This document shows positions 1 to 38,094 of a stretch of DNA of 38,094 bases, piece after piece (the first letter of the stretch is position 1; the number at the start of each line of letters is the position of its first letter). Under the pieces are notes generated by a model. That model made no database searches. It saw only the letters and a list, made by a program, of their open reading frames with translations, and was not told where the DNA came from. Both the position numbers and the translations under genes were made by a program. The DNA lies in NCBI GenBank assembly GCA_038064295.1, contig JBBTTH010000021.1, positions 1 to 38,094 on the forward strand. The letters run 5' to 3'. Source of the DNA: Patescibacteria group bacterium (lineage in GTDB: Bacteria > Patescibacteriota > Minisyncoccia > Phycocordibacterales > UBA6065).

Positions 1-800
1 TCGCCACGGGCATGATTCTGGCCACAGGGCCCACCGGTTCGGGAAAATCCACCACTCTCTATACTATTTTGGACATTTTGAATCAGCCCGATGTCAATAT
101 TTCCACAGTTGAAGATCCGGTGGAATATCAAATGCCCCGCGTCAATCAGACCCAAGTGCGTCCTGATATAGGATTTACGTTTGCCACGGGTCTCCGTAGT
201 CTCGTCCGTCAGGATCCCGACATCATTATGGTCGGCGAGATCAGAGATAATGAAACCGCGTCTCTCGCCGTAAATGCCGCTCTCACCGGACATCTCGTTC
301 TCTCAACCCTCCACACAAACAGCGCGGCTGGAGCCATTCCTCGACTCATAGACATGAAGATTGAGCCGTTCCTGCTGGCTTCCACTATATCTGTCGTCAT
401 AGGTCAACGTCTAGTTCGGAGATTGGCCGATGCAAAAGACAGAAAAGCTCTCACCAGAGCGGAACTCACAGCTCTCGGCAAAGTAGTTGATTTGGAACGC
501 ATGCTCTCACTTTTACGCAATGAAAAAGTAATCGGTCCTGCTCACGGATGGGATAAGGTCCAGTTTGGGGCGCCGAAGGCGGGGGAAGGAGACGATGGGT
601 ACAAGGGTCGCATAGGCATGCATGAAGTTTTCAAAATGTCTTCGGCTATAAAAGAATTGGCCATAAAAAACGCTACATCCGAAGTCATAGAAATTCAAGC
701 CAAAAAAGAGGGCATGATGACCATGCTGGAAGACGGCATATTCAAAGCGGCGCAGGGGCTCACCACCATAGAGGAAGTGCTCCGTGTGGTTTCGGAATAA
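1..800 (+). CDS. pilB: Type IV pilus / type II secretion assembly ATPase (GspE/PilB family), C-terminal part. The 5-prime end lies outside the window.
   Basis: The ORF is open from the window edge to the stop at 798-800. It has Walker [10 protein letters not shown], an Asp box [12 protein letters not shown] and a His box [12 protein letters not shown]. pilC and pilin genes follow. Confidence 0.9.
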
Positions 801-831
801 AAGATTTCGGAAAAGTGGTAAAATTATACCA

Positions 832-2055
832 ATGCTTTTCGCCTACAAAGCGGTAAAAAAAGACGGCACGCATTATGAAGGCACCATGGAAGCCGCGGAC
901 AAGTTCGCCGTGTACAGAGAGACGCATACCAGGGGCGATGTGGTTCTGGAAGTAAAAGAAAAGGGGACCAAAGGCGCTCTAAAAAATACTCTGAAAAGCC
1001 TGCTCTCCGTTTCTTTCGGCGGGGCCAAGATGGTCGACCGTATCATGTTTGCCAAAAATTTATCCGCCATGCTCCATGCCGGACTGCCTCTGTCGCGGGC
1101 TCTGTCCGTTCTGGAACGACAGATGGCCGGCGGAACCTGGACTCCCATCCTCAAAAAAATAAGCGACAATCTGTCCAGAGGCGAGAGCCTGTCCGCGTCC
1201 CTGTCGTCTTTTCCCAAAACTTTTTCCCCGCTTTTTGTGTCCATGGTCGGGGCGGGCGAGGAATCGGGAAGCCTGACGGAATCTCTGGCCGTCGTCGGGG
1301 AAGAACTGGAAAAATCATACGAATTTCGCAAGAAAGTGCGCGGCGCCATGATGTATCCGGCCATCATCCTCTGCGTTATGATAGCCATAGCCATTCTCAT
1401 GCTGGTCTATGTCATTCCTCGGCTGACTCTCACATTCAAGGAATTCAATACCGAATTGCCTCTCTCTACCCGCGCCATCATAGAAACCAGCGATTTTTTC
1501 GCCCGATATTATGGATTTATAATTTTCGGAATACTGGCAATCGTTGCCGCCATATACGCTTTTTCCAAAACAATTATGGGTAAACATATTTTGGGTAGAA
1601 TTGCCCTCGGATTTCCAATCATTGGTACCATCGTAGAGGAAATAAATTCAGCCCGCACAGCCCGTACGTTGGCATCTCTATTGTCAGCTGGTGTCCCTGT
1701 GGTGACTGCTGTCAAAATCACGGCGGGTGTCGTTCAAAACATCCATTACCGAGATATGCTTTCAAAAACAGCCGATGAAATTCAGAGAGGCGCTTCTCTG
1801 GAATCGCTGTTTGCGCCGCGGACGGAACTCTATCCGCCGTTTGTCGGAGAAATGATAGGGGTGGGAGAAGAAACGGGCACGCTGTCAAAGACTCTATTGG
1901 AAGTGGCTCTCTTTTATGAAAACGAAGTTGGGCAAAAAACCAAGGACATGTCCACGGTCATAGAGCCTCTCCTCATGGTCCTGATAGGCATAGGGGTCGG
2001 TTTTTTCGCCCTGGCCATGATATCGCCGATTTATTCTCTCACTAATACCATATGA
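832..2055 (+). CDS. pilC: Type IV pilus platform protein (GspF/PilC family).
   Basis: The N-terminus MLFAYKAVKKDGTHYEG is typical of PilC. Two repeated GspF-type domains are present (LSRALSVLERQ.. and TARTLASLLSAGVP..), with hydrophobic TM segments. ATG 832 is preferred over the GTG at 784 given in the track. Confidence 0.9.
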   Translation: MLFAYKAVKKDGTHYEGTMEAADKFAVYRETHTRGDVVLEVKEKGTKGALKNTLKSLLSVSFGGAKMVDRIMFAKNLSAMLHAGLPLSRALSVLERQMAGGTWTPILKKISDNLSRGESLSASLSSFPKTFSPLFVSMVGAGEESGSLTESLAVVGEELEKSYEFRKKVRGAMMYPAIILCVMIAIAILMLVYVIPRLTLTFKEFNTELPLSTRAIIETSDFFARYYGFIIFGILAIVAAIYAFSKTIMGKHILGRIALGFPIIGTIVEEINSARTARTLASLLSAGVPVVTAVKITAGVVQNIHYRDMLSKTADEIQRGASLESLFAPRTELYPPFVGEMIGVGEETGTLSKTLLEVALFYENEVGQKTKDMSTVIEPLLMVLIGIGVGFFALAMISPIYSLTNTI

Positions 2056-2624
2056 TAAAAGCGGAGCAAGAACAGAAAAGAGATGTCCGCGTGGAGACGC
2101 TTGAGGCGCGACGGCGCCGAAACCGAGGACATTTTCTAGCAAGAAAATGTCCGTGCTCCACAAGGATATCTCTTTTCTGTTCTTGCTCTGCTTTTACACT
2201 AATGGAAGTTTTAGTTGTTTTGGCCATAACGACAATTATCGCTACGATATCCGTTGCTTCTTTTGCTGAGTTTTCAAAGAGAGAAGCCCTCGACGCTTCT
2301 GCCACAGCCATAGTGGCAGGATTGCGCGATGCCAGGGCCGAAACTCTGGCTTCTGTCGGTGGATTGCAATACGGTATAGCTGTTTCCCCCGACAAGTTTA
2401 TTTTCTTTCAAGGCACAACTTATGATTCTCTGGCGACCACGAATAAAATATTCAATTTTAGTCCGTATGTTCGCGCTTCATCGAGCATATCTACGGTTGT
2501 CTTTCAGAGACTCACCGGTAATTCTACCGCATCTGGTACAATTGATGTATATCTGATTTCTGATCCGACTGTAAAACGCACGATAAGTATCGGCGGGACC
2601 GGTTTTGTCAACATTCAAAAATAA
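2052..2624 (+). CDS. Type IV pilin-like protein (prepilin-type N-terminal cleavage/methylation motif). The start codon is uncertain.
   Basis: The motif SA|FTLMEVLVVLAITTIIATISVASF is a class III signal plus hydrophobic helix with Glu at +5. ATG 2052 overlaps the pilC stop (ATGA). An alternative in-frame GTG lies at 2091. ATG 2202 would delete the FTL motif. Confidence 0.75.
   Translation: MIKAEQEQKRDVRVETLEARRRRNRGHFLARKCPCSTRISLFCSCSAFTLMEVLVVLAITTIIATISVASFAEFSKREALDASATAIVAGLRDARAETLASVGGLQYGIAVSPDKFIFFQGTTYDSLATTNKIFNFSPYVRASSSISTVVFQRLTGNSTASGTIDVYLISDPTVKRTISIGGTGFVNIQK
2057..2194. repeat. 138-nt palindromic multi-hairpin element between the pilC stop and the pilin class III signal motif.
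   Basis: A 28-bp stem pairs 2057-2084 with 2167-2194, with one G-U pair. Inner helices are gtggag/ctccac (2091-2096/2156-2161), ggcgc/gcgcc (2105-2109/2114-2118) and ggacattttct/agaaaatgtcc (2127-2137/2142-2152). Confidence 0.7.
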
Positions 2625-2626
2625 AA

Positions 2627-3097
2627 ATGATAAAACACAGAGAATCCGGGTCGACTCTCATTGAAGTCGTCGTCGTAGCGGCCATCTTATCTCTCGTTTC
2701 TCTGTCTTTTCTCGGCACATTCGCGGCTTTGTCTAGTTTCCATGAAAAAAACCAGCGCGCTATAAAAGGATTGCTCTTGGCCGAAGAAGGCCTGGAAGCT
2801 GTACGGCTCATTAAAAGTGGTAATTGGAATGATCTGGCGATTATTCCTCCCGGAAGTACCCGCTATCTGATTCTCTCTCCTCTGTCATGGAGTATCACAA
2901 TCTCGCCTGAAATAATTGACGGAATATTTTATAGATCAATACGAGTGTTTAAAGTAATGCGCGACATTAACGACGATATTGTCTCGTCGGGAGGGACGAT
3001 AGATTTGGATACTCTCCGTTTTGAATCGTCCGTGAGCTGGAGCGTGCGCAACGCTACTGCAACCGTTTCCTATGAGGCCTATATGACCGATATTTAA
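2627..3097 (+). CDS. Pseudopilin / minor pilin-like protein.
   Basis: N-terminus MIKHRESG|STLIEVVVVAAILSLVSL: a short basic leader, Gly at -1, Glu at +5 and a hydrophobic helix. Confidence 0.7.
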   Translation: MIKHRESGSTLIEVVVVAAILSLVSLSFLGTFAALSSFHEKNQRAIKGLLLAEEGLEAVRLIKSGNWNDLAIIPPGSTRYLILSPLSWSITISPEIIDGIFYRSIRVFKVMRDINDDIVSSGGTIDLDTLRFESSVSWSVRNATATVSYEAYMTDI

Positions 3098-3107
3098 AAA
3101 ATTCAAT

Positions 3108-3659
3108 ATGTCATTTTTCAAAAAAAGAAATTTAAAAATAAGCGGGAATGACACAGGCGGCGGATATACGCTGGTTGAAATGGTCATTTCAATAGGTCTG
3201 GTTGCGCTACTTCTCATTGTAATCGTTGAGACGGCCATCACAATTGCCCGTTCCCATGAACGCGCCGGAAATTATCTGGAAATAAATTCCGCCGCCGTGG
3301 GGGCGTTTTCCAGATTTTCTAGAGATATCCGCCGGGCGACTTCCATTGATGTCGTAAACAGCATTCTCGGAGCAAGCGACGGAAAAATCGTTCTCAAGAT
3401 GAAAAAAGACGATGGCACGGACGATACTACTGTTTTTTATTTGGCGGAAAACAGGGTAAAAGAAATTTATAACGGCGCGGACCGAGGCGACATCACGCCG
3501 ACCGCTGTAGATATTTCCAATCTGACTTTTCGTCTATTTACTTCTGCTTCGACTACGGCTGTGCGCGTGGAAATGACAGCCTCCCCTCTCGCCAGTTCCA
3601 CAGTTTCGGCAATCAATTTCTACGGCACATATGTTTTGAGAGGATCGTATGTCAAATGA
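3108..3659 (+). CDS. Pseudopilin / minor pilin-like protein.
   Basis: The N-terminus carries GGG|YTLVEMVISIGLVALLLIV after a 17-aa basic leader. Confidence 0.7.
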   Translation: MSFFKKRNLKISGNDTGGGYTLVEMVISIGLVALLLIVIVETAITIARSHERAGNYLEINSAAVGAFSRFSRDIRRATSIDVVNSILGASDGKIVLKMKKDDGTDDTTVFYLAENRVKEIYNGADRGDITPTAVDISNLTFRLFTSASTTAVRVEMTASPLASSTVSAINFYGTYVLRGSYVK

Positions 3660-3691
3660 TACGTGTGAAGATAATGTGATAAAAAGATTCC

Positions 3692-5422
3692 ATGAAAAAC
3701 GATTATAATCAAAAATACAATAGAGGATACGCTCTGGTCACGGCACTGATATTTTTTCTGGTAGCCACGGGAGCGGTCATAGCCGCCATATCGGATGCGG
3801 TTTTCCGTGAAGTGCGCGCGGTGCGCAACGAATCTCTGTCCAAGCAAAGTTACTTTACGTCCGAATCCGCTCTGGAGGACGCGGCTTACCGCATAAAAAC
3901 CGGCAAAATTATAGGCGGTTCGGAATCTCTGACTCTGGCCACTTCCACGGCTCTCGCTACTATAGTATCCGGAGAGAACGGTTCCTGGGAAGTGACATCG
4001 GCCGGCGATGCAGGCAATGCCCGACGCTCGACAAAGCTCGTTTTGAACAAAGGCGACGGTATTTCTTTTGCCTATGCCATAGAAGCCGGTCTTGGTGGTG
4101 TAGATTTAGTCGGTGGGTCGAGCATTATCGGTGATGTGTATACTACCGGGTCCATACGCGGTTGCGGTTCCTGCGCTATTTCAGGAGAGGCCGTATCCGC
4201 GGGCAAATCAACCAGCGTGATTGACCAGGATAATAGCTCTCCCGTCACGCCGACTCAGTCTGTTATTTTTGGAAATAGTTCAGGTACGCAAGATTTGGCT
4301 CAGAGTTTCACAATACCCGGCGCTTTGTCCCTCAAAAAAATACAATTATATATAAAGAAAGTCGGCAATCCGGCCAATGCCACCGTGAAAATTACTGACG
4401 ATGATTATGGCAGTCCTTCTGACAGCATACTGGCGAGCGGCACGCTGTCGTCTTCCTTGGTTTCTGTCTCATATGATTGGGTGGATATAACCCTCACGGC
4501 CAATCCCACGCTGTCTGCCGGCGTGGCATATTGGATTGTCATAGACGGGAGCGGCAATTCATCAAATTATTACATTATGGCCGCCAACACGGTTTATACC
4601 GGCGGTCAGGCAAAAATCGGTAAATACAACAATAATTGGAACAACACGACACCAGACGGGCTGGATGCGTATTTCAAAATATATACAGGCACGAACGGAG
4701 AAGGCATCATCGGCGAGAGCCAATCCAACAAAATTTCGGTTGGTCAAAGCTATTCTCATTCCGCCAGTTACGTCTCCTCGTCGGGCGCTCTCTATTGCCA
4801 GGTCGGGGTGGATAATAATAAGCCTTGTGATACTTCCCGGGCTGACCCGGCAGTGAAAGAATATCCTGTGCCCGATGCGAGAATAAATGAATGGAAAGAT
4901 GAAGCGTCAACAAGCGTTTATAATGGCAATTATTCAGTTGGTTCTGTCGGGGCAACTCTCGGACCAAAGAAAATTGTCGGCAACCTGTCTGTCGGCGGCG
5001 GTGGGACCCTGCGTGTGTCGGGCACCCTCTGGGTTACAGGGACGGTGTCAATTACCGGAGGTTCCTATGTGAGGCCGGACGATAATACAAAGAGTTTTGT
5101 CATAATTTCGGACGGAAGCATAACCCTGTCCGGCGGTTCCCAGGTTCTCGGCAATGTAGACAGCCACATTATGCTCGTTTCCCTCAGTCCTCTGGATCCG
5201 GCCATATCCATCGGCGGCGGGGCGAGTGATACCGTGGTGTTTGCGCCGAACGGCGGGCTCTATATTTCCGGCGGCTCCAATGTCAAAGCCGGGTTGGCCA
5301 GGCATATTTTCCTAGAAGGCGGCGCGAATATCACATATGACCCGAATTTGTCCAGCCTCAATTTTTCTTCGGGATTGCCGGACAGCGAGTTTCAAATTAA
5401 ATCGTGGAAGGAGGTGGAATAA
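3692..5422 (+). CDS. Large pilus-associated protein with a PilX-like N-terminal anchor and a Gly-rich beta-helix-like C-terminal region.
   Basis: The N-terminus RGYALVTALIFFLVATGAVIAAIS has no Glu at +5, as in PilX_N-type proteins. The C-terminus holds repeated GG.S.V.G motifs (VGGGGTLRVSGTLWVTGTVSITGGSYV.., GGASDTVVFAPNGGLYISGGSNV). It is the last gene of the pilin cluster. Confidence 0.6.
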   Translation: MKNDYNQKYNRGYALVTALIFFLVATGAVIAAISDAVFREVRAVRNESLSKQSYFTSESALEDAAYRIKTGKIIGGSESLTLATSTALATIVSGENGSWEVTSAGDAGNARRSTKLVLNKGDGISFAYAIEAGLGGVDLVGGSSIIGDVYTTGSIRGCGSCAISGEAVSAGKSTSVIDQDNSSPVTPTQSVIFGNSSGTQDLAQSFTIPGALSLKKIQLYIKKVGNPANATVKITDDDYGSPSDSILASGTLSSSLVSVSYDWVDITLTANPTLSAGVAYWIVIDGSGNSSNYYIMAANTVYTGGQAKIGKYNNNWNNTTPDGLDAYFKIYTGTNGEGIIGESQSNKISVGQSYSHSASYVSSSGALYCQVGVDNNKPCDTSRADPAVKEYPVPDARINEWKDEASTSVYNGNYSVGSVGATLGPKKIVGNLSVGGGGTLRVSGTLWVTGTVSITGGSYVRPDDNTKSFVIISDGSITLSGGSQVLGNVDSHIMLVSLSPLDPAISIGGGASDTVVFAPNGGLYISGGSNVKAGLARHIFLEGGANITYDPNLSSLNFSSGLPDSEFQIKSWKEVE

Positions 5423-5460
5423 TCGCTCCGATAAATATATTCACATGTTATAATCTCGAT

Positions 5461-6252
5461 ATGAAACGAGTGAGAAAAAAATTCACGATTGTGGGAAACT
5501 GGAAGATGAATCCAGATACTCTGGAAGAGGCTAAAAAACTATTTTCGGCTGTTTCGCGCAAGACGGCAAATAATCCCAAGGTGGCTGTGGTCGTGGCGCC
5601 GCCGGCGCCGTTTATGCTTGCCCTGTCCGGCAAGAAAACGGGCAGAAAAACAGACAGGAAAATCCGCCCTGCCGCCCAGGACGTCTCGGGAGAAACGCGC
5701 GGCGCGCATACGGGTTCCGCGAGCGCTCGGCAATTGCGTAGCGCGGGGGCGGAATACGCCATCGTAGGCCACAGCGAGCGCCGCGCGGCCGGAGATAACG
5801 ACCAGATAATAGCCAAAAAAATCACGCAGGCTCTGGACGCCGGACTGCGTGTCATTCTCTGTGTCGGAGAAAAGGAGAGGGACAACCATGCCCGCTACCT
5901 GCGCGAAGTCCGCGAGCAGATAACCGGCGCCCTCTCCAGCCAGACTAAAAATAAAATTCAGTGGGTAACCGTCGCCTATGAGCCTGTATGGGAAGTGGGC
6001 AGAAACTTTGACGTCGTCCTCGCTCCTGCTCTCATCCACGAGATGGCGATTTACATAAAAAAATCCGTTGCGGAAATTTTTGGGAAAAAACAGGCGCTCA
6101 GACTACCTGTGCTGTACGGCGGTTCCCTCAATTCCGAAAACGCTGAAAACATCTTAAAAGACGCCTCGATTGACGGATTACTAGTAGGCAGGCAATCTCT
6201 CGACCCGGACACTTTTGGTAAAATCATAGAATATGCAAACGAACTCTCCTGA
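5461..6252 (+). CDS. tpiA: Triosephosphate isomerase.
   Basis: Motifs FTIVGNWKMN, AIVGHSERR and VAYEPVWEVG (catalytic Glu). The start is taken at the MKRVRKK ATG at 5461. Confidence 0.9.
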   Translation: MKRVRKKFTIVGNWKMNPDTLEEAKKLFSAVSRKTANNPKVAVVVAPPAPFMLALSGKKTGRKTDRKIRPAAQDVSGETRGAHTGSASARQLRSAGAEYAIVGHSERRAAGDNDQIIAKKITQALDAGLRVILCVGEKERDNHARYLREVREQITGALSSQTKNKIQWVTVAYEPVWEVGRNFDVVLAPALIHEMAIYIKKSVAEIFGKKQALRLPVLYGGSLNSENAENILKDASIDGLLVGRQSLDPDTFGKIIEYANELS

Positions 6253-7399
6253 ATTAAAAACTCGCTTCAAGAAAATCACCGAAGAGAAAAATTTGCGCGG
6301 CAAAAGAGTGCTCCTGCGGCTGGATCTGAACGTGTCCGTCATAGGCGATGACATCCGGGACGATTTCAAAATAAGAAAATCCTTGCCAACTTTGGAATTT
6401 TTCCGTAGTGCGGGAGCAAAAACGATCATCGTGAGTCACCTGGAAAACGACCTCACCGATTCTCTCTCCCGCGTGGCTTCATACATTTCCAAATTGATTC
6501 CTCTAAAAGCATTCGTGGCGAAATTGGACGAGGCCCACGCCGTGGTGGAAACTATGGCGGAAGGCGACATCATCATTCTGGAAAACCTGCGTCAAAATCC
6601 GGGTGAAAAAGAAAACAATCCCGTTTTCGCCGGCCGACTGGCAAATCTGGCGGATATATATGTGAACGACGCCTTTGCCGCATCTCACCGCGACCATGCC
6701 TCTATTGTTTCTCTGCCAAAACTTCTGCCGAGCTATGCCGGACCTCTCCTCTCGGAAGAAATAGCCGCTCTCTCAAAAGCCTTTAATCCTCCGCGACCAT
6801 TCCTCTTTATCATCGGCGGAGCCAAATTTGACACCAAACTGCCGCTCATAGAGAAATTTCTAGACATCGCCGACTACGTTTTCGTCGGCGGCGCCCTGGC
6901 GAACGACCTTTTCAGGGAAAAAGGTTATGAAATAGGCCGGTCGGTTATTGCCCAGTCCAGAATAAATCTGAAACATGTTGAGATGAATCCAAAACTCATC
7001 ATCCCGGCTGATGTCATCACCGTGAGCACTTTGTCAAAAGGCACAAAGAGCCCCGACTTGATAGGTCCTGATGAAAAAATCACGGATGTCGGTCCGAGGA
7101 CGATAGACCAGATAGCCGACCTCCTGAATGACGTGAAATTCGTCATCTGGAACGGACCTCTCGGCGATTATGAAAACGGTTTTTCCGAGGGCACAGAGAA
7201 TCTGGCTAGAGCTCTGGTTGAATCACGGGTAGAAACAATCATCGGTGGCGGGGATACTATCGCCTGCGTGAGAAAACTCGGTCTCTTGGACAAATTCAGC
7301 TTTGTCTCCACAGGCGGCGGCGCCATGGTTGAATTTTTGGCTCATGGGACATTGCTCGGCATTGACGCCTTGACAAACAAGCTCAGAGATTCTTCCTGA
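6233..7399 (+). CDS. pgk: Phosphoglycerate kinase.
   Basis: Motifs LRGKRVLLRLDLNV, VNDAFAASHRDHAS, IIGGAKFDTKL and STGGGAMVEFL. It overlaps the tpiA end by 20 nt. Confidence 0.95.
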   Translation: MQTNSPELKTRFKKITEEKNLRGKRVLLRLDLNVSVIGDDIRDDFKIRKSLPTLEFFRSAGAKTIIVSHLENDLTDSLSRVASYISKLIPLKAFVAKLDEAHAVVETMAEGDIIILENLRQNPGEKENNPVFAGRLANLADIYVNDAFAASHRDHASIVSLPKLLPSYAGPLLSEEIAALSKAFNPPRPFLFIIGGAKFDTKLPLIEKFLDIADYVFVGGALANDLFREKGYEIGRSVIAQSRINLKHVEMNPKLIIPADVITVSTLSKGTKSPDLIGPDEKITDVGPRTIDQIADLLNDVKFVIWNGPLGDYENGFSEGTENLARALVESRVETIIGGGDTIACVRKLGLLDKFSFVSTGGGAMVEFLAHGTLLGIDALTNKLRDSS

Positions 7400-7766
7400 T
7401 TTTCTCCGCGTTTCCGGCGAAATCCTCTCTGGCTCCGGCCACGTTTGAATCGGGGTATACCCAGATGTGAGCGTGAGGCACTTCTTCGCCTATAATTTTT
7501 GATAGGACAAAATCGGTATTAAAAGCTTTCTTTTGTGCCAAGGCGATTTTTTGGGCGACTTCAAAATATTTTCCTATATTTAAGCTCGTCTGTCTGCCGG
7601 CTGGCAGGTCCCAGACCCATCTGTAATGCTTTTTCGGGATGATTAAAGTATGCCCAGAGGATTCCGGATCTATGGAGAGAAACGCTAAAAAATTTTGGTC
7701 TTCATATACTCTATGCGACGGAATTTCTCCACGAATTATTTTGCAAAAAACGCAATCCATATTCAT
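7383..7766 (-). CDS. HIT (histidine triad) family nucleotide hydrolase.
   Basis: N-terminus MNMDCVFCKIIRGEIP and histidine triad motif PHAHIWVYP. The track ORF extends to a GTG at 7784. Confidence 0.85.
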   Translation of the reverse strand: MNMDCVFCKIIRGEIPSHRVYEDQNFLAFLSIDPESSGHTLIIPKKHYRWVWDLPAGRQTSLNIGKYFEVAQKIALAQKKAFNTDFVLSKIIGEEVPHAHIWVYPDSNVAGAREDFAGNAEKIRKNL

Positions 7767-7820
7767 ATGATAAAAATACCACACCTCGGGGAGATGTGGT
7801 AGAAGGCTTCTATTGTGGCA

Positions 7821-8414
7821 TCATTCCGGAATGCCGAGAAAATCAAGACATGTTGCCATGAGTATTTCAGGGTCACAGATAGTCTCCAGTTTCGTCTCGG
7901 TCAGTTTGTTGAAATCGGTGCACGAATGGATACGATGACCAAACACTGGATTATGAAAGACCTCAGAGACCTCGATTTTGAATTCTACAAATCTGACTGG
8001 ACTTTCGATTTTTCCAAAATATCGTTTTCCAAAATATCGTGTGAGAGTAATCCCGCTGCTCTGGTCTCGTTGGCAGAAGAGCGGAAAGCCCAGAATATTG
8101 TCATCTGACAAGCCGTCATTGTAATAAAATCCCAGACTATTATCCATCGTTCTCGCGTTGATGAAGACGTAAAAATCCTTATTCTGGTTGAGGACTTTTC
8201 TTAACGTCCCCGTGGCTCTGTCGAGAATTTGGGCAATCAATTTTTCATGGGATTGCCGATGTATCTCGGCGATTTTTGCCATCAGTTTTTCGTTTTCTTC
8301 GGCGGCTTTCTTTCTCATCCTGGCGCCTTCGATGGCTTGTTCAAATAGAGTTGGCGTTCGGGAAGTCGTTTTCATGATAGAGTATTTGATATATGCTGTG
8401 ATTCGTGCGAGCAA
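7821..8414 (-). CDS. Hypothetical protein. An alternative ATG start lies at 8375.
   Basis: It is the longest ORF in the region. I recognised no motif. It contains an in-frame duplicated pentapeptide RYFGKRYFGK. Confidence 0.5.
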   Translation of the reverse strand: MLARITAYIKYSIMKTTSRTPTLFEQAIEGARMRKKAAEENEKLMAKIAEIHRQSHEKLIAQILDRATGTLRKVLNQNKDFYVFINARTMDNSLGFYYNDGLSDDNILGFPLFCQRDQSSGITLTRYFGKRYFGKIESPVRFVEFKIEVSEVFHNPVFGHRIHSCTDFNKLTETKLETICDPEILMATCLDFLGIPE

Positions 8415-8508
8415 AAAAGTTTTTTTACTTGATACACACGAGAGTCTGACTGCTTTTTACTCTTTTTGTTTCGGAAAGTCAATCTTTTGCGCGTGATAGA
8501 ATACCTCT

Positions 8509-10239
8509 GTGAAATATAGCCTCCGAGAAAGTATTGCGGAAAAACCTGCTGAATTCGCGGTTTTTTCCGATGCACTTTCAAATCTCCTCGTAAACCGCGG
8601 CTTGAAAACCCTCGCCACCGCCCTAGCTTTTATTTCCCCGGATTACGGACTTCACAGTCATGACCCGTTTCTCATGCGCGATATGGATAAAGCGGTCGAG
8701 AGAGTGTACAGAGCGATAAAGAACAAAGAAAAAATAATTATATACAGCGATTATGACGCTGATGGGATTCCGGGGGCGGTTATTTTGCATGATGCTTTCA
8801 AAAAAATAGGCATCGTCAATTTTGAAAATTATATTCCCCACAGGCACGACGAAGGATTCGGTTTGAATCACGGCGCCTTTGACGGATTCAAAGAAAAAGG
8901 CGCAAAACTGCTCATAACCATAGATTGCGGCATAGGCAATATTGATGAAGTAGCTTATGCAAATTCGCTCGGTATTGATGTCATCATTACAGATCATCAT
9001 GAATTGTCGGAAAAAATTCCACCTGCATTCGCTATCCTCAATCCGAAATTGAAAGACTGTAAATATCCGGAGAAAATGCTCTGCGGTTCGGGTGTTATAT
9101 TCAAATTTATTCAGGCCTTTCTCAAAAAATACGGCACCGAGTTTGGCGTACCGATTGGATGGGAAAAATGGCTCTTGGATTTGGTCGGCATTGCCACGCT
9201 ATCTGACATGGTACCTCTCACCGGAGAAAATCGAGTTTTTGCCTATTACGGACTGAAAGTTTTAAAAAAAACACCTCGCCTAGGTCTATCGCAATTATTT
9301 CAAAAACTGCGCGTCAAACGTGAATATCTGAATGAGGATGATATCGGTTTTACAATCACGCCGCGCATAAACGCCGCGTCGCGTATGGGTTCTCCGGATA
9401 TCGCTTTCAATCTCCTCTCTACCGACAATGTTTCTCTGGCGGGTGCGTATGCCGATGCTCTGGAGCGCGTCAATAACGAGCGCAAAGGAACTGTCGCTTC
9501 GCTCGTGAAAGAGGTCAAAAAAATACTTTCCGAAAGGGATATTGAAAGCAAAAAAATCATCGTTTTGGGAAATCCAGTATGGCGGCCGTCGCTTTTGGGT
9601 CTGGTGGCCAACAATCTGGCGGAGCAATATGGCAAACCGACGTTTCTCTGGGGCAGGGATGGCGGAGGAATTATAAAAGGTTCATGTCGCTCTGGTCGCG
9701 GAGAAAATGGAAACACCATGACAAGTGTTTTGTCCATAATGCAGAAAATCCCAGCGGCATTTGTCGCTTTCGGCGGGCACGGAGCTTCGGGCGGGTTTGA
9801 AGTGTCAAACGACAGCGTGCACGCCCTGGCTCCTTCACTGGAAGACGCCGCGGAGAAGCTCAGCGCTGAAATCGGCGATCTAAAAATAGCGGAGAATCGC
9901 ACTGACGCGCAGATATCGCTAGAAGATGTTTCATGGAATCTCTATGCAGACATAGAAAAACTTTCGCCTTTCGGCGTCGGCAATCCAAAGCCTCTCTTTC
10001 TCATAAAGGGCGCGCGCATAGATGCGGTAAAAAGTTTCGGCAAAGAAAACAATCACACAGAAATCATTTTCCGAGACTCGGCCGGCAGAAAAATATCAGC
10101 CATTCAATTCTTTCTGCCGAAAAAATCTCTGCCTGCGCACGCCGTGCCGCAATCGACGATAGATTTTGTTGCTTATATTGAAAAGTCAGCTTTCAAAAAT
10201 TATCCAGAACTGCGACTGCGGATTGTTGATATACTTTGA
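8509..10239 (+). CDS. recJ: Single-stranded-DNA-specific exonuclease RecJ (DHH/DHHA1 family).
   Basis: Motifs IYSDYDADGI, TIDCG, ITDHHE and GGHGASGGF. It has a GTG start. Confidence 0.9.
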   Translation: MKYSLRESIAEKPAEFAVFSDALSNLLVNRGLKTLATALAFISPDYGLHSHDPFLMRDMDKAVERVYRAIKNKEKIIIYSDYDADGIPGAVILHDAFKKIGIVNFENYIPHRHDEGFGLNHGAFDGFKEKGAKLLITIDCGIGNIDEVAYANSLGIDVIITDHHELSEKIPPAFAILNPKLKDCKYPEKMLCGSGVIFKFIQAFLKKYGTEFGVPIGWEKWLLDLVGIATLSDMVPLTGENRVFAYYGLKVLKKTPRLGLSQLFQKLRVKREYLNEDDIGFTITPRINAASRMGSPDIAFNLLSTDNVSLAGAYADALERVNNERKGTVASLVKEVKKILSERDIESKKIIVLGNPVWRPSLLGLVANNLAEQYGKPTFLWGRDGGGIIKGSCRSGRGENGNTMTSVLSIMQKIPAAFVAFGGHGASGGFEVSNDSVHALAPSLEDAAEKLSAEIGDLKIAENRTDAQISLEDVSWNLYADIEKLSPFGVGNPKPLFLIKGARIDAVKSFGKENNHTEIIFRDSAGRKISAIQFFLPKKSLPAHAVPQSTIDFVAYIEKSAFKNYPELRLRIVDIL

Positions 10240-10242
10240 TTT

Positions 10243-10758
10243 ATGCCGATACGAATTTTCACGGACGGAGCTTCGCGCGGAAACCCGGGACCTGGGGGAT
10301 GGGGAGCGATTATTTCCACAGAGAAAAAAGTCATAGAACTCGGTGGCAGAAAAGACCGTGCGACGAACAACAGAATGGAACTGTCGGCGGCCATAAACGC
10401 CCTAGAACATGTCCGCGAGGAAAATTTCGCCAATCTCGGCGATTTGGCCGCCGACGATAAAAAAGTCCAGCTTTTTTCGGATTCAAAATATGTCATTATG
10501 GGAATTACGGAGTGGATTTTTGGCTGGCAGAGAAAAGGTTGGAAAACAGCCGACAGAAAAACAGTTTTAAACAGAGATTTGTGGGAGAGACTGGCGAATG
10601 CGGCAAAAGGTCTGAAGATAGAATGGAAATACGTAGCGGGACATACAGGACACAGCGGAAACGAAAGGTGTGATGAAATCGCCACGCTCTATGCGGACGG
10701 AGAAAATGTACATTTATATTCTGGAGCCAGAGAAAAATACCCCATAAAACTGTTCTAG
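10243..10758 (+). CDS. rnhA: Ribonuclease HI.
   Basis: Motifs IFTDGASRGNPGPGGWGAI, TNNRMELSAAINALE, SDSKYV and GHSGNERCDEIA. Confidence 0.9.
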   Translation: MPIRIFTDGASRGNPGPGGWGAIISTEKKVIELGGRKDRATNNRMELSAAINALEHVREENFANLGDLAADDKKVQLFSDSKYVIMGITEWIFGWQRKGWKTADRKTVLNRDLWERLANAAKGLKIEWKYVAGHTGHSGNERCDEIATLYADGENVHLYSGAREKYPIKLF

Positions 10759-10821
10759 CGGGTCATGCCAGAAGAAGAGAGTTGGTGACAAAAAAATAAA
10801 AAAGTGGAATGTGCCGGGCGA

Positions 10822-10869
10822 GAACAGTCCTCGGGTCGGATTTGTCAAGGACAGACCGTTGACAAATCC
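10822..10869. repeat. Copy 1 of a 48-nt conserved core containing a 10-bp hairpin. Copy 2 is at 34457-34504.
   Basis: The sequence gaacagtcctcgggtcggatttgtcaaggacagaccgttgacaaatcc matches 34457-34504 at 46 of 48 positions. The hairpin is ggatttgtca/tgacaaatcc, and both differences fall in its loop. Confidence 0.7.
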
Positions 10870-10896
10870 TTAAAAGATCTGCGATATCACGCCATT

Positions 10897-10932
10897 TTCT
10901 TTATTTTTTCTTTAGATTTTCTTTATCTCCGT
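10897..10932 (+). promoter_or_regulatory. 36-nt T-rich phased motif (ttctttat-N5-ctttag-N5-ctttatctccgt) ending 16 nt before the comEC ATG.
   Basis: It matches 13045-13080 at 34 of 36 positions, and that copy ends 16 nt before the ATG of the MBL-domain gene. The internal period is about 11 nt. Confidence 0.55.
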
Positions 10933-10948
10933 TGTGTAAGGTTGGGGG

Positions 10949-12400
10949 ATGAACAACAAAACATTCTATGGCCTGTTTCTTTCCTTTTTTGCGGGAGTTT
11001 TTACCGCCTCTTTTGCGCATATCGACGCTATTTTCGCTCTCGTCGGTCTTTTAATCGGTGCCTGCCTCCTCATCAGAGGGTTTAGATTTATTTTTTATTT
11101 TGCCTGTCTCATTTTCTTTTTTCTCGGGGCGTATAGACTGGAAATTTCAAAAAATTATATCCATCCACTGGATGATTACATCGGAAAAATCGTGTCTGTG
11201 AGAGGTTTTGTGAGCGCGGAGCCGGAAATGAAAGAAATAGCGCGCAGATTCCGTTTTAAACCGGACGGTTCCAAAGACCAGATAATCATTTCCGCCGCTC
11301 TATATCCGGAATATAAATATGGCGAAGCTCTGGAAATCAAAGGTATCCTGAAATTTCCTGAAAACTTTGAAAGTCATCCAGGCGGTCCAGAATTTGATTA
11401 TATCTCATATCTCTCAAAAGATGATGTGCGTTATGTCATAAATCGTTCATCCATAACAAAACTCGGAGAAAATCATGGAAACCTCGTAATTTCATTTCTC
11501 ATAAAAATAAAGAAAGCATTTATAGAAAACATAGAACGTTTCCAGCCGGAACCTCATTCGTCCCTGGTTGCCGGCATTCTCCTCGGAGAAAAGAGTTCAT
11601 TGTCAAAAGATTTGCAAGATAATTTTAGACGTTCCGGCCTGACTCATATTCTGGTCTTGTCGGGTTTTAATGTTTCCATCGTAGCTGTGAGCCTCATGAA
11701 TATATTTTCATTTCTGCCGCGCGCTATGGGCCAATCCCTCGGTGCTTTTTCCATAATTTTGTTTGCCTTGATGACGGGCGCGTCCGCTACAACCATACGC
11801 GCCAGCATCATGGCTCTGATTGTCATCATGTCCTCGCGGGCGGGGAGAAGTTACGACGTATCACGGGCTCTCATTATTGCCGGCCTACTCATGCTGGTCC
11901 AAAATCCGCGCATTTTGGTTTTTGACATAGGCTTCCAGTTGAGTTTTCTATCCACTTTGGCCTTGGTATATGTGTCGCCGATTTTTACAGAAAAATTATT
12001 ATTTATCACAGAAAAATTTCAAATACGGCAGATATTCTCGACGACCATATCAACTCAGGTATTTATTCTGCCTTTTTTGCTATACAAAATGGGCGAAATA
12101 TCTGTCGTATCACTCATCACAAACCTGCTCGTCTTGCCTGTCATTCCGTGGTCCATGTTTGGCGGCTTTATGACAGGTTTTTTCGGTTTTTTCGGTAGTT
12201 ACATTGCTTTACCCTTTGCTTGGGTGACGAATGTTTTACTGTCCTGGATGATATTTGTCGTTTCTTTTTTTGGAAAATTACCTTTTGCTTCCATAAAAAT
12301 GATTATCACTCTTCCCATGCTTTTTTTGGCATACATTTTTTTGACATTTTGGATCGTGCGGTTTCACAAGAAAAAGAGATTGGCAGAAAGCAAGGTTTAG
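10949..12400 (+). CDS. comEC: ComEC/Rec2 DNA internalisation channel: N-terminal OB-like region plus polytopic competence domain, with no MBL domain.
   Basis: The protein is multi-TM, with motifs LLGEKSSLSKDLQDNFRRSGLTHILVLSGFNVSIV and GASATTIRASIMA typical of the ComEC competence domain. Confidence 0.85.
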   Translation: MNNKTFYGLFLSFFAGVFTASFAHIDAIFALVGLLIGACLLIRGFRFIFYFACLIFFFLGAYRLEISKNYIHPLDDYIGKIVSVRGFVSAEPEMKEIARRFRFKPDGSKDQIIISAALYPEYKYGEALEIKGILKFPENFESHPGGPEFDYISYLSKDDVRYVINRSSITKLGENHGNLVISFLIKIKKAFIENIERFQPEPHSSLVAGILLGEKSSLSKDLQDNFRRSGLTHILVLSGFNVSIVAVSLMNIFSFLPRAMGQSLGAFSIILFALMTGASATTIRASIMALIVIMSSRAGRSYDVSRALIIAGLLMLVQNPRILVFDIGFQLSFLSTLALVYVSPIFTEKLLFITEKFQIRQIFSTTISTQVFILPFLLYKMGEISVVSLITNLLVLPVIPWSMFGGFMTGFFGFFGSYIALPFAWVTNVLLSWMIFVVSFFGKLPFASIKMIITLPMLFLAYIFLTFWIVRFHKKKRLAESKV

Positions 12401-12407
12401 AGGGGTT

Positions 12408-12989
12408 TTATTTCGCTTTTTTGAAATTGTCTTCTACCGTCTGCCAGTTGAGATTGGCGAAAAAGTCTTCAATGTAATTTTTCTTGCCAGATGGCTGATA
12501 ATCCGCAACAAAAGAATGTTCCCACATATCCAGAACGAGAATGGGCGAAACGTCCGGGAGATGTCCTAAATGTTGTTCATCAACCCAATATTGGATTAAT
12601 GTGTCTGTTCGTTTGTCATACCCGAGCATCGCCCAACCAATACCGCGCGTAGTGGCCAGATTTTTGAAAATTTCCAGAAAAGAACCAAAAGACCCGGTCC
12701 ACTCAACGATTTTTTCGTACAGAGGAGAATCTGGGGAGAGAAGTTTCGGCCCGCCTAGAAAATGTGAGAAATAATATTCGTGATTGCGCATCCCTCCGAA
12801 CTCAAATCCCTGCCTGCGACACGCTTCCCTGCGCGCGTATTCCGGGGTGTCCTGATTTTCCAAGATTTCCTGAATGATATTCAGATTTTTTACATATCCG
12901 GCATAGAGCTTCAAATGTTCCTCCATAGTTTTTGCCGAGATGCCTTTCAGAGCCGGAATATTGAACTTTTTTTCTTCAAATTTTTTCAT
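12408..12989 (-). CDS. Fe/Mn-type superoxide dismutase.
   Basis: Metal-ligand contexts are conserved: EEHLKLY (His), MRNHEYYF (His) and LDMWEHSFVADYQ (Asp/His). The GSGW-like GIGWAML motif is also present. Confidence 0.8.
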   Translation of the reverse strand: MKKFEEKKFNIPALKGISAKTMEEHLKLYAGYVKNLNIIQEILENQDTPEYARREACRRQGFEFGGMRNHEYYFSHFLGGPKLLSPDSPLYEKIVEWTGSFGSFLEIFKNLATTRGIGWAMLGYDKRTDTLIQYWVDEQHLGHLPDVSPILVLDMWEHSFVADYQPSGKKNYIEDFFANLNWQTVEDNFKKAK

Positions 12990-13044
12990 AGGGATTTTAA
13001 TTATAGTTTTAATTATTTATATCTGTCGTTTATTATACTCCTTT

Positions 13045-13080
13045 TTCTTTATATTTTCTTTATATTTTCTTTATCTCCGT
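13045..13080 (+). promoter_or_regulatory. Second copy of the 36-nt T-rich phased motif, ending 16 nt before the ATG of the MBL-domain gene.
   Basis: The sequence is ttctttatattttctttatattttctttatctccgt. It lies in the divergent SOD/MBL intergenic region. Confidence 0.55.
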
Positions 13081-13096
13081 CTGATAGTCTCCGGGC

Positions 13097-13942
13097 ATGA
13101 AATTCAGAAGAATAATATGCGCCGTTTTTTTCACACTCGCCACAATGAGTATTTTTGTTTTTACTCTGGAGCAAAATCACGGCCTACTTCAAATTTATTT
13201 TCTCGATATAGGTCAAGGGGACGCCACATATATTCGTACTCCAGGTGGACATGACATGCTCATAGATGGCGGGCCATCCAGAATTATTTTGCAAAAACTG
13301 GCGGAAGTCATGCCATTCTACGACCGGTCTATTGATGTCGTCATAGAAACGCATCCAGACGCTGATCATATAGGCGGACTGCCGTCTGTGTTAGAACGTT
13401 ATAATGTCGGTTTGTTTCTGGAGCCGGGTATAGAGTCAAAAAACGCCATAGACGATGAGATTCGGAGAATTCGCGCGGAAAAAAACATTCCGCGCGAACT
13501 GGCGCGGCGGGGGATGATTATAAACTTCGGCGAAGGCGCGCATTTTGATGTTTTGTATCCGGACAGAGATGTTTACGGCCTGAAAGACACAAATGAAGCT
13601 TCCATCGTCGGACAGATGAAATACGGCCGAACGACGGTCATGCTCGCGGGCGACTCCCCGAAGAAAATAGAAAATCGTCTGATTGTGATGGACGGGGAGC
13701 GTCTCAAGAGCGATATTTTGAAAGCCGGACATCACGGCTCCCATACTTCCAGCGGTGAAAATTATGTGAAAACAGTCGCGCCGCGATATGCGGTTGTTTC
13801 CGCGGGCAGGAAAAATCGCTACGGGCATCCGCATGCCGATGTTTTGGAAATTTTTGAGAAACTTGGTGTAAAAATAGCGCGAACGGATAGAGAAGGCACG
13901 GTTGAATTTGTTTCAGACGGCAGATCAATTACAGAAAAATAA
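13097..13942 (+). CDS. Membrane-anchored metallo-beta-lactamase fold hydrolase, resembling the ComEC C-terminal nuclease domain.
   Basis: An N-terminal TM/signal anchor is followed by LDIGQGDA, HPDADHIGG, LAGDS and KAGHHGS, as in the ComEC MBL domain. Confidence 0.85.
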   Translation: MKFRRIICAVFFTLATMSIFVFTLEQNHGLLQIYFLDIGQGDATYIRTPGGHDMLIDGGPSRIILQKLAEVMPFYDRSIDVVIETHPDADHIGGLPSVLERYNVGLFLEPGIESKNAIDDEIRRIRAEKNIPRELARRGMIINFGEGAHFDVLYPDRDVYGLKDTNEASIVGQMKYGRTTVMLAGDSPKKIENRLIVMDGERLKSDILKAGHHGSHTSSGENYVKTVAPRYAVVSAGRKNRYGHPHADVLEIFEKLGVKIARTDREGTVEFVSDGRSITEK

Positions 13943-13957
13943 AAATCATGGACAAAT

Positions 13958-13980
13958 GAAAAGGGAGCGAAATCGCCCCC
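13958..13980 (-). terminator. Intrinsic-terminator-like hairpin that folds best on the minus strand.
   Basis: On the minus strand gggggcg-attt-cgctccc (one G-U pair) is followed by tttt. It lies about 25 nt downstream of the small minus-strand ORF. Confidence 0.4.
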
Positions 13981-14006
13981 TTGTTCCGTCACATACTACC
14001 CCGCGC

Positions 14007-14123
14007 CTAGAATTCATCCTCATGAAAGATCCCGTTTTGTTCCTTCGGCGCCGTTTTCGCTATAACGAGGCTGAGGAGGAACACGAAGATCAAATAAACT
14101 AAAAAAATGATCAACGTCTTCAT
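14007..14123 (-). CDS. Possible 38-aa hydrophobic peptide (MKTLIIFLVYLIFVFLLSLVIAKTAPKEQNGIFHEDEF). It is below the ORF-track size cut-off.
   Basis: The ATG is preceded by GGAAAGGAAAA (an AGGA Shine-Dalgarno about 5 nt upstream). A minus-strand terminator lies downstream. A 10-bp-arm palindrome and a TTGACA hexamer lie upstream. Confidence 0.3.
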   Translation of the reverse strand: MKTLIIFLVYLIFVFLLSLVIAKTAPKEQNGIFHEDEF

Positions 14124-14237
14124 TTTTCCTTTCCGGCAAATGATAAATCATTTGCCACTTCTCTAAAAAGAGCTAGCAGTTCTCCAGGAAGGTTGGGAGT
14201 TCATGACCCATATTCTACTTTTTTGATTTTTTGTCAA

Positions 14238-14262
14238 CAAAAAACCGCTCGAGCGGTTTTTT
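14238..14262 (-). terminator. Bidirectional intrinsic terminator after rpmB.
   Basis: The sequence aaaaaaccgctcgagcggtttttt forms the perfect stem ccgctc/gagcgg flanked by A and T runs. It abuts the rpmB stop. Confidence 0.75.
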
Positions 14263-14503
14263 AAATGAGGCCGGCTTTTTTTAAAGTGACGTAAGCGCCG
14301 TTTTTATTTATGGTTTTGATTCCGCGAGTGGAGAGAATGAGACGGATGGATTTTTTCAACTCAGATATGTAGATTTTTTTATTCTGAAAATTGACGTGTT
14401 TGCGCACTTTGCCCGTAGGGTTGAATTGGGTAGCGCGAGTGCGGTTGGAATATCCGCCGCCCACTATAGAGGTGCTCTTTGTGATTGGACAGATTCTAGC
14501 CAT
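14261..14503 (-). CDS. rpmB: 50S ribosomal protein L28.
   Basis: MARICPITKSTSIVGGGYSNRTRATQFNPTGKVRKHVNFQNKK matches the L28 pattern. Confidence 0.9.
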   Translation of the reverse strand: MARICPITKSTSIVGGGYSNRTRATQFNPTGKVRKHVNFQNKKIYISELKKSIRLILSTRGIKTINKNGAYVTLKKAGLI

Positions 14504-14596
14504 TGGATTGAATTAAAAACCTCTCGGGAAGTACGGGCATGTTATCATATATGGGTGATTTGGCAAGTTTGAGTCAGCGATTTCTTTTATTATTAT

Positions 14597-15220
14597 ATGG
14601 ATTTTCAATTTATATTTTCTCTCGTCGTTCTCCTGTTTTCTGTCGTCATACATGAAATATCTCACGGCTATGCGGCTCTGGCTCTGGGCGATCACACCGC
14701 CGAATATGAGGGGAGGCTCACTTTAAACCCGGTCAAGCATATTGACATGGTCGGCACCATTATATTGCCCGTCATATCATTGATGCTTCCCGGCAGTTTT
14801 CTCTTCGGCTGGGCGAAACCGGTGCCTTACAATCCATATAATCTGCGCAATCAGAGGTGGGGTGAAGCGATTGTGGCGGCCGCCGGGCCCCTCTCCAACA
14901 TTCTCCTGGCTCTCATATTCGGATTTTTTGTAAGATTTTATATTGTTCCTGCCGGTTTGCTCGGTAGCGCGGTGAGCGTCATATGCCAAATCATCGTGAT
15001 AGTGAATATCGTCCTCGCCATATTCAATCTCATTCCTATTCCGCCTCTGGACGGGTCAAAAATTATCACCAGCATTTTGCCGCGGGGATTTATGCGCGTC
15101 CGTGAATCAATAGAGCGGTTCGGTTTTTTCGGTGTCATTATATTTCTCCTCTTTATCTGGCAATTTTTCGCGCCGCTCATTCCGTGGCTGTTTAAATTGA
15201 TTACCGGAATCAATTTTTGA
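14597..15220 (+). CDS. Site-2 protease family (peptidase M50) membrane zinc metalloprotease.
   Basis: HEISHG (HExxH) sits in the first TM helix, and the later NLIPIPPLDGSK motif is present. The protein is polytopic. Confidence 0.85.
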   Translation: MDFQFIFSLVVLLFSVVIHEISHGYAALALGDHTAEYEGRLTLNPVKHIDMVGTIILPVISLMLPGSFLFGWAKPVPYNPYNLRNQRWGEAIVAAAGPLSNILLALIFGFFVRFYIVPAGLLGSAVSVICQIIVIVNIVLAIFNLIPIPPLDGSKIITSILPRGFMRVRESIERFGFFGVIIFLLFIWQFFAPLIPWLFKLITGINF

Positions 15221-15224
15221 AAAT

Positions 15225-15298
15225 TGGTGGACCTAGCGAGAATCGGACTCGCGCCTCTACAATGCGAATGTAGCGTCGTGCCACTGGACTATAGGCCC
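15225..15298 (-). tRNA. tRNA-Ala, anticodon CGC, with genomically encoded CCA.
   Basis: The reverse complement is GGGCCTA-TA-GTCCAGTGGCACGAC-G-CTACA-TTCGCAT-TGTAG-AGGC-GCGAG-TCCGATT-CTCGC-TAGGTCC-ACCA. It folds as a cloverleaf with the G3-U70 alanine identity pair. Confidence 0.9.
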
Positions 15299-16302
15299 GT
15301 TTTTCCCCTTGTCGGCACTGTTTTTCGCGGCTGACTGCTTCTGTATATTTTGAACTTGCCGTCGTCGGCCAATATATCAGTCTTTTCAAAAAATTTCTTC
15401 AGCACTTTGCCGTACGGCAAGAAAGAGTTCGCCACGACATACGCTTTGCCGTCTCTTTTCAAATGTTGTTTCGCGCCCCGGGCGAAATTTTCAATGAAAG
15501 AATAATCCGTGTCCACACCTCTGTGAAAAGGGGGATTGGAGACGATGAGGTCAAACTTTCCTTTTATGTTTTCAAAAACATCTGATTCCATCACTTTGGC
15601 CGACAGCTTGTTCGCCTCCAGCGTCTTGCGCGCCGCCATGACAGCGAGCTTGCTTCGATCCGACATCAGCACTTCACTTGCCTGATTTTTCTTTTTGTAA
15701 ATTGTCCCTATCACACCCGAGCCACAGCCGACATCCAGCATTTTTTTCTTGTCGTATGGAATATGGTCCAGCAAAAGCCGCGTTCCCTCATCCAATTCTC
15801 CCGCGCTGAAGACTCCCGGCAAGTTTGCGATTTCTATTTGCGCGTCTTTATACGAAATGGGGGAGTACGAAAGAAAGTCTTCTATTTTTTTGTCTGCACC
15901 AAGTTTTTTATTTTTCCCGACGTAGAGCGCCGAGTGATTTCCCACGATTTTTTGCTCCACTGGTCCTATGTTTTTCTCAAAAGCCTTTTTCGCTGACTCT
16001 ATGCCGGCGCTTTTTTCTCCCGCCAGGACGATTTTTCTGTTTTCCAATACCATCCCTGAAACCAAAGCCAAAGTCATATCAATCAAGGCTTTTGATTTCG
16101 GCAGAAATACGACAGCGCTCCCGGCCGGAGCAGCGGAAGGCCTAAAAATGTCATTTTCGTCAGCAATCACGAGGAGATTTTCAAGAGCTAGCTCCTGCCG
16201 GTGTTTTTCCCAGAGTTCCAAAGCAAGATTTTTTTGCATAGGCGCATTGTACACCGCCGTTTGACTTCTACCAGTTAAACGGAGAAGTTTTGTTTTGTTC
16301 AT
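15289..16302 (-). CDS. Class I SAM-dependent rRNA methyltransferase, RsmC/RlmG-like.
   Basis: It has SAM motif I LDVGCGSGVIG and the catalytic NPPFH motif. The start is taken at MNKTKLL (16302). The 3-prime end overlaps the tRNA-Ala 5-prime end by 10 nt. Confidence 0.8.
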   Translation of the reverse strand: MNKTKLLRLTGRSQTAVYNAPMQKNLALELWEKHRQELALENLLVIADENDIFRPSAAPAGSAVVFLPKSKALIDMTLALVSGMVLENRKIVLAGEKSAGIESAKKAFEKNIGPVEQKIVGNHSALYVGKNKKLGADKKIEDFLSYSPISYKDAQIEIANLPGVFSAGELDEGTRLLLDHIPYDKKKMLDVGCGSGVIGTIYKKKNQASEVLMSDRSKLAVMAARKTLEANKLSAKVMESDVFENIKGKFDLIVSNPPFHRGVDTDYSFIENFARGAKQHLKRDGKAYVVANSFLPYGKVLKKFFEKTDILADDGKFKIYRSSQPRKTVPTRGKTGL

Positions 16303-16511
16303 TATGGTATTTTCTTGCTCAAATTCACTCTTTATGATAACCTCATCATCGCGTCTAAAAGCGCTATTGAAAGGGGCAGGTGAGTAACGGCGGAAAGCGA
16401 AACTTATGTTTTCAGGCCGCGAAGCGAACACCTGACCCGCGTCAGTTCAAATAGTCCGCAGTCGGTTAGAGCAAGGTAATTTTTTGTGATTTTTATTAAT
16501 TCTATTTTCAA

Positions 16512-16928
16512 ATGCCCACCATTCATCAATTGGTGAAGCGGAAGCGACGTTCTCTCAAGAGAAAGTCAAAATCAGTCGCTCTGACCAAGAGTTTTAACGT
16601 CCTCCAAAACAAGCCGCGATATTTCTATTCGCCATTCAAGCGCGGCGTCTGCATCAAAGTGACGACAAAAACTCCAAAGAAGCCAAACTCGGCCATCAGA
16701 AAAATAGCCCGTGTCCGTCTGTCAAACGGCATGGAAGTTACCGCTTATATTCCAGGCATCGGTCATGCTCTGCAAGAGCACTCTGTGGGTTTACTGCGTG
16801 GTGGTCGCGTCAAAGACGTAGGGCTCCGTTACACGGTTGTGCGCGGAGTATTGGACGCCGGCGGGGTAGAGAAGCGAGCAAAAGGTCGCAGTCAATATGG
16901 CACAAAGAAGCCAAAAGCGGCGAAATAA
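16512..16928 (+). CDS. rpsL: 30S ribosomal protein S12.
   Basis: [10 protein letters not shown]... and [17 protein letters not shown] match the S12 pattern. Confidence 0.97.
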
Positions 16929-16973
16929 ACCGACACAATAATTTTCCGTAATGATCCGTAACAAAAAACTACA

Positions 16974-17444
16974 ATGCGTAGAAAAGTAAACATAAAGCAC
17001 GACCTCGTTCTAGACCAAAAATATCAGTCAGTCAAAATTTCAAAACTGATGAATTACATCATGTACGACGGCAAGAAAAACCTGGCCAGAACAAATGTAT
17101 ATAAATGCTTTGACATCATAAAAGAAAAAACCAAAACGGAAAATCCGTTGGATGTTTTTGAAGCGGCCCTGAAAAACACAGCGCCGAATGTAGAAGTGCG
17201 CTCTAGGCGTGTCGGAGGCGCAAACTATCAGATTCCCGTGGAGGTCAGACCGGAGCGGCGTCAGGCTCTCTCCATAAAATGGATCATAGACGCCGCCAGA
17301 AACAAGAAGGGCGCACCGATTTCAGCAAAACTGGCCGATGAAATAATCGCTGCCTCCAAAAACGAGGGCGATGCCGTAAAGAAAAAGGAAAACACCCATA
17401 AAATGGCCGAAGCCAACAAAGCTTTTGCCCACTTTGCATGGTAA
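16974..17444 (+). CDS. rpsG: 30S ribosomal protein S7.
   Basis: VEVRSRRVGGANYQIPVEVRPERR matches the S7 pattern. Confidence 0.97.
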   Translation: MRRKVNIKHDLVLDQKYQSVKISKLMNYIMYDGKKNLARTNVYKCFDIIKEKTKTENPLDVFEAALKNTAPNVEVRSRRVGGANYQIPVEVRPERRQALSIKWIIDAARNKKGAPISAKLADEIIAASKNEGDAVKKKENTHKMAEANKAFAHFAW

Positions 17445-17479
17445 TTGGGATTATAATCAGAGCTTATAAAATTTAAACT

Positions 17480-19624
17480 ATGAACCGCGACTACCCGTTG
17501 GACAAAGTCAGAAACTTCGGAGTTATTGCTCATATTGATGCCGGTAAGACAACCACATCGGAGCGCATTTTGTATTACACGGGTATGATTCACAAAATCG
17601 GCGAAGTACACGAAGGTGAAACCACTACAGATTGGATGGAACAAGAGCGCGAGCGAGGTATTACCATCACCGCAGCGGCCATCACCTGTTTCTGGAATCC
17701 GACTTATATGCCGGCCGGCGATACTTCAAAAAAATGCCGTTTCAACGTCATAGATACGCCCGGGCATATAGATTTTACGGTGGAAGTAAAGCGTTCTCTG
17801 CGCGTCCTGGACGGCGCCGTCGTAGTATTTGACGGTGTGGCCGGCGTGGAGCCACAATCGGAAACAAACTGGCGCTATGCCGACGAATCAAACGTACCTC
17901 GCATCTGTTTCATAAACAAACTTGACCGTATGGGCGCCTCTTTTGAGAAATCCTACAAATCAATTCTTGAACGTCTGAACAAACGCGCCGTGCGCATTCA
18001 AATCCCCATGGGGGCGGAAGAAAATCTCCGAGGCGTCATAGACCTGGTCCGTATGAAAGCGTACATATTTGAAGGAGAAAAAGGCGAGAAAGTCATAGAG
18101 AGTGAAATTCCCGCCGAGTATGCCGAAGAGGCGAAAAAATATCGCGCCGAAATGATTGAAAAAATCGCCGAGACTGACGATTCGCTCATGACGGCGTATC
18201 TGGAGGGCAAAGTATTTGAAATGGACACGATAAAGAAAGGCCTGCGCAAAGCCACTCTGGCCTGCAAGATGTTTCCCGTCATAACCGGCTCGGCTCTGAA
18301 AAACAAAGGCGTTCAGCTAGTTCTAGACGCAGTCGTGGATTATTTACCTTCACCTCTCGATATTCCGCCGGTAAAAGGTCACCATCCGGAAACGGGTGAG
18401 GAGGTTATCCGCCATGCCGATGACAGCGAGCCTTTTTCCGCTCTGGCATTCAAATTGCAGAATGACCCTTTCGTCGGCCAGCTCACATTTTTCCGCGTCT
18501 ATTCGGGAACGGTGGAAGCCGGCTCGTACATATATAATGCCACGACAGGCAAGCGCGAGCGCCTCTCCCGCATCGTCCGTCTCCAGGCGGACAAACGCGA
18601 AGAAGTAACCAAAGTTTTTTCCGGCGAGATCGCGGCGGCCGTGGGACTGAGAGACGCTCTCACTTCTCATACTCTCTGCGACGAAAACAACCCGATTATT
18701 TTGGAAGTCATAAAATTCATGGACCCCGTGGTGTCTTTGCGTATAGAGCCGGCCACAAAGGCCGACCAGGAGAAGATGGGTACGGCCCTGCGCAAACTGG
18801 CGAACGAAGACCCGACATTCCGCATCACCTCAAATGCCGAGACGGGCGAGACTTTGATTGCCGGCATGGGAGAACTCCACTTGGAAATCATGGTTGACCG
18901 CATGAAGCGCGAATTCGGTGTCAACACGAATGTCGGCAAGCCTCAGGTGGCGTATCGCGAGACTATCATAGGCACGGCCGAGGCGGAACAGAAATACATA
19001 AAGCAGTCCGGAGGCAAAGGCCAGTATGGGCATGTCAAAATCACGTTGAAGCCTCTGCCGGCTCTGGTGGAAGGAGAAAAGATTCCGAAAAACACAAAAC
19101 GCTATGATGATTTTGAATTTATAAACTCCATTAAAGGCGGGGTCATTCCAAACGAATTCATTCCGGCGGTTGAAAAAGGCGTGCGCGAAGCCATGGACCG
19201 CGGTATCGTAGCCGGTTATAAAATGGTAAATATTTCCTGTGAACTTACATACGGTTCGTATCACGACGTGGACTCCAGCGAAATCGCTTACAAAATTGCT
19301 GCTTCCCAAGCTTTCCAAGACGGCGCAAAACGAGCCCGACCGGTCATCCTGGAACCCATCATGAAAATAGAAGTTGTCTCTCCGGAGAAATTCATGGGTG
19401 ATATCATCGGATCTCTCTCCGCAAAACGCGGACAAATAGAGAGTACAAATCCAAAAGGCCAAGTTCTCTCTATCATTGCCAAAGTGCCTCTGGCGGAAAT
19501 GTTCGGCTACACCACAGCTCTCCGTTCTATGACTAGCGGCCAAGGCAGTTCACAGATGGAATTTGATCACTATGAAGTAGTGCCGCCGCAAGTGGAAAAG
19601 GCGATTGTTGAGTCTAGGAAATAA
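17480..19624 (+). CDS. fusA: Elongation factor G.
   Basis: G domain motifs AHIDAGKTT, DTPGHIDF and NKLDR are present, within a 714-aa EF-G architecture. Confidence 0.97.
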   Translation: MNRDYPLDKVRNFGVIAHIDAGKTTTSERILYYTGMIHKIGEVHEGETTTDWMEQERERGITITAAAITCFWNPTYMPAGDTSKKCRFNVIDTPGHIDFTVEVKRSLRVLDGAVVVFDGVAGVEPQSETNWRYADESNVPRICFINKLDRMGASFEKSYKSILERLNKRAVRIQIPMGAEENLRGVIDLVRMKAYIFEGEKGEKVIESEIPAEYAEEAKKYRAEMIEKIAETDDSLMTAYLEGKVFEMDTIKKGLRKATLACKMFPVITGSALKNKGVQLVLDAVVDYLPSPLDIPPVKGHHPETGEEVIRHADDSEPFSALAFKLQNDPFVGQLTFFRVYSGTVEAGSYIYNATTGKRERLSRIVRLQADKREEVTKVFSGEIAAAVGLRDALTSHTLCDENNPIILEVIKFMDPVVSLRIEPATKADQEKMGTALRKLANEDPTFRITSNAETGETLIAGMGELHLEIMVDRMKREFGVNTNVGKPQVAYRETIIGTAEAEQKYIKQSGGKGQYGHVKITLKPLPALVEGEKIPKNTKRYDDFEFINSIKGGVIPNEFIPAVEKGVREAMDRGIVAGYKMVNISCELTYGSYHDVDSSEIAYKIAASQAFQDGAKRARPVILEPIMKIEVVSPEKFMGDIIGSLSAKRGQIESTNPKGQVLSIIAKVPLAEMFGYTTALRSMTSGQGSSQMEFDHYEVVPPQVEKAIVESRK

Positions 19625-19647
19625 AGTAGTATAATAAAAAGGTGAAA

Positions 19648-20058
19648 ATGGGAATGAAAAATCACTCTATATTTATCCAAGTGTTGGTTGTTTTTATTCT
19701 CAGTGTTTTTGCCTTTATATCCAATGTCTTTGCCGATTGGAATCCACCGACACAATCTCCTCCGGGCGATAATGCTACTTCTCCTCTCAATATATCAAAT
19801 ATAGCCCAATCAAAAATCGGCGGGCTTTTGCTCAATACCGGCGGTGCTCAGTATGGTCTCATCGTTCAATCGGGAAAAGTCGGCATAGGTACCGCCAGTC
19901 CGCAAGCGACACTAGATGTCAGTGGCACCATAAAAATGAGTCCGACATCTTCTTCTCGCGCCGGACGAATGGCCTGCTGGACGGACCAGAATTTGCTCGG
20001 CTATTGCCTACTGGGAGCGGCAAATGGAACATATTGTTTTAATTGTGTTACGCAGTAG
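19648..20058 (+). CDS. Small secreted protein with a Cys-rich C-terminus. Function unknown.
   Basis: A signal peptide ends in ..NVFA|DW. Motifs include PPTQSPPGDNATSPLN and GKVGIGTASPQATLDVSG, and the C-terminus reads C-x10-C-x10-C-x2-C. An RBS aaaaggtga lies upstream. The track ORF starts at GTG 19642. Confidence 0.6.
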   Translation: MGMKNHSIFIQVLVVFILSVFAFISNVFADWNPPTQSPPGDNATSPLNISNIAQSKIGGLLLNTGGAQYGLIVQSGKVGIGTASPQATLDVSGTIKMSPTSSSRAGRMACWTDQNLLGYCLLGAANGTYCFNCVTQ

Positions 20059-20113
20059 TTACCATACCCGCGACACTTGACGGATTCATAGGAGTATGCT
20101 AGTATAACAAAGT

Positions 20114-20137
20114 AGAGCCTGAAATAAGGCTCTTTTT
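20114..20137 (+). terminator. Intrinsic terminator after the small secreted-protein gene.
   Basis: agagcct-gaaata-aggctct is followed by tttt. Confidence 0.6.
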
Positions 20138-20213
20138 GCTCTTTGAAAAATTGTGTGAAAAAACCGGGCATTTCGTCTGGGTTTTGAGCCGTTTTCTTTG
20201 GGCTGAATTTGTC

Positions 20214-20447
20214 ATGAAAAAACTCCGCCAAAAAATAAAGGAAATTAGTCTAATCATCATGGTCCTGGCGATTCTCGCCGGTACCATTTGGATGTTCTAT
20301 CGCAATCTCGTCGAAATCTGTAAGACCGAGGGCGAGATTAGAAATCAGTCGACCAAAACCAAGTCCGTCACGACCAACAAAGTCAATGATGGTAAGGTTG
20401 AGGTCGTCTTCCAAGGTGTCATGCCGGAAATGAAAAAGCCGGAATAA
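20214..20447 (+). CDS. 77-aa single-pass membrane protein, hypothetical.
   Basis: MKKLRQKIKE is followed by the TM segment ISLIIMVLAILAGTIWMF. Composition resembles that of the downstream GC-rich gene. Confidence 0.45.
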   Translation: MKKLRQKIKEISLIIMVLAILAGTIWMFYRNLVEICKTEGEIRNQSTKTKSVTTNKVNDGKVEVVFQGVMPEMKKPE

Positions 20448-20510
20448 CACTAATTGATCTATCAGTCAAACAACTCAAGTCAGTCAACCCAGAAAACAAA
20501 ATCAGAAACC

Positions 20511-21659
20511 ATGAAAGCGAAATTCATCAGTTCAATCGTGGCGCTCCTCGTAGCGCTTTGCTTCAGTAATGTTATGTCAGCGGCCGATGTTGCTCCGCCG
20601 TCGCCGGTGGTTCCGACACCGGTGATCGCCACTTCGGTGACAATCAGGCCGACGACGCCAATCCAGACGTCGGGTCAGGCAAACCTGCCGCCGCCCCCCA
20701 CGACACTCCCGATTGCTTCAAAAGCGAAGCTCCAGGCGTTCGCGGAAGCCTTGGTTAACCAGATCTATGTCAGCAACTGGTCAACCTCGGCGGCACCGAC
20801 AGAAACCGGTAACACGTACGCCGTTGCAAATTATACGGGTACCGATGTTGACACTGACCGCATGGCGGCCGTCGCAAGTGCACAGAAATTGACCTACCGC
20901 GTCGACCCACGGGATACAATACAGGTTGACGTAACCTATTCCTGGCTCACACCAGACAAGAGGTTCAACTTCACGTTGTTCGTTGCCAATTCGAGCTTCA
21001 AGCTCGAACAAAAGACGCCTAACAGTGAAGCCTGGACGGTACCAACGGCCGCATATAAGATGACCATAGAATCAATGAATTGGGTACCGGTGTCAGTACC
21101 GGGTATCCAAGATGCCTACTGGGAATCCAAGGACGGTAACGGCAACATCACTGGCTATTATAGTTTTAGCCAGGCGGGTCGGATCAACTCGGACAGTGGG
21201 TTCTTGATCCTTGGCAATGATGTCGTCGCAAGGACGGGTTCGTTGTACATCACCCGTACCGATGGGTCAAAGCTGGTCTATGGTATGGCCGACGGGGTTC
21301 TGCAACCCACGACATCGGTCACGGCGACCGGATTCACTCCGCAGATGAAGGGTACACGATCACTGCTGGATGATACGACCAATGTGGTATATCAACCCGG
21401 AGATCAGTTGCTGCAGATCAGATTCACGAAGAATATGGTCGGAACCATAACCTTCCCAACGGTTGCTAACGGAGAAATGCCGACCGCGGCAAGTTACGTC
21501 GATGGCGCGACATTATGGTCAAACCTCGAAGCGCCGTGGACCATGATTCGCCTCACGGTGCCGATGTTCGAAGCAAAGGCCGGTCAGCTGATAATCATTC
21601 GTTTTGATTATCGGAATACCAACCCGATGCCGAACAATGGGGGCGGTGGCAAAGGTTAA
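20511..21659 (+). CDS. 382-aa secreted protein with a Pro/Thr-rich linker, hypothetical. It is a compositional outlier.
   Basis: The signal peptide is MKAKFISSIVALLVALCFSNVMSA, followed by the linker APPSPVVPTPV...PPPPTT. I recognised no domain. It is visibly GC-richer than its flanks (one counted 60-nt stretch had 42 G+C). Confidence 0.7.
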   Translation: MKAKFISSIVALLVALCFSNVMSAADVAPPSPVVPTPVIATSVTIRPTTPIQTSGQANLPPPPTTLPIASKAKLQAFAEALVNQIYVSNWSTSAAPTETGNTYAVANYTGTDVDTDRMAAVASAQKLTYRVDPRDTIQVDVTYSWLTPDKRFNFTLFVANSSFKLEQKTPNSEAWTVPTAAYKMTIESMNWVPVSVPGIQDAYWESKDGNGNITGYYSFSQAGRINSDSGFLILGNDVVARTGSLYITRTDGSKLVYGMADGVLQPTTSVTATGFTPQMKGTRSLLDDTTNVVYQPGDQLLQIRFTKNMVGTITFPTVANGEMPTAASYVDGATLWSNLEAPWTMIRLTVPMFEAKAGQLIIIRFDYRNTNPMPNNGGGGKG

Positions 21660-21696
21660 TCGGCTCACAAAACGTTCTTTTTAAGTCAGTTCAAAA

Positions 21697-21724
21697 GCTG
21701 TTCTCACGGGAGGACGGCTTTTTT
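21697..21724 (+). terminator. Intrinsic terminator.
   Basis: A 9-bp stem gctgttctc/gaggacggc (two G-U pairs) with loop acgg is followed by tttttt. Confidence 0.65.
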
Positions 21725-21798
21725 CTTGTCTAAACGACATCAAGATTTTCAAGGTAAAACCTCGATATACTCCAATATTGTATATCCACATATCAATA

Positions 21799-21827
21799 TT
21801 TGACCATATTTTGTCTACATGCTAGAC
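21799..21827 (+). promoter_or_regulatory. Putative sigma70-type promoter TTGACC-17-TAGACT, only 7 nt upstream of the ATPase ATG (leaderless-type arrangement).
   Basis: Hexamers and spacing were read directly from the sequence. The atgctag context resembles the promoter-like site at 20077-20105. Confidence 0.4.
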
Positions 21828-21834
21828 TATAAAT

Positions 21835-22977
21835 ATGTATATAGAACGATTTCCAAAAATTGAAGATAAAATAGAGGCTGGAAAAGTTCTCGTTATTTAT
21901 GGCGCGCGACAAGTCGGCAAGTCTTCTCTTGTGAAAAATTATATTGAAAAACTTAAACTGAATAGATCGAATGAAAAACAGGCTTTTTTTAATGGTGAGG
22001 ATGTGAATGTGCAGGCGATTTTCTCCTCAATGAATTTAAAAACTTTAAATGAAGCGGTGGGAGATGTTTCACTTGTTATAATAGACGAGGCGCAGGTCGT
22101 TAGAAATATTGGTATTTCGCTCAAATTGCTCGTGGATACGAAACCCGAGCTAAAAATAATAGTGACAGGCTCATCTTCTTTTGAGCTTTCCGGACAGATA
22201 GGGGAGCCCCTGGTCGGCAGGATGAATATCATTAATCTTTTTCCTCTATGGGAAAAGGAAGTTAAAGATGCCAGTCTCTATGATTATATAACAGACCTTG
22301 ATTTTGCCCTGCGGTTTGGTCGATACCCGGCGGTTTTCAAAGAGCCTGTCGTAGAAAAGAAAAAAGAAATTGTCACCAATATCGTAAACGGTTATTTACT
22401 CAGAGATATTTTGGCTTTTGACAGGCTGAAAAATTCAAAATTGATTCTGGATATACTCAAACTCTTGGCATATCAGATAGGCAATGAAGTTTCTATACAC
22501 GAAATAGCGACCAAACTTTCCATAAATAGAGCGTCTGTTAGTAAATATTTGGATTTATTGGAACAGAACTTCATTATTTTTCCTCTCCGTGCATGGAGCA
22601 AAAACATGAGAAATGAAATCCGCAAAAAAGAAAAATATTATTTTTATGATCTCGGCATCCGAAATTCTCTGATAGAAAATTTTGACGCTTTGGATGTTCG
22701 TAACGACATCGGTGCATTGTGGGAAAACTTTTTGATTACAGAGAGGTTGAAATATAACAAGTATACAGACCCCTATAAATCGGTCTATTTTTGGCGCAAA
22801 TTGTCAGGCGCCGAGGTAGACTTTGTGGAAGTATACGCTGACCATATTGATGGCTATGAATTCTCTTTTACGGAGAAAAAAGGTAATAAATCAAGGTTTT
22901 CTTGGGTAGAGAGCTATAAAAATGCCACATGGATGAATATTCACAGAGAGAATTATAGAGATTTCGTAGGTGGATAA
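21835..22977 (+). CDS. AAA+ superfamily ATPase of the AAA_14 + DUF4143 type (COG1373-like).
   Basis: It has Walker A YGARQVGKSSL and Walker B LVIIDEAQ. The C-terminal region matches the architecture typical of this orphan ATPase family. The gene is AT-rich. Confidence 0.8.
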   Translation: MYIERFPKIEDKIEAGKVLVIYGARQVGKSSLVKNYIEKLKLNRSNEKQAFFNGEDVNVQAIFSSMNLKTLNEAVGDVSLVIIDEAQVVRNIGISLKLLVDTKPELKIIVTGSSSFELSGQIGEPLVGRMNIINLFPLWEKEVKDASLYDYITDLDFALRFGRYPAVFKEPVVEKKKEIVTNIVNGYLLRDILAFDRLKNSKLILDILKLLAYQIGNEVSIHEIATKLSINRASVSKYLDLLEQNFIIFPLRAWSKNMRNEIRKKEKYYFYDLGIRNSLIENFDALDVRNDIGALWENFLITERLKYNKYTDPYKSVYFWRKLSGAEVDFVEVYADHIDGYEFSFTEKKGNKSRFSWVESYKNATWMNIHRENYRDFVGG

Positions 22978-23021
22978 TGCCGAAATACACTTGTGGATAA
23001 CTTTCCTTGCGCTATGCGACT

Positions 23022-23030
23022 GGGGGGGGG
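23022..23030 (+). repeat. G9 homopolymer tract upstream of the large surface-protein gene.
   Basis: Nine consecutive G lie between the TTGCGC (23007-23012) and TACACT (23031-23036) hexamers. Confidence 0.9.
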
Positions 23031-23153
23031 TACACTTCATGGGTGAGTTTCGGTCCTCGAAATCTCGCCCAAACCGCTCGACTGTTTTGGGCGCGTTTTG
23101 TTGAAGGGGTTATTAAAAGAAAAATTATAAAAATAGGTATTGTTCCTAAAAAT

Positions 23154-25502
23154 ATGTCAAAGAAAATCGCAATTTCTGTCGTCTCGGTAGCGTTCCTCAT
23201 TAGCTTGTTTGGATTCGGCGCAGTCCGTTACGCGTCCGCTCAAAATCTGACCTTCACTCAAATCATAGATATTCTCATTGCCATAGGTGTCATTCCCGCC
23301 GACAAAATAGCGGCCGCCAGGGCGGCAGTGGCTGGTATTTCTGTCACTCCGTCTGCCACATCTGCCGCGACTACAACTACTCCATATACAACCGGCGTGC
23401 AATGCTCATCATCGGATTTCAGTACTGCTTTCAATGCGGCGGCCGTCAGGTTTGATATCGGAACTAACCCGGGCGGTAATTTCCAGCTTGTCACAGCCGG
23501 CAACGGTCGGACCGGGTCGGGCTATAAAGAATGCAAAATCTGGGTAGACTATTCCGTGCCCGCATTACAGCTCGGGAATGGCATATTCGTTGGCCCCGGG
23601 ACCAAAGAAGGCAACACTCTGGGTTTCGGCTCACGGGTAGTAGCTACCCCCTCGCAGACGGCACAGACGGTAACAAATACAAATAATCTGATTAAAGTTC
23701 TTTCACCAAACGGAGGGGAGACGTATAAAGTTGGCGACAGACTTTCTGTCAGTTGGACTCCTGGTGCTCCAGGTGTTCGTCAGATATCTCTTAACAGAGC
23801 GGACGGATATTCAAACAATATCATGGCTGTCGAAACAGCTAATACTTCAGGCATATTTTCTTTAACCATACCTTTAAATTTCCCTGCCGGACAGTATAAG
23901 GCTGTAATGTATTATTCTGATGCTGGACAAAATGAAGCTGACAGAAGTGATAATTATTTCACCATCACCGCTCCGCAGACGATAGTTCAACCTTCGGTCA
24001 CTATAACTGCACCTATAAGTGGACAAACATTAACACAAGGTCAGCAATACACGATCAGGTGGTCAAACGCCAATTTGCCATCAAACGCCGAACTTATTAT
24101 CATTGCTTTCAACGGTCCGACAGCCGATGGTATATATCCAAACAGAGTGATTGTTGGTAACTTGTCACCTAATACAACTTCGTATACATGGATTGTACAA
24201 TCTAATGATGGTACATGGCAAACGGGCCTCGGTGTAGGACCATTCACTCAAAAACTTGCACGTTTTTTAGGTATTGATATTGCGCATGCCTCGAGTAATC
24301 AATATACGATTGGTATTATTGCATCCAACAGCGATGTTGGACAATTAACGAAGGGTTCAAGCGGTGTTTTCGCTATCACCGCTCCGCTGACACAAACGAT
24401 CAGTGTAACCGCTCCTTTGGCCGGACAAGAATATAAGACTGGTAGTTATATACCGGTCAGTTTTACGTGGCCGGTCTATGGAAATACATATACTATCCAA
24501 TTGAGAGGAAAGGGCTATTCTTATGATCTGGGCACTGTCTATATAAATACAGCCACGGATCAGAGCAAAAACTCCTTCGTTCTACCGTCGTCGGTTCCAT
24601 CTTATGTTGGGTCGTTCAATGTGGTTATAATGTCTGGCAGAAACGACATAGCATATTCCCCAAGCTTCGCCATCACCGCTCCGCAGACGACAGTTGACAA
24701 CAACAAACCCGTAGGCTACCTGGATAACGTCAGCTGTAGCCTGTTTGCCGGCTGGGCCTATGACCCTGACGACACTTCCGCCCAGATAGGAGTCCATTTC
24801 TATGCCGGCGGCAGGGCGGGTGAAGGGGGCGTATTTATCGGCAGTGCAGTAGCAAACGTCTCCCGTCCCGACGTCAATTCAACCACGGGCGTGACAGGCA
24901 ACCACGGTTTCAGTTTCACCGTTCCACCATCATTGCATGACGGCGCCACTCACGCTATTTACGCCTACGGCATAAACAGCACCGGTTCCACCAATTTGAA
25001 CAATTCACTTCTGACACAGAGTCCGCTTTCCATGGGTGGATGTGCTACTCCAGCGGCAGTAGCTCCTGCCGCCACAGGCCCCATCATTAATTCATTTTCC
25101 GTTTCACCTCCATCCGTGACCAGGGGAGAGAACGTAACATGGAGCGGAACCGCGACGACACAGTCCGGGTATTGCATTACAAAACACAGAGCGATTGTCG
25201 TCGGTTCTCAAACGCCTTCTTGGAGGCTTGCTGACGAGCGTTGGACGGACTTGGGTTGCGTGCAATCGGTTCCGCTATCAGCTACTGTTAACACGGCTGT
25301 CAATCCTTATTCTTTCTACGAAGGCAAAACTTCATACGAAGTAATATGGCAGATAAAGGATTCAGCTGACAAAACCGCGTCAATGACTCAAACCGTCACG
25401 GTCAACCCCGCTCCGACAAGCATGAACACCGTCCAATCCAATCTCGGTAACGTATCCATATCATTTGAAGAGATTATGAGATTGATTAACGCTCTGAGGT
25501 AG
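23154..25502 (+). CDS. 782-aa secreted or cell-surface protein with tandem Ig-like modules.
   Basis: The signal peptide is MSKKIAISVVSVAFLISLFGFGAVRYASA. Repeated modules are delimited by ITAPQT / ITAPLTQT and each contains SP.GGE.YK.G..L.VSW-type strands. The C-terminal part carries a GWAYDPDD...HGFSF module and one further Ig-like domain. Confidence 0.8.
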   Translation: MSKKIAISVVSVAFLISLFGFGAVRYASAQNLTFTQIIDILIAIGVIPADKIAAARAAVAGISVTPSATSAATTTTPYTTGVQCSSSDFSTAFNAAAVRFDIGTNPGGNFQLVTAGNGRTGSGYKECKIWVDYSVPALQLGNGIFVGPGTKEGNTLGFGSRVVATPSQTAQTVTNTNNLIKVLSPNGGETYKVGDRLSVSWTPGAPGVRQISLNRADGYSNNIMAVETANTSGIFSLTIPLNFPAGQYKAVMYYSDAGQNEADRSDNYFTITAPQTIVQPSVTITAPISGQTLTQGQQYTIRWSNANLPSNAELIIIAFNGPTADGIYPNRVIVGNLSPNTTSYTWIVQSNDGTWQTGLGVGPFTQKLARFLGIDIAHASSNQYTIGIIASNSDVGQLTKGSSGVFAITAPLTQTISVTAPLAGQEYKTGSYIPVSFTWPVYGNTYTIQLRGKGYSYDLGTVYINTATDQSKNSFVLPSSVPSYVGSFNVVIMSGRNDIAYSPSFAITAPQTTVDNNKPVGYLDNVSCSLFAGWAYDPDDTSAQIGVHFYAGGRAGEGGVFIGSAVANVSRPDVNSTTGVTGNHGFSFTVPPSLHDGATHAIYAYGINSTGSTNLNNSLLTQSPLSMGGCATPAAVAPAATGPIINSFSVSPPSVTRGENVTWSGTATTQSGYCITKHRAIVVGSQTPSWRLADERWTDLGCVQSVPLSATVNTAVNPYSFYEGKTSYEVIWQIKDSADKTASMTQTVTVNPAPTSMNTVQSNLGNVSISFEEIMRLINALR

Positions 25503-25510
25503 ACATAGCA

Positions 25511-25611
25511 AAAAAAGCGGCGGATACAAAGTTCTCGTCGCTCGGAGAGGGACCCTTGGAAAGGGCACCCCTTGCTCCTCGCGACTCGAACTTTGTATCC
25601 GCCGCTTTTTT
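25511..25611 (+). terminator. 101-nt extended hairpin flanked by A6/T6 runs (family 1, copy 1). It is terminator-like and bidirectional.
   Basis: The arm aaaaaagcggcggatacaaagttc (25511-25534) pairs perfectly with 25588-25611. Pairing continues through gtcgc/gcgac, ggag/ctcc and the apical ccctt-gga-aaggg. Confidence 0.7.
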
Positions 25612-25617
25612 ATTTTA

Positions 25618-25645
25618 TTGACTTTGTTCGGCGGTCTGCTATGAT
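25618..25645 (+). promoter_or_regulatory. Putative promoter TTGACT-16-TATGAT for tuf.
   Basis: It starts 7 nt after the hairpin T-run and lies about 60 nt upstream of the tuf ATG. Confidence 0.5.
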
Positions 25646-25707
25646 ACGCAGTACGCATTTTGCGCGCTTTTTTAGTTATTTATTCATTATTATTTATTTC
25701 TTTATTT

Positions 25708-26901
25708 ATGGCAGAATTCAATAGAACAAAGCCTCACGTAAACGTCGGTACTATCGGTCACGTTGACCACGGCAAGACCACTCTCACCGCTGCTATCCTG
25801 GCGACTCAAGCTCGAGATGGCTTGGCCAATCCAAAAGCCTATGCCGATATCGCCAAAGGAGGTACCATTCGCGACGCTTCTAAAATCGTGACGATCTCTC
25901 TCGCTCACGTTGAATATGAATCAGACACCCGTCACTATGCTCACATAGACTGTCCCGGGCATGCCGACTTCATAAAAAACATGATCACCGGCGCGGCTCA
26001 AATGGACGGCGCTATACTGGTGGTTTCCGCCATTGACGGTCCTATGCCTCAGACGCGCGAACACATTCTCCTGGCAAAACAAGTCGGTGTGCCTCGCATC
26101 GTCGTCTTCCTCAACAAATGCGACGCCGTGGACGACAAAGATTTGATTGATTTGGTAGAAGGCGAAGTGCGCGACCTCCTCACAAAATATGGTTTTGACG
26201 GGGCAAATACTCCGGTTATCCGCGGTTCCGCTCTCAAATCTCTGGAAGCCAAAGACAACAAAAACCCATGGACGACAAAGATAAAGGAATTAATAACTGT
26301 TTTGGACAGCTACATTCCTATGCCTGTGCGCGCAACAGACAAACCTTTTCTCATGCCCATAGAAGACATCTTCTCTATAGAGGGACGCGGTACGGTAGTT
26401 ACGGGTCGTATAGAACGCGGTCAAGTAAAAATCGGCGATGAAGTGGAAATCGTCGGTATAGAACCTACTTCAAAGACCGTCATTACCGGTATAGAAATGT
26501 TCAACAAACAGCTCCAATCAGGTATGGCGGGAGACAATGCTGGAGTATTGCTTCGCGGTACGGCCAAAGACGCTGTCCATCGCGGACAAGTTTTGGCAAA
26601 GCCGGGCACGACTACTCCCCATATAGAATTTGAAGCCGAGGTGCTCATCTTGAAGAAGGAGGAAGGGGGCCGACACACACCATTCTTCAATGGTTACAAA
26701 CCGCAGTTTTATGTACGCACGACCGATGTTACAGGTGAAGTAACCCTCAACCCAGGCGTTGAAATGGTCATGCCTGGAGACACCGTGGCATTCAAAGTAA
26801 AACTTCACGCTCCTATCGCTCTGGAAGAAAAACAGAGATTCGCTATCCGCGAAGGTGGCAAGACTGTCGGTGCCGGTGTTGTGACAAAGATAACGAAATA
26901 A
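25708..26901 (+). CDS. tuf: Elongation factor Tu.
   Basis: [33 protein letters not shown] and NKCD are present. The start is taken at ATG 25708. Confidence 0.97.
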
Positions 26902-26909
26902 GACTTTAT

Positions 26910-27302
26910 ATGGCCGAAGCAACAAAAGCCGAAACAACAAAGAAGGCGGTAGTCAAAAAACCAAAAGCAATAAAGGTGCCAAAAATAGAGGCTCCTGTTC
27001 CGCGCTTGCGCATCAGGGTTCGCGCTTATGAGAATAAAGTTTTGGATGCTTCGGTCAAGCAAATCATAGATACAGCTCTCCGTTACGATGTCGTGGTCAT
27101 CGGTCCGGTTCCGCTTCCTACAGAAATCAAAAAATATACTGTAAACCGTTCGGCATTCGTCTACAAAAACGCCCGCGAACAGTTTGAAATGAGGGTGCAC
27201 AAGAGGCTGATAGACATTCTGAATCCAAATGCCAAAATCATAGAGGCTCTGACGAATATGTCATTGCCTAGCGGGGTGAATATAGATGTAAAGATGATTT
27301 AG
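26910..27302 (+). CDS. rpsJ: 30S ribosomal protein S10 with a roughly 30-aa Lys-rich N-terminal extension.
   Basis: The core is LRIRVRAYENKVLD...GPVPLPT...FEMRVHKRLIDI. Confidence 0.95.
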   Translation: MAEATKAETTKKAVVKKPKAIKVPKIEAPVPRLRIRVRAYENKVLDASVKQIIDTALRYDVVVIGPVPLPTEIKKYTVNRSAFVYKNAREQFEMRVHKRLIDILNPNAKIIEALTNMSLPSGVNIDVKMI

Positions 27303-27310
27303 GGAAATAC

Positions 27311-27357
27311 TTGACTATAAAAAGTGGCAGGTATATGATAATTTCATACATTATCAT
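27311..27357 (+). promoter_or_regulatory. Putative TA-module promoter TTGACT-17-TATGAT with an overlapping operator-like inverted repeat ATGATAAT-N7-ATTATCAT.
   Basis: The hexamers are at 27311-27316 and 27334-27339. The inverted repeat is at 27335-27342 / 27350-27357, 20 nt upstream of the antitoxin ATG. Confidence 0.55.
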
Positions 27358-27376
27358 GTAATTTAATATAAGTATT

Positions 27377-27595
27377 ATGACCACTATATCTATACCCATA
27401 ACGTCGAAACAGGAAAGCTTCATCAAGTCCCTTATCAAGAGAGGAACGGTTGCCAACAAGGCTCATGCCGTACGTCGAGCCCTCGATCTCATGGCCGAGG
27501 AAGAAGTTGTTCTACGTGTGCTCAAATCTCAACAGGAGGCGAAAGAAGGAAAAATACTTCGTGGCAATTTGGATGATCTTGTAAAACTCTTCTAA
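27377..27595 (+). CDS. Type II antitoxin, probable ribbon-helix-helix (CopG/ParD-like).
   Basis: It is 72 aa. The N-terminal beta-strand TISIPITSKQ is followed by helices (..AHAVRRALDLMAEEE). Its stop is immediately followed by the toxin ATG. Confidence 0.65.
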   Translation: MTTISIPITSKQESFIKSLIKRGTVANKAHAVRRALDLMAEEEVVLRVLKSQQEAKEGKILRGNLDDLVKLF

Positions 27596-27853
27596 ATGAT
27601 TTCAATTTCTTATACACCATCTTTCCTAAAACAGGCGAAATCTCTCGAAAATGAGGTGTATCAGAATTTAAAGAAAAAAATTGAGCTGTTTAAAAATCCA
27701 CAAAATCATAAAGTTTTGAAAGTTCACAAGCTTCACGGCAGACTCGGTGACTGTTACGCGTTTTCTGTTACACATAGCACGAGAGTTATTTTTGAATACA
27801 CCGCAAAATCCGAGGTTTTATTTCATGACGTAGGTGGTCATGATATATATTGA
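27596..27853 (+). CDS. Type II toxin of the RelE/ParE superfamily.
   Basis: It is 85 aa. KLHGRLGDCYAFSVTHSTRVIFEY....VLFHDVGGHDIY fits the RelE/ParE C-terminal pattern (L.G....Y...v....R.i......v....vg.H...Y). Confidence 0.65.
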   Translation: MISISYTPSFLKQAKSLENEVYQNLKKKIELFKNPQNHKVLKVHKLHGRLGDCYAFSVTHSTRVIFEYTAKSEVLFHDVGGHDIY

Positions 27854-27866
27854 TATATTCAATCGT

Positions 27867-27895
27867 TTGCATTATTTTGGGCCTTGGTGTAGTAT
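27867..27895 (+). promoter_or_regulatory. Putative promoter TTGCAT-17-TAGTAT that would re-initiate transcription into rplC.
   Basis: Hexamers and spacing were read directly from the sequence. It lies between the toxin stop and rplC. Confidence 0.35.
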
Positions 27896-27980
27896 TTTTG
27901 GCACTGAAGCGATTGCTTCTTTTTAGTTTTAAAAGTATTTTGAGAGCCTACGGAACCCCCAGCTCCGCGCTCGCGCACAC

Positions 27981-28631
27981 ATGAAATTCATTCTCGGCAC
28001 AAAGAAGAATATGACACAGATTTTTGACGCCACCGGGCGGGCATATCCGGCGACTATATTGTCGGCTGGTCCTGTGATCGTGACTCAAGTAAAAACAACA
28101 GCAACTGACGGCTATGATGCGATCCAGGTCGGTTTTGGCGAACAAAAAGAGCAGAGGCTCGGCAAGGCTGTTGTGGGACACTTGAAAGCGGCCATTGCGG
28201 CTGGCGGTTTCGGTGCTCGCGGTAACTTTCGCTACATGAGCGAATTCCGACTGTCGGCAGAAGAAGTCGCAAAATTCAAAGTCGGTGATCGTGTTGATCT
28301 CTCAACATTTAGAGAAGGCGATTCTGTCTCTGTGCGTTCATTGTCAAAAGGCAAAGGTTTTCAGGGAGCCGTAAAGAGACACCACTTTAGAGGAGGCAGT
28401 CGCACTCACGGTCAAAAACATTCCGAGCGCGAGGTTGGTTCCATCAATGGTGGCGGCCGCGTAGGCAGTGGTCGTGTGGCCAAAGGCAAGCGCATGCCGG
28501 GGAGAATGGGCGGGGATATGGTCACGGTACAAAATTTAAAGATTCTACAAATTCATCCTGAAACAAATGAATTGGTCGTGCATGGATCAATACCGGGTAA
28601 CAGAGGAGTTCTGGTTTCTATTGTTGCTTAA
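27981..28631 (+). CDS. rplC: 50S ribosomal protein L3.
   Basis: ILGTKKNMTQIFD...GKGFQGAVKRHHF.GG..THG matches the L3 pattern. Confidence 0.95.
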   Translation: MKFILGTKKNMTQIFDATGRAYPATILSAGPVIVTQVKTTATDGYDAIQVGFGEQKEQRLGKAVVGHLKAAIAAGGFGARGNFRYMSEFRLSAEEVAKFKVGDRVDLSTFREGDSVSVRSLSKGKGFQGAVKRHHFRGGSRTHGQKHSEREVGSINGGGRVGSGRVAKGKRMPGRMGGDMVTVQNLKILQIHPETNELVVHGSIPGNRGVLVSIVA

Positions 28632-28640
28632 TTTAAATAT

Positions 28641-29393
28641 ATGACTAAAACAACAAAAGAAAAAAAAGTAGCAAAAATCGCAAAAACTTCAAAAATTGCG
28701 ACTGCAAAAACTCCAAAAACGGCGCATACTACGGAAGCTACCATTTATAACACAAAAGGCGCATCTGTCGGCACTGCTCCTCTTCCCGAAAAAATTTTCG
28801 GTTTGCCTTGGAATGCCGATTTGGTTCATCAAGTCATGCATTCCATGATGTCTAGTGCTCGCCAACCTATCGCTCATACAAAAACTCGCGGGGAAGTGCG
28901 GGGAGGCGGCAAAAAACCTTGGAGACAAAAAGGCACCGGTCGCGCTCGCCACGGTTCCACTCGTTCACCGCTCTGGATCGGTGGAGGTGTCGCTCACGGT
29001 CCCAGAAAAGACAAGAATTACGACAGAAAAATAAATAAAACCATGAAAACCAAGGCTTTCATGACCCTGCTTTCAAAGAAATGGAAGGATGGCGAAATAC
29101 TGTTTGTGGATTCACTCTCTTTTTCGTCCCCAAAGACAACCGAGGCAAAAACAGTTCTCGTTTCTCTGGCCAAAGTAGCCGGTTTTGAAAAACTTTCAAC
29201 AAAACCAAAGAACGCGGTATTTATATCTCTGGCCAAAAAGGACATCAATGTGGAAAAAAGTTTTAGAAATATCGGTTCCGTCTCTCTGGATGAAACGAGA
29301 AATCTGAATTTGCTGGATGTCTTGAATCATAAATTCATAATCATTGAGAATCCGGTTGAATCAATGAAAGCTCTGGAAAATAAAATCCAATAA
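28641..29393 (+). CDS. rplD: 50S ribosomal protein L4 with a Lys/Thr-rich N-terminal extension.
   Basis: GGGKKPWRQKGTGRARHGS matches the L4 pattern. Confidence 0.95.
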   Translation: MTKTTKEKKVAKIAKTSKIATAKTPKTAHTTEATIYNTKGASVGTAPLPEKIFGLPWNADLVHQVMHSMMSSARQPIAHTKTRGEVRGGGKKPWRQKGTGRARHGSTRSPLWIGGGVAHGPRKDKNYDRKINKTMKTKAFMTLLSKKWKDGEILFVDSLSFSSPKTTEAKTVLVSLAKVAGFEKLSTKPKNAVFISLAKKDINVEKSFRNIGSVSLDETRNLNLLDVLNHKFIIIENPVESMKALENKIQ

Positions 29394-29402
29394 TATAAAT
29401 AT

Positions 29403-29858
29403 ATGGCTCTATTTTGGCAAAAAGGAAATAAAGGGGTAGTTGTTGCAAAGCCTGAAAAGGCGATAAAAAAGCCTATGACAAAGGTTTCGGTAAAAATGCC
29501 AAAGAAATTGGAAAAGAAATTGCCTGTAAAGACTGAAAATTTGACCGAAAAACGCACCGCGGCTGTCGCCGGCGGGGTTATTTTTGAAAAAGGTTCGGCC
29601 ATCATAAAACCCCGTGTTACGGAAAAAGCAGGCTGGCTCGCCGAAAGAGGCGTTTACACTTTTGAAGTTTTGAAGAGCGCCAATTCACAACAAATCAGTT
29701 TGGCTATCAAGGAAGCATACAAGGTCACGCCGGTAAAAATTTCCATTGCTCCCATAAAATCAAAAACCATGTTTGCTCGCGGAAAATCTGGTAGGACAGT
29801 TTCCGGCAAGAAAGCTTATGTCTATTTGAAGAAAGGTGAAAAAATAGAATTTATCTAA
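29403..29858 (+). CDS. rplW: 50S ribosomal protein L23 with a roughly 55-aa Lys-rich N-terminal extension.
   Basis: IIKPRVTEKA...YTFEV...ANSQQISLAIKEAYKV.P matches L23, and it sits between rplD and rplB. Confidence 0.9.
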   Translation: MALFWQKGNKGVVVAKPEKAIKKPMTKVSVKMPKKLEKKLPVKTENLTEKRTAAVAGGVIFEKGSAIIKPRVTEKAGWLAERGVYTFEVLKSANSQQISLAIKEAYKVTPVKISIAPIKSKTMFARGKSGRTVSGKKAYVYLKKGEKIEFI

Positions 29859-29867
29859 TCAAAATTT

Positions 29868-30722
29868 ATGAAATCATATAAACCAACCAGCCCGTCCAGA
29901 CGTGGCATGCAGACCATAAACTTCAAAGAATACATCACAAAGAAAAATCCTTTGAAAGCTCTGACCTATGGTTGCAAACGCGATGTGGGACGCAATGCTT
30001 TCGGTCGTGTCACGGTGCGTCATAAAGGGGGGGGACACAAGCGTCTCTATCGTGAAATATCTTTTGCGTACGACAAACTGGATATACCGGCAAGCGTTCA
30101 GTCGGTAGAGTACGACCCAAATCGTTCCGGTTTTATCGGTTTGGTGGCATATCGCGATGGCGAGAGACGTTATGTTTTACTGCCGAAATCCGTGAAAGTC
30201 GGCGCCTCGGTTATTTTCAGCCCCAATGCTTCGGTAGAAGCCGGCAATGCTCTGCCTCTGAAGAAAATTCCCGTAGGCACGTATATTTATAATATTGAGT
30301 TGAAGCCGAAAGGCGGAGCCAAAGCTGCCCGCGCCGCCGGCATATTCGCTCAAGTCATAGGTAACGATGCCGGTTATACACAGGTCAAGATGCCTTCAAC
30401 GGAAATCCGCAGAGTTCACGAAGAATGCTATGCAATGATTGGTCAGGTATCAAACGACGAACACTGGCTCATCAATTCCGGCAAAGCTGGACGTTCCAGA
30501 TGGCTCGGTATCCGTCCGACTGTTCGCGGTTCGGCTCAAAACCCGGTAGACCACCCATACGGCGGAGGTGAAGGACGACAGGGCAGAGGTCTGCGCCGTC
30601 TCAAGACTCGCTGGGGCAAGCCGTCAGGCAAAGGCCAAAAGACGAGGACGCCAAAGAAATACTCCAATGTCTTTATTGTTGCTCGCAGAAAAGTTGGCAA
30701 GGACAGAAATTCAATTCAATAG
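29868..30722 (+). CDS. rplB: 50S ribosomal protein L2.
   Basis: RHKGGGHKR and VRGSAQNPVDHPYGGGEGR match the L2 pattern. Confidence 0.97.
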   Translation: MKSYKPTSPSRRGMQTINFKEYITKKNPLKALTYGCKRDVGRNAFGRVTVRHKGGGHKRLYREISFAYDKLDIPASVQSVEYDPNRSGFIGLVAYRDGERRYVLLPKSVKVGASVIFSPNASVEAGNALPLKKIPVGTYIYNIELKPKGGAKAARAAGIFAQVIGNDAGYTQVKMPSTEIRRVHEECYAMIGQVSNDEHWLINSGKAGRSRWLGIRPTVRGSAQNPVDHPYGGGEGRQGRGLRRLKTRWGKPSGKGQKTRTPKKYSNVFIVARRKVGKDRNSIQ

Positions 30723-30734
30723 CAAATCAATAGC

Positions 30735-30838
30735 AAAAAAAAGCGGCGGATATAGTTCTGCGCTACTCGGAACGGGACCCGCTCCCAGAGTCTCGCCCCC
30801 GTTCCTGCGCTGCTCGAACTATATCCGCCGCTTTTTTT
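30735..30838 (+). terminator. 104-nt extended hairpin flanked by A8/T7 runs (family 1, copy 2). It is terminator-like.
   Basis: The arm gcggcggatatagttc (30743-30758) pairs with 30816-30831. The inner helix is ggaacggg/cccgttcc. The arms are homologous to the 25511-25611 element, with compensatory changes. Confidence 0.7.
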
Positions 30839-30847
30839 GAAAAAAGT

Positions 30848-30875
30848 TTGACTTCTCCTAGACTTCTGATAAACT
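30848..30875 (+). promoter_or_regulatory. Putative promoter TTGACT-16-TAAACT followed by a roughly 150-nt structured leader before rpsS.
   Basis: It starts 10 nt after the hairpin T-run. The leader holds long-range pairing gctcgg..taggc (30888-) with gccta..ccgagc (-30989), enclosing the hairpins ctagg-gttaaa-cctag and gttgc-gcata-gcaac. Confidence 0.45.
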
Positions 30876-31033
30876 GTCAAAACCAGCTCGGAATAGGCAC
30901 TATGACTTATTTCTAGGGTTAAACCTAGATTTTTGTTTTCTGTAAGTATTTAGTTGCGCATAGCAACCATAGCCTAGACGCCCGAGCCGTAGTTTGTTTT
31001 GCAATTTACTGCAACCGCACGAATACAACATAA

Positions 31034-31390
31034 ATGACACGATCCCTCTCAAAAGGACCATACGTAGACGAGCGAGTGCTTTCAAAGATCGCAGGCAAAA
31101 AACCGCAGGAAACCGGGGTGATAAAAACATGGATTCGCGCCTGCCAGATTTCCCCGGAGATGGTGGGCTTTAAATTCGGGGTGCACAACGGTCGTGAATT
31201 CGTCGAGGTCCTGGTATCGGAAGACATGGTTGGACACAGGCTCGGCGAATTTTCTTTGACCCGCAAGTTTACCAAACACGGAGGCAAAATGCAGAAAGAG
31301 CTGGAACAGAAGAAAAAAGAAGGCGAAATCGCCGCCGCCCAGGCAGCAAAGAGCGCCGTTGTCGAGAAAAAAACCGCTGCCGCTAAATAA
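31034..31390 (+). CDS. rpsS: 30S ribosomal protein S19 with a roughly 30-aa Lys/Ala/Glu-rich C-terminal extension.
   Basis: MTRSLSKGPYVD...GVHNGREF..V.V.E.MVGHRLGEF matches the S19 pattern. Confidence 0.95.
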   Translation: MTRSLSKGPYVDERVLSKIAGKKPQETGVIKTWIRACQISPEMVGFKFGVHNGREFVEVLVSEDMVGHRLGEFSLTRKFTKHGGKMQKELEQKKKEGEIAAAQAAKSAVVEKKTAAAK

Positions 31391-31395
31391 AACAT

Positions 31396-31764
31396 ATGGT
31401 CACCGCATCCCTCGCAAATTATCGCCAGTCTCCCCGAAAAGTCCGCCTGGTGGCGTCTCTGATCCGGGGGAAAACGGTGTCACGAGCTCTGGACATGCTC
31501 GGCGTCACGACCAAGCGCGCTTCTGACCCGCTCATAAAGCTCATACGGTCCGCCCTGGCCAACGCAAAGGACCGCGGCATATCAGCTGACGGGCTGGTCA
31601 TAAAGGAATGCTCTGTCAATCAGGGCCTCACCATGAAACGCATGATGCCGGGCGCGCGAGGCAGCGGTTTCGCCATCAGGAAGAAGACGAGCCACGTCAA
31701 GCTAGTTTTGGATATAAAAAACGCAAAGACGAAAGCGCCAAAAATTTCAGCGAACAAAAAATAA
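31396..31764 (+). CDS. rplV: 50S ribosomal protein L22.
   Basis: YRQSPRKVRLVASLIRGK matches L22, and it sits between rpsS and rpsC. Confidence 0.95.
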   Translation: MVTASLANYRQSPRKVRLVASLIRGKTVSRALDMLGVTTKRASDPLIKLIRSALANAKDRGISADGLVIKECSVNQGLTMKRMMPGARGSGFAIRKKTSHVKLVLDIKNAKTKAPKISANKK

Positions 31765-31765
31765 C

Positions 31766-32434
31766 ATGTCGCACACCGTACACCCATATGCGCACAGACT
31801 CGGCATCATCAGGGATTGGAAATCCCGATGGTTTGCCCCGCGCGGCAAGTATCAGGAATTTTTGAAATCGGATGTCCTCCTGCGTGAATATTTTTCAAAG
31901 AAATTTCGCGGCATGTATGTTTCCGACATAGGCATAGAGCGCAACGAAAAAGCCATCCGCATCATCATCCGCACATCGCGTCCAGGTATTCTCATTGGCA
32001 GACAAGGCGAGGGGGCGGTGAAATTACGCGCTGAAATCTTGGCCTTCATGCAGAAAAACGGCTCAAAATTGCTCAAAAATCAGGAATTGAAAATTGACAT
32101 AGAAGAAATTCGCTCTCCGGAGTCAAATGCCTCTATTGTCGCTTACATGATTGCCGAGAGTTTGGAAAAACGCTTGCCTTTCCGCCGTGTCATGAAGCAG
32201 ACCATAGAAAAAGTGATGGCTAATCGAGATGTAAAGGGTGTTCGCGTATTTCTCGGTGGTCGTTTGGGGGGTGCTGAAATGGCTCGCGTTGAAGACATGA
32301 AGAAAGGCCAAGTGCCCCTCCAGACATTTCGCGCCGATATTGATTTCGCTCGTGAAAAAGCTCACATGACGTACGGCGATATCGGCATAAAGGTCTGGAT
32401 ATACAAAGGCGAAGTTTTCAATAAAAAAGCCTAG
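31766..32434 (+). CDS. rpsC: 30S ribosomal protein S3.
   Basis: HPYAHRLGI...W.SRWF and the KH domain GILIGRQGEG match the S3 pattern. Confidence 0.95.
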   Translation: MSHTVHPYAHRLGIIRDWKSRWFAPRGKYQEFLKSDVLLREYFSKKFRGMYVSDIGIERNEKAIRIIIRTSRPGILIGRQGEGAVKLRAEILAFMQKNGSKLLKNQELKIDIEEIRSPESNASIVAYMIAESLEKRLPFRRVMKQTIEKVMANRDVKGVRVFLGGRLGGAEMARVEDMKKGQVPLQTFRADIDFAREKAHMTYGDIGIKVWIYKGEVFNKKA

Positions 32435-32465
32435 AATAAGCCAGAGTTAAATTTTTTAAACCAAA

Positions 32466-32891
32466 ATGCTAGTCCCAAAAAAAGTTAAATACAGAAAGTG
32501 GCACGTCATGAGGAAAAATCCCCTGAAAGTCGGCTTTGATACGCGTGGCACGGTGCTTTCTTTCGGTTCTTTCGGCATCAAAGCGACATCGGCCGCCCGC
32601 ATCAAGTCCGAACAGATTGAATCGGCTCGCAAAGTGCTATCCCGGGAAATAGGCAAAAACGGCAAACTCTGGATTCGCATTTTTCCCGATATGCCTTATA
32701 CTCAAAAGCCAGCTGAAGTAAAACTCGGTAAAGGCAAGGGAGATCTGGTCGGTTATTGCGCTCCGGTACGCGCCGGGCGGGTAATATTTGAAGTTGACGG
32801 CGTGGACGAGGCGACCGCTCGCGAGGCTCTGCGAAAAGCCGGCAGCAAATTACCCGTCAAATCCATGATTATTTCCAGAGAACTCCTGTAA
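32466..32891 (+). CDS. rplP: 50S ribosomal protein L16.
   Basis: MLVPKKVKYRK...FG..GIKA...RI...QIE.AR match the L16 pattern. Confidence 0.95.
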   Translation: MLVPKKVKYRKWHVMRKNPLKVGFDTRGTVLSFGSFGIKATSAARIKSEQIESARKVLSREIGKNGKLWIRIFPDMPYTQKPAEVKLGKGKGDLVGYCAPVRAGRVIFEVDGVDEATAREALRKAGSKLPVKSMIISRELL

Positions 32892-32926
32892 TTTCAAGTT
32901 TAATTTCAAAATTTTTTAAAAAATAT

Positions 32927-33214
32927 ATGTCAATTTTCACCAAAAAAACAAAAACGCCGGAAGCAAAATCTGAAACACAGGCAAAAACTCAGAACGGAAG
33001 AACCGTCCGCGGTATTGTCGTATCTACAAAAATGAAAGACACAATCGTCGTCCGTGTAAATCGTTTTGTCAAAGTGCCAAAGTACGAGAGATTCATGAAA
33101 ATTTCAAAAAAGTACAAAGCGCATGATGCGGGTAATATCAAAAAAGAAGGAGAAACGGTTACTATAGTTCCATGCGCGCCGATTTCTAGAGACAAGCATT
33201 TTAGAGTAGTTTAA
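32927..33214 (+). CDS. rpsQ: 30S ribosomal protein S17.
   Basis: GIVVSTKMKDTIVVRV.R.VKVPKYERF....KKYKAHD matches the S17 pattern. Confidence 0.93.
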   Translation: MSIFTKKTKTPEAKSETQAKTQNGRTVRGIVVSTKMKDTIVVRVNRFVKVPKYERFMKISKKYKAHDAGNIKKEGETVTIVPCAPISRDKHFRVV

Positions 33215-33235
33215 TTTTCTTATAATAAAACTGTC

Positions 33236-33607
33236 ATGTTGCAACCACGATCAATAGTAAAAATAGCGGATAATTCTGGAGCCAAAATCGGTCGTATTTT
33301 CAAAGTATTGGGAAGCGCGGCCAAGAGATATGCTTATATAGGCGATATTGTCGTTTTGTCTGTCCAAAAAGCCGAGCCGAGAAAAGCCGTAAAGAAAAAA
33401 GATGTTTTGCATGCTGTCGTCGTACGTACGGTGAATGCCACAAAGCGCGCCGATGGGTCATATGTTCGTTTTGATGAAAATGCGGTGGTCATACTGGAAA
33501 AAGGCAAGATGGAGCCCATAGCTGGTCGCGTTTTCGGCCCGATTCCCAGAGAAATTGCCGAAAAAGGTTTTAAAACTATCGCGGCCCGCGCCGCCGAAGT
33601 CATCTGA
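33236..33607 (+). CDS. rplN: 50S ribosomal protein L14.
   Basis: MLQPRSIVKIADNSGAK...RFDENAVV match the L14 pattern. Confidence 0.97.
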   Translation: MLQPRSIVKIADNSGAKIGRIFKVLGSAAKRYAYIGDIVVLSVQKAEPRKAVKKKDVLHAVVVRTVNATKRADGSYVRFDENAVVILEKGKMEPIAGRVFGPIPREIAEKGFKTIAARAAEVI

Positions 33608-33638
33608 TTCATTTAATATGGAAAAATCATAAAAATAT

Positions 33639-33869
33639 ATGCATATAAAAAAAGGAGACAAAGTGATCGTCATAGCGGGAAAAGACAAGGGCCGGTCAGG
33701 CGAAATAGTCTTTGCCATACCAAAGGGTAACAGGGTGGTCGTCGCCGGCGTAAATAAATCAAAACGGCACTTGAAGCCGAAGAAACAAGGGTCAAAAGGC
33801 CAGATTATAGAAAAAGAAATGCCTCTCCACGCGTCAAATGTGAAACTGATTTCAAGAGTTTCAAAATAA
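33639..33869 (+). CDS. rplX: 50S ribosomal protein L24 (short form).
   Basis: [23 protein letters not shown] (KOW motif) matches L24, and it sits between rplN and rplE. Confidence 0.9.
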
Positions 33870-33890
33870 TAATTTTTATATGCAAATTTT

Positions 33891-34427
33891 ATGAAAACTC
33901 TACGAGAAAAACAAATACACGCCTTTGAAGTCATGAAAAAAGATTTCGGTTATAAAAATATCATGCAAGCGCCGAAAATTTTGAAAGTCGTGGTAGCGGC
34001 TGGCATCGGTTCTTTCAAGGACAAGAAAAAAATAGAGCTCGCGGGTGACCGCATTGCCAAAATAACCGGCCAAAAACCGGTTCTGCGCGTCGCCAAGAAG
34101 TCTATCGCCGGTTTCAAGAGCAGAGAAGGAGATCCTATGGGCTATCAAGTGACTCTGCGCGGCAATACTATGTGGAACTTCCTGGAAAAGTTGGTCAACA
34201 TCGCTCTGCCCCGGACAAAAGACTTTCGCGGACTGCCGTCCGCGTCGGTGGACGGCATGGGCGGGTATTCCATCGGCATTCGAGAGCATTCTATTTTTCC
34301 CGAAACTTCCGACGAAGAATTAAAAGACGTTTTTGGCTTCGGTGTTACGGTTGTCACAAACGTAAAGAAAAAAGAGGAAACAAAAAAATTTCTGGAATTG
34401 CTGGGGTTTCCAATCAAGAAAGCGTAA
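33891..34427 (+). CDS. rplE: 50S ribosomal protein L5.
   Basis: NIMQAPKILKVVV..GIG... and GKVTLRG-type YQVTLRGNTMWNFLEKL match the L5 pattern. Confidence 0.95.
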   Translation: MKTLREKQIHAFEVMKKDFGYKNIMQAPKILKVVVAAGIGSFKDKKKIELAGDRIAKITGQKPVLRVAKKSIAGFKSREGDPMGYQVTLRGNTMWNFLEKLVNIALPRTKDFRGLPSASVDGMGGYSIGIREHSIFPETSDEELKDVFGFGVTVVTNVKKKEETKKFLELLGFPIKKA

Positions 34428-34430
34428 AAA

Positions 34431-34546
34431 CAGAAAAGCGGACCCATCTTTCTCTCGAACAGTCCTCGGGTCGGATTTGTCAAGGACAGACCTATGACAA
34501 ATCCTCCCCTGCGGAGGTTCTCAATAAAGATGGGTCCGCTTTTCTG
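34431..34546 (+). terminator. 116-nt structured element: a perfect 21-bp outer stem enclosing copy 2 of the 48-nt core. It is terminator-like.
   Basis: cagaaaagcggacccatcttt (34431-34451) pairs perfectly with 34526-34546. The interior holds the core at 34457-34504 plus the hairpin cctcc-cctgc-ggagg. Confidence 0.7.
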
Positions 34547-34548
34547 CG

Positions 34549-34577
34549 TTGACACCCCTATAAACCTTTGCTAATAT
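34549..34577 (+). promoter_or_regulatory. Near-consensus promoter TTGACA-17-TAATAT upstream of rpsN.
   Basis: It starts 3 nt after the outer stem and lies about 38 nt upstream of the rpsN ATG. Confidence 0.55.
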
Positions 34578-34614
34578 GGCGGAACAAAGCTTTTTCAAGG
34601 CTTTTTTATTTTCA

Positions 34615-34800
34615 ATGGCCAAAACTTCAGTAGTGGCGCGGGCAAACAAAAAACCGAAGTTCTCTTCGAGAATAGTTCGGCGTTGTTTCCGCTGTGGCCG
34701 AAAGAACGGTTTTATGCGTTCGTTTGGGCTCTGCAGAATTTGTTTCAGAGAGCTCGCCAACGAAGGCATGATTCCGGGTATTAAAAAGTCTTCTTGGTAA
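34615..34800 (+). CDS. rpsN: 30S ribosomal protein S14, type Z (zinc-binding, 61 aa).
   Basis: MAKTSVVARANKKPKFSSRIVRRCFRCGR....GLCRICFRE carries two CxxC pairs. Confidence 0.93.
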   Translation: MAKTSVVARANKKPKFSSRIVRRCFRCGRKNGFMRSFGLCRICFRELANEGMIPGIKKSSW

Positions 34801-34889
34801 ATAATTGGTAAATAAAAAATCAAATTAATTTAGGCAGTGGGGCTCGGGAGACGATGTGAGTAACAGCCGAGAACTAGACGCTAAAAAAC

Positions 34890-35279
34890 ATGAGAGACCC
34901 AATATCAAATTTAATAACTACACTCAAAAACGGCAGTGCCGCCAAACTGGATACTGTTTCCGTTCCTCTTTCCAATTTCACCGCTTCTGTCGTGGATGCT
35001 CTGGCTCGCAGAGGATTTGTAAAACCGGGGGTGAGGAAAGGCAAGACCATAAAGAAAACTCTGGAAATCGGTCTCATTTATGTAAATGGCAAGGCGCGCA
35101 TCACGGATGTAAAACGTCTTTCAAAACCGTCAAAACGTCTCTATCGCGGTTATTCCGATATTCATCGTGTCATGCAGGGCTACGGTTCCATGTTTATCTC
35201 TACACCGAAAGGCATTATTTCAGACGATGAAGTCCGCAAACAAAAGGTCGGCGGGGAAATTCTCTTTACTATTTGGTAA
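34890..35279 (+). CDS. rpsH: 30S ribosomal protein S8.
   Basis: MRDPISNLITTLKNG and the C-terminus GGEILFTIW match the S8 pattern. Confidence 0.95.
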   Translation: MRDPISNLITTLKNGSAAKLDTVSVPLSNFTASVVDALARRGFVKPGVRKGKTIKKTLEIGLIYVNGKARITDVKRLSKPSKRLYRGYSDIHRVMQGYGSMFISTPKGIISDDEVRKQKVGGEILFTIW

Positions 35280-35306
35280 TTTTAATAATTTTTTATATAC
35301 AAAACC

Positions 35307-35834
35307 ATGTCGCGCGTCGCAAAAAAACCAATAGTGATTCCGGAAAAGACTCTCGTTACAGTTGATGGTGTCCACGTGTCCGTAAAAGGTCCTCTGGGCG
35401 AGATGTCGCGCACTTTTAAACCCGGTATTGAATTCAAAGTTGAAAATGGCACAGTTATGGTCACACTCCGTCGCCCGGAAAGCCATATGCTCCTCGGCAC
35501 ATATGCTTCGCATTTGAAAAATATGATAAAAGGCGTAAATGCCGGTTTTACGAAAAAACTCATTGTTGAAGGCATCGGTTTCAAATCGGATGTAAAGAAC
35601 GGCAAGTTGGAAATGGCTCTCGGTTTTTCACATCCCGTTTCGGTTGAGATTCCCTCGGACTTGAAAGTGGCGACCGACAAGAACGTCATCACCGTTACAG
35701 GTGTTTCAAACGAGTCTGTCGGCGGCTTTGCTTCAAAGGTGAGAGCGTTAAAGAAACCGGAGCCGTACAAAGGCAAGGGTATTCGTTACGAAGGCGAGGT
35801 CATACGCAGAAAGCAGGGCAAAAAAGCCGCCTAG
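35307..35834 (+). CDS. rplF: 50S ribosomal protein L6.
   Basis: MSRVAKKPIVIPE..V......V.VKGPLGE... and KKPEPYKGKGIRY match the L6 pattern. Confidence 0.95.
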   Translation: MSRVAKKPIVIPEKTLVTVDGVHVSVKGPLGEMSRTFKPGIEFKVENGTVMVTLRRPESHMLLGTYASHLKNMIKGVNAGFTKKLIVEGIGFKSDVKNGKLEMALGFSHPVSVEIPSDLKVATDKNVITVTGVSNESVGGFASKVRALKKPEPYKGKGIRYEGEVIRRKQGKKAA

Positions 35835-35869
35835 TCAGGGTGTATGGCAGATTGTCATCCAAAGATAAT

Positions 35870-36268
35870 ATGAATAAAAACATTAAAAAACAAAAGAGAG
35901 ACCGCAGACACGTAAAAATCCGCACGCGGATTTTCGGTACGGCGAAAATGCCACGTTTGGCTGTTTTTCGGTCAAATAAATTCATGTATGCTCAGCTCAT
36001 AGATGATGACAATGGGCGAACTTTGGTTTCCGCTTCGTCTCTTTCGGACAAAAAAAGCCTGAAAGGCGGTAAGGCTAAAGATAATGCCGGGGACGCGAAA
36101 AAAGGCACGAAAAAAATGAACGCGGCGATAATCGTAGGCAAAACAATTGCCGAAAAAGCTCTGGCTATGAAGATAGAATCGGTTGTTTTTGATCGTGGCG
36201 GTTTCGGATATAGAGGTCAGGTCAAAGCGTTGGCGGAGGGCGCGCGCAGTGGCGGACTCAAGTTTTAG
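35870..36268 (+). CDS. rplR: 50S ribosomal protein L18.
   Basis: RRHVKIRTRIFGTAKMPRLAVFRSNKFMYAQLIDD and VFDRGGFGYRGQVKALAEGAR match L18. ATG 35870 is preferred over GTG 35840. Confidence 0.93.
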   Translation: MNKNIKKQKRDRRHVKIRTRIFGTAKMPRLAVFRSNKFMYAQLIDDDNGRTLVSASSLSDKKSLKGGKAKDNAGDAKKGTKKMNAAIIVGKTIAEKALAMKIESVVFDRGGFGYRGQVKALAEGARSGGLKF

Positions 36269-36285
36269 CATAAAAAATAAACAGC

Positions 36286-36987
36286 ATGAATCCCGAAAAA
36301 GAAAATAAAATAGAGGAAAAAGAAATTCCGGTCGCGCCAGGAGTAGTCATACCTGTGCCGCCGGAAATTATCGCCGATGAAACTGTTGCGCCGATAGAGG
36401 CGCCAGCCAGTGTTGTTTTGCCAAAAGTGCGGGACGAGAGGGATTCCCGTGGACCGCGGGGAAGAGGCAGAGGAGGACGCGGCGGCCGCAAGGGCGACAA
36501 TCGAACTCCGCGCGCCAAGCCCGAATATGACAGCGTCATGCTCAATATACGCAGAGTGGCGCGTGTGGTTTCCGGCGGCCGCCGCTTTGCCTTCTCCGTA
36601 GCCATCGTCGCGGGAAACAGGAAAGGCCTGGTCGGCGTGGGCTTGGGCAAAGGCAGTGATACCGCCCTGGCCATAGACAAGGCGACCAGGCACGCCAAAA
36701 AAAACATGATAAAAGTCAATACGACCAAGGATATGTCCATTCCCCATGAAGTTTCTGCAAAATATTCCAGCGCCCGCGTCGCGCTCCGCCCGGTGAGAGA
36801 CCGCGGTTTAGTTGCCGGTTCGGCTGTGAGGACTGTTTTGGAATTGGCCGGTCTCAAAAATATCGCGGCCAAAATCGTTTCACCTTCAAAAAATAAACTA
36901 AACATCGCTAGGGCCACCATCGTCGCTCTGGGAAACCTCACTCTCAGACGTCCGGTTGAATCAAAGGAAGCCAAATCACCCAAATAA
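36286..36987 (+). CDS. rpsE: 30S ribosomal protein S5 with a roughly 70-aa N-terminal extension containing an RG-rich tract.
   Basis: The core is RVARVVSGGRRFAFSVAIVAGNRKGLVGVGLGKG. The extension includes RGPRGRGRGGRGGRKG. Confidence 0.95.
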   Translation: MNPEKENKIEEKEIPVAPGVVIPVPPEIIADETVAPIEAPASVVLPKVRDERDSRGPRGRGRGGRGGRKGDNRTPRAKPEYDSVMLNIRRVARVVSGGRRFAFSVAIVAGNRKGLVGVGLGKGSDTALAIDKATRHAKKNMIKVNTTKDMSIPHEVSAKYSSARVALRPVRDRGLVAGSAVRTVLELAGLKNIAAKIVSPSKNKLNIARATIVALGNLTLRRPVESKEAKSPK

Positions 36988-37030
36988 TCAAACGAGAATT
37001 AAAAATGATTTACAGTATAATTCAAAAACC

Positions 37031-37474
37031 ATGCAAATCCACGATTTAAAAAGAAAAACGCCAAATACAAAAAATCCCAGCATAGGGCGTGGTGGAAAAC
37101 GCGGTAAAACCAGCGGTCGTGGCACAAAAGGCCAAGATGCCCGCTCAGGGCGAAAAAAGCGCCCGGAGCTCCGCGACTTTATCAAACGTATTCCAAAACT
37201 CCGCGGTCGTGGCAAAAACTCCTTCAAATCATTTGCTTCGAGAGCCGAAGTTGTCTTGCTCTCTATGCTGGAAAAAAATTTCAAATCCGGCGACAGGGTT
37301 GAGCCGGCTTCTATCATAGCCCGTGGCATCATAGACAAAACCGAGGGTAATTTTCCACGCATAAAAATTCTTTCCGGCGGGGAAATCACCAAAAAACTGA
37401 TTGTCTCCGGCGTGGAAATTTCTGCGAGCGCCAGGGCGGCCATTGAAAAAGCCGGGGGAGTCGTGCATGCTTAG
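37031..37474 (+). CDS. rplO: 50S ribosomal protein L15.
   Basis: IGRGGKRGKTSGRGTKGQ matches L15. It follows rpsE directly, with no rpmD between them. Confidence 0.93.
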   Translation: MQIHDLKRKTPNTKNPSIGRGGKRGKTSGRGTKGQDARSGRKKRPELRDFIKRIPKLRGRGKNSFKSFASRAEVVLLSMLEKNFKSGDRVEPASIIARGIIDKTEGNFPRIKILSGGEITKKLIVSGVEISASARAAIEKAGGVVHA

Positions 37475-37518
37475 GTAGTCAAGTAGCGACAACAGGAGAG
37501 GCGGTAACAAACATTCCC

Positions 37519-38094
37519 ATGAACAATTTTTTAAGCAAACTCTCACATATTTTCCGAGACAGAGACTTGCGCAAGCGCATCCTCTTTGTCGTCGCCGCTT
37601 TGATAGTCTTTCGCGTTCTCACTACTATCCCAATTCCTGGCATTGACACGGCTCGGCTCGCCACTCTCTTTGCAAACAGTCAATTTCTCGGCCTCCTCAA
37701 CATTTTTTCCGGTGGCGGGCTCTCAAATCTCTCCATAGTTATGCTGGGTGTCGGTCCGTATATCACCGCCTCCATCATCATGCAGCTTCTCACCATCATG
37801 ATTCCCGCTCTCAAAGCTCTCTATCATGAAGAAGGCGAGGCGGGACGCGTCAAATTCGCCCAGTATTCCCGCAGGCTGGCTTTTCCTCTGGCCCTAATTC
37901 AGGCTTTCAGTTTTATCGTCATATTCCAGCGCCAAGAAATCATTCCTGACCTTGCCCCTTTTGTTCTCATACTGAATGTTCTCATCATTTCTGCCGGTTC
38001 CATGCTCCTCATGTGGCTCGGCGAGCTCATAACCGAATTTGGCATGGGCAACCGCACGTCAATCATTATATTTGCCGGCATCGTGGCGGCTCTG
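37519..38094 (+). CDS. secY: Preprotein translocase subunit SecY, N-terminal 192 codons. It runs off the window end and is absent from the ORF track.
   Basis: My own frame-1 translation gives MNNFLSKLSHIFRDRDLRKRILFVVAALIVFRVLTTIPIPGID...GGGLSNLSIVMLGVGPYITASIIMQLL...EEGEAGRVKF.QYSR.., which matches the SecY pattern. Confidence 0.9.
   Translation, partial: MNNFLSKLSHIFRDRDLRKRILFVVAALIVFRVLTTIPIPGIDTARLATLFANSQFLGLLNIFSGGGLSNLSIVMLGVGPYITASIIMQLLTIMIPALKALYHEEGEAGRVKFAQYSRRLAFPLALIQAFSFIVIFQRQEIIPDLAPFVLILNVLIISAGSMLLMWLGELITEFGMGNRTSIIIFAGIVAAL

Follow-up and report, generated by a model that had tools for sequence, protein, structure and literature searches.

A palindromic element lies in frame in the predicted leader of the first pilin gene after pilC

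The window is the whole stretch of DNA that we analysed, 38,094 nt from a Patescibacteria genome. The source genome (G000) is 494 kb long and 90% complete, and its two closest species are called G007 and G020. The following features lie at the start of the window.

3..800, + strand: pilB-type traffic ATPase, 3' part, gene runs off the window start (Pfam T2SSE, E = 1.4e-77)
832..2055, + strand: pilC-type platform protein (Pfam T2SSF, E = 6.4e-57)
2052..2192, + strand: predicted prepilin leader, 47 aa, M1-A47 (ORF; position of the N_methyl motif)
2056..2196, + strand: palindromic structured repeat, copy 'C21', 141 nt, forward orientation (fold; CM R1, 144.8 bits, E = 5e-34)
2056..2088, + strand: outer stem, purine-rich 5' arm, partner 2164-2196 (fold; helix 1 covariation)
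2091..2161, + strand: core, three-way junction closed by P2 (fold; inverted in the G020 orthologue)
2105..2118, + strand: hairpin A, 5-bp stem 2105-2109 / 2114-2118, loop GACG (family GAMG), GA..GA flanks (fold)
2127..2152, + strand: hairpin B, 11-bp stem 2127-2137 / 2142-2152, loop AGCA (family AGYA) (fold; covariation)
2164..2196, + strand: outer stem, pyrimidine-rich 3' arm (fold)
2193..2624, + strand: mature type IV (pseudo)pilin, 143 aa plus stop (Pfam N_methyl; dN/dS)
2627..3097, + strand: next pseudopilin, with the normal short leader MIKHRESG/STLIE (ORF translation, Pfam)

The pilC start at ATG 832 is conserved in G007 and G020, and the earliest possible start is GTG 784. The pilC stop (TGA 2053-2055) overlaps the pilin ATG at 2052. 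From there the pilin ORF (2052-2624) is open across the palindromic element, which encodes nearly all of residues 2-47 of the predicted leader. This leader, which is basic (about +7), has Ala rather than Gly at its end, and the 3' arm of the element contains the codons for both Ala-1 (GCT 2190-2192) and Phe+1 (TTT 2193-2195). The mature pilin has F+1 (F48), E+5 and a hydrophobic N-terminal helix. ORF residues 45-67 match the N_methyl motif of type IV prepilins (PF07963) at 24.7 bits, above the cut-off of 21.2. The source genome also has a prepilin peptidase gene (PF01478, Peptidase_A24, match at G000:C51:4532-4855).

The RNA fold of 2040-2215 has a minimum free energy of -99.7 kcal/mol, compared with -41.0 +/- 4.2 kcal/mol for shuffled sequences (z = -14.0), and 0/200 shuffles fold as stably. 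The outer stem pairs 2056-2088 with 2164-2196. Inside it, P2 pairs 2091-2096 with 2156-2161 and is extended by 2098-2100 / 2153-2155. An earlier note on this DNA had described the ATGA overlap at 2052-2055, a pilin frame without stops through the element, and the MIKHRESG/STLIE start of the next pseudopilin, all of which hold. It was also right to place a long palindromic stem here and to call the leader unusually long with Ala at -1, but the stem has 33 bp, two of them G-U, rather than 28 with one, and the leader has 47 rather than about 50 residues.

The element is present in independent data. A 435-nt metagenome contig from an independent run of another study (X9) covers 1990-2400 with 0 differences and 0 gaps. 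Both element junctions are present in three further runs, and the stretch is present in eleven runs. Short-read graph contigs end within the repeat core in three runs, and such breaks could be taken as a sign that the palindrome is an artefact of a single assembly. That reading is ruled out by the X9 contig and by the presence of the element at the same site in two other species. The element is therefore neither an assembly artefact nor unique to this assembly.

The element was probably inserted into a short prepilin leader

Fourteen orthologous pilC-pilin junctions lack the element, and their leaders are 6-11 aa long and all end in Gly. Relative to these junctions the element is an insertion of 138-141 nt, as the earlier note had proposed when it suggested that a short leader was invaded by a palindromic element. 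G000 shares the element and its site with G007 and G020 (pilC 81% identical). The leader is 47 aa with a terminal Ala in G000 and G020 and 46 aa in G007. In all 17 species the pilin start codon is at the ancestral position by the pilC stop, and the pilin frame is open in all three element-bearing species, although the element of G007 differs in length by 3 nt and that of G020 has an inverted core. We infer that the ancestral leader was of the form 'MIK..'. A pre-insertion site derived by simple TA duplication was rejected because it gives an in-frame stop; our guess is that the target was a K-G-F near-palindrome (AAA GGC TTT).

The mature pilin has a dN/dS of 0.12-0.17 against G007 and G020 (0.099/0.826, 0.184/1.066 and 0.152/1.048). 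Because the mature part is under purifying selection, the gene most likely encodes a prepilin whose leader is 46-47 aa long and has Ala as its last residue. Between GTG 2091 and Phe+1 there is no in-frame ATG, GTG or TTG, and an internal start at GTG 2091, which the earlier note had raised as an alternative, would still leave a 34-aa leader. The processing, stability or attenuation signal that the note paired with such a start may exist as a further role of the element.

Between G000 and G007 the inner ~97 nt of the element are 97-100% identical, compared with about 75% identity in flanking coding DNA and pS = 0.50 at synonymous sites beside the element. The arms are about 97% identical to those of G020, with two compensatory pairs. 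Stem changes between species preserve pairing and alter both arm peptides (K to E, F to S), which agrees with the earlier note in that the structure, not the peptide, is conserved. Conservation of the inner element exceeds what would be expected of tolerated junk, which hints at a function or at a double constraint. Since G020 has the core in the opposite orientation, the pilin site does not require an RNA motif that depends on orientation.

No promoter-like site was predicted near the element. A scan of 2056-2210 with an intrinsic terminator consensus likewise found none; the hairpin is followed by just TTTT, within the stem. Other copies, many of which have A-runs and T-runs, may have a terminator-like effect. 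At the pilin site, a stem of about -100 kcal/mol just 3' of the start codon could block translation.

A second in-frame copy lies in murB, in the linker between the FAD_binding_4 and MurB_C domains. This insert measures 150 nt in G000, 123 nt in G020 and 99 nt in G017, and G007 has a 57-nt remnant. In fourteen other species the MurB linker is just 15-36 nt.

The element belongs to a covarying repeat family of Patescibacteria

The source genome contains at least 16-19 copies of the element (16 by nhmmer, about 19 on the forward strand by CM), which answers whether the palindrome recurs genome-wide. Counting the source genome, CM matches occur in 37/61 genomes searched, with up to 41 matches per genome when both strands are counted; 19 of the 21 other genomes of the genus have them. 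By CM the family reaches across the Patescibacteria, with members in Kaiser-, Nomura- and Adlerbacteria and in Saccharibacteria. In GTDB species genomes, a pattern scan gave matches almost exclusively in Patescibacteria. When the scan loci were checked by CM, most of the 70 loci in CPR or unnamed MAGs were confirmed, compared with 0/7 titled as other bacteria.

Family members are about 120-145 nt long and combine a variable long outer stem with a conserved three-way junction. The sequence of the outer stem differs from copy to copy, and pairing and core alone are kept. All 40 modelled pairs show double changes. The share of paired cells is 97.0%, whereas shuffles reach 66% and slid controls 46-57%, and the covariation score of 0.85 (versus 0.245) was attained by 0/500 shuffles. 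The core is conserved phylum-wide; its loops, GAMG and AGYA, are near-invariant and, like its tandem G.A motifs, fit the forward strand only. In the forward orientation G-U pairs outnumber A-C pairs (54 vs 25), and the reverse complement usually folds less stably than the forward strand. A hammerhead reading of the CUGA...GAA junction was rejected: the G8/A9 and A14 positions do not fit, and Rfam gives no match.

The sites of the copies are convergent (26), co-directional (36) or, rarely, divergent (6), and most lie no more than 20 nt from an ORF end. At co-directional sites the orientation is mixed (15 sense vs 21 antisense). The core flips between orthologous sites, and at other orthologous sites the arms are better conserved than the flanks. 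One orthologous site carries three different subfamilies in three species. The frame is open in 51/81 copies on the forward strand and 74/81 on the reverse strand, compared with 27% of shuffles; the reverse strand of the window copy is likewise open across the element.

The Rfam 15 covariance models gave no match overlapping the window copy at E <= 1. Across eight further copy loci the sole overlap was a chance hit to MIR869, which scored 20.9 bits where the gathering score is 330. Searches of the literature on repeats in CPR, Patescibacteria and Saccharibacteria found no description of the family. Taken as a family, these elements are probably selfish, self-maintaining palindromic repeats situated mostly at gene 3' ends.

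No partner among the transposase families searched, and a weak link to reverse transcriptase

Patterns of presence and absence suggest that the family is mobile. At the pilB-pilC site, the difference between filled and empty versions is larger than the palindrome itself. No consensus emerges from the outermost paired bases of 66 copies, and thus there are no conserved terminal inverted repeats of the kind that define MITEs; nor does a recurrent direct repeat, as left by target-site duplication in MITEs, lie beside the maximal palindromes.

Four transposase families were searched in five copy-rich genomes (G000, which is 90% complete, G007, G019, G020 and G047). DDE_Tnp_1 and the TnpB Zn-ribbon were found in 0/5, and DDE and TnpB partners were dropped. 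An rve partner was rejected, with a match above cut-off in G007 alone. A REP/RAYT or IS200 partner was rejected as well: Y1_Tnp (PF01797) was found in 0/5, and its presence does not track copy number.

Reverse transcriptase genes (RVT_1) are present in 5/5 of the copy-rich genomes. Among 61 relatives, they occur in 12/19 genomes with at least 5 element matches and in 4/24 with none. We did not adopt this link because it is weak and the genomes, being kin, are not independent. As a partner, reverse transcriptase was rejected: the near-complete RT-free genomes G004, G030 and G041 have 9-18 matches, and no element copy adjoins an RT gene. The RTs are probably of the DGR type, judging from their size (about 335-341 aa), the small adjoining ORF (about 112-118 aa) and scores below every NCBIfam cut-off.

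A repeat copy lodged in a removable leader best explains the site

We favour the reading, at a probability of about 0.75, that 2056-2196 is a copy of a many-copy Patescibacteria palindromic repeat that lodged in frame in the predicted removable leader of a pilin, in the manner of Rickettsia palindromic elements (RPE). The ancestor that G000, G007 and G020 have in common would have received the copy between the first pilin codons and the cleavage site. From then on the encoded prepilin would have had a basic leader of 46-47 aa with Ala at its end, and the frame would have stayed open, with few stops, because the arms are purine-rich and pyrimidine-rich. Translation would start at ATG 2052, which the pilC stop overlaps. 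Since the 33-bp stem begins 4 nt after this ATG, initiation is likely coupled to pilC and would most likely depend on ribosomes finishing it. The leader would remain cytoplasmic and be removed by the genome's own prepilin peptidase, and we infer that the insertion was tolerated for this reason; the pilin site would thus be permissive, like the MurB linker. Within the element, compensatory changes would maintain pairing and recombination between the arms would flip the core.

It is possible, though we doubt it, that this copy has been co-opted by the pil operon as an RNA device acting in cis, kept because it sets the pilin:pilC ratio. Such a device could act through translation coupling, cleavage by a double-strand RNase or protection of the upstream mRNA, and it is compatible with an origin by insertion. 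The near-identity of the inner ~97 nt between G000 and G007 beside sites at pS = 0.50, the about 97% identical arms of G020 with their two compensatory pairs, and a stem that begins 4 nt after the ATG overlapping the pilC stop would all suit this role. So would the placement of family copies at gene ends (26 convergent, 36 co-directional and 6 divergent) and the better conservation of arms than flanks elsewhere. However, fourteen related species have the junction without the element, the core is inverted in G020, and there is no terminator-like tail; the need to satisfy both coding and pairing could also account for the conservation. A version of this idea that we consider speculative and rather improbable makes the whole family a functional RNA or ssDNA module, whose junction, carrying the GAMG and AGYA loops and the tandem G.A pairs, docks a Patescibacteria protein and which spreads without a transposase and repairs itself, with the pilin copy as an obligatory translational coupler of PilC and pilin. 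An unlikely reading is that the elements are small structured RNA genes, or an ssDNA form with a dedicated protein, whose forward strand is the functional one. The phylum-wide core, the loops (GAMG, AGYA) and the tandem G.A motifs that suit the forward strand only, the G-U excess (54 vs 25), the usually stabler forward fold and the strong covariation all point that way. Palindrome-correcting template switching (quasipalindrome mutagenesis) in DNA can also yield 'compensatory' changes, though. The mixed orientation (15 sense, 21 antisense), cores that flip between orthologous sites, copies within ORFs, three subfamilies at one site in three species, and the lack of an Rfam match or of a predicted promoter at the window copy also argue against an RNA gene.

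We consider it very unlikely that the pilin gene is dead or starts past the element (for example at Met+4, ATG 2202), which would make the element intergenic and its open frame a matter of chance. The family is intrinsically stop-poor, with the reverse strand open too, and a 47-aa leader with Ala at -1 is outside the known range. But the mature part has a dN/dS of 0.12-0.17 at a dS of about 0.8-1.1, and neither a 3-nt indel nor an inversion has broken the frame in the three species. In addition, the start codon position is ancestral in 17/17 species, and a product starting at Met+4 would be without the leader and the Phe+1 that the N_methyl motif needs.

If this reading is true, a leader about double the length of any reported occurs naturally in a bacterial prepilin of three species, with Ala in place of the 'invariant' Gly. 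The pilin site would then be a test case for the tolerance of prepilin peptidase and of membrane insertion. Genomes of ~0.5 Mb retain dozens of 140-nt palindromes that are better conserved than synonymous sites, and these palindromes can occupy essential genes (murB), flip their cores and swap modules without a recognisable transposase. The family spans Parcubacteria-type lineages and Saccharibacteria with no description in Rfam or the searched literature, and its conserved three-way junction offers a handle for finding a partner protein and the mode of spread.

Comparison with known systems

The pilin resembles type IV prepilins in its N_methyl motif, Phe+1, Glu+5 and hydrophobic helix, in the pilB and pilC genes upstream and in the peptidase gene of the genome. 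Bacterial class III leaders are reported to be 6-26 aa long and invariably to have Gly at the end (PMC4471445); the predicted leader departs from this at 47 aa and with a terminal Ala.

Among repeats, REP and REPIN sequences are likewise extragenic palindromes at gene ends that spread without a gene of their own, and REP/REPIN can stabilise upstream mRNA. REP sequences differ in being 20-40 nt long with a conserved GTAG head and in their dependence on a Y1 (RAYT) transposase; searches of G000, G007, G019, G020 and G047 gave no such gene. Correia elements of Neisseria (CREE) form long RNA hairpins cleavable by RNase III and can invert (PMC10969869). The Patescibacteria elements share with CREE and other bacterial MITEs a small, non-coding, multi-copy nature, and their core is inverted between orthologous sites. 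MITEs come with a related IS transposase, with target-site duplications and with terminal inverted repeats of conserved sequence; none of the three was found here.

The closest analogues are ERIC and the Rickettsia palindromic elements. ERIC (IRU) sequences are imperfect palindromes of ~127 bp that lie in transcribed intergenic regions in either orientation, with no transposase known; they are occasionally intragenic and can alter mRNA fate (PMC10969869). The elements described here are palindromes of similar size, also with no known transposase and with a copy number that varies highly between related genomes. ERIC has a whole-length consensus, whereas here the outer stem varies in sequence and pairing and core are kept. 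RPE (RPE-1 to RPE-10) are palindromic, occur in many copies and also lie in frame inside functional genes (PMC10969869). The Patescibacteria family seems to work like RPE rather than to belong with them because the host phylum differs, a distinction drawn from published descriptions. Its copies lie mostly between genes, at gene 3' ends, the loops of its conserved three-way junction are invariant, and it is phylum-wide, whereas RPE occur within one genus. In both cases, palindromes of about 100-150 bp populate a reduced genome with intergenic and in-frame copies, and here, as in RPE, a multi-copy palindrome lies in frame in functional genes, in the pilin leader and in the MurB linker.

A palindromic element of a repeat family separates pilC from the mature pilin

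The pilC-type gene (Pfam T2SSF) ends at a TGA stop at 2053-2055 that is overlapped by ATG 2052, the start of a 190-codon ORF. Residues 45-67 of this ORF form the type IV pilin N-methylation motif (PF07963), and between the ORF start and the motif lies a near-perfect palindrome. Its RNA fold has the following parts.

Features of the pilin-site element (window coordinates)
2056-2088 / 2164-2196: outer stem, 33 bp with two G-U pairs
2091-2096 / 2156-2161: P2 helix, with a 3-bp extension
2105-2118: hairpin A, loop GACG
2127-2152: hairpin B, loop AGCA

The sequence, the ORF and the fold thus confirm the earlier note, which placed a multi-hairpin palindrome directly after the pilC stop. Its outer stem is present, but is longer than the 28 bp with one G-U pair described there, and the unusually long leader spans 47 aa rather than about 50. 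The fold of 2040-2215 reached -99.7 kcal/mol, far below dinucleotide shuffles (-41.0 +/- 4.2; z = -14), and 0/200 shuffles reached this stability. An assembly artefact is ruled out, since 11 public groundwater runs contain the stretch and a contig from an independent study covers 1990-2400 with zero differences.

The pilin-site element is an insertion that is probably read through in frame

We compared pilC-pilin junctions in 17 species of the genus. The element is absent in 14 of them (pilC 60-68% identical), where the pilin ATG overlaps the pilC stop or directly adjoins it, and a leader of 6-11 aa ends in Gly (for example MRNVTDKG/FSVIEL and MKKSQG/FTAVEL, slash before residue +1). In G007 and G020, the closest species (pilC 81% identical), the element occupies precisely the same position. 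In all three carriers the start codon lies at the pilC stop, the element leaves the frame open, residue -1 is Ala with its codon GCT within the 3' arm, and the Phe+1 codon TTT is part of the stem. G007 differs by 3 nt in length, which keeps the frame and gives a 46-aa leader. In G020 the whole core is inverted, again in frame, with the arms in the same orientation and hairpins A and B reverse-complemented. These data show that the element is an inserted family copy common to three species, and they support the earlier proposal that a short leader was invaded by a palindrome.

The mature pilin is under purifying selection (dN/dS of 0.099/0.826, 0.184/1.066 and 0.152/1.048), indicating that the gene has continued to be used with the element in place. 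Because no in-frame ATG, GTG or TTG occurs between GTG 2091 and Phe+1, the leader of a functional prepilin cannot be shorter than 34 aa. Neither a promoter-like nor a terminator-like site was predicted around the element, suggesting that it is transcribed with pilC.

Two neighbouring genes had no Pfam family at E <= 0.01: the third pseudopilin (3108-3659), with an 18-19-aa leader (..GNDTGG/YTLVEM), and a fourth gene (3692-5422, 576 aa), with a pilin-like N-terminus lacking Glu+5.

The palindrome belongs to a family found almost exclusively in Patescibacteria

A search of the window's own genome, G000 (494 kb, 56 contigs, 90% complete), for further copies yielded 16 with BLAST and nhmmer and about 19 on the forward strand with R1, the covariance model of the family. 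All copies have one architecture. An outer stem of 20-33 bp, variable in sequence but always purine-rich in its 5' arm, leads through an internal loop interpretable as tandem G.A pairs (CGAG facing CGAG) and a P2 helix of 6-7 bp to a three-way junction bearing hairpin A (loop GAMG, flanked GA..GA) and hairpin B (11 bp, loop AGYA). Across 81 copies from five genomes, standard pairs filled 97.0% of pair cells (shuffles 66%, slid controls 46-57%), and both partners had changed in 40/40 pairs. The covariation score was 0.85 versus 0.245 and was reached in 0/500 shuffles.

Within the genus 19/21 genomes carry the family, which also extends to many further families of the order; matches per genome range from 0 to about 40. 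When one genome per GTDB species was scanned with a degenerate hairpin A + B pattern, matches were almost exclusively in Patescibacteria, with record titles naming Kaiser-, Nomura-, Adler-, Niyogi-, Zambryski- and Taylorbacteria, Moraniibacteriota, Paceibacterota and many Saccharibacteria. The covariance model upheld most of these and none of the seven matches whose titles named other bacteria (two Neisseria, Vogesella, Roseibium, Treponema, a Clostridia MAG and a proteobacterial MAG). Many host-associated Saccharibacteria (TM7) MAGs carry loci that match the model of this three-way-junction element, with E down to 1e-15 (loci L218, L230, L236, L245 and others). Since the lineage has cultivated members, the family could be studied experimentally. 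No matching family was found in Rfam 15, and no description was found in the literature searched.

Copies lie at gene ends, in most cases 0-20 nt from a stop codon. At 68 scored sites the genes were convergent in 26, co-directional in 36 and divergent in 6, and orientation relative to flanking genes was mixed (15 sense, 21 antisense). The family is stop-poor, with the forward frame open in 51/81 copies and the reverse in 74/81 (shuffles 27%). Another in-frame copy occurs in murB, where it separates the FAD_binding_4 and MurB_C domains:

L155:385-551 = G000:C41:6939-7105, minus-strand gene: murB copy with an enlarged hairpin A, adding about 49 aa

The murB insert measures 150 nt in G000, 123 nt in G020 and 99 nt in G017; G007 has a 57-nt arm remnant, and in 14 other species the linker spans just 15-36 nt. 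In G019 (contig C11; L163 / L180) the insert is 149 nt, not a multiple of 3, and the MurB halves are out of frame with each other and separated by two TAA stops, which could be a split or broken gene or a sequencing error.

At the pilB-pilC junction, G007 and G020 have a copy antisense to the operon (L063:684-832; L062:543-691) with about 45 additional nt beside the palindrome, and the G000 counterpart (window 798-832) is empty. In G016 and G004 (L044:1480-1670; L051:1480-1670) a copy abuts an apparent tRNA-gene 3' end, with reverse-complement T-arm sequence immediately after the stem.

G000 is heavily populated by palindromes, with at least two further long hairpin-repeat families flanked by A-runs or T-runs. 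One has core GGATTTGTCAAGG..., the other arms beginning AAAAAAGCGGCGGATA, and both share CGAG-type internal loops with the pilin-site family.

Further hairpin repeats
Window: 25511-25611, 30736-30838, 34424-34553, 10822-10869
Elsewhere in G000: C36:10602-10749, C28:12170-12317, C37:2459-2606

Pairing is maintained while the arm peptides change

One stem pair of G000 differs on both sides in G007 (CAGAAAAG/CTTTTCTG to CAGGAAAG/CTTTCCTG), so that one arm peptide has Glu in place of Lys and the other Ser in place of Phe. Another compensated pair distinguishes G000 from G020. These changes show that pairing is maintained and support the earlier view that selection acts on the nucleic acid rather than the peptide. 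Read forward, the copies have 54 G-U pairs against 25 A-C mismatches, and the tandem G.A motifs make sense on the forward strand only; this sequence pattern moderately favours selection at the level of the single strand.

Elsewhere, orthologous sites in G000, G007 and G020 include cases of arms kept through compensatory changes, of a symmetric 9-nt deletion in both arms and of an inner module replaced by that of a different subfamily. Arm complementarity may be kept by selection or by palindrome-correcting template switching, and the core would flip through recombination between the arms. A second core inversion with conserved arms (G000:C41:7763-7911 versus L118:801-947) suggests that such inversion is recurrent. 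One intergenic site between divergent genes holds three subfamilies with unrelated stems in three species (G000:C48:7637-7785, L105:801-948, L111:801-949), reflecting either repeated insertion at one spot or replacement of the whole element.

Simple "tolerated junk" leaves one main point unexplained, the excess conservation of the inner ~97 nt (about 2076-2175). This core is 97-100% identical between G000 and G007, against ~75% in the surrounding coding DNA (synonymous pS = 0.50). Recent conversion from a paralogue is unlikely, because the best other G000 copy is 87% identical to the core and none is identical. This excess may arise because the stretch must both encode protein and pair, or because the hairpin has a genuine function in the operon.

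Ribosomes ending at the pilC UGA would already have opened the first turns of the stem and could re-initiate at the overlapping AUG. For a free 30S subunit the first pilin codons would be buried in the 33-bp helix, so pilin synthesis would depend on pilC translation. Mutagenesis of Pseudomonas PilA by Strom and Lory in 1991 reportedly found Ala at -1 to be the only substitution still permitting some cleavage. The genome has a prepilin peptidase gene. The basic leader (net charge about +7) would remain cytoplasmic, as class III leaders do (PMC4471445), and upon its removal the extra 40 residues would never reach the filament.

Comparison with known mobile and repetitive elements

We found no conserved termini among family copies and no flanking target-site duplications. 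In the five copy-rich genomes, Y1/RAYT, DDE_Tnp_1 and TnpB genes were absent, and an rve domain exceeded its cut-off in G007 only. Lacking these termini, duplications and a consistent transposase of the four types searched, the family falls outside the MITE and REP/RAYT definitions.

Reverse transcriptases (RTs) are present in copy-rich genomes and loosely, but not consistently, associated with copy number (12/19 relatives at high copy number versus 4/24). The 0.49-Mb genome itself has three RT genes (L156:658-1659, minus; L157:587-1609, plus; G000:C54:36-527), two of them complete (334-341 aa) and each beside a small ORF of about 112-118 aa. They score below every NCBIfam cut-off and are probably of the diversity-generating retroelement type. 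We rejected an RT as spreading partner on this ground, and because many copies occur in RT-free near-complete genomes and no copy adjoins an RT gene.

The family is apparently an unpublished variant of known palindromic repeats able to live inside genes; unusual in the pilin case is a predicted prepilin leader of record length with Ala at -1. It resembles the palindromic elements of Rickettsia, which likewise occur in frame within genes of a reduced genome (PMC10969869). Functionally it is also like ERIC, a transcribed intergenic palindrome that occurs in both orientations and for which no transposase is known (PMC10969869). Correia elements can invert (PMC10969869), and the core of the Patescibacteria family likewise flips.

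Follow-up and report, generated by a model that had tools for sequence, protein, structure and literature searches.

Natural competence has been found to be governed by one cis element per regulon in several bacterial groups, namely the ComK boxes of Bacillus, the ComX/SigX cin-box of streptococci and the CRP-S sites used with Sxy in Haemophilus and E. coli (PMC1635313, PMC6560143). In Synechococcus elongatus, competence genes are controlled by RpaA (bioRxiv 10.1101/822627 / PMC7125226). A known operator built from tandem repeats is the PmrA box, in which the YTTAAK repeat is arranged as TTTAAG-N5-TTTAAG (PMC10927774). Among the Candidate Phyla Radiation (CPR), natural competence was demonstrated in cultivated Saccharibacteria and com genes were reported to be conserved across the group (PMC10633639); the state in which ComEC and its metallo-beta-lactamase (MBL) domain are unfused has also been published (PMC6744442). 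No paper was found in the literature on the regulation of com genes in any Patescibacteria, nor one describing a box such as that reported here.

In the present study the two ComEC genes of an ultra-small, uncultured Patescibacteria group bacterium from groundwater were analyzed in a window of 38,094 nucleotides, which is the whole stretch of DNA under consideration and to which all coordinates refer, together with the assembly it belongs to (494 kb, 90% complete, 56 contigs) and genomes of related species. Our main reading, which is held at a probability of roughly 70%, is that a box of phased repeats ahead of both genes marks the promoters of a competence regulon and is read by a response regulator.

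The two ComEC genes and the sod gene between them

The N-terminal gene comEC-N (10949..12400, + strand) encodes 483 aa with DUF4131/OB-like and Competence channel domains (Pfam), while the stand-alone C-terminal gene, comEC-C or MBL gene (13097..13942, + strand), encodes 281 aa with a metallo-beta-lactamase nuclease domain (Pfam Lactamase_B). One membrane helix precedes the nuclease domain, in agreement with the N-terminal anchor proposed for it in a sequence-only reading of the window. An Fe/Mn superoxide dismutase gene (sod, 12408..12989, - strand; Pfam Sod_Fe_C with a sub-threshold Sod_Fe_N, and also NCBIfam) is convergent with comEC-N and divergent from the MBL gene. Matched against the NCBIfam model TIGR00361 (ComEC/Rec2, 663 positions), the N half corresponds to positions 82-413 and the MBL protein to 423-663. 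The best solved-structure match of the latter is full-length ComEC (30bt_A, residues 514-789, E 2.6e-42), with which it has the motifs GQGDA, HPDADH, HHGS and GHP in common, those of the metal site being intact. Because of this best match and the common metal-site motifs, the second gene is a genuine and, as far as can be judged from its sequence, apparently intact C-terminal part of ComEC, and the suspicion that an MBL gene of other descent had been taken for it could be set aside.

Compared with three-domain ComEC/Rec2 proteins (e.g. 30bt), both genes jointly span TIGR00361 positions 82-663 and include the OB-like/DUF4131 part and the Competence channel, then the last membrane helix, and finally the MBL nuclease, whose metal-site motifs are present. 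The difference is that a fused single polypeptide is absent here: ComEC consists of two ORFs, 696 nt apart, with the antisense sod gene between them. The earlier description of a ComEC split by sod holds for this arrangement of two genes, but not in the sense of a recent splitting by sod, because the MBL gene is found throughout the order (stand-alone in 74 of 81 genomes), the synteny with sod is old (outside the family, sod adjoins the MBL gene in 20 of 29 loci of the order), and in some families the two halves lie adjacent with no sod between.

The com box, its promoters and its targets

Upstream of each half lies a copy of a 36-nt motif, termed the com box, on the + strand. Copy 1 (10897..10932, about -53 to -18 relative to the comEC-N ATG) is composed of three 11-nt direct repeats with TCTTTA cores at 10898, 10909 and 10920 and scores 64.8 bits with a position weight matrix (PWM); copy 2 (13045..13080) has the same three repeats with cores at 13046, 13057 and 13068 and scores 67.5 bits. 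Direct reading and a pattern search bore out what had been claimed of this pair: 34 of 36 positions are identical, with mismatches at the 9th (T/A) and 19th (G/T), both copies stop 16 nt short of their ATG (10949 and 13097), and the internal period, estimated before as about 11 nt, is exactly 11 nt in both when measured from the TCTTTA starts. None of 100 dinucleotide-preserving shuffles of the sequence gave a match to the motif. Between box and gene a -10-like hexamer, TAAGGT (10937..10942, + strand), stands 6 nt ahead of the comEC-N ATG, so positioned that transcription would start without a leader at 10949; an extended -10, TGATAGTCT (13082..13090, + strand), likewise stands 6 nt ahead of the ATG at 13097. 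The sod gene has a TATAAT-type promoter region of its own, which adjoins copy 2.

A PWM scan of the whole genome returned exactly 10 sites with 47-68 bits against a control maximum of 25.7 bits, and the next-best hits (<=30 bits) were register shifts of the same 10 sites. The relaxed two-repeat pattern recovered the same sites and one extra, with one control hit; the eleventh site, at C25:14316, is weak. All 10 strong sites lie ahead of genes at a fixed geometry, and the motif's confinement to them speaks against the objection that it might be a generic T-rich leader. Besides comEC-N and comEC-C, the targets are dprA-topA, comM, yraN, the recA operon (a 117-aa gene followed by recA), an operon of an LTD/PKD protein with a large surface protein, a small 'sunset'/Ada-Zn-like membrane protein, a PBECR-like toxin and an RHH-RelE toxin module. 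At the yraN site, two DnaA-box-like elements were noticed about 200 nt upstream. Every recognisable dedicated transformation gene in the assembly stands behind a box; searches of this 90%-complete assembly did not turn up comFC or comEA, and the type IV pilus genes within the same window were without a box in the PWM scan.

The consensus of the box, TTTCTTTAT plus 2 nt, is repeated in tandem as 11-bp direct repeats, two to four per site, around a genus-wide core yCTTyAT, and an alignment of five species displayed an invariant proximal repeat with unconserved flanks. At every site the proximal repeat ends 10-11 nt upstream of a TAnnnT. The -10 elements are weak, contain G/C and resemble TAGGCT, often with TG at -15/-14; they are followed by a G/C-rich discriminator of 6 nt before the ATG, and a -35-like hexamer was not seen in any box promoter. 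In these three features the box promoters differ from 57 other promoters. Throughout the genome, start codons show a TAnnnT peak at -12, almost no Shine-Dalgarno motifs and a pyrimidine at -1, and the extended -10 TnTGn is common. Since the TAnnnT -10 stands 6 nt ahead of the ATG, the box promoter looks leaderless as judged by its layout. The ATG follows the last repeat by 23-27 nt at nine of the 10 strong sites. The RHH-RelE module has a leader of about 50 nt.

Across the genus the box was encountered with the same geometry, strict searches giving 27 hits in 12 genomes of the genus and no control hit. It precedes orthologous comM, dprA, comEC-N, MBL, recA-operon and PBECR genes, with protein identities of 57-88%, in four sister genomes (G007, G019, G020, G005), so that conservation ahead of the comEC and MBL orthologues could be affirmed; additional targets in relatives are radC, PIF1 helicase, MazF, PBECR1 and ORF6N. 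Degenerate two-repeat boxes stand before comM in most genomes of the genus, none being present in the comM promoters of sister genera. The upstream regions of the MBL gene in other families of the order had no common motif, bar one possible look-alike in G047. The idea of an operator common to both ComEC halves gains support from these comparisons, the further copies marking a competence-like gene set whose orthologues keep the box, and the box is very probably a promoter element that defines a regulon of DNA uptake and recombination.

A candidate reader and the rival explanations

An OmpR/PhoB-type regulator accompanied by a HisKA/HATPase kinase was present in five of five relatives tested. 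The conserved regulator has 229 aa with a REC domain and a winged helix and is encoded with the histidine kinase in sister species; its best solved relatives are DrrD, PhoP, PrrA, MtrA, KdpE, BasR and RpaA. Orthologues occur in 17 of 21 genomes of the genus and in none of the seven of sister genera, where the box is lacking as well. The regulator is present in each of the 11 other genomes that gave strict box hits, and the four other genomes of the genus without it have no strict hit, a co-occurrence which is statistically weak because it largely reflects one shared ancestry. G003 (98% complete) displays a degenerate box-like comM promoter, yet no match to the regulator at E<=1e-30. In relatives, each of the six loci examined has kept a two-repeat box some 95 nt ahead of the regulator gene, with non-canonical spacing to a -10, and G005 and G010 carry another box between regulator and kinase genes; this flanking of the operon by box copies suggests autoregulation.

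Neither the regulator-kinase operon nor any gene neighbouring it was present in the 90%-complete, 56-contig assembly (tblastn and tblastx of sister loci). The sequencing runs that hold the window, among which no RNA run was listed, contain contigs about 86% identical to the regulator-kinase locus of G007, which are not assignable to this organism; the orthologous loci compared between G000 and G007 are 76-84.5% identical, and the database contigs whose regulators came closest stem from species that are G007-like or more distant. On balance the conserved OmpR/PhoB-family response regulator, acting as an activator, is a reasonably probable reader of the box, as far as comparison of the genomes can tell.

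Other regulators were considered and rejected. LytTR regulators (ComE type) were not found when searched for. Two ECF-type sigma genes have promoters of their own without a box, and the spacing from box to -10 fits no known sigma geometry. MraZ, a binder of direct repeats, is present, but its own promoter has GTGGG-type boxes instead of the com box. The promoter motif of LexA is different and unique in the genome, and the type of LexA does not track the box across species; a search for an SOS box (GAAC-N5-GTTC) recovered only a repeated element of about 48 nt.

The repeats could also act independently of any factor bound to them, if the phased T-tracts formed an UP-element-like or curved DNA recruiting the alpha C-terminal domains of RNA polymerase and regulation were exerted on an unstable open complex (weak -10, G/C-rich discriminator), e.g. 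by a DksA/TraR-like factor or the level of initiating ATP. Such a module would agree with T-tracts that face the same side of the helix at about -54/-51, -43/-40 and -32/-29, with the G/C-rich discriminators and sub-optimal -10 elements that set box promoters apart, with a DksA/TraR-type zinc-finger gene directly upstream of comM throughout the family and with the absence of the regulator from this assembly. However, all genes and species compared agree in the C of each repeat and in the CTC that follows the proximal repeat, which counts against it because neither curvature nor an UP element would require such positions; the T-rich phased element, extending to -23 with these invariant C positions, occurs in one functional gene set only, the ribosomal and other highly expressed operons having no box in the genome-wide PWM scan, and it co-occurs with a particular regulator across genomes. 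This module is regarded as unlikely, and slightly more so is a repressor operator, at which some factor, such as the response regulator or a LexA-like protein, would block polymerase at constitutive extended -10 promoters. Most promoters here work without a recognisable -35, and therefore the box promoters could be active alone; recA belongs to the regulon, LexA is encoded (TIGR00498 above cut-off) and its promoter carries TTTCTAT repeats spaced by 11 nt. Against repression stands the distance from repeat to -10, which stays at 10-11 nt throughout the more than 35 sites of 12 genomes; such constancy is typical of stereospecific activation and unneeded for a repressor, and the LexA promoter motif is unlike the box and recurs nowhere else in the genome. 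Moreover, G020 and G005 share the box, yet their LexA-like protein is only 28-31% identical, and none was found in G007.

Its 11-bp period would also allow the box to be a low-affinity array on which DnaA-ATP oligomerises along 9-mers spaced by 2 bp as in oriC, by which competence and recombination genes would be tied to replication status. Strong DnaA-box-like elements (TGTGGATAA/G, GTTATCCNCA) do abut two-repeat boxes at several loci of relatives and at the regulator locus, but the repeats agree with a DnaA box in no more than 4-6 of its 9 positions and run opposite to the strong boxes beside them. No abutting element is found at the 10 strong sites of this genome (only the weak site at C25:14316 has one), and DnaA is universal while the box is restricted to the genus; this explanation seems very improbable. 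Hardly any credence is given to an element of the transcribed 5' leader, be it a U-rich translational enhancer, a protein-binding RNA or the target of a riboregulator. It would suit a genome lacking Shine-Dalgarno motifs, in which leadered mRNAs would therefore need another signal to recruit ribosomes, and the leader at the RHH-RelE site, but a -10 lies between box and ATG at exactly the leaderless distance seen genome-wide, so that the box would be outside the mRNA; no significant RNA fold (z-scores 0.46 and 0.69) and no Rfam match were obtained. The option of a translational enhancer, which the sequence-only reading had left beside that of an operator, is unlikely for the same position of the box upstream of a -10 that stands 6 nt from the ATG.

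Returning to the reading of a competence promoter box bound by a response regulator, the box would make up the upstream half of promoters that form a class of their own. Transcription by polymerase carrying the primary sigma factor would begin at the A of the ATG and yield leaderless mRNA, and the start would be efficient only with the activator bound head-to-tail to the repeats on one helix face, from where it may contact polymerase in place of the -35 contact, a mode of class II activation like that at Pho and PmrA boxes. Some signal perceived by the kinase would then jointly turn on the ComEC halves, DprA, ComM, RecA and YraN, as well as some of the toxin modules and the candidate surface DNA-binding proteins, with the box-flanked regulator operon presumably controlling itself. 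Start site, inducibility and direction of control, activation versus repression, we infer from the arrangement of these elements. By a narrow balance we favour the view that natural competence in this Paceibacteria genus has an autoregulated two-component system of the OmpR/PhoB type as its master switch, with leaderless genes for the ComEC halves, DprA, ComM, RecA, RadC, candidate surface DNA receptors and growth-arresting toxins as the predicted targets of that system.

The com box among known regulatory systems

If this is true, DNA uptake in these ultra-small, nucleotide-auxotrophic bacteria would be a signal-controlled programme as opposed to constitutive scavenging, and the separate transcription units of ComEC would still be co-regulated via their common box. 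The box furthermore yields a list of regulon members including unannotated membrane and surface proteins, which are possible stand-ins for the unfound ComEA and ComFC, and could serve as a marker to find the same circuit in metagenomes; with a candidate sensor kinase and regulator at hand, competence control would become experimentally approachable without cultivation.

In its architecture the com box is closest to the PmrA/BasR and Pho boxes. They share tandem cores of 6-7 bp with a period of 11 bp (YTTAAK-N5-YTTAAK in PmrA, yCTTyAK-N5-yCTTyAT in the com box) and a position about 10 bp upstream of the -10, where they replace the -35, and here, too, box copies lie beside a regulator-kinase operon, with an OmpR/PhoB regulator in sister genomes. 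They differ in that the com box has three to four repeats instead of two and belongs to leaderless extended -10 promoters, and whereas the PmrA/BasR and Pho regulons serve phosphate and envelope functions, that of the com box would serve DNA uptake and recombination through a reader that is predicted and absent from the assembly.

With the competence regulons of Bacillus, streptococci, Haemophilus and E. coli it has in common a single cis element ahead of comEC, dprA, comM, recA, radC and even toxin-antitoxin genes. The elements themselves are different, since 11-bp direct repeats and a presumed winged-helix regulator are found here in place of an AT-box dyad, the -10 of an alternative sigma factor or a CRP dyad; the pilus genes are outside the com box set, and co-induction is predicted from sequence. 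Similar to RpaA, an OmpR-family response regulator would stand upstream of natural-competence genes, but while RpaA is a global output regulator of the clock, the com box is limited to some ten operons, to which it appears dedicated.

Two consecutive parts of ComEC under one box

Two plus-strand copies of a 36-nt box precede the ComEC genes of the window, at 10897-10932 (TCTTTA cores at 10898, 10909 and 10920) and at 13045-13080 (cores at 13046, 13057 and 13068), each ending 16 nt before an ATG (10949 and 13097, respectively). Direct reading and a pattern search confirmed the near-identity, spacing and period of about 11 nt described in the sequence-only reading: the copies mismatch at 2 of 36 positions, and each consists of three direct repeats with a period of exactly 11 nt. 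No match to the motif occurred in shuffles of the window. A repeated element of ~48 nt with GAGAACGGCACGTTC lies directly upstream of the first copy (10822-10869) and recurs at at least five other intergenic sites (C10:47, C28:12199, C36:10708, C37:2488 and window ~34428).

The first copy is followed by comEC-N (10949-12400; 483 aa; Pfam DUF4131 and Competence), the second by comEC-C, the MBL gene (13097-13942; 281 aa; Lactamase_B), and an Fe/Mn SOD gene (193 aa) lies between them on the opposite strand. On the ComEC/Rec2 model TIGR00361 the two proteins follow one another, the first covering positions 82-413 and the second positions 423-663, and residues 514-789 of a solved full-length ComEC align with the MBL protein (E 2.6e-42); the alignment takes in the preceding membrane helix as well as the GQGDA, HPDADH, HHGS and GHP motifs. 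By model coverage and structural alignment, the MBL gene, as proposed earlier a separate ComEC-derived gene with a membrane anchor, is a genuine C-terminal part, apparently catalytically intact as judged by its motifs. Relative to sod on the opposite strand, the second box copy is 56-91 nt upstream of the start, beside TATAAT-type hexamers facing sod, in the divergent SOD promoter region named in the earlier reading.

The comparison of comEC architecture in relatives suggested by that reading revealed a stand-alone MBL gene in 74 of 81 genomes (81 genera, 80 families of the order), with open frames mostly of 280-340 aa. Among 29 loci fetched from other genomes (L095-L123), 11 showed comEC-N, antisense sod and the MBL gene; in nine, sod adjoined the MBL gene with comEC-N beyond the fetched stretch; five held comEC-N and the MBL gene 1-4 genes apart without sod; and four had neither comEC-N nor sod nearby. 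Since the stand-alone gene is order-wide and the order comEC-N, antisense Fe/Mn sod, MBL is kept across many families (in 20 of 29 loci sod adjoins the MBL gene), the split dates back to the ancestor of the order, and the association with sod is old. The claim that ComEC is split by an antisense SOD gene therefore holds as regards two genes with sod between them, but not as a recent insertion event. This could mean that SOD and the ComEC nuclease subunit are functionally linked, or that a very old gene order has stayed frozen.

Box sites in the genome and the genus

The assembly (494 kb, 56 contigs, 90% complete, 47% G+C) was searched for further copies, as the earlier reading had proposed, by pattern search and then by position-weight-matrix scan. 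Exactly ten strong sites (47-68 bits) emerged; matches below 30 bits were shifted registers of the same ten, and the top score in reversed or complemented sequence was 25.7 bits. A relaxed two-repeat pattern recovered the same sites and a weaker one, with one match in the control. Every site is aimed at a gene: a TAnnnT hexamer begins 11 nt after the last TCTTTA at all ten, and an ATG follows this core by 23-27 nt at nine.

Besides the two comEC genes (C21, which is the window), the targets are comM and yraN (both C9), dprA followed by topA (C56), a 117-aa membrane Ig-like protein followed by recA (C25), a 424-aa LTD + PKD protein (C25:4322-5596) followed by a 1169-aa beta-helix/lipase-like protein, a 129-aa membrane protein with a ‘sunset’/Ada-Zn-like C-terminal domain (C33:3432-3821), a 150-aa PBECR-like nuclease toxin between secY and adk (C34:2073-2525), and an RHH antitoxin with a RelE/ParE-like toxin (C19; leader ~50 nt). 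Neither comFC nor a ComEA-type HHH protein was found in the assembly, and therefore all its recognisable dedicated transformation genes are preceded by the box; the pilus genes of the window have none. The C33 ‘sunset’ and C25 LTD + PKD proteins are box-controlled envelope proteins, which might act as stand-ins for the undetected ComEA. The PBECR-like gene, with its own box, sits at the end of a ribosomal-protein cluster and is kept in G007 (75% identity), and toxin modules (RelE/ParE, MazF, PBECR1) are recurrent box targets across species. The weak eleventh site (C25:14290-14316, minus strand) is a two-repeat box after two CCACAG-type DnaA-box-like repeats, directed antisense toward the recA 3' flank with only tiny ORFs downstream; it may drive an antisense or small RNA.

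Within the genus, the triple repeat also occurs in G007, G019, G020 and G005, where it precedes orthologues (57-88% protein identity) of comM, dprA, comEC-N, the MBL gene, the recA operon, the PBECR gene and the RHH module, and as single copies in G010, G014 and G004; the other genera sampled yielded none except one two-mismatch match in a different family. An alignment of ten promoters (comEC-N and MBL genes, five species) shows no variation in the proximal repeat with its CT, in the TA and T of the -10 or in the ATG, and no conservation in the 30 columns upstream. With the geometry tightened to two repeats, 9-12 nt, TAnnnT, 6 nt and ATG, 27 matches were obtained in 12 of 22 genus genomes and 0 in controls. 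Extra targets in relatives are radC (G010, G005), a PIF1-type helicase (G009), MazF, PBECR1, ORF6N and an HTH_23 protein. In most genus genomes, comM is preceded by two-repeat variants (yCTTyAT-N4-yCTTyATC) at unchanged distance to the -10; in the three sister genera, a DksA/TraR-type gene stands directly before comM, and there is no box. Throughout the family, this C4 zinc-finger gene is the direct upstream neighbour of comM (C9:5209-5607 here; loci L064-L093), and in the sister genera the two genes abut, leaving no room for a promoter.

Promoter context and a candidate reader

Genome-wide, TAnnnT peaks sharply at -12 from start codons and Shine-Dalgarno-like words are nearly absent. Non-box promoters (n=57) have the consensus TnTGnTATAAT-N6-ATG; position -1 is a pyrimidine, the discriminator is A/T-rich and a -35 signal is barely seen, which on sequence grounds marks leaderless transcription from extended -10 promoters. 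Such mRNAs seem to be in use almost genome-wide (e.g., at 21835 and 8509 in the window). The runs listed for this sequence include no RNA-seq run. Box promoters share the -10 position but, unlike the others, have a TAGGCT-like -10 and a G/C-rich discriminator; none has a -35-like hexamer, and the repeats occupy about -53 to -23 from the predicted start, all features of activator-dependent promoters.

The assembly contains no Trans_reg_C or LytTR domain; MraZ, LexA and two ECF sigma factors were considered as box readers and set aside. Each of the five box-bearing relatives tested has a single conserved response regulator (229 aa, REC + Trans_reg_C), its gene followed by a HisKA/HATPase_c kinase gene. 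About 95 nt upstream of the regulator gene lies a two-repeat box flanked by a GTTATCCNCA element (conserved in six loci), and a three-repeat box separates the regulator stop codon from the kinase gene in G005 and G010. Orthologues of the regulator occur in 17 of 21 genus genomes versus 0 of 7 genomes of sister genera. The regulator is present in all 11 other genomes with strict box matches; G012, G002, G018 and G003, the four other genus genomes that lack it, show no strict match. These counts are not phylogenetically independent. The 90%-complete assembly studied here lacks the regulator, the kinase and every neighbouring gene of the locus, among them truB, a neighbour in one related contig. 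In the four runs holding the window, contigs cover the G007 regulator locus at ~86% identity and are not assignable to this organism; at other loci its identity to G007 is 76-84.5%, near that value.

In relatives, several promoters with two-repeat boxes, and the regulator locus too, have DnaA-box-like elements (TGTGGATAA/G or GTTATCCNCA) immediately next to the box (L129, L130, L141, L146, L182-L184, L188), and TGTGGATA[AG] has 14 copies in the assembly, including upstream of mraZ, lexA and yraN. The LexA gene (TIGR00498) has a conserved promoter (C36:15330-15414; also L158, L159) with a TGTGGATAACT element and then two TTTCTAT repeats 11 nt apart, the second overlapping TATAAT. Among the relatives, this LexA type is shared only by G013 and G019; most genus members have a LexA-like paralogue ~30% identical to it.

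Proposed mechanism and known systems

That the box is a regulon element is well supported. We infer that it is read by this response regulator and that the effect is activation rather than repression: the kinase would phosphorylate the regulator, which would bind the repeats head-to-tail and activate primary-sigma polymerase at weak extended -10 promoters, with transcription starting at the ATG. Rivals to this reading are a repressor operator at the same repeats; an array of low-affinity DnaA sites; a factor-independent element, UP-like or of curved DNA, coupled to a DksA-type factor; and a transcribed leader element. Neither an Rfam match nor a fold better than in shuffles was obtained for the box, and an RNA-level role, including the translational enhancer offered in the sequence-only reading, is thus unsupported.

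The nearest solved relatives of the regulator are DrrD, PhoP, PrrA, MtrA, KdpE, BasR/PmrA and RpaA. PmrA sites are hexamer direct repeats 5 nt apart (YTTAAK; TTTAAG-N5-TTTAAG) (PMC10927774), the same architecture of hexamer direct repeats with a 5-nt spacer as in the box. Our literature search found no paper that describes, for Patescibacteria, a regulon of competence genes or the regulator behind it. OmpR/PhoB box promoters, competence regulons and unfused ComEC in CPR are all known kinds, the ComEC-MBL fusion being essentially absent from CPR (Meheust et al., 2019; PMC6744442); new beyond that study are the missing MBL domain, encoded nearby as a membrane-anchored protein, and the position of both ComEC halves under the same box in this genus.

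Follow-up and report, generated by a model that had tools for sequence, protein, structure and literature searches.

The str operon has the gene order rpsL-rpsG-fusA-tufA (PMC6735719). In its canonical form, tuf follows fusA after some tens of nucleotides within one transcription unit. The locus studied here, from a groundwater member of the Patescibacteria (Paceibacteria-type) with a tiny genome, departs from this pattern: 6,083 nt separate the stop codon of fusA (position 19624) from the start of tuf (25708), and five ORFs, P1 to P5, lie between them, all on the + strand. Do these genes make up one system, or do they mark a place at which genes are exchanged? The analysis of the window (the whole stretch of 38,094 nt) leads us to regard the fusA-tuf interval as probably a composite, replacement-type flexible genomic island that combines surface variation with a defence candidate.

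Layout of the fusA-tuf interval

The ORF map (Table 1) agreed with the preliminary description, which had placed five non-ribosomal genes between fusA and tuf. An assembly artefact can be dismissed, since independent assemblies reproduce the gene order: P3-P4-P5 recurs in L081, and fusA-P1...P4-P5-tuf in L084-L086.

Table 1. Positions of genes, variable segments and signals in the window
Feature	Position	Strand	Basis or remark
rpsL	16512-16928	+	ORF calls; Pfam labels on the collinear L084 locus
rpsG	16974-17444	+	ORF calls; Pfam labels on the collinear L084 locus
fusA	17480-19624	+	ORF calls; EF-G 99.6% identical to L084
rpsL-rpsG-fusA	16512-19624	+	Conserved left flank, upstream part of the str operon
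P1	19648-20058	+	136 aa (138 aa if translation starts at the GTG at 19642)
Terminator-like hairpin and T run after P1	20114-20143 (hairpin 20114-20133)	+	Kept in L084 and L087
Strain-specific replacement segment with P2 and P3	20153-21765	+	Junction alignments (blastn break 20150-21765)
P2	20214-20447	+	77 aa; one hydrophobic span, predicted single-pass membrane protein
P3	20511-21659	+	382 aa; signal peptide; ends ...GGGKG
Terminator-like hairpin and T run after P3	21693-21730 (hairpin 21693-21722, 13-bp stem)	+	
P4	21835-22977	+	380 aa; AAA_14 2e-26, DUF4143 8e-36 (Pfam)
P5	23154-25502	+	782 aa; Kre9_KNH Ig-like, 37.7 bits vs cut-off 24.6 (Pfam)
P5 hypervariable block, residues 161-400 (Ig-like repeats)	23634-24353	+	blastn gap 23633-24373
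Palindromic hairpin, 101 nt	25511-25611	.	37-nt arms, 89% complementary
Promoter-like site TTGACT-16-TATGAT, upstream TG	25618-25645	+	Motif, 5' of tuf
tuf	25708-26901	+	Conserved right flank; EF-Tu 99.5% identical to L084
rpsJ	26910-27302	+	Directly 3' of tuf

P1 starts 23 nt past the fusA stop codon and is preceded by a ribosome-binding site (AAGGTG), and no terminator-like site was found between the two genes. It is therefore probably transcribed together with fusA. Hairpins resembling terminators follow P1 and P3, and a 101-nt palindrome stands before the promoter-like site of tuf; the terminators, the long hairpin and the promoter-like site of tuf described earlier were recovered. The palindrome, which has an A run on its 5' side and a T run on its 3' side, folds as RNA with -66 kcal/mol (z = -11.5) and is probably a bidirectional terminator that closes the island. 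It belongs to a set of at least two families of ~100-nt palindromes whose intergenic sites differ between two strains. The total of terminator-like sites in the region was not above chance (17 vs 14.3 ± 3.9); it is their placement alone that is suggestive.

An earlier claim of mosaic composition was confirmed by sliding GC and codon (GC3) analysis. In 500-nt windows, GC fell from 0.55 and 0.52 between 20.5 and 21.5 kb to 0.40, 0.39 and 0.36 between 21.5 and 23 kb. Measured against nineteen other genes of the window (GC 0.471 ± 0.031, GC3 0.499 ± 0.046), P3 was GC-rich (GC/GC3 0.538/0.627, about +2.2/+2.8 sd) and P4 AT-rich (0.369/0.375, about -3.3/-2.7 sd); P1 and P5 fell inside the range of these genes. 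The mosaic is real yet modest, because the remaining windows of the 38 kb likewise span GC 0.36 to 0.58. The opposite composition of P3 and P4, together with a dS of 0.02 for P4 against about 0.12 in the flanks, argues for separate origins of these two genes.

Exchange between strains and turnover in the lineage

The closest relative, strain L084, is 98.3% identical to the window at the nucleotide level over 9.9 kb of the left flank; for the proteins EF-G, EF-Tu and S10, identity to ours is 99.5-100%. Despite this near-identity, the segment that carries P2 and P3 is replaced in L084 by a stretch (10495-11555 of that locus) encoding an unrelated 309-aa secreted protein without similarity to P2 or P3; to the right of this slot, the aligned segments are 91-95% identical. 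In L087, whose EF-G is 95.7% identical to that of the window, the slot holds a 313-aa protein homologous to the 309-aa protein (27% identity), and no homologue of either was found in the window. The break points coincide with conserved terminator hairpins and lie within homologous flanks. The hairpin after P1 forms the left edge of the slot. After the 309-aa gene of L084 stands a hairpin that has the outer stem and tail (TTCAAAAGC...GCTTTTTT) in common with that of the window and differs in its inner stem. The slot thus shows non-homologous content at the same position between conserved flanks, as replacement flexible islands do. Both strains retain P1, P4 and the outer parts of P5, so some of the island is stable at this depth of comparison. 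Exchange can be called frequent only on the strength of few genomes, because the comparison draws on a single near-identical strain and on one genome at 95.7% EF-G identity.

The second exchanged segment lies inside P5. Comparison of the window with L084 in blocks of 40 residues gave 10-35% identity for residues 161-400, compared with 85-100% for residues 1-160 and 77-100% for residues 401-782. Direct repeats (family D1) are located at the domain linkers, and dN for P5 was 0.22, against ~0.003 for fusA and tuf. Divergence that is confined to a block in this way fits replacement, not gradual drift. As the slot and the P5 block have both been swapped between near-identical strains, the interval is best described as a probable recombination hot spot of a kind typical of the lineage, not as one new machine. 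We also considered a diversity-generating retroelement as the source of the variation in P5. Such elements combine a reverse transcriptase encoded close by with a template repeat, and variation is confined to adenine-templated sites within a short region. We rejected this candidate: Pfam showed no reverse transcriptase, either in the scanned ORFs of the window or in the labels of the collinear locus in L084, a repeat search found nothing resembling a template for the variable block, and identity this low over 240 residues indicates whole-block replacement rather than retroelement-type variation.

To place the junction in its lineage, we surveyed species genomes with an EF-G at least 65% identical. 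Of these, 17 had tuf in range; the fusA-tuf gap exceeded 300 nt in 16 of them (median 1.7 kb; over 1 kb in 10), and eight further species had no tuf within 1.4-10 kb downstream of fusA. The tuf-rpsJ junction, on the other hand, was always tight (median 91 nt; 0/17 over 300 nt). In this lineage, fusA and tuf are normally apart. The statement that the genes are normally contiguous therefore holds for the non-Patescibacteria loci in the set (L053, L056, L061, L067, L071 and L077), with gaps of 44-80 nt, and fails for the relatives of our organism. Gap contents were unrelated between species, with complete turnover by about 80% EF-G identity; many of the encoded proteins have an N-terminal signal or anchor, and some contain PG_binding_1, Ig-like, TIG or cupredoxin domains. 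A search of the loci of 80 further species, extending up to 10 kb to either side of fusA, detected none of P1-P5 (threshold E<=1e-5). The synteny comparison thereby upheld the view of the interval as accessory and variable.

These data bear on the proposal that the genes, P1 and P5 especially, are envelope components native to the lineage, that they are kept beside the translation operons so as to be co-regulated with growth, and that their variability simply reflects the rapid evolution of proteins that are exposed. P1 directly follows fusA in three genomes, both P1 and P5 have native composition, and the gap of L001 (EF-G 84%) holds a P5-like protein with the same C-terminus. We nevertheless regard this proposal as unlikely, as the block-wise divergence of P5 fits replacement, the slot gene was exchanged for a non-homologous module, and gap contents have fully turned over at the distance given above.

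Products of the island genes

P1, P2, P3 and P5 have predicted signal peptides or anchors, as read from their N-terminal sequences only, and P5 in addition has Ig-like domains. The preliminary description could assign none of the secreted proteins to a family; this stands for P1, P2 and P3, which matched no Pfam or NCBIfam family, but not for P5. The signal peptide of P1 ends in VFA, followed by DW, and four cysteines lie within the last 30 residues. Homologues directly after fusA in L084 (87% identity) and L087 (79%) bring the total to three close genomes; dN between the window and L084 was 0.067, against the ~0.003 of fusA and tuf. A conserved, fibre-like motif (PP..N..PLN / GGLLLNTGGA..GLIV..G.VGIGT) was evident, and weak matches to tail-fibre motifs were obtained in PHROG (E about 3e-4). 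The AlphaFold model was poor (pLDDT 52.7). A distant relative of P1 was found in a different context, near a large Ig-like protein.

The layout of P3, as modelled (pLDDT 87.6), would comprise a signal peptide, a Pro-rich disordered linker (residues 25-66, of low pLDDT), an alpha/beta domain and two beta-sandwich domains. The structure found no convincing match in PDB or BFVD (TM-score <=0.15), and the sequence matched none in PDB and none among 50,697 phage records. A word-index search of 5.8 billion clusters yielded one homologue and a profile search of 1.84 billion proteins 44 representatives, and P3 is, by these matches, a member of a small uncharacterised family. P2 ends in a conserved motif (DGkVeVvFqGvmPeMKK). 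In all seven loci inspected (the window, L082, L089, L091, L093, L094 and L095), a P2-like small transmembrane ORF with the common C-terminal motif precedes the P3-family gene. We define the module as a single-pass membrane protein of 74-100 aa that ends in V.V.[YFH]...P.[MFL].K and is encoded immediately 5' of a P3-family gene, the latter for a secreted protein of 330-440 aa. P2 and P3 also occur elsewhere without P1, P4 and P5; one of these loci lies between rplB and rpsS in another Paceibacterium. Judged by sequence, they are a conserved, uncharacterised two-gene module that is new here and has no published family. From the conserved adjacency we infer that P2 and P3 may be physical partners.

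P4 had been described as an orphan AAA+ ATPase, a label that it loses here. It contains an AAA_14 ATPase domain with intact Walker A (GARQVGKS) and Walker B (LVIIDEAQ) motifs, a DUF4143 domain (PD-(D/E)XK superfamily) and an HTH, and it matched the PADLOC profile PDLC04789 (PDC-S01) from end to end (E 1e-126; residues 7-378 on profile positions 8-373 of 375). With this full-length match and both Pfam domains, P4 is by profile a member of PDC-S01 and a single-gene candidate for phage defence (family background in PMC12988326 and PMC3424549). PDC-S01 is a very widespread stand-alone family whose anti-phage role has candidate status, and protection by P4 is putative likewise (PMC12988326); here the gene lies outside any cluster of recognised defence genes, none being found among its neighbours. 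P4 is 99.7% identical to its L084 counterpart, with a dS of 0.021 compared with 0.11-0.13 for fusA and tuf.

P5 scored above the gathering threshold of Kre9_KNH (PF10342) in two matched stretches; the L084 orthologue scored 24.8 bits. The protein consists of a signal peptide, a short helical motif, Kre9/KNH Ig-like repeats and a conserved C-terminal helix (...EEIMRLINALR). Exactly these repeats are common to P5 and the Kre9/KNH proteins (NCBI 'Ser-Thr-rich GPI-anchored membrane family'), and matches to database homologues were limited to them. Many of these relatives add PG_binding_1, which P5 lacks. P5 shares its N-terminal helical motif and C-terminal helix only with the L001 and L084 proteins; in L001, the sole protein in the fusA-tuf gap is a secreted Kre9_KNH protein of 437 aa that has both the helical motif and the extreme C-terminus in common with P5.

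Taken as a flexible island, the interval would be a hot spot, with an extremely conserved gene on either side, at which homologous recombination exchanges genes for secreted or cell-surface proteins. Four independent units may be proposed. P1, with its C-terminal cysteines, would be the last gene on the rpsL-rpsG-fusA transcript. The slot between two terminators holds secreted-protein genes that differ by strain, here P2/P3, of which the small membrane protein P2 may tether or partner the secreted P3 at the cell surface. P4, a defence candidate of the ATPase-nuclease type, would have a separate, AT-rich origin. P5, predicted to be a large surface protein, has central repeats that are exchanged between strains, and tuf would restart from its own promoter behind the long palindromic terminator. 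The likely pay-off would be variation in exposed surface structures (host attachment and/or phage escape), together with the defence candidate carried along.

Other readings and comparable loci

Could the interval be, or contain, an integrated mobile element, such as an integrative island or a phage remnant, within the str operon? Such elements typically encode an integrase, recombinase or transposase and are flanked by att-like direct repeats, frequently beside a tRNA gene. The foreign composition of P3 and P4, the low dS of P4 (consistent with recent spread), the tail-fibre motif matches of P1 and the shifting positions of the ~100-nt palindromes would fit. We consider this quite improbable, however: among P1-P5, searches of Pfam, PHROGs and NCBIfam found neither a phage structural gene nor one for an integrase, transposase or recombinase, and Pfam found none in the ten ORFs scanned at 12-8414 or in the labels of the collinear L084 flank; the island has no flanking direct repeats; the nearest tRNA gene, the only one (15225-15298), lies 4.3 kb upstream; P3 was unmatched among the phage records; and the swap break points lie in homologous flanks, not at att-like sites.

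The reading first suggested for the five genes, a single coherent and undescribed surface or secretion system for host interaction, placed beside the str operon for high expression, is highly improbable. In its favour, the genes are co-oriented, export or anchor signals occur in four of the products, P1, P4 and P5 stay together in sister strain L084, and the distant P1 relative also has its large Ig-like neighbour. Against it, a co-occurrence check gave independent distributions with no co-occurrence beyond close relatives, P2 and P3 are missing from a strain with 98% identical flanks and occur elsewhere without the other three, terminator-like hairpins separate the units, three compositions and widely differing dS values are found among the genes, and P4 belongs to a widespread stand-alone family (PMC12988326).

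The flexible island that we favour has counterparts. Replacement-type ('metagenomic') flexible islands encode components of the cell surface; an example is the island of Haloquadratum walsbyi that is associated with the cell wall (PMC4535781). The likeness extends to a fixed site between core genes with content that differs between near-identical strains, to secreted or surface products (predicted in our case) without an integrase, and to exchange consistent with recombination in homologous flanks. Ours differs in its size (only about 6 kb), in lying inside the rpsL-rpsG-fusA-tuf unit instead of between ordinary core genes, and in having a defence candidate and no glycosyltransferase or S-layer genes. 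Thermococcales carry VARTIG modules, in which the genes next to that for a hypervariable Ig-domain protein are variable too (PMC8416519). As in P5, a block of Ig domains in a large multi-Ig protein is replaced between close relatives, apparently by recombination. In VARTIG it is the C-terminal Ig domain that varies, with the variable genes downstream, whereas here the central repeats vary and the slot is upstream; the two also belong to different domains of life and protein families, and no toxin-like genes were seen here. Finally, Brandis et al. (2019) described multigene insertions that separate translation-machinery operons in Proteobacteria (PMC6735719). In both cases, accessory genes are inserted into an otherwise collinear rpoBC-str-S10-spc region; those insertions lie between operons, whereas here the break is inside the str operon, between fusA and tuf, and is the norm throughout the lineage.

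Anatomy and composition of the fusA–tuf interval

Five open reading frames, P1 to P5, separate fusA from tuf, and their properties match those given in the preliminary description (see the table). P1 is probably co-transcribed with fusA, since the two are separated by a 23-nt spacer with an AAGGTG ribosome-binding site and no terminator-like site. The mosaic composition that had been claimed was confirmed by comparison with 19 other genes of the window (GC 0.471 ± 0.031, GC3 0.499 ± 0.046). P3 was GC-rich (GC 0.538, GC3 0.627) and P4 was AT-rich (GC 0.369, GC3 0.375), and P1 and P5 were of ordinary composition. Of the hairpin terminators described within the island, terminator-like hairpins were seen after P1 and after P3, together with a 101-nt palindrome (fold −66 kcal/mol, z = −11.5) before the tuf promoter-like site. 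An Rfam scan of 19.5–28.1 kb at E ≤ 1 gave zero matches, and thus no known RNA element or leader was detected there. A chimeric assembly was ruled out because the junctions recur in independent assemblies (loci L081 and L084–L086).

Features of the window and of compared loci, with divergence from the sister strain L084
Feature	Position	Strand	Description	dN	dS
T2SSE ATPase	within 12–3097		truncated by contig end		
T2SSF platform protein and two further proteins	within 12–3097		the two further proteins with N-terminal methylation motif		
Palindrome	2078–2174		~100 nt		
rpsL	16512–16928				
rpsG	16974–17444				
fusA	17480–19624			0.003	0.13
P1	19648–20058	+	136 aa; signal peptide ends VFA/DW; 4 cysteines within last 30 residues	0.067	0.19
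Hairpin 3′ of P1	20114–20133		terminator-like		
P2	20214–20447	+	77 aa; single hydrophobic span		
P3	20511–21659	+	382 aa; signal peptide and Pro-rich stretch		
Hairpin 3′ of P3	21693–21722		terminator-like		
P4	21835–22977	+	380 aa; AAA_14 and DUF4143	0.001	0.021
P5	23154–25502	+	782 aa; Kre9/KNH-type Ig-like domains	0.22	0.37
Palindrome	25511–25611		101 nt; 37-nt arms		
Promoter-like site 5′ of tuf	25618–25645		extended −10 region		
tuf	25708–26901			0.002	0.11
rpsJ	26910–27302				
Palindrome, L084	15329–15425		~100 nt		
Palindrome, L084	17147–17247		~100 nt		
tuf-upstream protein, L033	13929–14297				
tuf-upstream protein, L036	12087–12419				
tuf-upstream protein, L043	12130–12438				
tuf-upstream protein, L045	3897–4319				
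tuf-upstream protein, L065	12750–13124				
tuf-upstream protein, L070	13414–13707				
tuf-upstream protein, L075	5729–6010				

Variation of the interval among species and strains

EF-G relatives placed the contig in Patescibacteria, the nearest named groups being Kaiserbacteria, Adlerbacteria and Nomurabacteria (Paceibacteria-type). Using tblastn, we mapped rpsL, rpsG, fusA, tuf, rpsJ and rplC in 80 species-representative loci and restricted the lineage counts to genomes with EF-G at least 65% identical. The fusA–tuf gap exceeded 300 nt in 16 of the 17 such genomes with tuf in range (median 1.7 kb; > 1 kb in 10/17), and the junction was tight in only one. In 8 further genomes, tuf was missing within 1.4–10 kb 3′ of fusA. 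By comparison, the gap was 44–80 nt in the non-Patescibacteria loci of the same set (Moorella, Nitrospira, Desulfitobacterium and others). The split is therefore the norm of the lineage and not the peculiarity of this genome for which it had been taken. We found no report of a fusA–tuf split in Patescibacteria in the limited library of literature searched. The tuf–rpsJ junction was tight throughout (median 91 nt); interruptions were present at rpsG–fusA in 13/24 and at rpsJ–rplC in 5/16 genomes.

The contents of the fusA–tuf gap were unrelated between species, and the gap proteins shared few similarities. At a threshold of 1e-5, tblastn matched none of P1 to P5 to the 80 loci. The five genes do not co-occur outside the close relatives. 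Many gap proteins had an N-terminal hydrophobic signal or anchor, and 8 of 10 scanned carried extracellular-type or repeat domains; the domains encountered were PG_binding_1, Big_7, TIG, cupredoxin, Kre9_KNH, DKNYY and a weak CC-domain match. More distant Patescibacteria encode a conserved protein of ≈ 90–140 aa directly 5′ of tuf. Its members are mutually similar, with an N-terminus resembling MSKQLKQVINL.KKTGDRIIVFD, which by eye we take to be like that of Phd/YefM antitoxins.

Homologues of P1 were 75–87% identical, and one of them lies on a Hainich groundwater contig (L084–L086) that comes from a sister strain. L084 and the window are 98.3% identical in nucleotide sequence across 9.9 kb of the left flank; EF-G is 99.6%, EF-Tu 99.5% and S10 100% identical. 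The gene order in L084 is fusA, P1, a gene for a 309-aa protein, P4, a 782-aa P5 and tuf. Thus, the synteny comparison that had been proposed showed the content to vary between relatives, including one this close. The segment that holds P2 and P3 (20153–21765) is replaced in L084 by 1.06 kb encoding the 309-aa protein, which is secreted and has no similarity to P2 or P3. The left break lies immediately 3′ of the conserved P1 terminator, and the right break immediately 3′ of the terminator of this slot, ≈ 70 nt before the start of P4. In L087, a relative with EF-G 95.7% identical, fusA is followed by P1 and then by a protein of at least 313 aa. This protein and the 309-aa protein are homologous at only 27% identity, so the slot between P1 and P4 is hyper-divergent even among homologous occupants, and P2 plus P3 in the window are the derived state.

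The P5 proteins of the window and L084 differ by a block. Residues 161–400, which comprise Ig-like repeats, are 10–35% identical, compared with 85–100% for residues 1–160 and 77–100% for residues 401–782 (40-residue blocks). A diversity-generating retroelement (DGR) was rejected as the source, as no reverse transcriptase was found among the ORFs scanned with Pfam or in the Pfam labels of L084, and a whole block is replaced. The dS of P4 is 5- to 6-fold below those of fusA and tuf, which suggests that P4 was shared between the strains more recently than its surroundings. Farther away, the gap of L001 (EF-G 84%) holds one gene, for a 437-aa secreted Kre9_KNH protein. It has a helical motif and an extreme C-terminal helix (...RL[IV]NALR) in common with P5, of which it is probably the positional homologue. 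The gap contents of L005 (EF-G 81%) are different again. Outside the interval, rplC (27981–28631) is only 89% identical to that of the sister strain, with a dS of 0.66, in contrast to ≈ 0.1 for fusA and tuf and to an rpsJ that is 100% identical; this marks rplC as a ribosomal protein gene with a local patch of recombination.

The encoded proteins and the P2/P3 module

The call of a DUF4143-type AAA+ ATPase for P4 was correct, but the protein is no orphan: it matched the PADLOC entry PDC-S01 end to end (E 1e-126). PDC-S01 is a candidate phage-defence family, very common, in which one gene encodes both an ATPase and a PD-(D/E)XK-superfamily domain (PMC12988326), and DUF4143 was included in a PD-(D/E)XK survey (PMC3424549). 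Against PDB sequences, P4 gave one marginal match (4r1h, E 0.007) and P5 none. None of the secreted proteins had been assigned to a known family. This holds for P1 to P3, to which Pfam, NCBIfam, PADLOC and PHROGs assigned no family, but not for P5, which is of the Kre9/KNH Ig-like type. Relatives of P5 have only the Ig-like repeats in common with it, and many add PG_binding_1. Alignment placed P1 in a small family that conserves a fibre-like motif, and one distant member of this family sits in an unrelated context; matches to PHROGs were weak and to tail-fibre motifs. The AlphaFold model of P1, from 14 homologues, was too poor for a fold search (pLDDT 52.7).

For P3, a word-indexed search of 5.8 billion clusters returned one homologue, and a profile search of 1.84 billion representatives returned 44 matches. 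A signal peptide is present in all aligned homologues, and the C-terminus is ...GKG in many of them. The AlphaFold model was confident (pLDDT 87.6) and contains a disordered linker, an alpha/beta domain and two beta-sandwiches. In searches of PDB and BFVD, Foldseek gave nothing specific, only generic beta-sandwich strings with TM-scores ≤ 0.15; botulinum HA70, complement C3 and phage-fibre folds were rejected on these grounds. There was no match of the P3-family profile to PDB sequences or of P3 to phage genomes, and a metagenome locus search with a 6-sequence alignment of the family found only 2 loci.

P2 and P3 form a conserved two-gene module, since in 7/7 inspected loci an ORF for a 74- to 100-aa single-pass membrane protein with the C-terminal motif V.V.[YFH]...P.[MFL].K lies immediately 5′ of the P3-family gene. 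P2 presumably acts as a tether or partner of P3. The module of L082 is located on the opposite strand, between rplB and rpsS, and the ribosomal proteins of L082 and L005 are about equally close to those of the window; hence, a related Paceibacterium carries the module at another junction of the ribosomal operons. Within this region (L082 1–4137), the insert that splits the S10 operon also carries ORFs of 36 aa, 231 aa and 148 aa, the last weakly SnoaL-like. At the same junction, the window has an unusually long non-coding gap of 311 nt (30723–31033) with stops in 3/3 forward frames. On the metagenome contig L089, a second pair of the same layout (1449–2843) precedes a P2/P3-like pair; it encodes a ≈ 100-aa single-pass membrane protein and a 360-aa secreted protein without a Pfam match, and might represent a tandem duplicate of the module that has diverged.

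A probable replacement-type island at a hot spot of the lineage

The principle of flexible islands, which place surface genes between core genes, is well known, and the fusA–tuf island is no new kind of machine. We favour a flexible island of the replacement type, situated at a hot spot that extends across the lineage, because its units differ in distribution, composition, divergence level and terminators. Units would be exchanged by homologous recombination, with which the positions of the break-points and the conservation of the flanks agree. That P1 to P5, of which P1 and P5 are ordinary in composition and P3 and P4 are not, are simply native, fast-evolving envelope genes is unlikely. Still less probable is a mobile element, an origin that we rejected because scans of the island proteins showed neither an integrase nor a transposase, and the locus has no att-like repeats and no tRNA next to it. 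The single undescribed five-gene system originally proposed is very improbable, given the separate behaviour of the units.

The genomes of Patescibacteria are tiny, and a life attached to host cells is assumed for many members. The predicted secreted products of the island are presumably surface-exposed, and their variability may be due to selection by hosts or phages. Conceptually nearest are flexible or 'metagenomic' islands of cell-surface genes, such as that of Haloquadratum (PMC4535781), and the block-wise replacement of Ig domains in P5 recalls VARTIG, a hypervariable Ig-protein module of Thermococcales (PMC8416519). In Proteobacteria, insertions separating translation operons are known, but between operons (PMC6735719), whereas the break in the window is inside the classical str operon. 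Further differences are that the split is near-universal across a Patescibacteria lineage and that the P2/P3 module, for which there is no described family, is part of the island.

A wider reading, which we consider doubtful, is that the junctions of the Paceibacteria ribosomal super-operon (rpsG/fusA, fusA/tuf, rpsJ/rplC and rplB/rpsS) are dedicated landing pads for exchange. Their ultra-conserved flanks would permit homologous recombination even between diverged strains, and the cargo (hypervariable surface proteins, defence genes and toxin–antitoxin genes) would receive read-through from the cell's strongest promoters. P5, with its swappable Ig block, and the P2/P3 module would then be recognition determinants that, by analogy with VARTIG, could help to attach to hosts, serve as decoys for phage receptors or discriminate self from non-self.

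The interval is a concrete site at which to seek strain-variable surface determinants, and is easily located because it is flanked by two universal markers that are reliably assembled and binned. It also draws attention to P2/P3 as a small uncharacterised module in which the P3 model is confident and the fold libraries searched yielded no convincing counterpart. In this lineage, pipelines built on the assumption of a contiguous ribosomal-protein block will encounter insertions that are real and variable.

Other elements lie nearby. A two-gene toxin–antitoxin-like pair (27377–27853) is inserted between rpsJ and rplC and is also present in L084. It encodes a 72-aa ParD/RHH-like antitoxin and an 85-aa YafQ/RelE-like toxin (weak Pfam matches, E 0.004 and 3e-4, respectively), and the toxin gene is very AT-rich (GC 0.345). 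Type IV pilus genes occupy 12–3097. Palindromic hairpin elements of ≈ 100 nt form two families in the window and L084. In the window, one family is found between P5 and tuf; in L084 it is located 3′ of rpsJ, a place without such an element in the window. The other family takes the place between P5 and tuf in L084 and, in the window, sits between pilC and a pilin gene; these palindromes look like mobile terminator-type elements.

Follow-up and report, generated by a model that had tools for sequence, protein, structure and literature searches.

A RelE/YafQ-like toxin and ParD-like antitoxin cassette at the rpsJ-rplC boundary of a Patescibacteria genome

Does a toxin-antitoxin (TA) module lying between the ribosomal protein genes rpsJ and rplC break the S10 operon, and could its dosage be tied to that of the ribosome? 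The question arises from a contig of 38,094 nt (C21, JBBTTH010000021.1; the whole contig is referred to here as the window) belonging to a groundwater-derived Patescibacteria assembly (G000; 494 kb, 90% complete), in which a gap of 678 nt (27303-27980) separates the two genes. The original prediction regarded them as normally adjacent, took the whole gap to be an inserted RelE/ParE-type TA module and proposed read-through from tuf-rpsJ into it. The promoters, inverted repeat and ORFs it had listed were all present in the gap at the places given (Table 1). Nevertheless, comparison with the other genomes of the family led to a different reading, which we consider very probable: a self-contained, autoregulated type II TA cassette of ~550 nt occupies the nonessential spacer of a pre-existing operon boundary. 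A literature search found no publications on TA modules in the S10 operon.

Table 1. Features of the rpsJ-rplC region in the window and the second RelE-like toxin gene of the same genome
Feature	Position	Strand	Remarks
tuf	25660-26901		Upstream of rpsJ
rpsJ (ribosomal protein S10, 130 aa)	26910-27302	+	Pfam Ribosomal_S10, E value 6e-30; last gene of the tuf-rpsJ unit
TA cassette promoter TTGACT-17-TATGAT	27311-27339	+	TTGACT 27311-27316, TATGAT 27334-27339; promoter scan 10/12; left edge of cassette
Operator-like inverted repeat ATGATAAT-N7-ATTATCAT	27335-27357		8-bp arms; overlaps the −10 and the predicted transcription start
Antitoxin, 72 aa, ParD-like, probable ribbon-helix-helix (RHH)	27377-27595	+	
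Toxin, 85 aa, RelE/YafQ-type	27596-27853	+	Putative ribosome-dependent mRNA endonuclease
Native rplC promoter TTGCAT-17-TAGTAT	27867-27895	+	TTGCAT 27867-27872, TAGTAT 27890-27895; host element, outside the cassette
rplC leader hairpin 1 (GAAGC-loop-GCTTC and U run)	27906-27924	+	Terminator scan; terminator- or attenuator-like
rplC leader hairpin 2	27944-27972	+	RNAalifold; just 5′ of the rplC start codon
rplC (ribosomal protein L3)	27981-28631	+	Pfam Ribosomal_L3; first gene of the downstream unit
Second RelE-like toxin	G000:C19:14944-15183 (L002:1495-1752)	−	Partner antitoxin at L002:1757-1987

The rpsJ-cassette-rplC arrangement is not a mis-assembly, since independent metagenome contigs bridge its junctions. 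Logan contigs from an independent 2025 metagenome study cover tuf-rpsJ-antitoxin (26392-27542) and, in the same study, toxin-leader (27566-27974) with zero mismatches, and a further one joins the leader to rplC (27945-28809) with three differences. Of the 678 nt originally interpreted as an insert, the cassette accounts for the part from 27311 to about 27860 (~550 nt); the remaining ~115 nt are the native promoter and leader of rplC. Metagenome contigs from other samples match the window either up to 27307 or from 27309/27311 on and then run into unlike sequence, which places the divergence between co-occurring strains precisely at the cassette's left edge. A 44-aa ORF at 27850-27984 was considered as a gene and rejected: conservation here is at the DNA level and reflects the promoter and leader, and G000 and another family genome, G012, do not share the reading frame.

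The toxin scored 30.0 bits against the NCBIfam model RelE_StbE (TIGR02385) over residues 4 to 80 of 85, a small margin above the cut-off of 27.9, and matched the YafQ_toxin (E value, 3e-4) and HigB models more weakly. A profile built from 33 homologues identified HigB, YoeB and the Helicobacter pylori proteins HP0894 and HP0892 in the PDB at E values of ~1e-3. When the AF2 model of the toxin (pLDDT 93.8) was searched with Foldseek, the best matches were HP0894, HP0892, YafQ, YoeB and RelE, all with a probability of 1.0 and TM scores of 0.6 to 0.8. Altogether 39 PDB entries matched at an E value of ≤1e-3; 38 of these were RelE-superfamily toxins, mostly mRNases and including HigB and one entry labelled YoeB/ParE, and the 39th was an unrelated insecticidal toxin. 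The toxin is thus modeled with the fold of a RelE/YafQ/YoeB-type mRNase, in agreement with the RelE part of the original RelE/ParE-type prediction, and mRNase activity is predicted for it. The alignment of the 33 homologues shows no variation at H44, R63 and H82, and K45 and Y85 are found in at least 90%. We take the pattern of H44, R63, H82 and Y85 to resemble the catalytic sets of YafQ and RelE, at the level of motif rather than of residue-by-residue superposition. Similar to the E. coli systems YafQ-DinJ and RelBE and to HP0894/HP0892 of H. pylori, the toxin belongs to the ~85- to 90-aa class with a RelE fold and a conserved His/Arg/His set, and a small DNA-binding antitoxin gene abuts it upstream, with presumed autoregulation through a palindromic operator. 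Its sequence identity to solved toxins is only 9 to 24%. PADLOC gave no evidence of a defence system: its single match was weak and concerned the RelE domain of a CARF-RelE model. A second RelE-like toxin of 85 aa, 36 to 39% identical to the one in the window (range across tools), is encoded elsewhere in G000; its partner is a different antitoxin of 76 aa (RHH_1; E value, 7e-10).

The 72-aa antitoxin matched TIGR02606 (E value, 1e-5; 25.2 bits against a cut-off of 46.2) and PF03693 (E value, 0.004; 18 bits against 21). As both scores lie below the curated cut-offs, it is called ParD-like here and is not filed as a member of ParD. Its profile detected Vibrio cholerae ParD2 in the PDB (E value, 0.002). 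The AF2 model (pLDDT 78) consists of an extended N terminus and two helices, and its best structural matches were RHH domains of ParD (rmsd of 1.6 Å over 48 aa, with weak Foldseek E values of 0.1 to 0.8), so that profile and model both point to the predicted RHH character. The N-terminal, putatively DNA-binding part is far better conserved than the C-terminal part. In its probable N-terminal RHH the antitoxin resembles those of ParD2-ParE2 of V. cholerae and ParD1-ParE1 of Caulobacter, with 28 to 29% identity to V. cholerae ParD2, and it differs from DinJ and RelB in being ParD-like, that is, a probable RHH with a long second helix. In contrast to the ParDE systems, its partner toxin classifies with the RelE/YafQ mRNases and not with ParE, giving a mixed pairing.

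ParD-type antitoxins classically pair with ParE gyrase poisons, and the toxin could accordingly be read as a gyrase poison of the ParE type rather than as an mRNA endonuclease. The best matches of the antitoxin are indeed ParD proteins from ParDE complexes, ParE2 is found among the structural matches of the toxin, and the second toxin of G000 weakly matches ParE_like. However, ParE2 ranks below all 38 RelE-superfamily structures, and family-model searches detected no ParE model matching the window toxin at an E value of ≤10, although the RelE_StbE, YafQ and HigB models did match. In addition, RelE/YafQ RNases typically have the His/Arg/His(/Tyr) set that is invariant here, with its GxH..Y motif at the C terminus; this set is not known from ParE toxins, and at 85 aa the protein is shorter than typical ParE proteins. 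A gyrase poison is therefore improbable, and the RelE/YafQ-type assignment was retained. Mixed antitoxin-toxin pairings are known for type II systems; the pair of a RelE toxin and a ParD-like antitoxin is in itself routine and of a type already known.

Both TA genes are under purifying selection, given the low dN/dS values against the orthologues in the family genome G020 (antitoxin, 0.02; toxin, 0.09). Such values, obtained against a partner with dS of 0.3 to 0.8, argue against a decaying or domesticated remnant that has lost toxin activity and in which, for example, only the RHH repressor is in use. That scenario would suit a tiny, reduced genome in a family that lacks the classical protease Lon altogether, but both ORFs are intact, the putative catalytic residues are conserved and the cassette has been kept in several strains and samples; it is the least credible of the alternatives, and highly improbable. 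When G000 27377-27853 was compared with L042:1277-1750 of G020, dS was 0.29 for the antitoxin and 0.83 for the toxin, and the lower antitoxin value hints at a recombination breakpoint inside the cassette. Regarding proteases that could act on the antitoxin, no Lon was detected above cut-off in any of the 29 family genomes; a Lon_C match in G000 came from a ComM/Mg-chelatase-like protein and not from Lon. FtsH is present. ClpP occurs in 27 of 28 relatives and was not found in the 90% complete G000 assembly, and given its presence in those relatives, this absence is most simply an assembly gap.

The expectation that the cassette has its own promoter, with an inverted repeat overlapping the −10, was confirmed. 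When two mismatches were allowed, the inverted repeat was the single match in the 494-kb genome, and a control pattern had none. It is 100% conserved in G012, and 40 of the 41 nt around the operator are identical between the two genomes, compared with 59% of the coding DNA of the antitoxin and 56% of that of the toxin. The same promoter hexamers and spacing were identified in G020 and G012 and in cassettes from unrelated contexts (L054, L055 and L056), and the half-site palindrome TATGATA/TATCATA recurs upstream of homologous antitoxins elsewhere; more distant relatives retain the half-site at a different spacing. This promoter-operator footprint is the pattern expected of an autoregulated type II module, in which the antitoxin would bind the repeat.

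Other Patescibacteria carry the same promoter-operator-antitoxin-toxin unit in unrelated surroundings. Homologues forming pairs of 72 aa and 85 or 86 aa occupy three further settings: one between dnaJ and an ABC transporter, one behind a CYTH gene and one between gatC and ligA. The pairing is maintained across four unrelated contexts; antitoxin and toxin remain together at all homologous loci examined.

To place the cassette in its setting, rpsJ and rplC were located in the family genomes, with rpsJ found in 27 of 29. The two genes are adjacent only in G007, with a gap of 45 nt; in the other 26 of the 27 genomes they are separated by 195 to more than 4,000 nt (maximum, 4,166). G001 and G003 have gaps of about 196 nt, the remaining genomes with both genes on one contig have 294 to 4,166 nt, and in G017 and G026 the gap exceeds about 1,500 nt and is cut by a contig end. 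The usual layout in the family is rpsJ, a terminator, variable cargo and then the rplC promoter; in the alignment, an intrinsic terminator directly 3′ of rpsJ can be seen in nearly all relatives and is missing from G000. A contiguous S10 operon as in E. coli, with rpsJ adjacent to and co-transcribed with rplC and neither promoter nor terminator between them, was thus not found in 26 of the 27 genomes. The cargo varies by genome. In G000, G020, G012 and G026 it is the TA cassette that immediately precedes the rplC promoter, and ORF6N proteins are encoded in the slot of G020, G010, G023, G026 and G027. Further slots hold genes for haemolysin-III-like membrane (HlyIII), peptidoglycan-binding (PG_binding), LTD/PKD and integrase-repeat (INT_rpt) proteins or several ORFs without a family match. 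The assumption that rpsJ and rplC are normally adjacent is consequently false in this lineage: gaps with heterogeneous cargo pre-exist, and the rpsJ-rplC junction is a pre-existing operon boundary and cargo hotspot in this Patescibacteria family, not a broken operon. The ORF6N protein (170 to 220 aa) is the commonest cargo at this site in the genus; the G020 copy, the only one scanned, matched PF10543 (E value, 6e-30), and the stop codon of its gene (L042:702-1214) overlaps the −35 of the TA promoter.

The slots of close relatives differ in what they hold. In G020 a long hairpin is accompanied by the ORF6N gene and the cassette; only the ORF6N gene is present in G027, which differs from G020 by a clean, cassette-sized presence/absence. 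In G000, the cassette is the sole cargo and, as the post-rpsJ hairpin is missing, its −35 starts 8 nt after the rpsJ stop codon. In a tree of tuf, rpsJ and rplC, G000, G012, G020 and G027 group with 100% support and G026 falls outside. The TA proteins of G000 are nonetheless closer to those of the outsider G026 (81% identity for the antitoxin and 64% for the toxin) than to those of the sister G012 (53% and 45%). TA alleles have thus been exchanged at the slot between species, given this conflict between the TA phylogeny and the host tree. No transposase, integrase or flanking repeats were seen at the cassette, so that its mode of mobility has to be inferred, and exchange probably took place by homologous recombination through the conserved flanks. 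In G026 (L005:1-1280, C53), what precedes the cassette and the rplC promoter is not rpsJ but the 3′ end of a methionyl-tRNA-synthetase-like gene, recognized by reading its translation and not by a family search; rpsJ is found on a separate short contig, with ORF6N cargo behind it. Either the region has been rearranged on a larger scale or a contig end interrupts a long gap.

A post-rpsJ hairpin flanked by an A run and a T run was observed in G012 (L016:1385-1500) and G020 (L042:~425-640), and G000 has no copy in this position. The hairpins of G012 and G020 are visibly homologous to an extended hairpin upstream of tuf in the window (25511-25611), and the element looks like a repeated terminator-type sequence placed at operon junctions.

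The site TTGCAT-17-TAGTAT, which had been proposed to restart rplC transcription, proved to be a genuine rplC promoter, although it is a host element and not part of the insert, given that promoter and leader are conserved whatever the gap holds. Approximately 115 nt 5′ of rplC, comprising a TTGCA-17-GTAGTAT promoter and two hairpins, are conserved in 21 of the 22 aligned family genomes, and the promoter positions TTGC and GTA..AT are invariant or nearly so across the 22, regardless of gap content. The leader behind this promoter measures ~85 nt. Hairpin 1 is kept in most relatives, lost in G026 and has a broken U run in G018 and G023. For hairpin 2, RNAalifold predicted nine pairs, five of which show compensatory double changes; its support comes from this comparative analysis, as single-sequence folding of the leader and of the 3′ end of the toxin gene gave insignificant z-scores. 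An order-wide pattern search for hairpin 2 returned matches about as frequently as the reversed control and so carries no weight outside the family. An Rfam scan of 25300-31200 at an E value of ≤1 yielded two chance microRNA matches, neither the rplC leader nor the cassette being matched by any family. The leader is a candidate ribosomal-protein autoregulatory leader or attenuator.

These data also allow the proposed coupling to be weighed, namely that the module forms a functional part of the ribosomal operon, with read-through from tuf-rpsJ setting TA dosage along with ribosome synthesis and TA transcription in turn feeding rplC. The layout of G000 has features in its favor: no terminator lies in the 8 nt between the rpsJ stop codon and the cassette −35, no convincing terminator follows the toxin gene before leader hairpin 1, which is the first terminator-like site downstream of it, and the cassette sits directly upstream of the rplC promoter in four genomes. 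With no terminators in between, read-through from tuf-rpsJ through the TA genes into the rplC leader is plausible in G000. In G012, however, a long hairpin (about 100 nt, −58 kcal/mol, z-score of −6.9) follows rpsJ, as one does in G020, and because it lies between them, the cassette is insulated from rpsJ in both genomes. Moreover, most relatives have unrelated cargo in the slot, homologous cassettes adjoin dnaJ, CYTH or gatC/ligA elsewhere, and the cassette has its own promoter with probable autoregulation. Judged from these sequences, read-through coupling is possible in G000 and is not conserved in the sister genomes, and a functional embedding of the module in the operon appears unlikely. 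A stronger version, in which terminator loss in G000 brought the upstream tuf-rpsJ, the cassette and the downstream rplC leader into one transcriptional unit and the TA genes were co-opted as a regulator of ribosomal proteins, is very unlikely. If it were true, a ribosome-targeting toxin and its repressor would be dosed by the transcription of a translation factor, and the RHH antitoxin, as a roadblock on 27335-27357, would tune read-through into the L3-L4 operon.

The favored reading, a self-contained cassette at a pre-existing boundary, suggests the following mechanism. The family layout consists of a tuf-rpsJ-terminator unit, variable cargo, and rplC behind its own promoter and structured leader. 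Within this slot, the cassette runs in the order promoter, palindromic operator, ParD-like RHH antitoxin and RelE/YafQ-like toxin. Its promoter would give rise to a bicistronic mRNA, and the TAA stop codon of the antitoxin, which abuts the ATG of the toxin, could couple translation of the toxin to that of the antitoxin. Antitoxin dimers, alone or together with the toxin, would be expected to repress the operon by binding the inverted repeat that overlaps the −10. Should the labile antitoxin be depleted, with ClpP and FtsH as the candidate proteases in a lineage without Lon, free toxin could enter the ribosomal A site, cleave mRNA and arrest translation. The cassette moves as a unit and has been exchanged at the slot between species.

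In this family of Patescibacteria, the native S10 operon departs from the textbook arrangement in being split after rpsJ, and rplC is equipped with its own promoter and a covarying, uncatalogued leader, a candidate regulatory element in its own right. The rpsJ-rplC spacer serves as an exchange site for small cassettes, which annotations that call such gaps operon insertions should consider. Finally, the promoter-operator footprint, conserved across diverged TA alleles, provides a defined target for tests of autoregulation in an uncultivated lineage.

Follow-up and report, generated by a model that had tools for sequence, protein, structure and literature searches.

An apparently undescribed, lineage-restricted palindromic repeat with a conserved centre and copy-specific arms between rplE and rpsN of a Patescibacteria genome

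What separates rplE from rpsN in this genome? The window analysed here, that is, the whole 38,094-nt stretch of DNA (contig C21), belongs to the metagenome-assembled genome (MAG) G000 (494 kb, 56 contigs, 47% G+C, about 90% complete). As judged from the sequence, rplE ends at position 34427 and the ATG of rpsN (zinc-type S14, 61 aa) lies at 34616. The first-pass annotation had described in this gap a perfect 21-bp stem around a 48-nt core that recurs elsewhere in the window. An independent inverted-repeat scan recovered the same stem, and the core was indeed found again between rnhA and comEC with 46 of 48 positions identical, none of 100 shuffles giving any match. The two differences (TA>GT at 34493-34494) fall, as stated, into what had been drawn as a 12-nt loop on a 10-bp hairpin. 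The apical hairpin is real, but it is better drawn as a 13-bp stem with one bulge and a 5-nt ACAGA loop. It is also the core and not the outer stem that repeats, as had been proposed, but its conserved length is 70 nt instead of 48 nt. Called type A, this core combines two 2x2 pyrimidine internal loops with the pairings GAAC/GTTC, TCC/GGA and GG/CC and with the 13-bp apical stem that carries the ACAGA loop. For the 129-nt region as a whole, a single rod is the predicted fold of both strands (-67.9 kcal/mol, z = -10.3 for the plus strand; -75.4 kcal/mol, z = -10.4 for the minus strand). Table 1 lists the parts of the 116-nt element, which represents a single copy of a non-coding palindromic repeat with a lineage-restricted distribution, together with the other features of the window and the state of the orthologous sites.

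Table 1 Features of the window and occupancy of compared sites in G000 and its relatives
Feature or site	Position or genome	Strand	Description
Outer stem, left arm	34431-34451	+	perfect 21-bp complement of 34526-34546; starts 3 nt past the rplE stop; short A-run
Conserved core, type A	34453-34522	+	70 nt; imperfect rod; contains the 48-nt core 34457-34504
Outer stem, right arm	34526-34546	+	ends in GCTTTTCTG, T-tract of 4
rpsN promoter	34549-34577	+	TTGACA-17-TAATAT, TG extended -10; 10/12 match; adjoins the element, not part of it
Degenerate type A copy, rnhA-comEC gap	10791-10909	+	A-tract and left arm, core positions 5-52 (10822-10869); R1 42 bits
Rod hairpin, core family E (12 copies in genome)	2064-2188		21-bp copy-specific arms, 83-nt core
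Rod hairpin, core family D	25511-25611		24-bp arms, A6/T6 tracts, 53-nt core
Rod hairpin, core family D	30736-30838		23-bp arms, A/T tracts, 57-nt core
After rplE	G000		type A
After rplE	G019 (closest relative keeping the rplE-rpsN adjacency)		24 unrelated nt, no hairpin
After rplE	G007 and eight other congeners		plain short terminator
After rplE	G020		other core family in its own long stem
Site of the G020:C5 copy	G000		empty
Site of the G020:C40 copy	G000		family D
Site of the G020:C25 copy	G000		family E
Site of the G019:C36 type B copy	G000		family E
Site of the G007 type B copy (C34/C12)	G000:C16		no hairpin
Behind gene L122:1479-2180	four sister species		families E, D, E' and A
Behind gene L122:1479-2180	most other congeners		plain terminators
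In front of gene L122:1479-2180	G007		type B
In front of gene L122:1479-2180	G019		E-like core
In front of gene L122:1479-2180	G000, G020		none
Only shared type A site found	G000:C36 / G020:C41		cores 64/70, flanking genes 69-72% identical, stems unrelated

Searching for the core genome-wide and in metagenomes brought up further copies in G000, on contigs from the Hainich groundwater well H43 and in other MAGs. The two intergenic contexts first noticed are unrelated, as had been said, but they belong to a multi-copy family with variants and sister families and not to a two-copy repeat. There are eight full type A copies in G000 with 93-100% identity (contigs C21, C37, C25, C44, C28, C48, C54 and C36); the copy at C37:2499-2568 is 100% identical to the core of the window, and the other seven full copies are 93-99% identical. 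Two copies are truncated (C21:10822 and C25:16490), and five are contig-end fragments (C10, C30, C28, C44 and C3). Type B, present in three copies in G000 (C12, C16 and C39) and also in sister species, has a core of about 110 nt with an extra 5' hairpin and a Y-shaped fold; the type A core is a shortened type B that lacks this hairpin. A covariance model of the core common to the types, R1, gave 13 matches in G000. Longer contigs of the same population from the 0.1-um fraction of H43 add four full copies that are only contig-end fragments in the MAG. Throughout four DNA runs the contigs break at the repeats, with a 4-5x depth pile-up there, and no allele skipping the element was found among the contigs of these runs. 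A search of sequencing runs for this DNA came up with no RNA run. An exact-protein look-up with RplE led to one short contig, which ends at the repeat.

The copy between rnhA and comEC is degenerate. Instead of the 3' end of the core and the proximal right arm, it has about 30 unrelated nt; farther out, the A-tract still pairs with the T-tract (10791-10800 with 10900-10909). The flanks of the two cores in the window had been regarded as unrelated; this is not wholly so, since the degenerate copy keeps a left arm whose subfamily is also found in other copies, as well as the distal A/T pairing.

Full copies are enclosed by arms of 13-29 bp, which differ among copies and are complementary within each copy. 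We examined this pairing in an ungapped alignment of 21 type A copies, with a sliding pairing partner as the control. All 21 pairs of the outer stem had changed on both sides, and 93% of the outer-stem cells were paired, with 403 of 441 being Watson-Crick, 7 G-U and 14 A-C. There was no G-U excess, and comparison of G-U with A-C mismatches in the outer stems revealed no strand preference. For the whole structure, 96% of the cells were paired versus 38-52% with the slid partner, the core being nearly invariant. Covariation in the inner stem, which the first-pass annotation had proposed to look for, was observed as well: six inner pairs vary on both sides across types A, B and C and the diverged copy X, with 92.7% of the cells paired versus 36-55% after sliding.

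Other parts of the core do not vary in sequence: GTCCTCGG, GTCAAGG-ACAGA-CCTTGAC at the apex, and CCTGCGGAG. TCTCGA stands at both core ends of types A and B and gives pyrimidine 2x2 internal loops on the plus strand and tandem G-A on the minus strand, whereas in type C and the distant members the core-end junction is an ordinary base-paired stem. Because of this base-paired stem, we do not read the TCTCGA direct repeat as a target duplication. A CsrA-type GGA loop was considered and dropped, as GGA is lost in B_L086 and the distant members. The nearly invariant core and the survival of its motifs across the families of the order show that something presumably recognises the tip of the hairpin, either for mobility or for a host function.

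Core variants and stem types reassort within one genome. The identical cores of C37 and of the window (34453) sit in unrelated stems, and in G020 the copies on C5 and C41 have a common genome-specific core variant in different stems. Stem subfamilies, for their part, are common to non-orthologous sites and to different species over their full length, including the A-tract (G000:C21, G020:C5, G020:C40 and G019:C43). We also observed copies with mixed arms: the copy at L104:6444-6561 is a chimera with arms from two different stem subfamilies, and in G007:C34:9622 and G007:C12:54 (L031, L039) the arms belong to different subfamilies or match another copy's arms. These three copies reflect either recombination between cores accompanied by rearrangement or repeat-induced misassembly.

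The design is not restricted to one core. When G000 was scanned for long interrupted palindromes whose arms measure at least 13 bp, 48 came up. Some 40 of these can be assigned to at least six core families, and together these hairpin elements make up roughly 1% of the genome length. At least five core families besides the type A family share the architecture in G000, and three such copies lie in the window.

In most copies the core starts 20-50 nt past the upstream stop codon, and many sites lie between convergent genes. Where the context is one-directional, the copies run with transcription in about ten cases and against it in five. Of 21 copies, 15 have TTTT within 24 nt 3' of the core and 17 have AAAA before it; the copy at G000:C25:14095 is without A/T-tracts. 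Relatives have plain terminators at the same sites. Together with the placement, the A/T-tracts and the occurrence in both orientations, this indicates that the hairpins stand at terminator positions. From their sequence and placement, they very likely terminate or cap transcripts.

Comparison of orthologous sites revealed turnover (Table 1). It had been asked whether copies are conserved at syntenic positions of related genomes: one shared site was found, but the other compared sites are empty, carry a plain terminator or have a different core family. Empty and filled alleles within one population were found neither among the contigs of the DNA runs nor in the RplE look-up. The gene order after rplE varies too. 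On G020:C19 (L051) the rplE-rpsN adjacency is broken: a family F2 hairpin comes directly after rplE, and behind it lies another gene; other DNA after rplE is also present in G007, G017, G018, G003, G006, G009 and G015. Since G020 and these seven congeners have other DNA there, the spc cluster is split after rplE in much of the genus.

Both sides of the gene at L122:1479-2180 were compared between species. Behind this gene, the T-tract ttttgc abuts the TATAAT of the next gene both with plain terminators and with all four elements. In front of it, the distal right arm tttccgcta abuts the -35 hexamer in all four species and forms an arm in G007 and G019. Since tttccgcta is present in all four species, including two that have no element there, it either belongs to the host or is what an old element left behind. 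In G007, the arms behind the gene contain CAGGTG/CACCTG, the 6-mers of the plain terminator stems of G003 and G006, in flipped order (L128, L131), which might be coincidental or might have been left by an inversion between the arms.

The TTGACA-17-TAATAT promoter that had been noted beside the element is present and is plausible as the rpsN promoter. The promoter and the leader are kept in seven congeners (G019, G002, G008, G005, G010, G004 and G014); in all seven the site lacks the element. Because it is conserved in relatives without the element, the putative promoter is host sequence and lies outside the element. The rpsN leader (34578-34615; orthologous leaders L052-L067) has a small attenuator-like hairpin, AAAGC ... 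GCTTT, followed by a T-run. This hairpin is retained in the same seven congeners, and the rpsN leaders of most relatives have an extra 30-40 nt absent from G000. The leader may be an r-protein autoregulatory leader.

R1 matched 12 of the 22 genomes of the genus, with 1-13 matches each; G000 has the most, G003 none and G006 six. Among 150 other genomes evenly drawn from the order, seven had matches, all of them type B-like Y shapes with stems of their own, and no match was obtained in 150 genomes from the rest of the phylum. In a one-genome-per-species GTDB collection, the exact pattern was present in only four MAGs: JBBTTY01 (Patescibacteria H51-bin043_1), CAZVHT01, JAUSGU01 and DASWWW01. A pattern scan of viral contigs yielded no matches.

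We searched the genomes for an enzyme that might mobilise the repeat. Y1/HUH (PF01797), TnpB (PF07282), DDE_Tnp_1 (PF01609) and IS110 (PF01548) are absent from the carriers G000 and G020; for rve (PF00665) there was no match in G020 and only one below the cutoff in G000. Thus, no transposase common to the carriers was found among these five families. RAYT (Y1_Tnp, PF01797) gave no match in G000, G020, G019, G007, G015 and G009; matches to PF01797 were obtained in G011, G001, G010 and G014, of which only G014 also has R1 matches. Each carrier genome encodes one Xer-like tyrosine recombinase (PF00589). G000 has three DGR-type reverse transcriptases (C6:655-1656, minus strand; C17:1986-3008, plus strand; C54:3-758, plus strand), that on C17 beside an Avd gene (C17:1616-1969, minus strand), and G020 and G019 have four each. 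The reverse transcriptase gene on C54 is two genes upstream of the type A copy behind ftsE. Neither the Xer-like recombinase nor the reverse transcriptases could be linked to the repeats by position or distribution, and the reverse transcriptases were rejected as partners of the repeat, as they are of the DGR type and nothing ties them to it. There is no direct repeat outside the arms that could be a target-site duplication, and TCTCGA brackets the core in types A and B only. Hairpins with a TCTCG loop, which would be empty targets, are few in the genome and none is convincing.

We consider it the best explanation, at a probability of about 60%, that the element is a non-autonomous mobile or fast-turnover terminator-like repeat whose cores would be spread or homogenised by recombination between copies. 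The unit would be, or would recently have been, a non-autonomous mobile element that lands at, or replaces, intrinsic terminators. When transcribed, it would form a long (bidirectional) intrinsic-terminator or 3'-end hairpin, as predicted from the sequence, and at 34431-34546 it would end the rplE transcript just ahead of the host's rpsN promoter. A putative trans-acting factor would probably recognise the invariant loops and the apical stem, which is conserved in sequence, and a protein- or RNA-recognition module, one of the ideas of the first-pass annotation, is possible for the invariant loops. A selfish, mobile or recombination-spread repeat fits better than an RNA selected locus by locus because of the patchy copy number, the gain and loss between sister species, the many families of one design and the replacement of one family by another. 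The lack of a shared transposase, of a target-site duplication outside the arms and of empty and filled alleles in one population counts against mobility.

That the core is almost invariant in fully diverged stems would also suit a cis-acting RNA module kept by selection at the 3' ends of mRNAs and merely presented by the outer stem. Such a module could act as a stabiliser or be bound or processed by a nuclease, chaperone or termination factor; near-identical cores in species whose genes are only about 70-80% identical could be due to purifying selection instead of recent spread. In addition, other families of the order retain GTCCTCGG, TGTCAAG/CTTGACA and CCTGCGGAG, the inner stems covary, and 10 of about 15 one-directional contexts have the same orientation to transcription. 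We nevertheless regard such a module as rather unlikely, since at least six unrelated core families have the same position and architecture in one 494-kb genome, orthologous sites swap families, carry plain terminators or are empty, 10 of 22 congeners are without a copy, and the copies lie in both orientations with no G-U excess on either strand. It is possible, if doubtful, that mobility is limited to the core and no more than a short proximal stem, which would insert into the apical loops of pre-existing host terminator hairpins, the distal arms being host sequence. Cores and stems do reassort, families swap within persistent sites, tttccgcta in front of L122:1479-2180 occurs also in two species without the element, and ttttgc behind this gene is common to the plain terminators and the four element hairpins. 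The G019 site after rplE, however, has no hairpin, so stem and core would have arrived there together; full-length stem subfamilies including the A-tract extend across non-orthologous sites and species; the genome has hardly any plain hairpins with a TCTCG loop, which would be the empty targets; and the 'empty' sites could be deletion remnants. Insertion of the core alone into hairpin tips and gene conversion among whole-hairpin copies would both fit.

A site acting at the DNA level, as duplex or cruciform, for example a recombinase, partition or uptake signal or an operator, would agree with the almost purely Watson-Crick, strand-symmetric stems, with the 7-bp apical stem that is conserved in sequence though paired, and with the chimeric copy L104, whose two-subfamily arms are those expected from recombination between copies. 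We judge it highly unlikely: each carrier has a single Xer-like tyrosine recombinase, the ends are unlike the attC R''/R' consensus and the copies form no arrays, an uptake signal would need far more than 13-17 copies, and the placement behind stop codons with A/T-tracts suits a terminator, not an operator. (As an attC site proper, the element was rejected on its ends, TCTCGAAC ... GTTCTCG, with pyrimidines at the required purines of the consensus RYYYAAC ... GTTRRRY, on its copies dispersed behind housekeeping genes and on the one Xer-like gene.) An independent small-RNA gene, riboswitch or ribozyme is extremely unlikely, despite the strong fold (z of about -10) and the conserved loops. Rfam scans of the window, the element, type B and the distant copies gave no match with gathering cutoffs or permissively at E<=10, the best scores in the element being 10-15 bits compared with gathering scores of 39-60; this is consistent with the earlier statement that the element resembles no known riboswitch or ribozyme. 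The copies have no promoter of their own, lie downstream and not upstream of functionally unrelated genes, occur in both orientations and are patchily distributed. A promoter for a small RNA was looked for in the sequence, and only internal TTGACA hexamers without a -10 were seen on both strands. The suggestion of a repeated small RNA domain was not borne out, as nothing indicates a discrete small-RNA gene and the hairpins stand behind stop codons in either orientation and vary between species.

A further idea, speculative and in our view quite unlikely, is that terminator hairpins in these ultra-small genomes serve as docking sites for exchangeable structured cassettes that would be copied or swapped without a classical transposase, with perfectly complementary arms being regenerated. 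Candidate copying routes would be hairpin-templated (fold-back) synthesis or recombination at extruded hairpins, possibly through one of the three DGR-type reverse transcriptases or the single Xer-like recombinase. If true, mobility of this kind would be new, with recognition and conservation centred on the hairpin tip and not on the ends. The invariant tip, the free stem and the lack of a transposase leave room for a putative recognition factor or a putative way of copying. Genomes as small as about 0.5 Mb are commonly regarded as stripped of selfish DNA, yet G000 still spends about 1% of its length on more than 40 long hairpins exactly where terminators would be needed. The spc cluster is usually continuous. 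If the repeats are mobile terminators, they would illustrate how Patescibacteria form and re-form their operon boundaries, here by splitting rplE from rpsN within this cluster. On the practical side, the hairpin repeats explain many contig breaks in CPR MAGs, and R1 is a family-specific marker.

No paper describing these elements was found in the literature. The repeat is apparently undescribed and lineage-restricted, and its nearest kin in kind are SPRITE, ERIC and REP. With bidirectional intrinsic terminators it shares the A-tract, a G+C-containing stem and a T-tract right after stop codons, and more distant congeners carry plain terminators at the same sites; it differs in having a conserved structured insert of 53-120 nt instead of a 3-8-nt loop and stems of 13-29 bp instead of 6-9 bp. 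REP/REPIN elements are recognised as hairpins and mobilised by RAYT (Y1 HUH) transposases. Like the present repeat, they are short extragenic palindromes behind genes, in which compensatory changes keep the hairpin. In contrast to them, our elements have 3-5 times the length of REP, no flanking GTAG-type tetranucleotide and tens instead of hundreds of copies, with no Y1 transposase in G000, G020, G019 and G007. Compared with MITEs in general, we found a small non-coding hairpin with presence and absence among relatives, but the arms vary at 21/21 paired positions and are common only within subfamilies, and no cognate transposase or IS was found in G000 or G020 among the families searched. Variable ends with a conserved centre are the reverse of a classical MITE. 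ERIC/IRU, YPAL, Correia (NEMIS) and RUP, which are MITE-like imperfect palindromes, resemble our repeat as intergenic imperfect palindromes of 100-170 nt with long hairpins that are co-transcribed at gene 3' ends, are patchy among strains and can affect mRNA processing (review PMC3184786). Their terminal inverted repeats are conserved, they duplicate TA or other target sites, and some have a cognate IS; none of this was found here, where the centre is conserved and the A/T-tracts have the geometry of a terminator. The SPRITE elements of S. pneumoniae, terminator-like repeats enriched at the 3' ends of convergent genes (PMC3049150), were compared by architecture only; no sequence similarity is known. 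SPRITE copies have one consensus over their full length (PMC3049150), whereas in our repeat conservation is confined to the centre and each copy has a stem of its own; moreover, several unrelated core families coexist here and swap at the same sites, and the host phylum is another. The likeness lies in a dispersed non-coding repeat of about 105 bp with A/T-run termini near the 3' ends of convergent genes, a stem far longer than in usual terminators followed by a U-rich tract, no established target-site duplication or transposase, and a proposed co-option as terminator (PMC3049150). Correspondingly, the repeat described here combines a long stem with a T-tract (15/21), a position 20-50 nt past the stop codon and many convergent sites.
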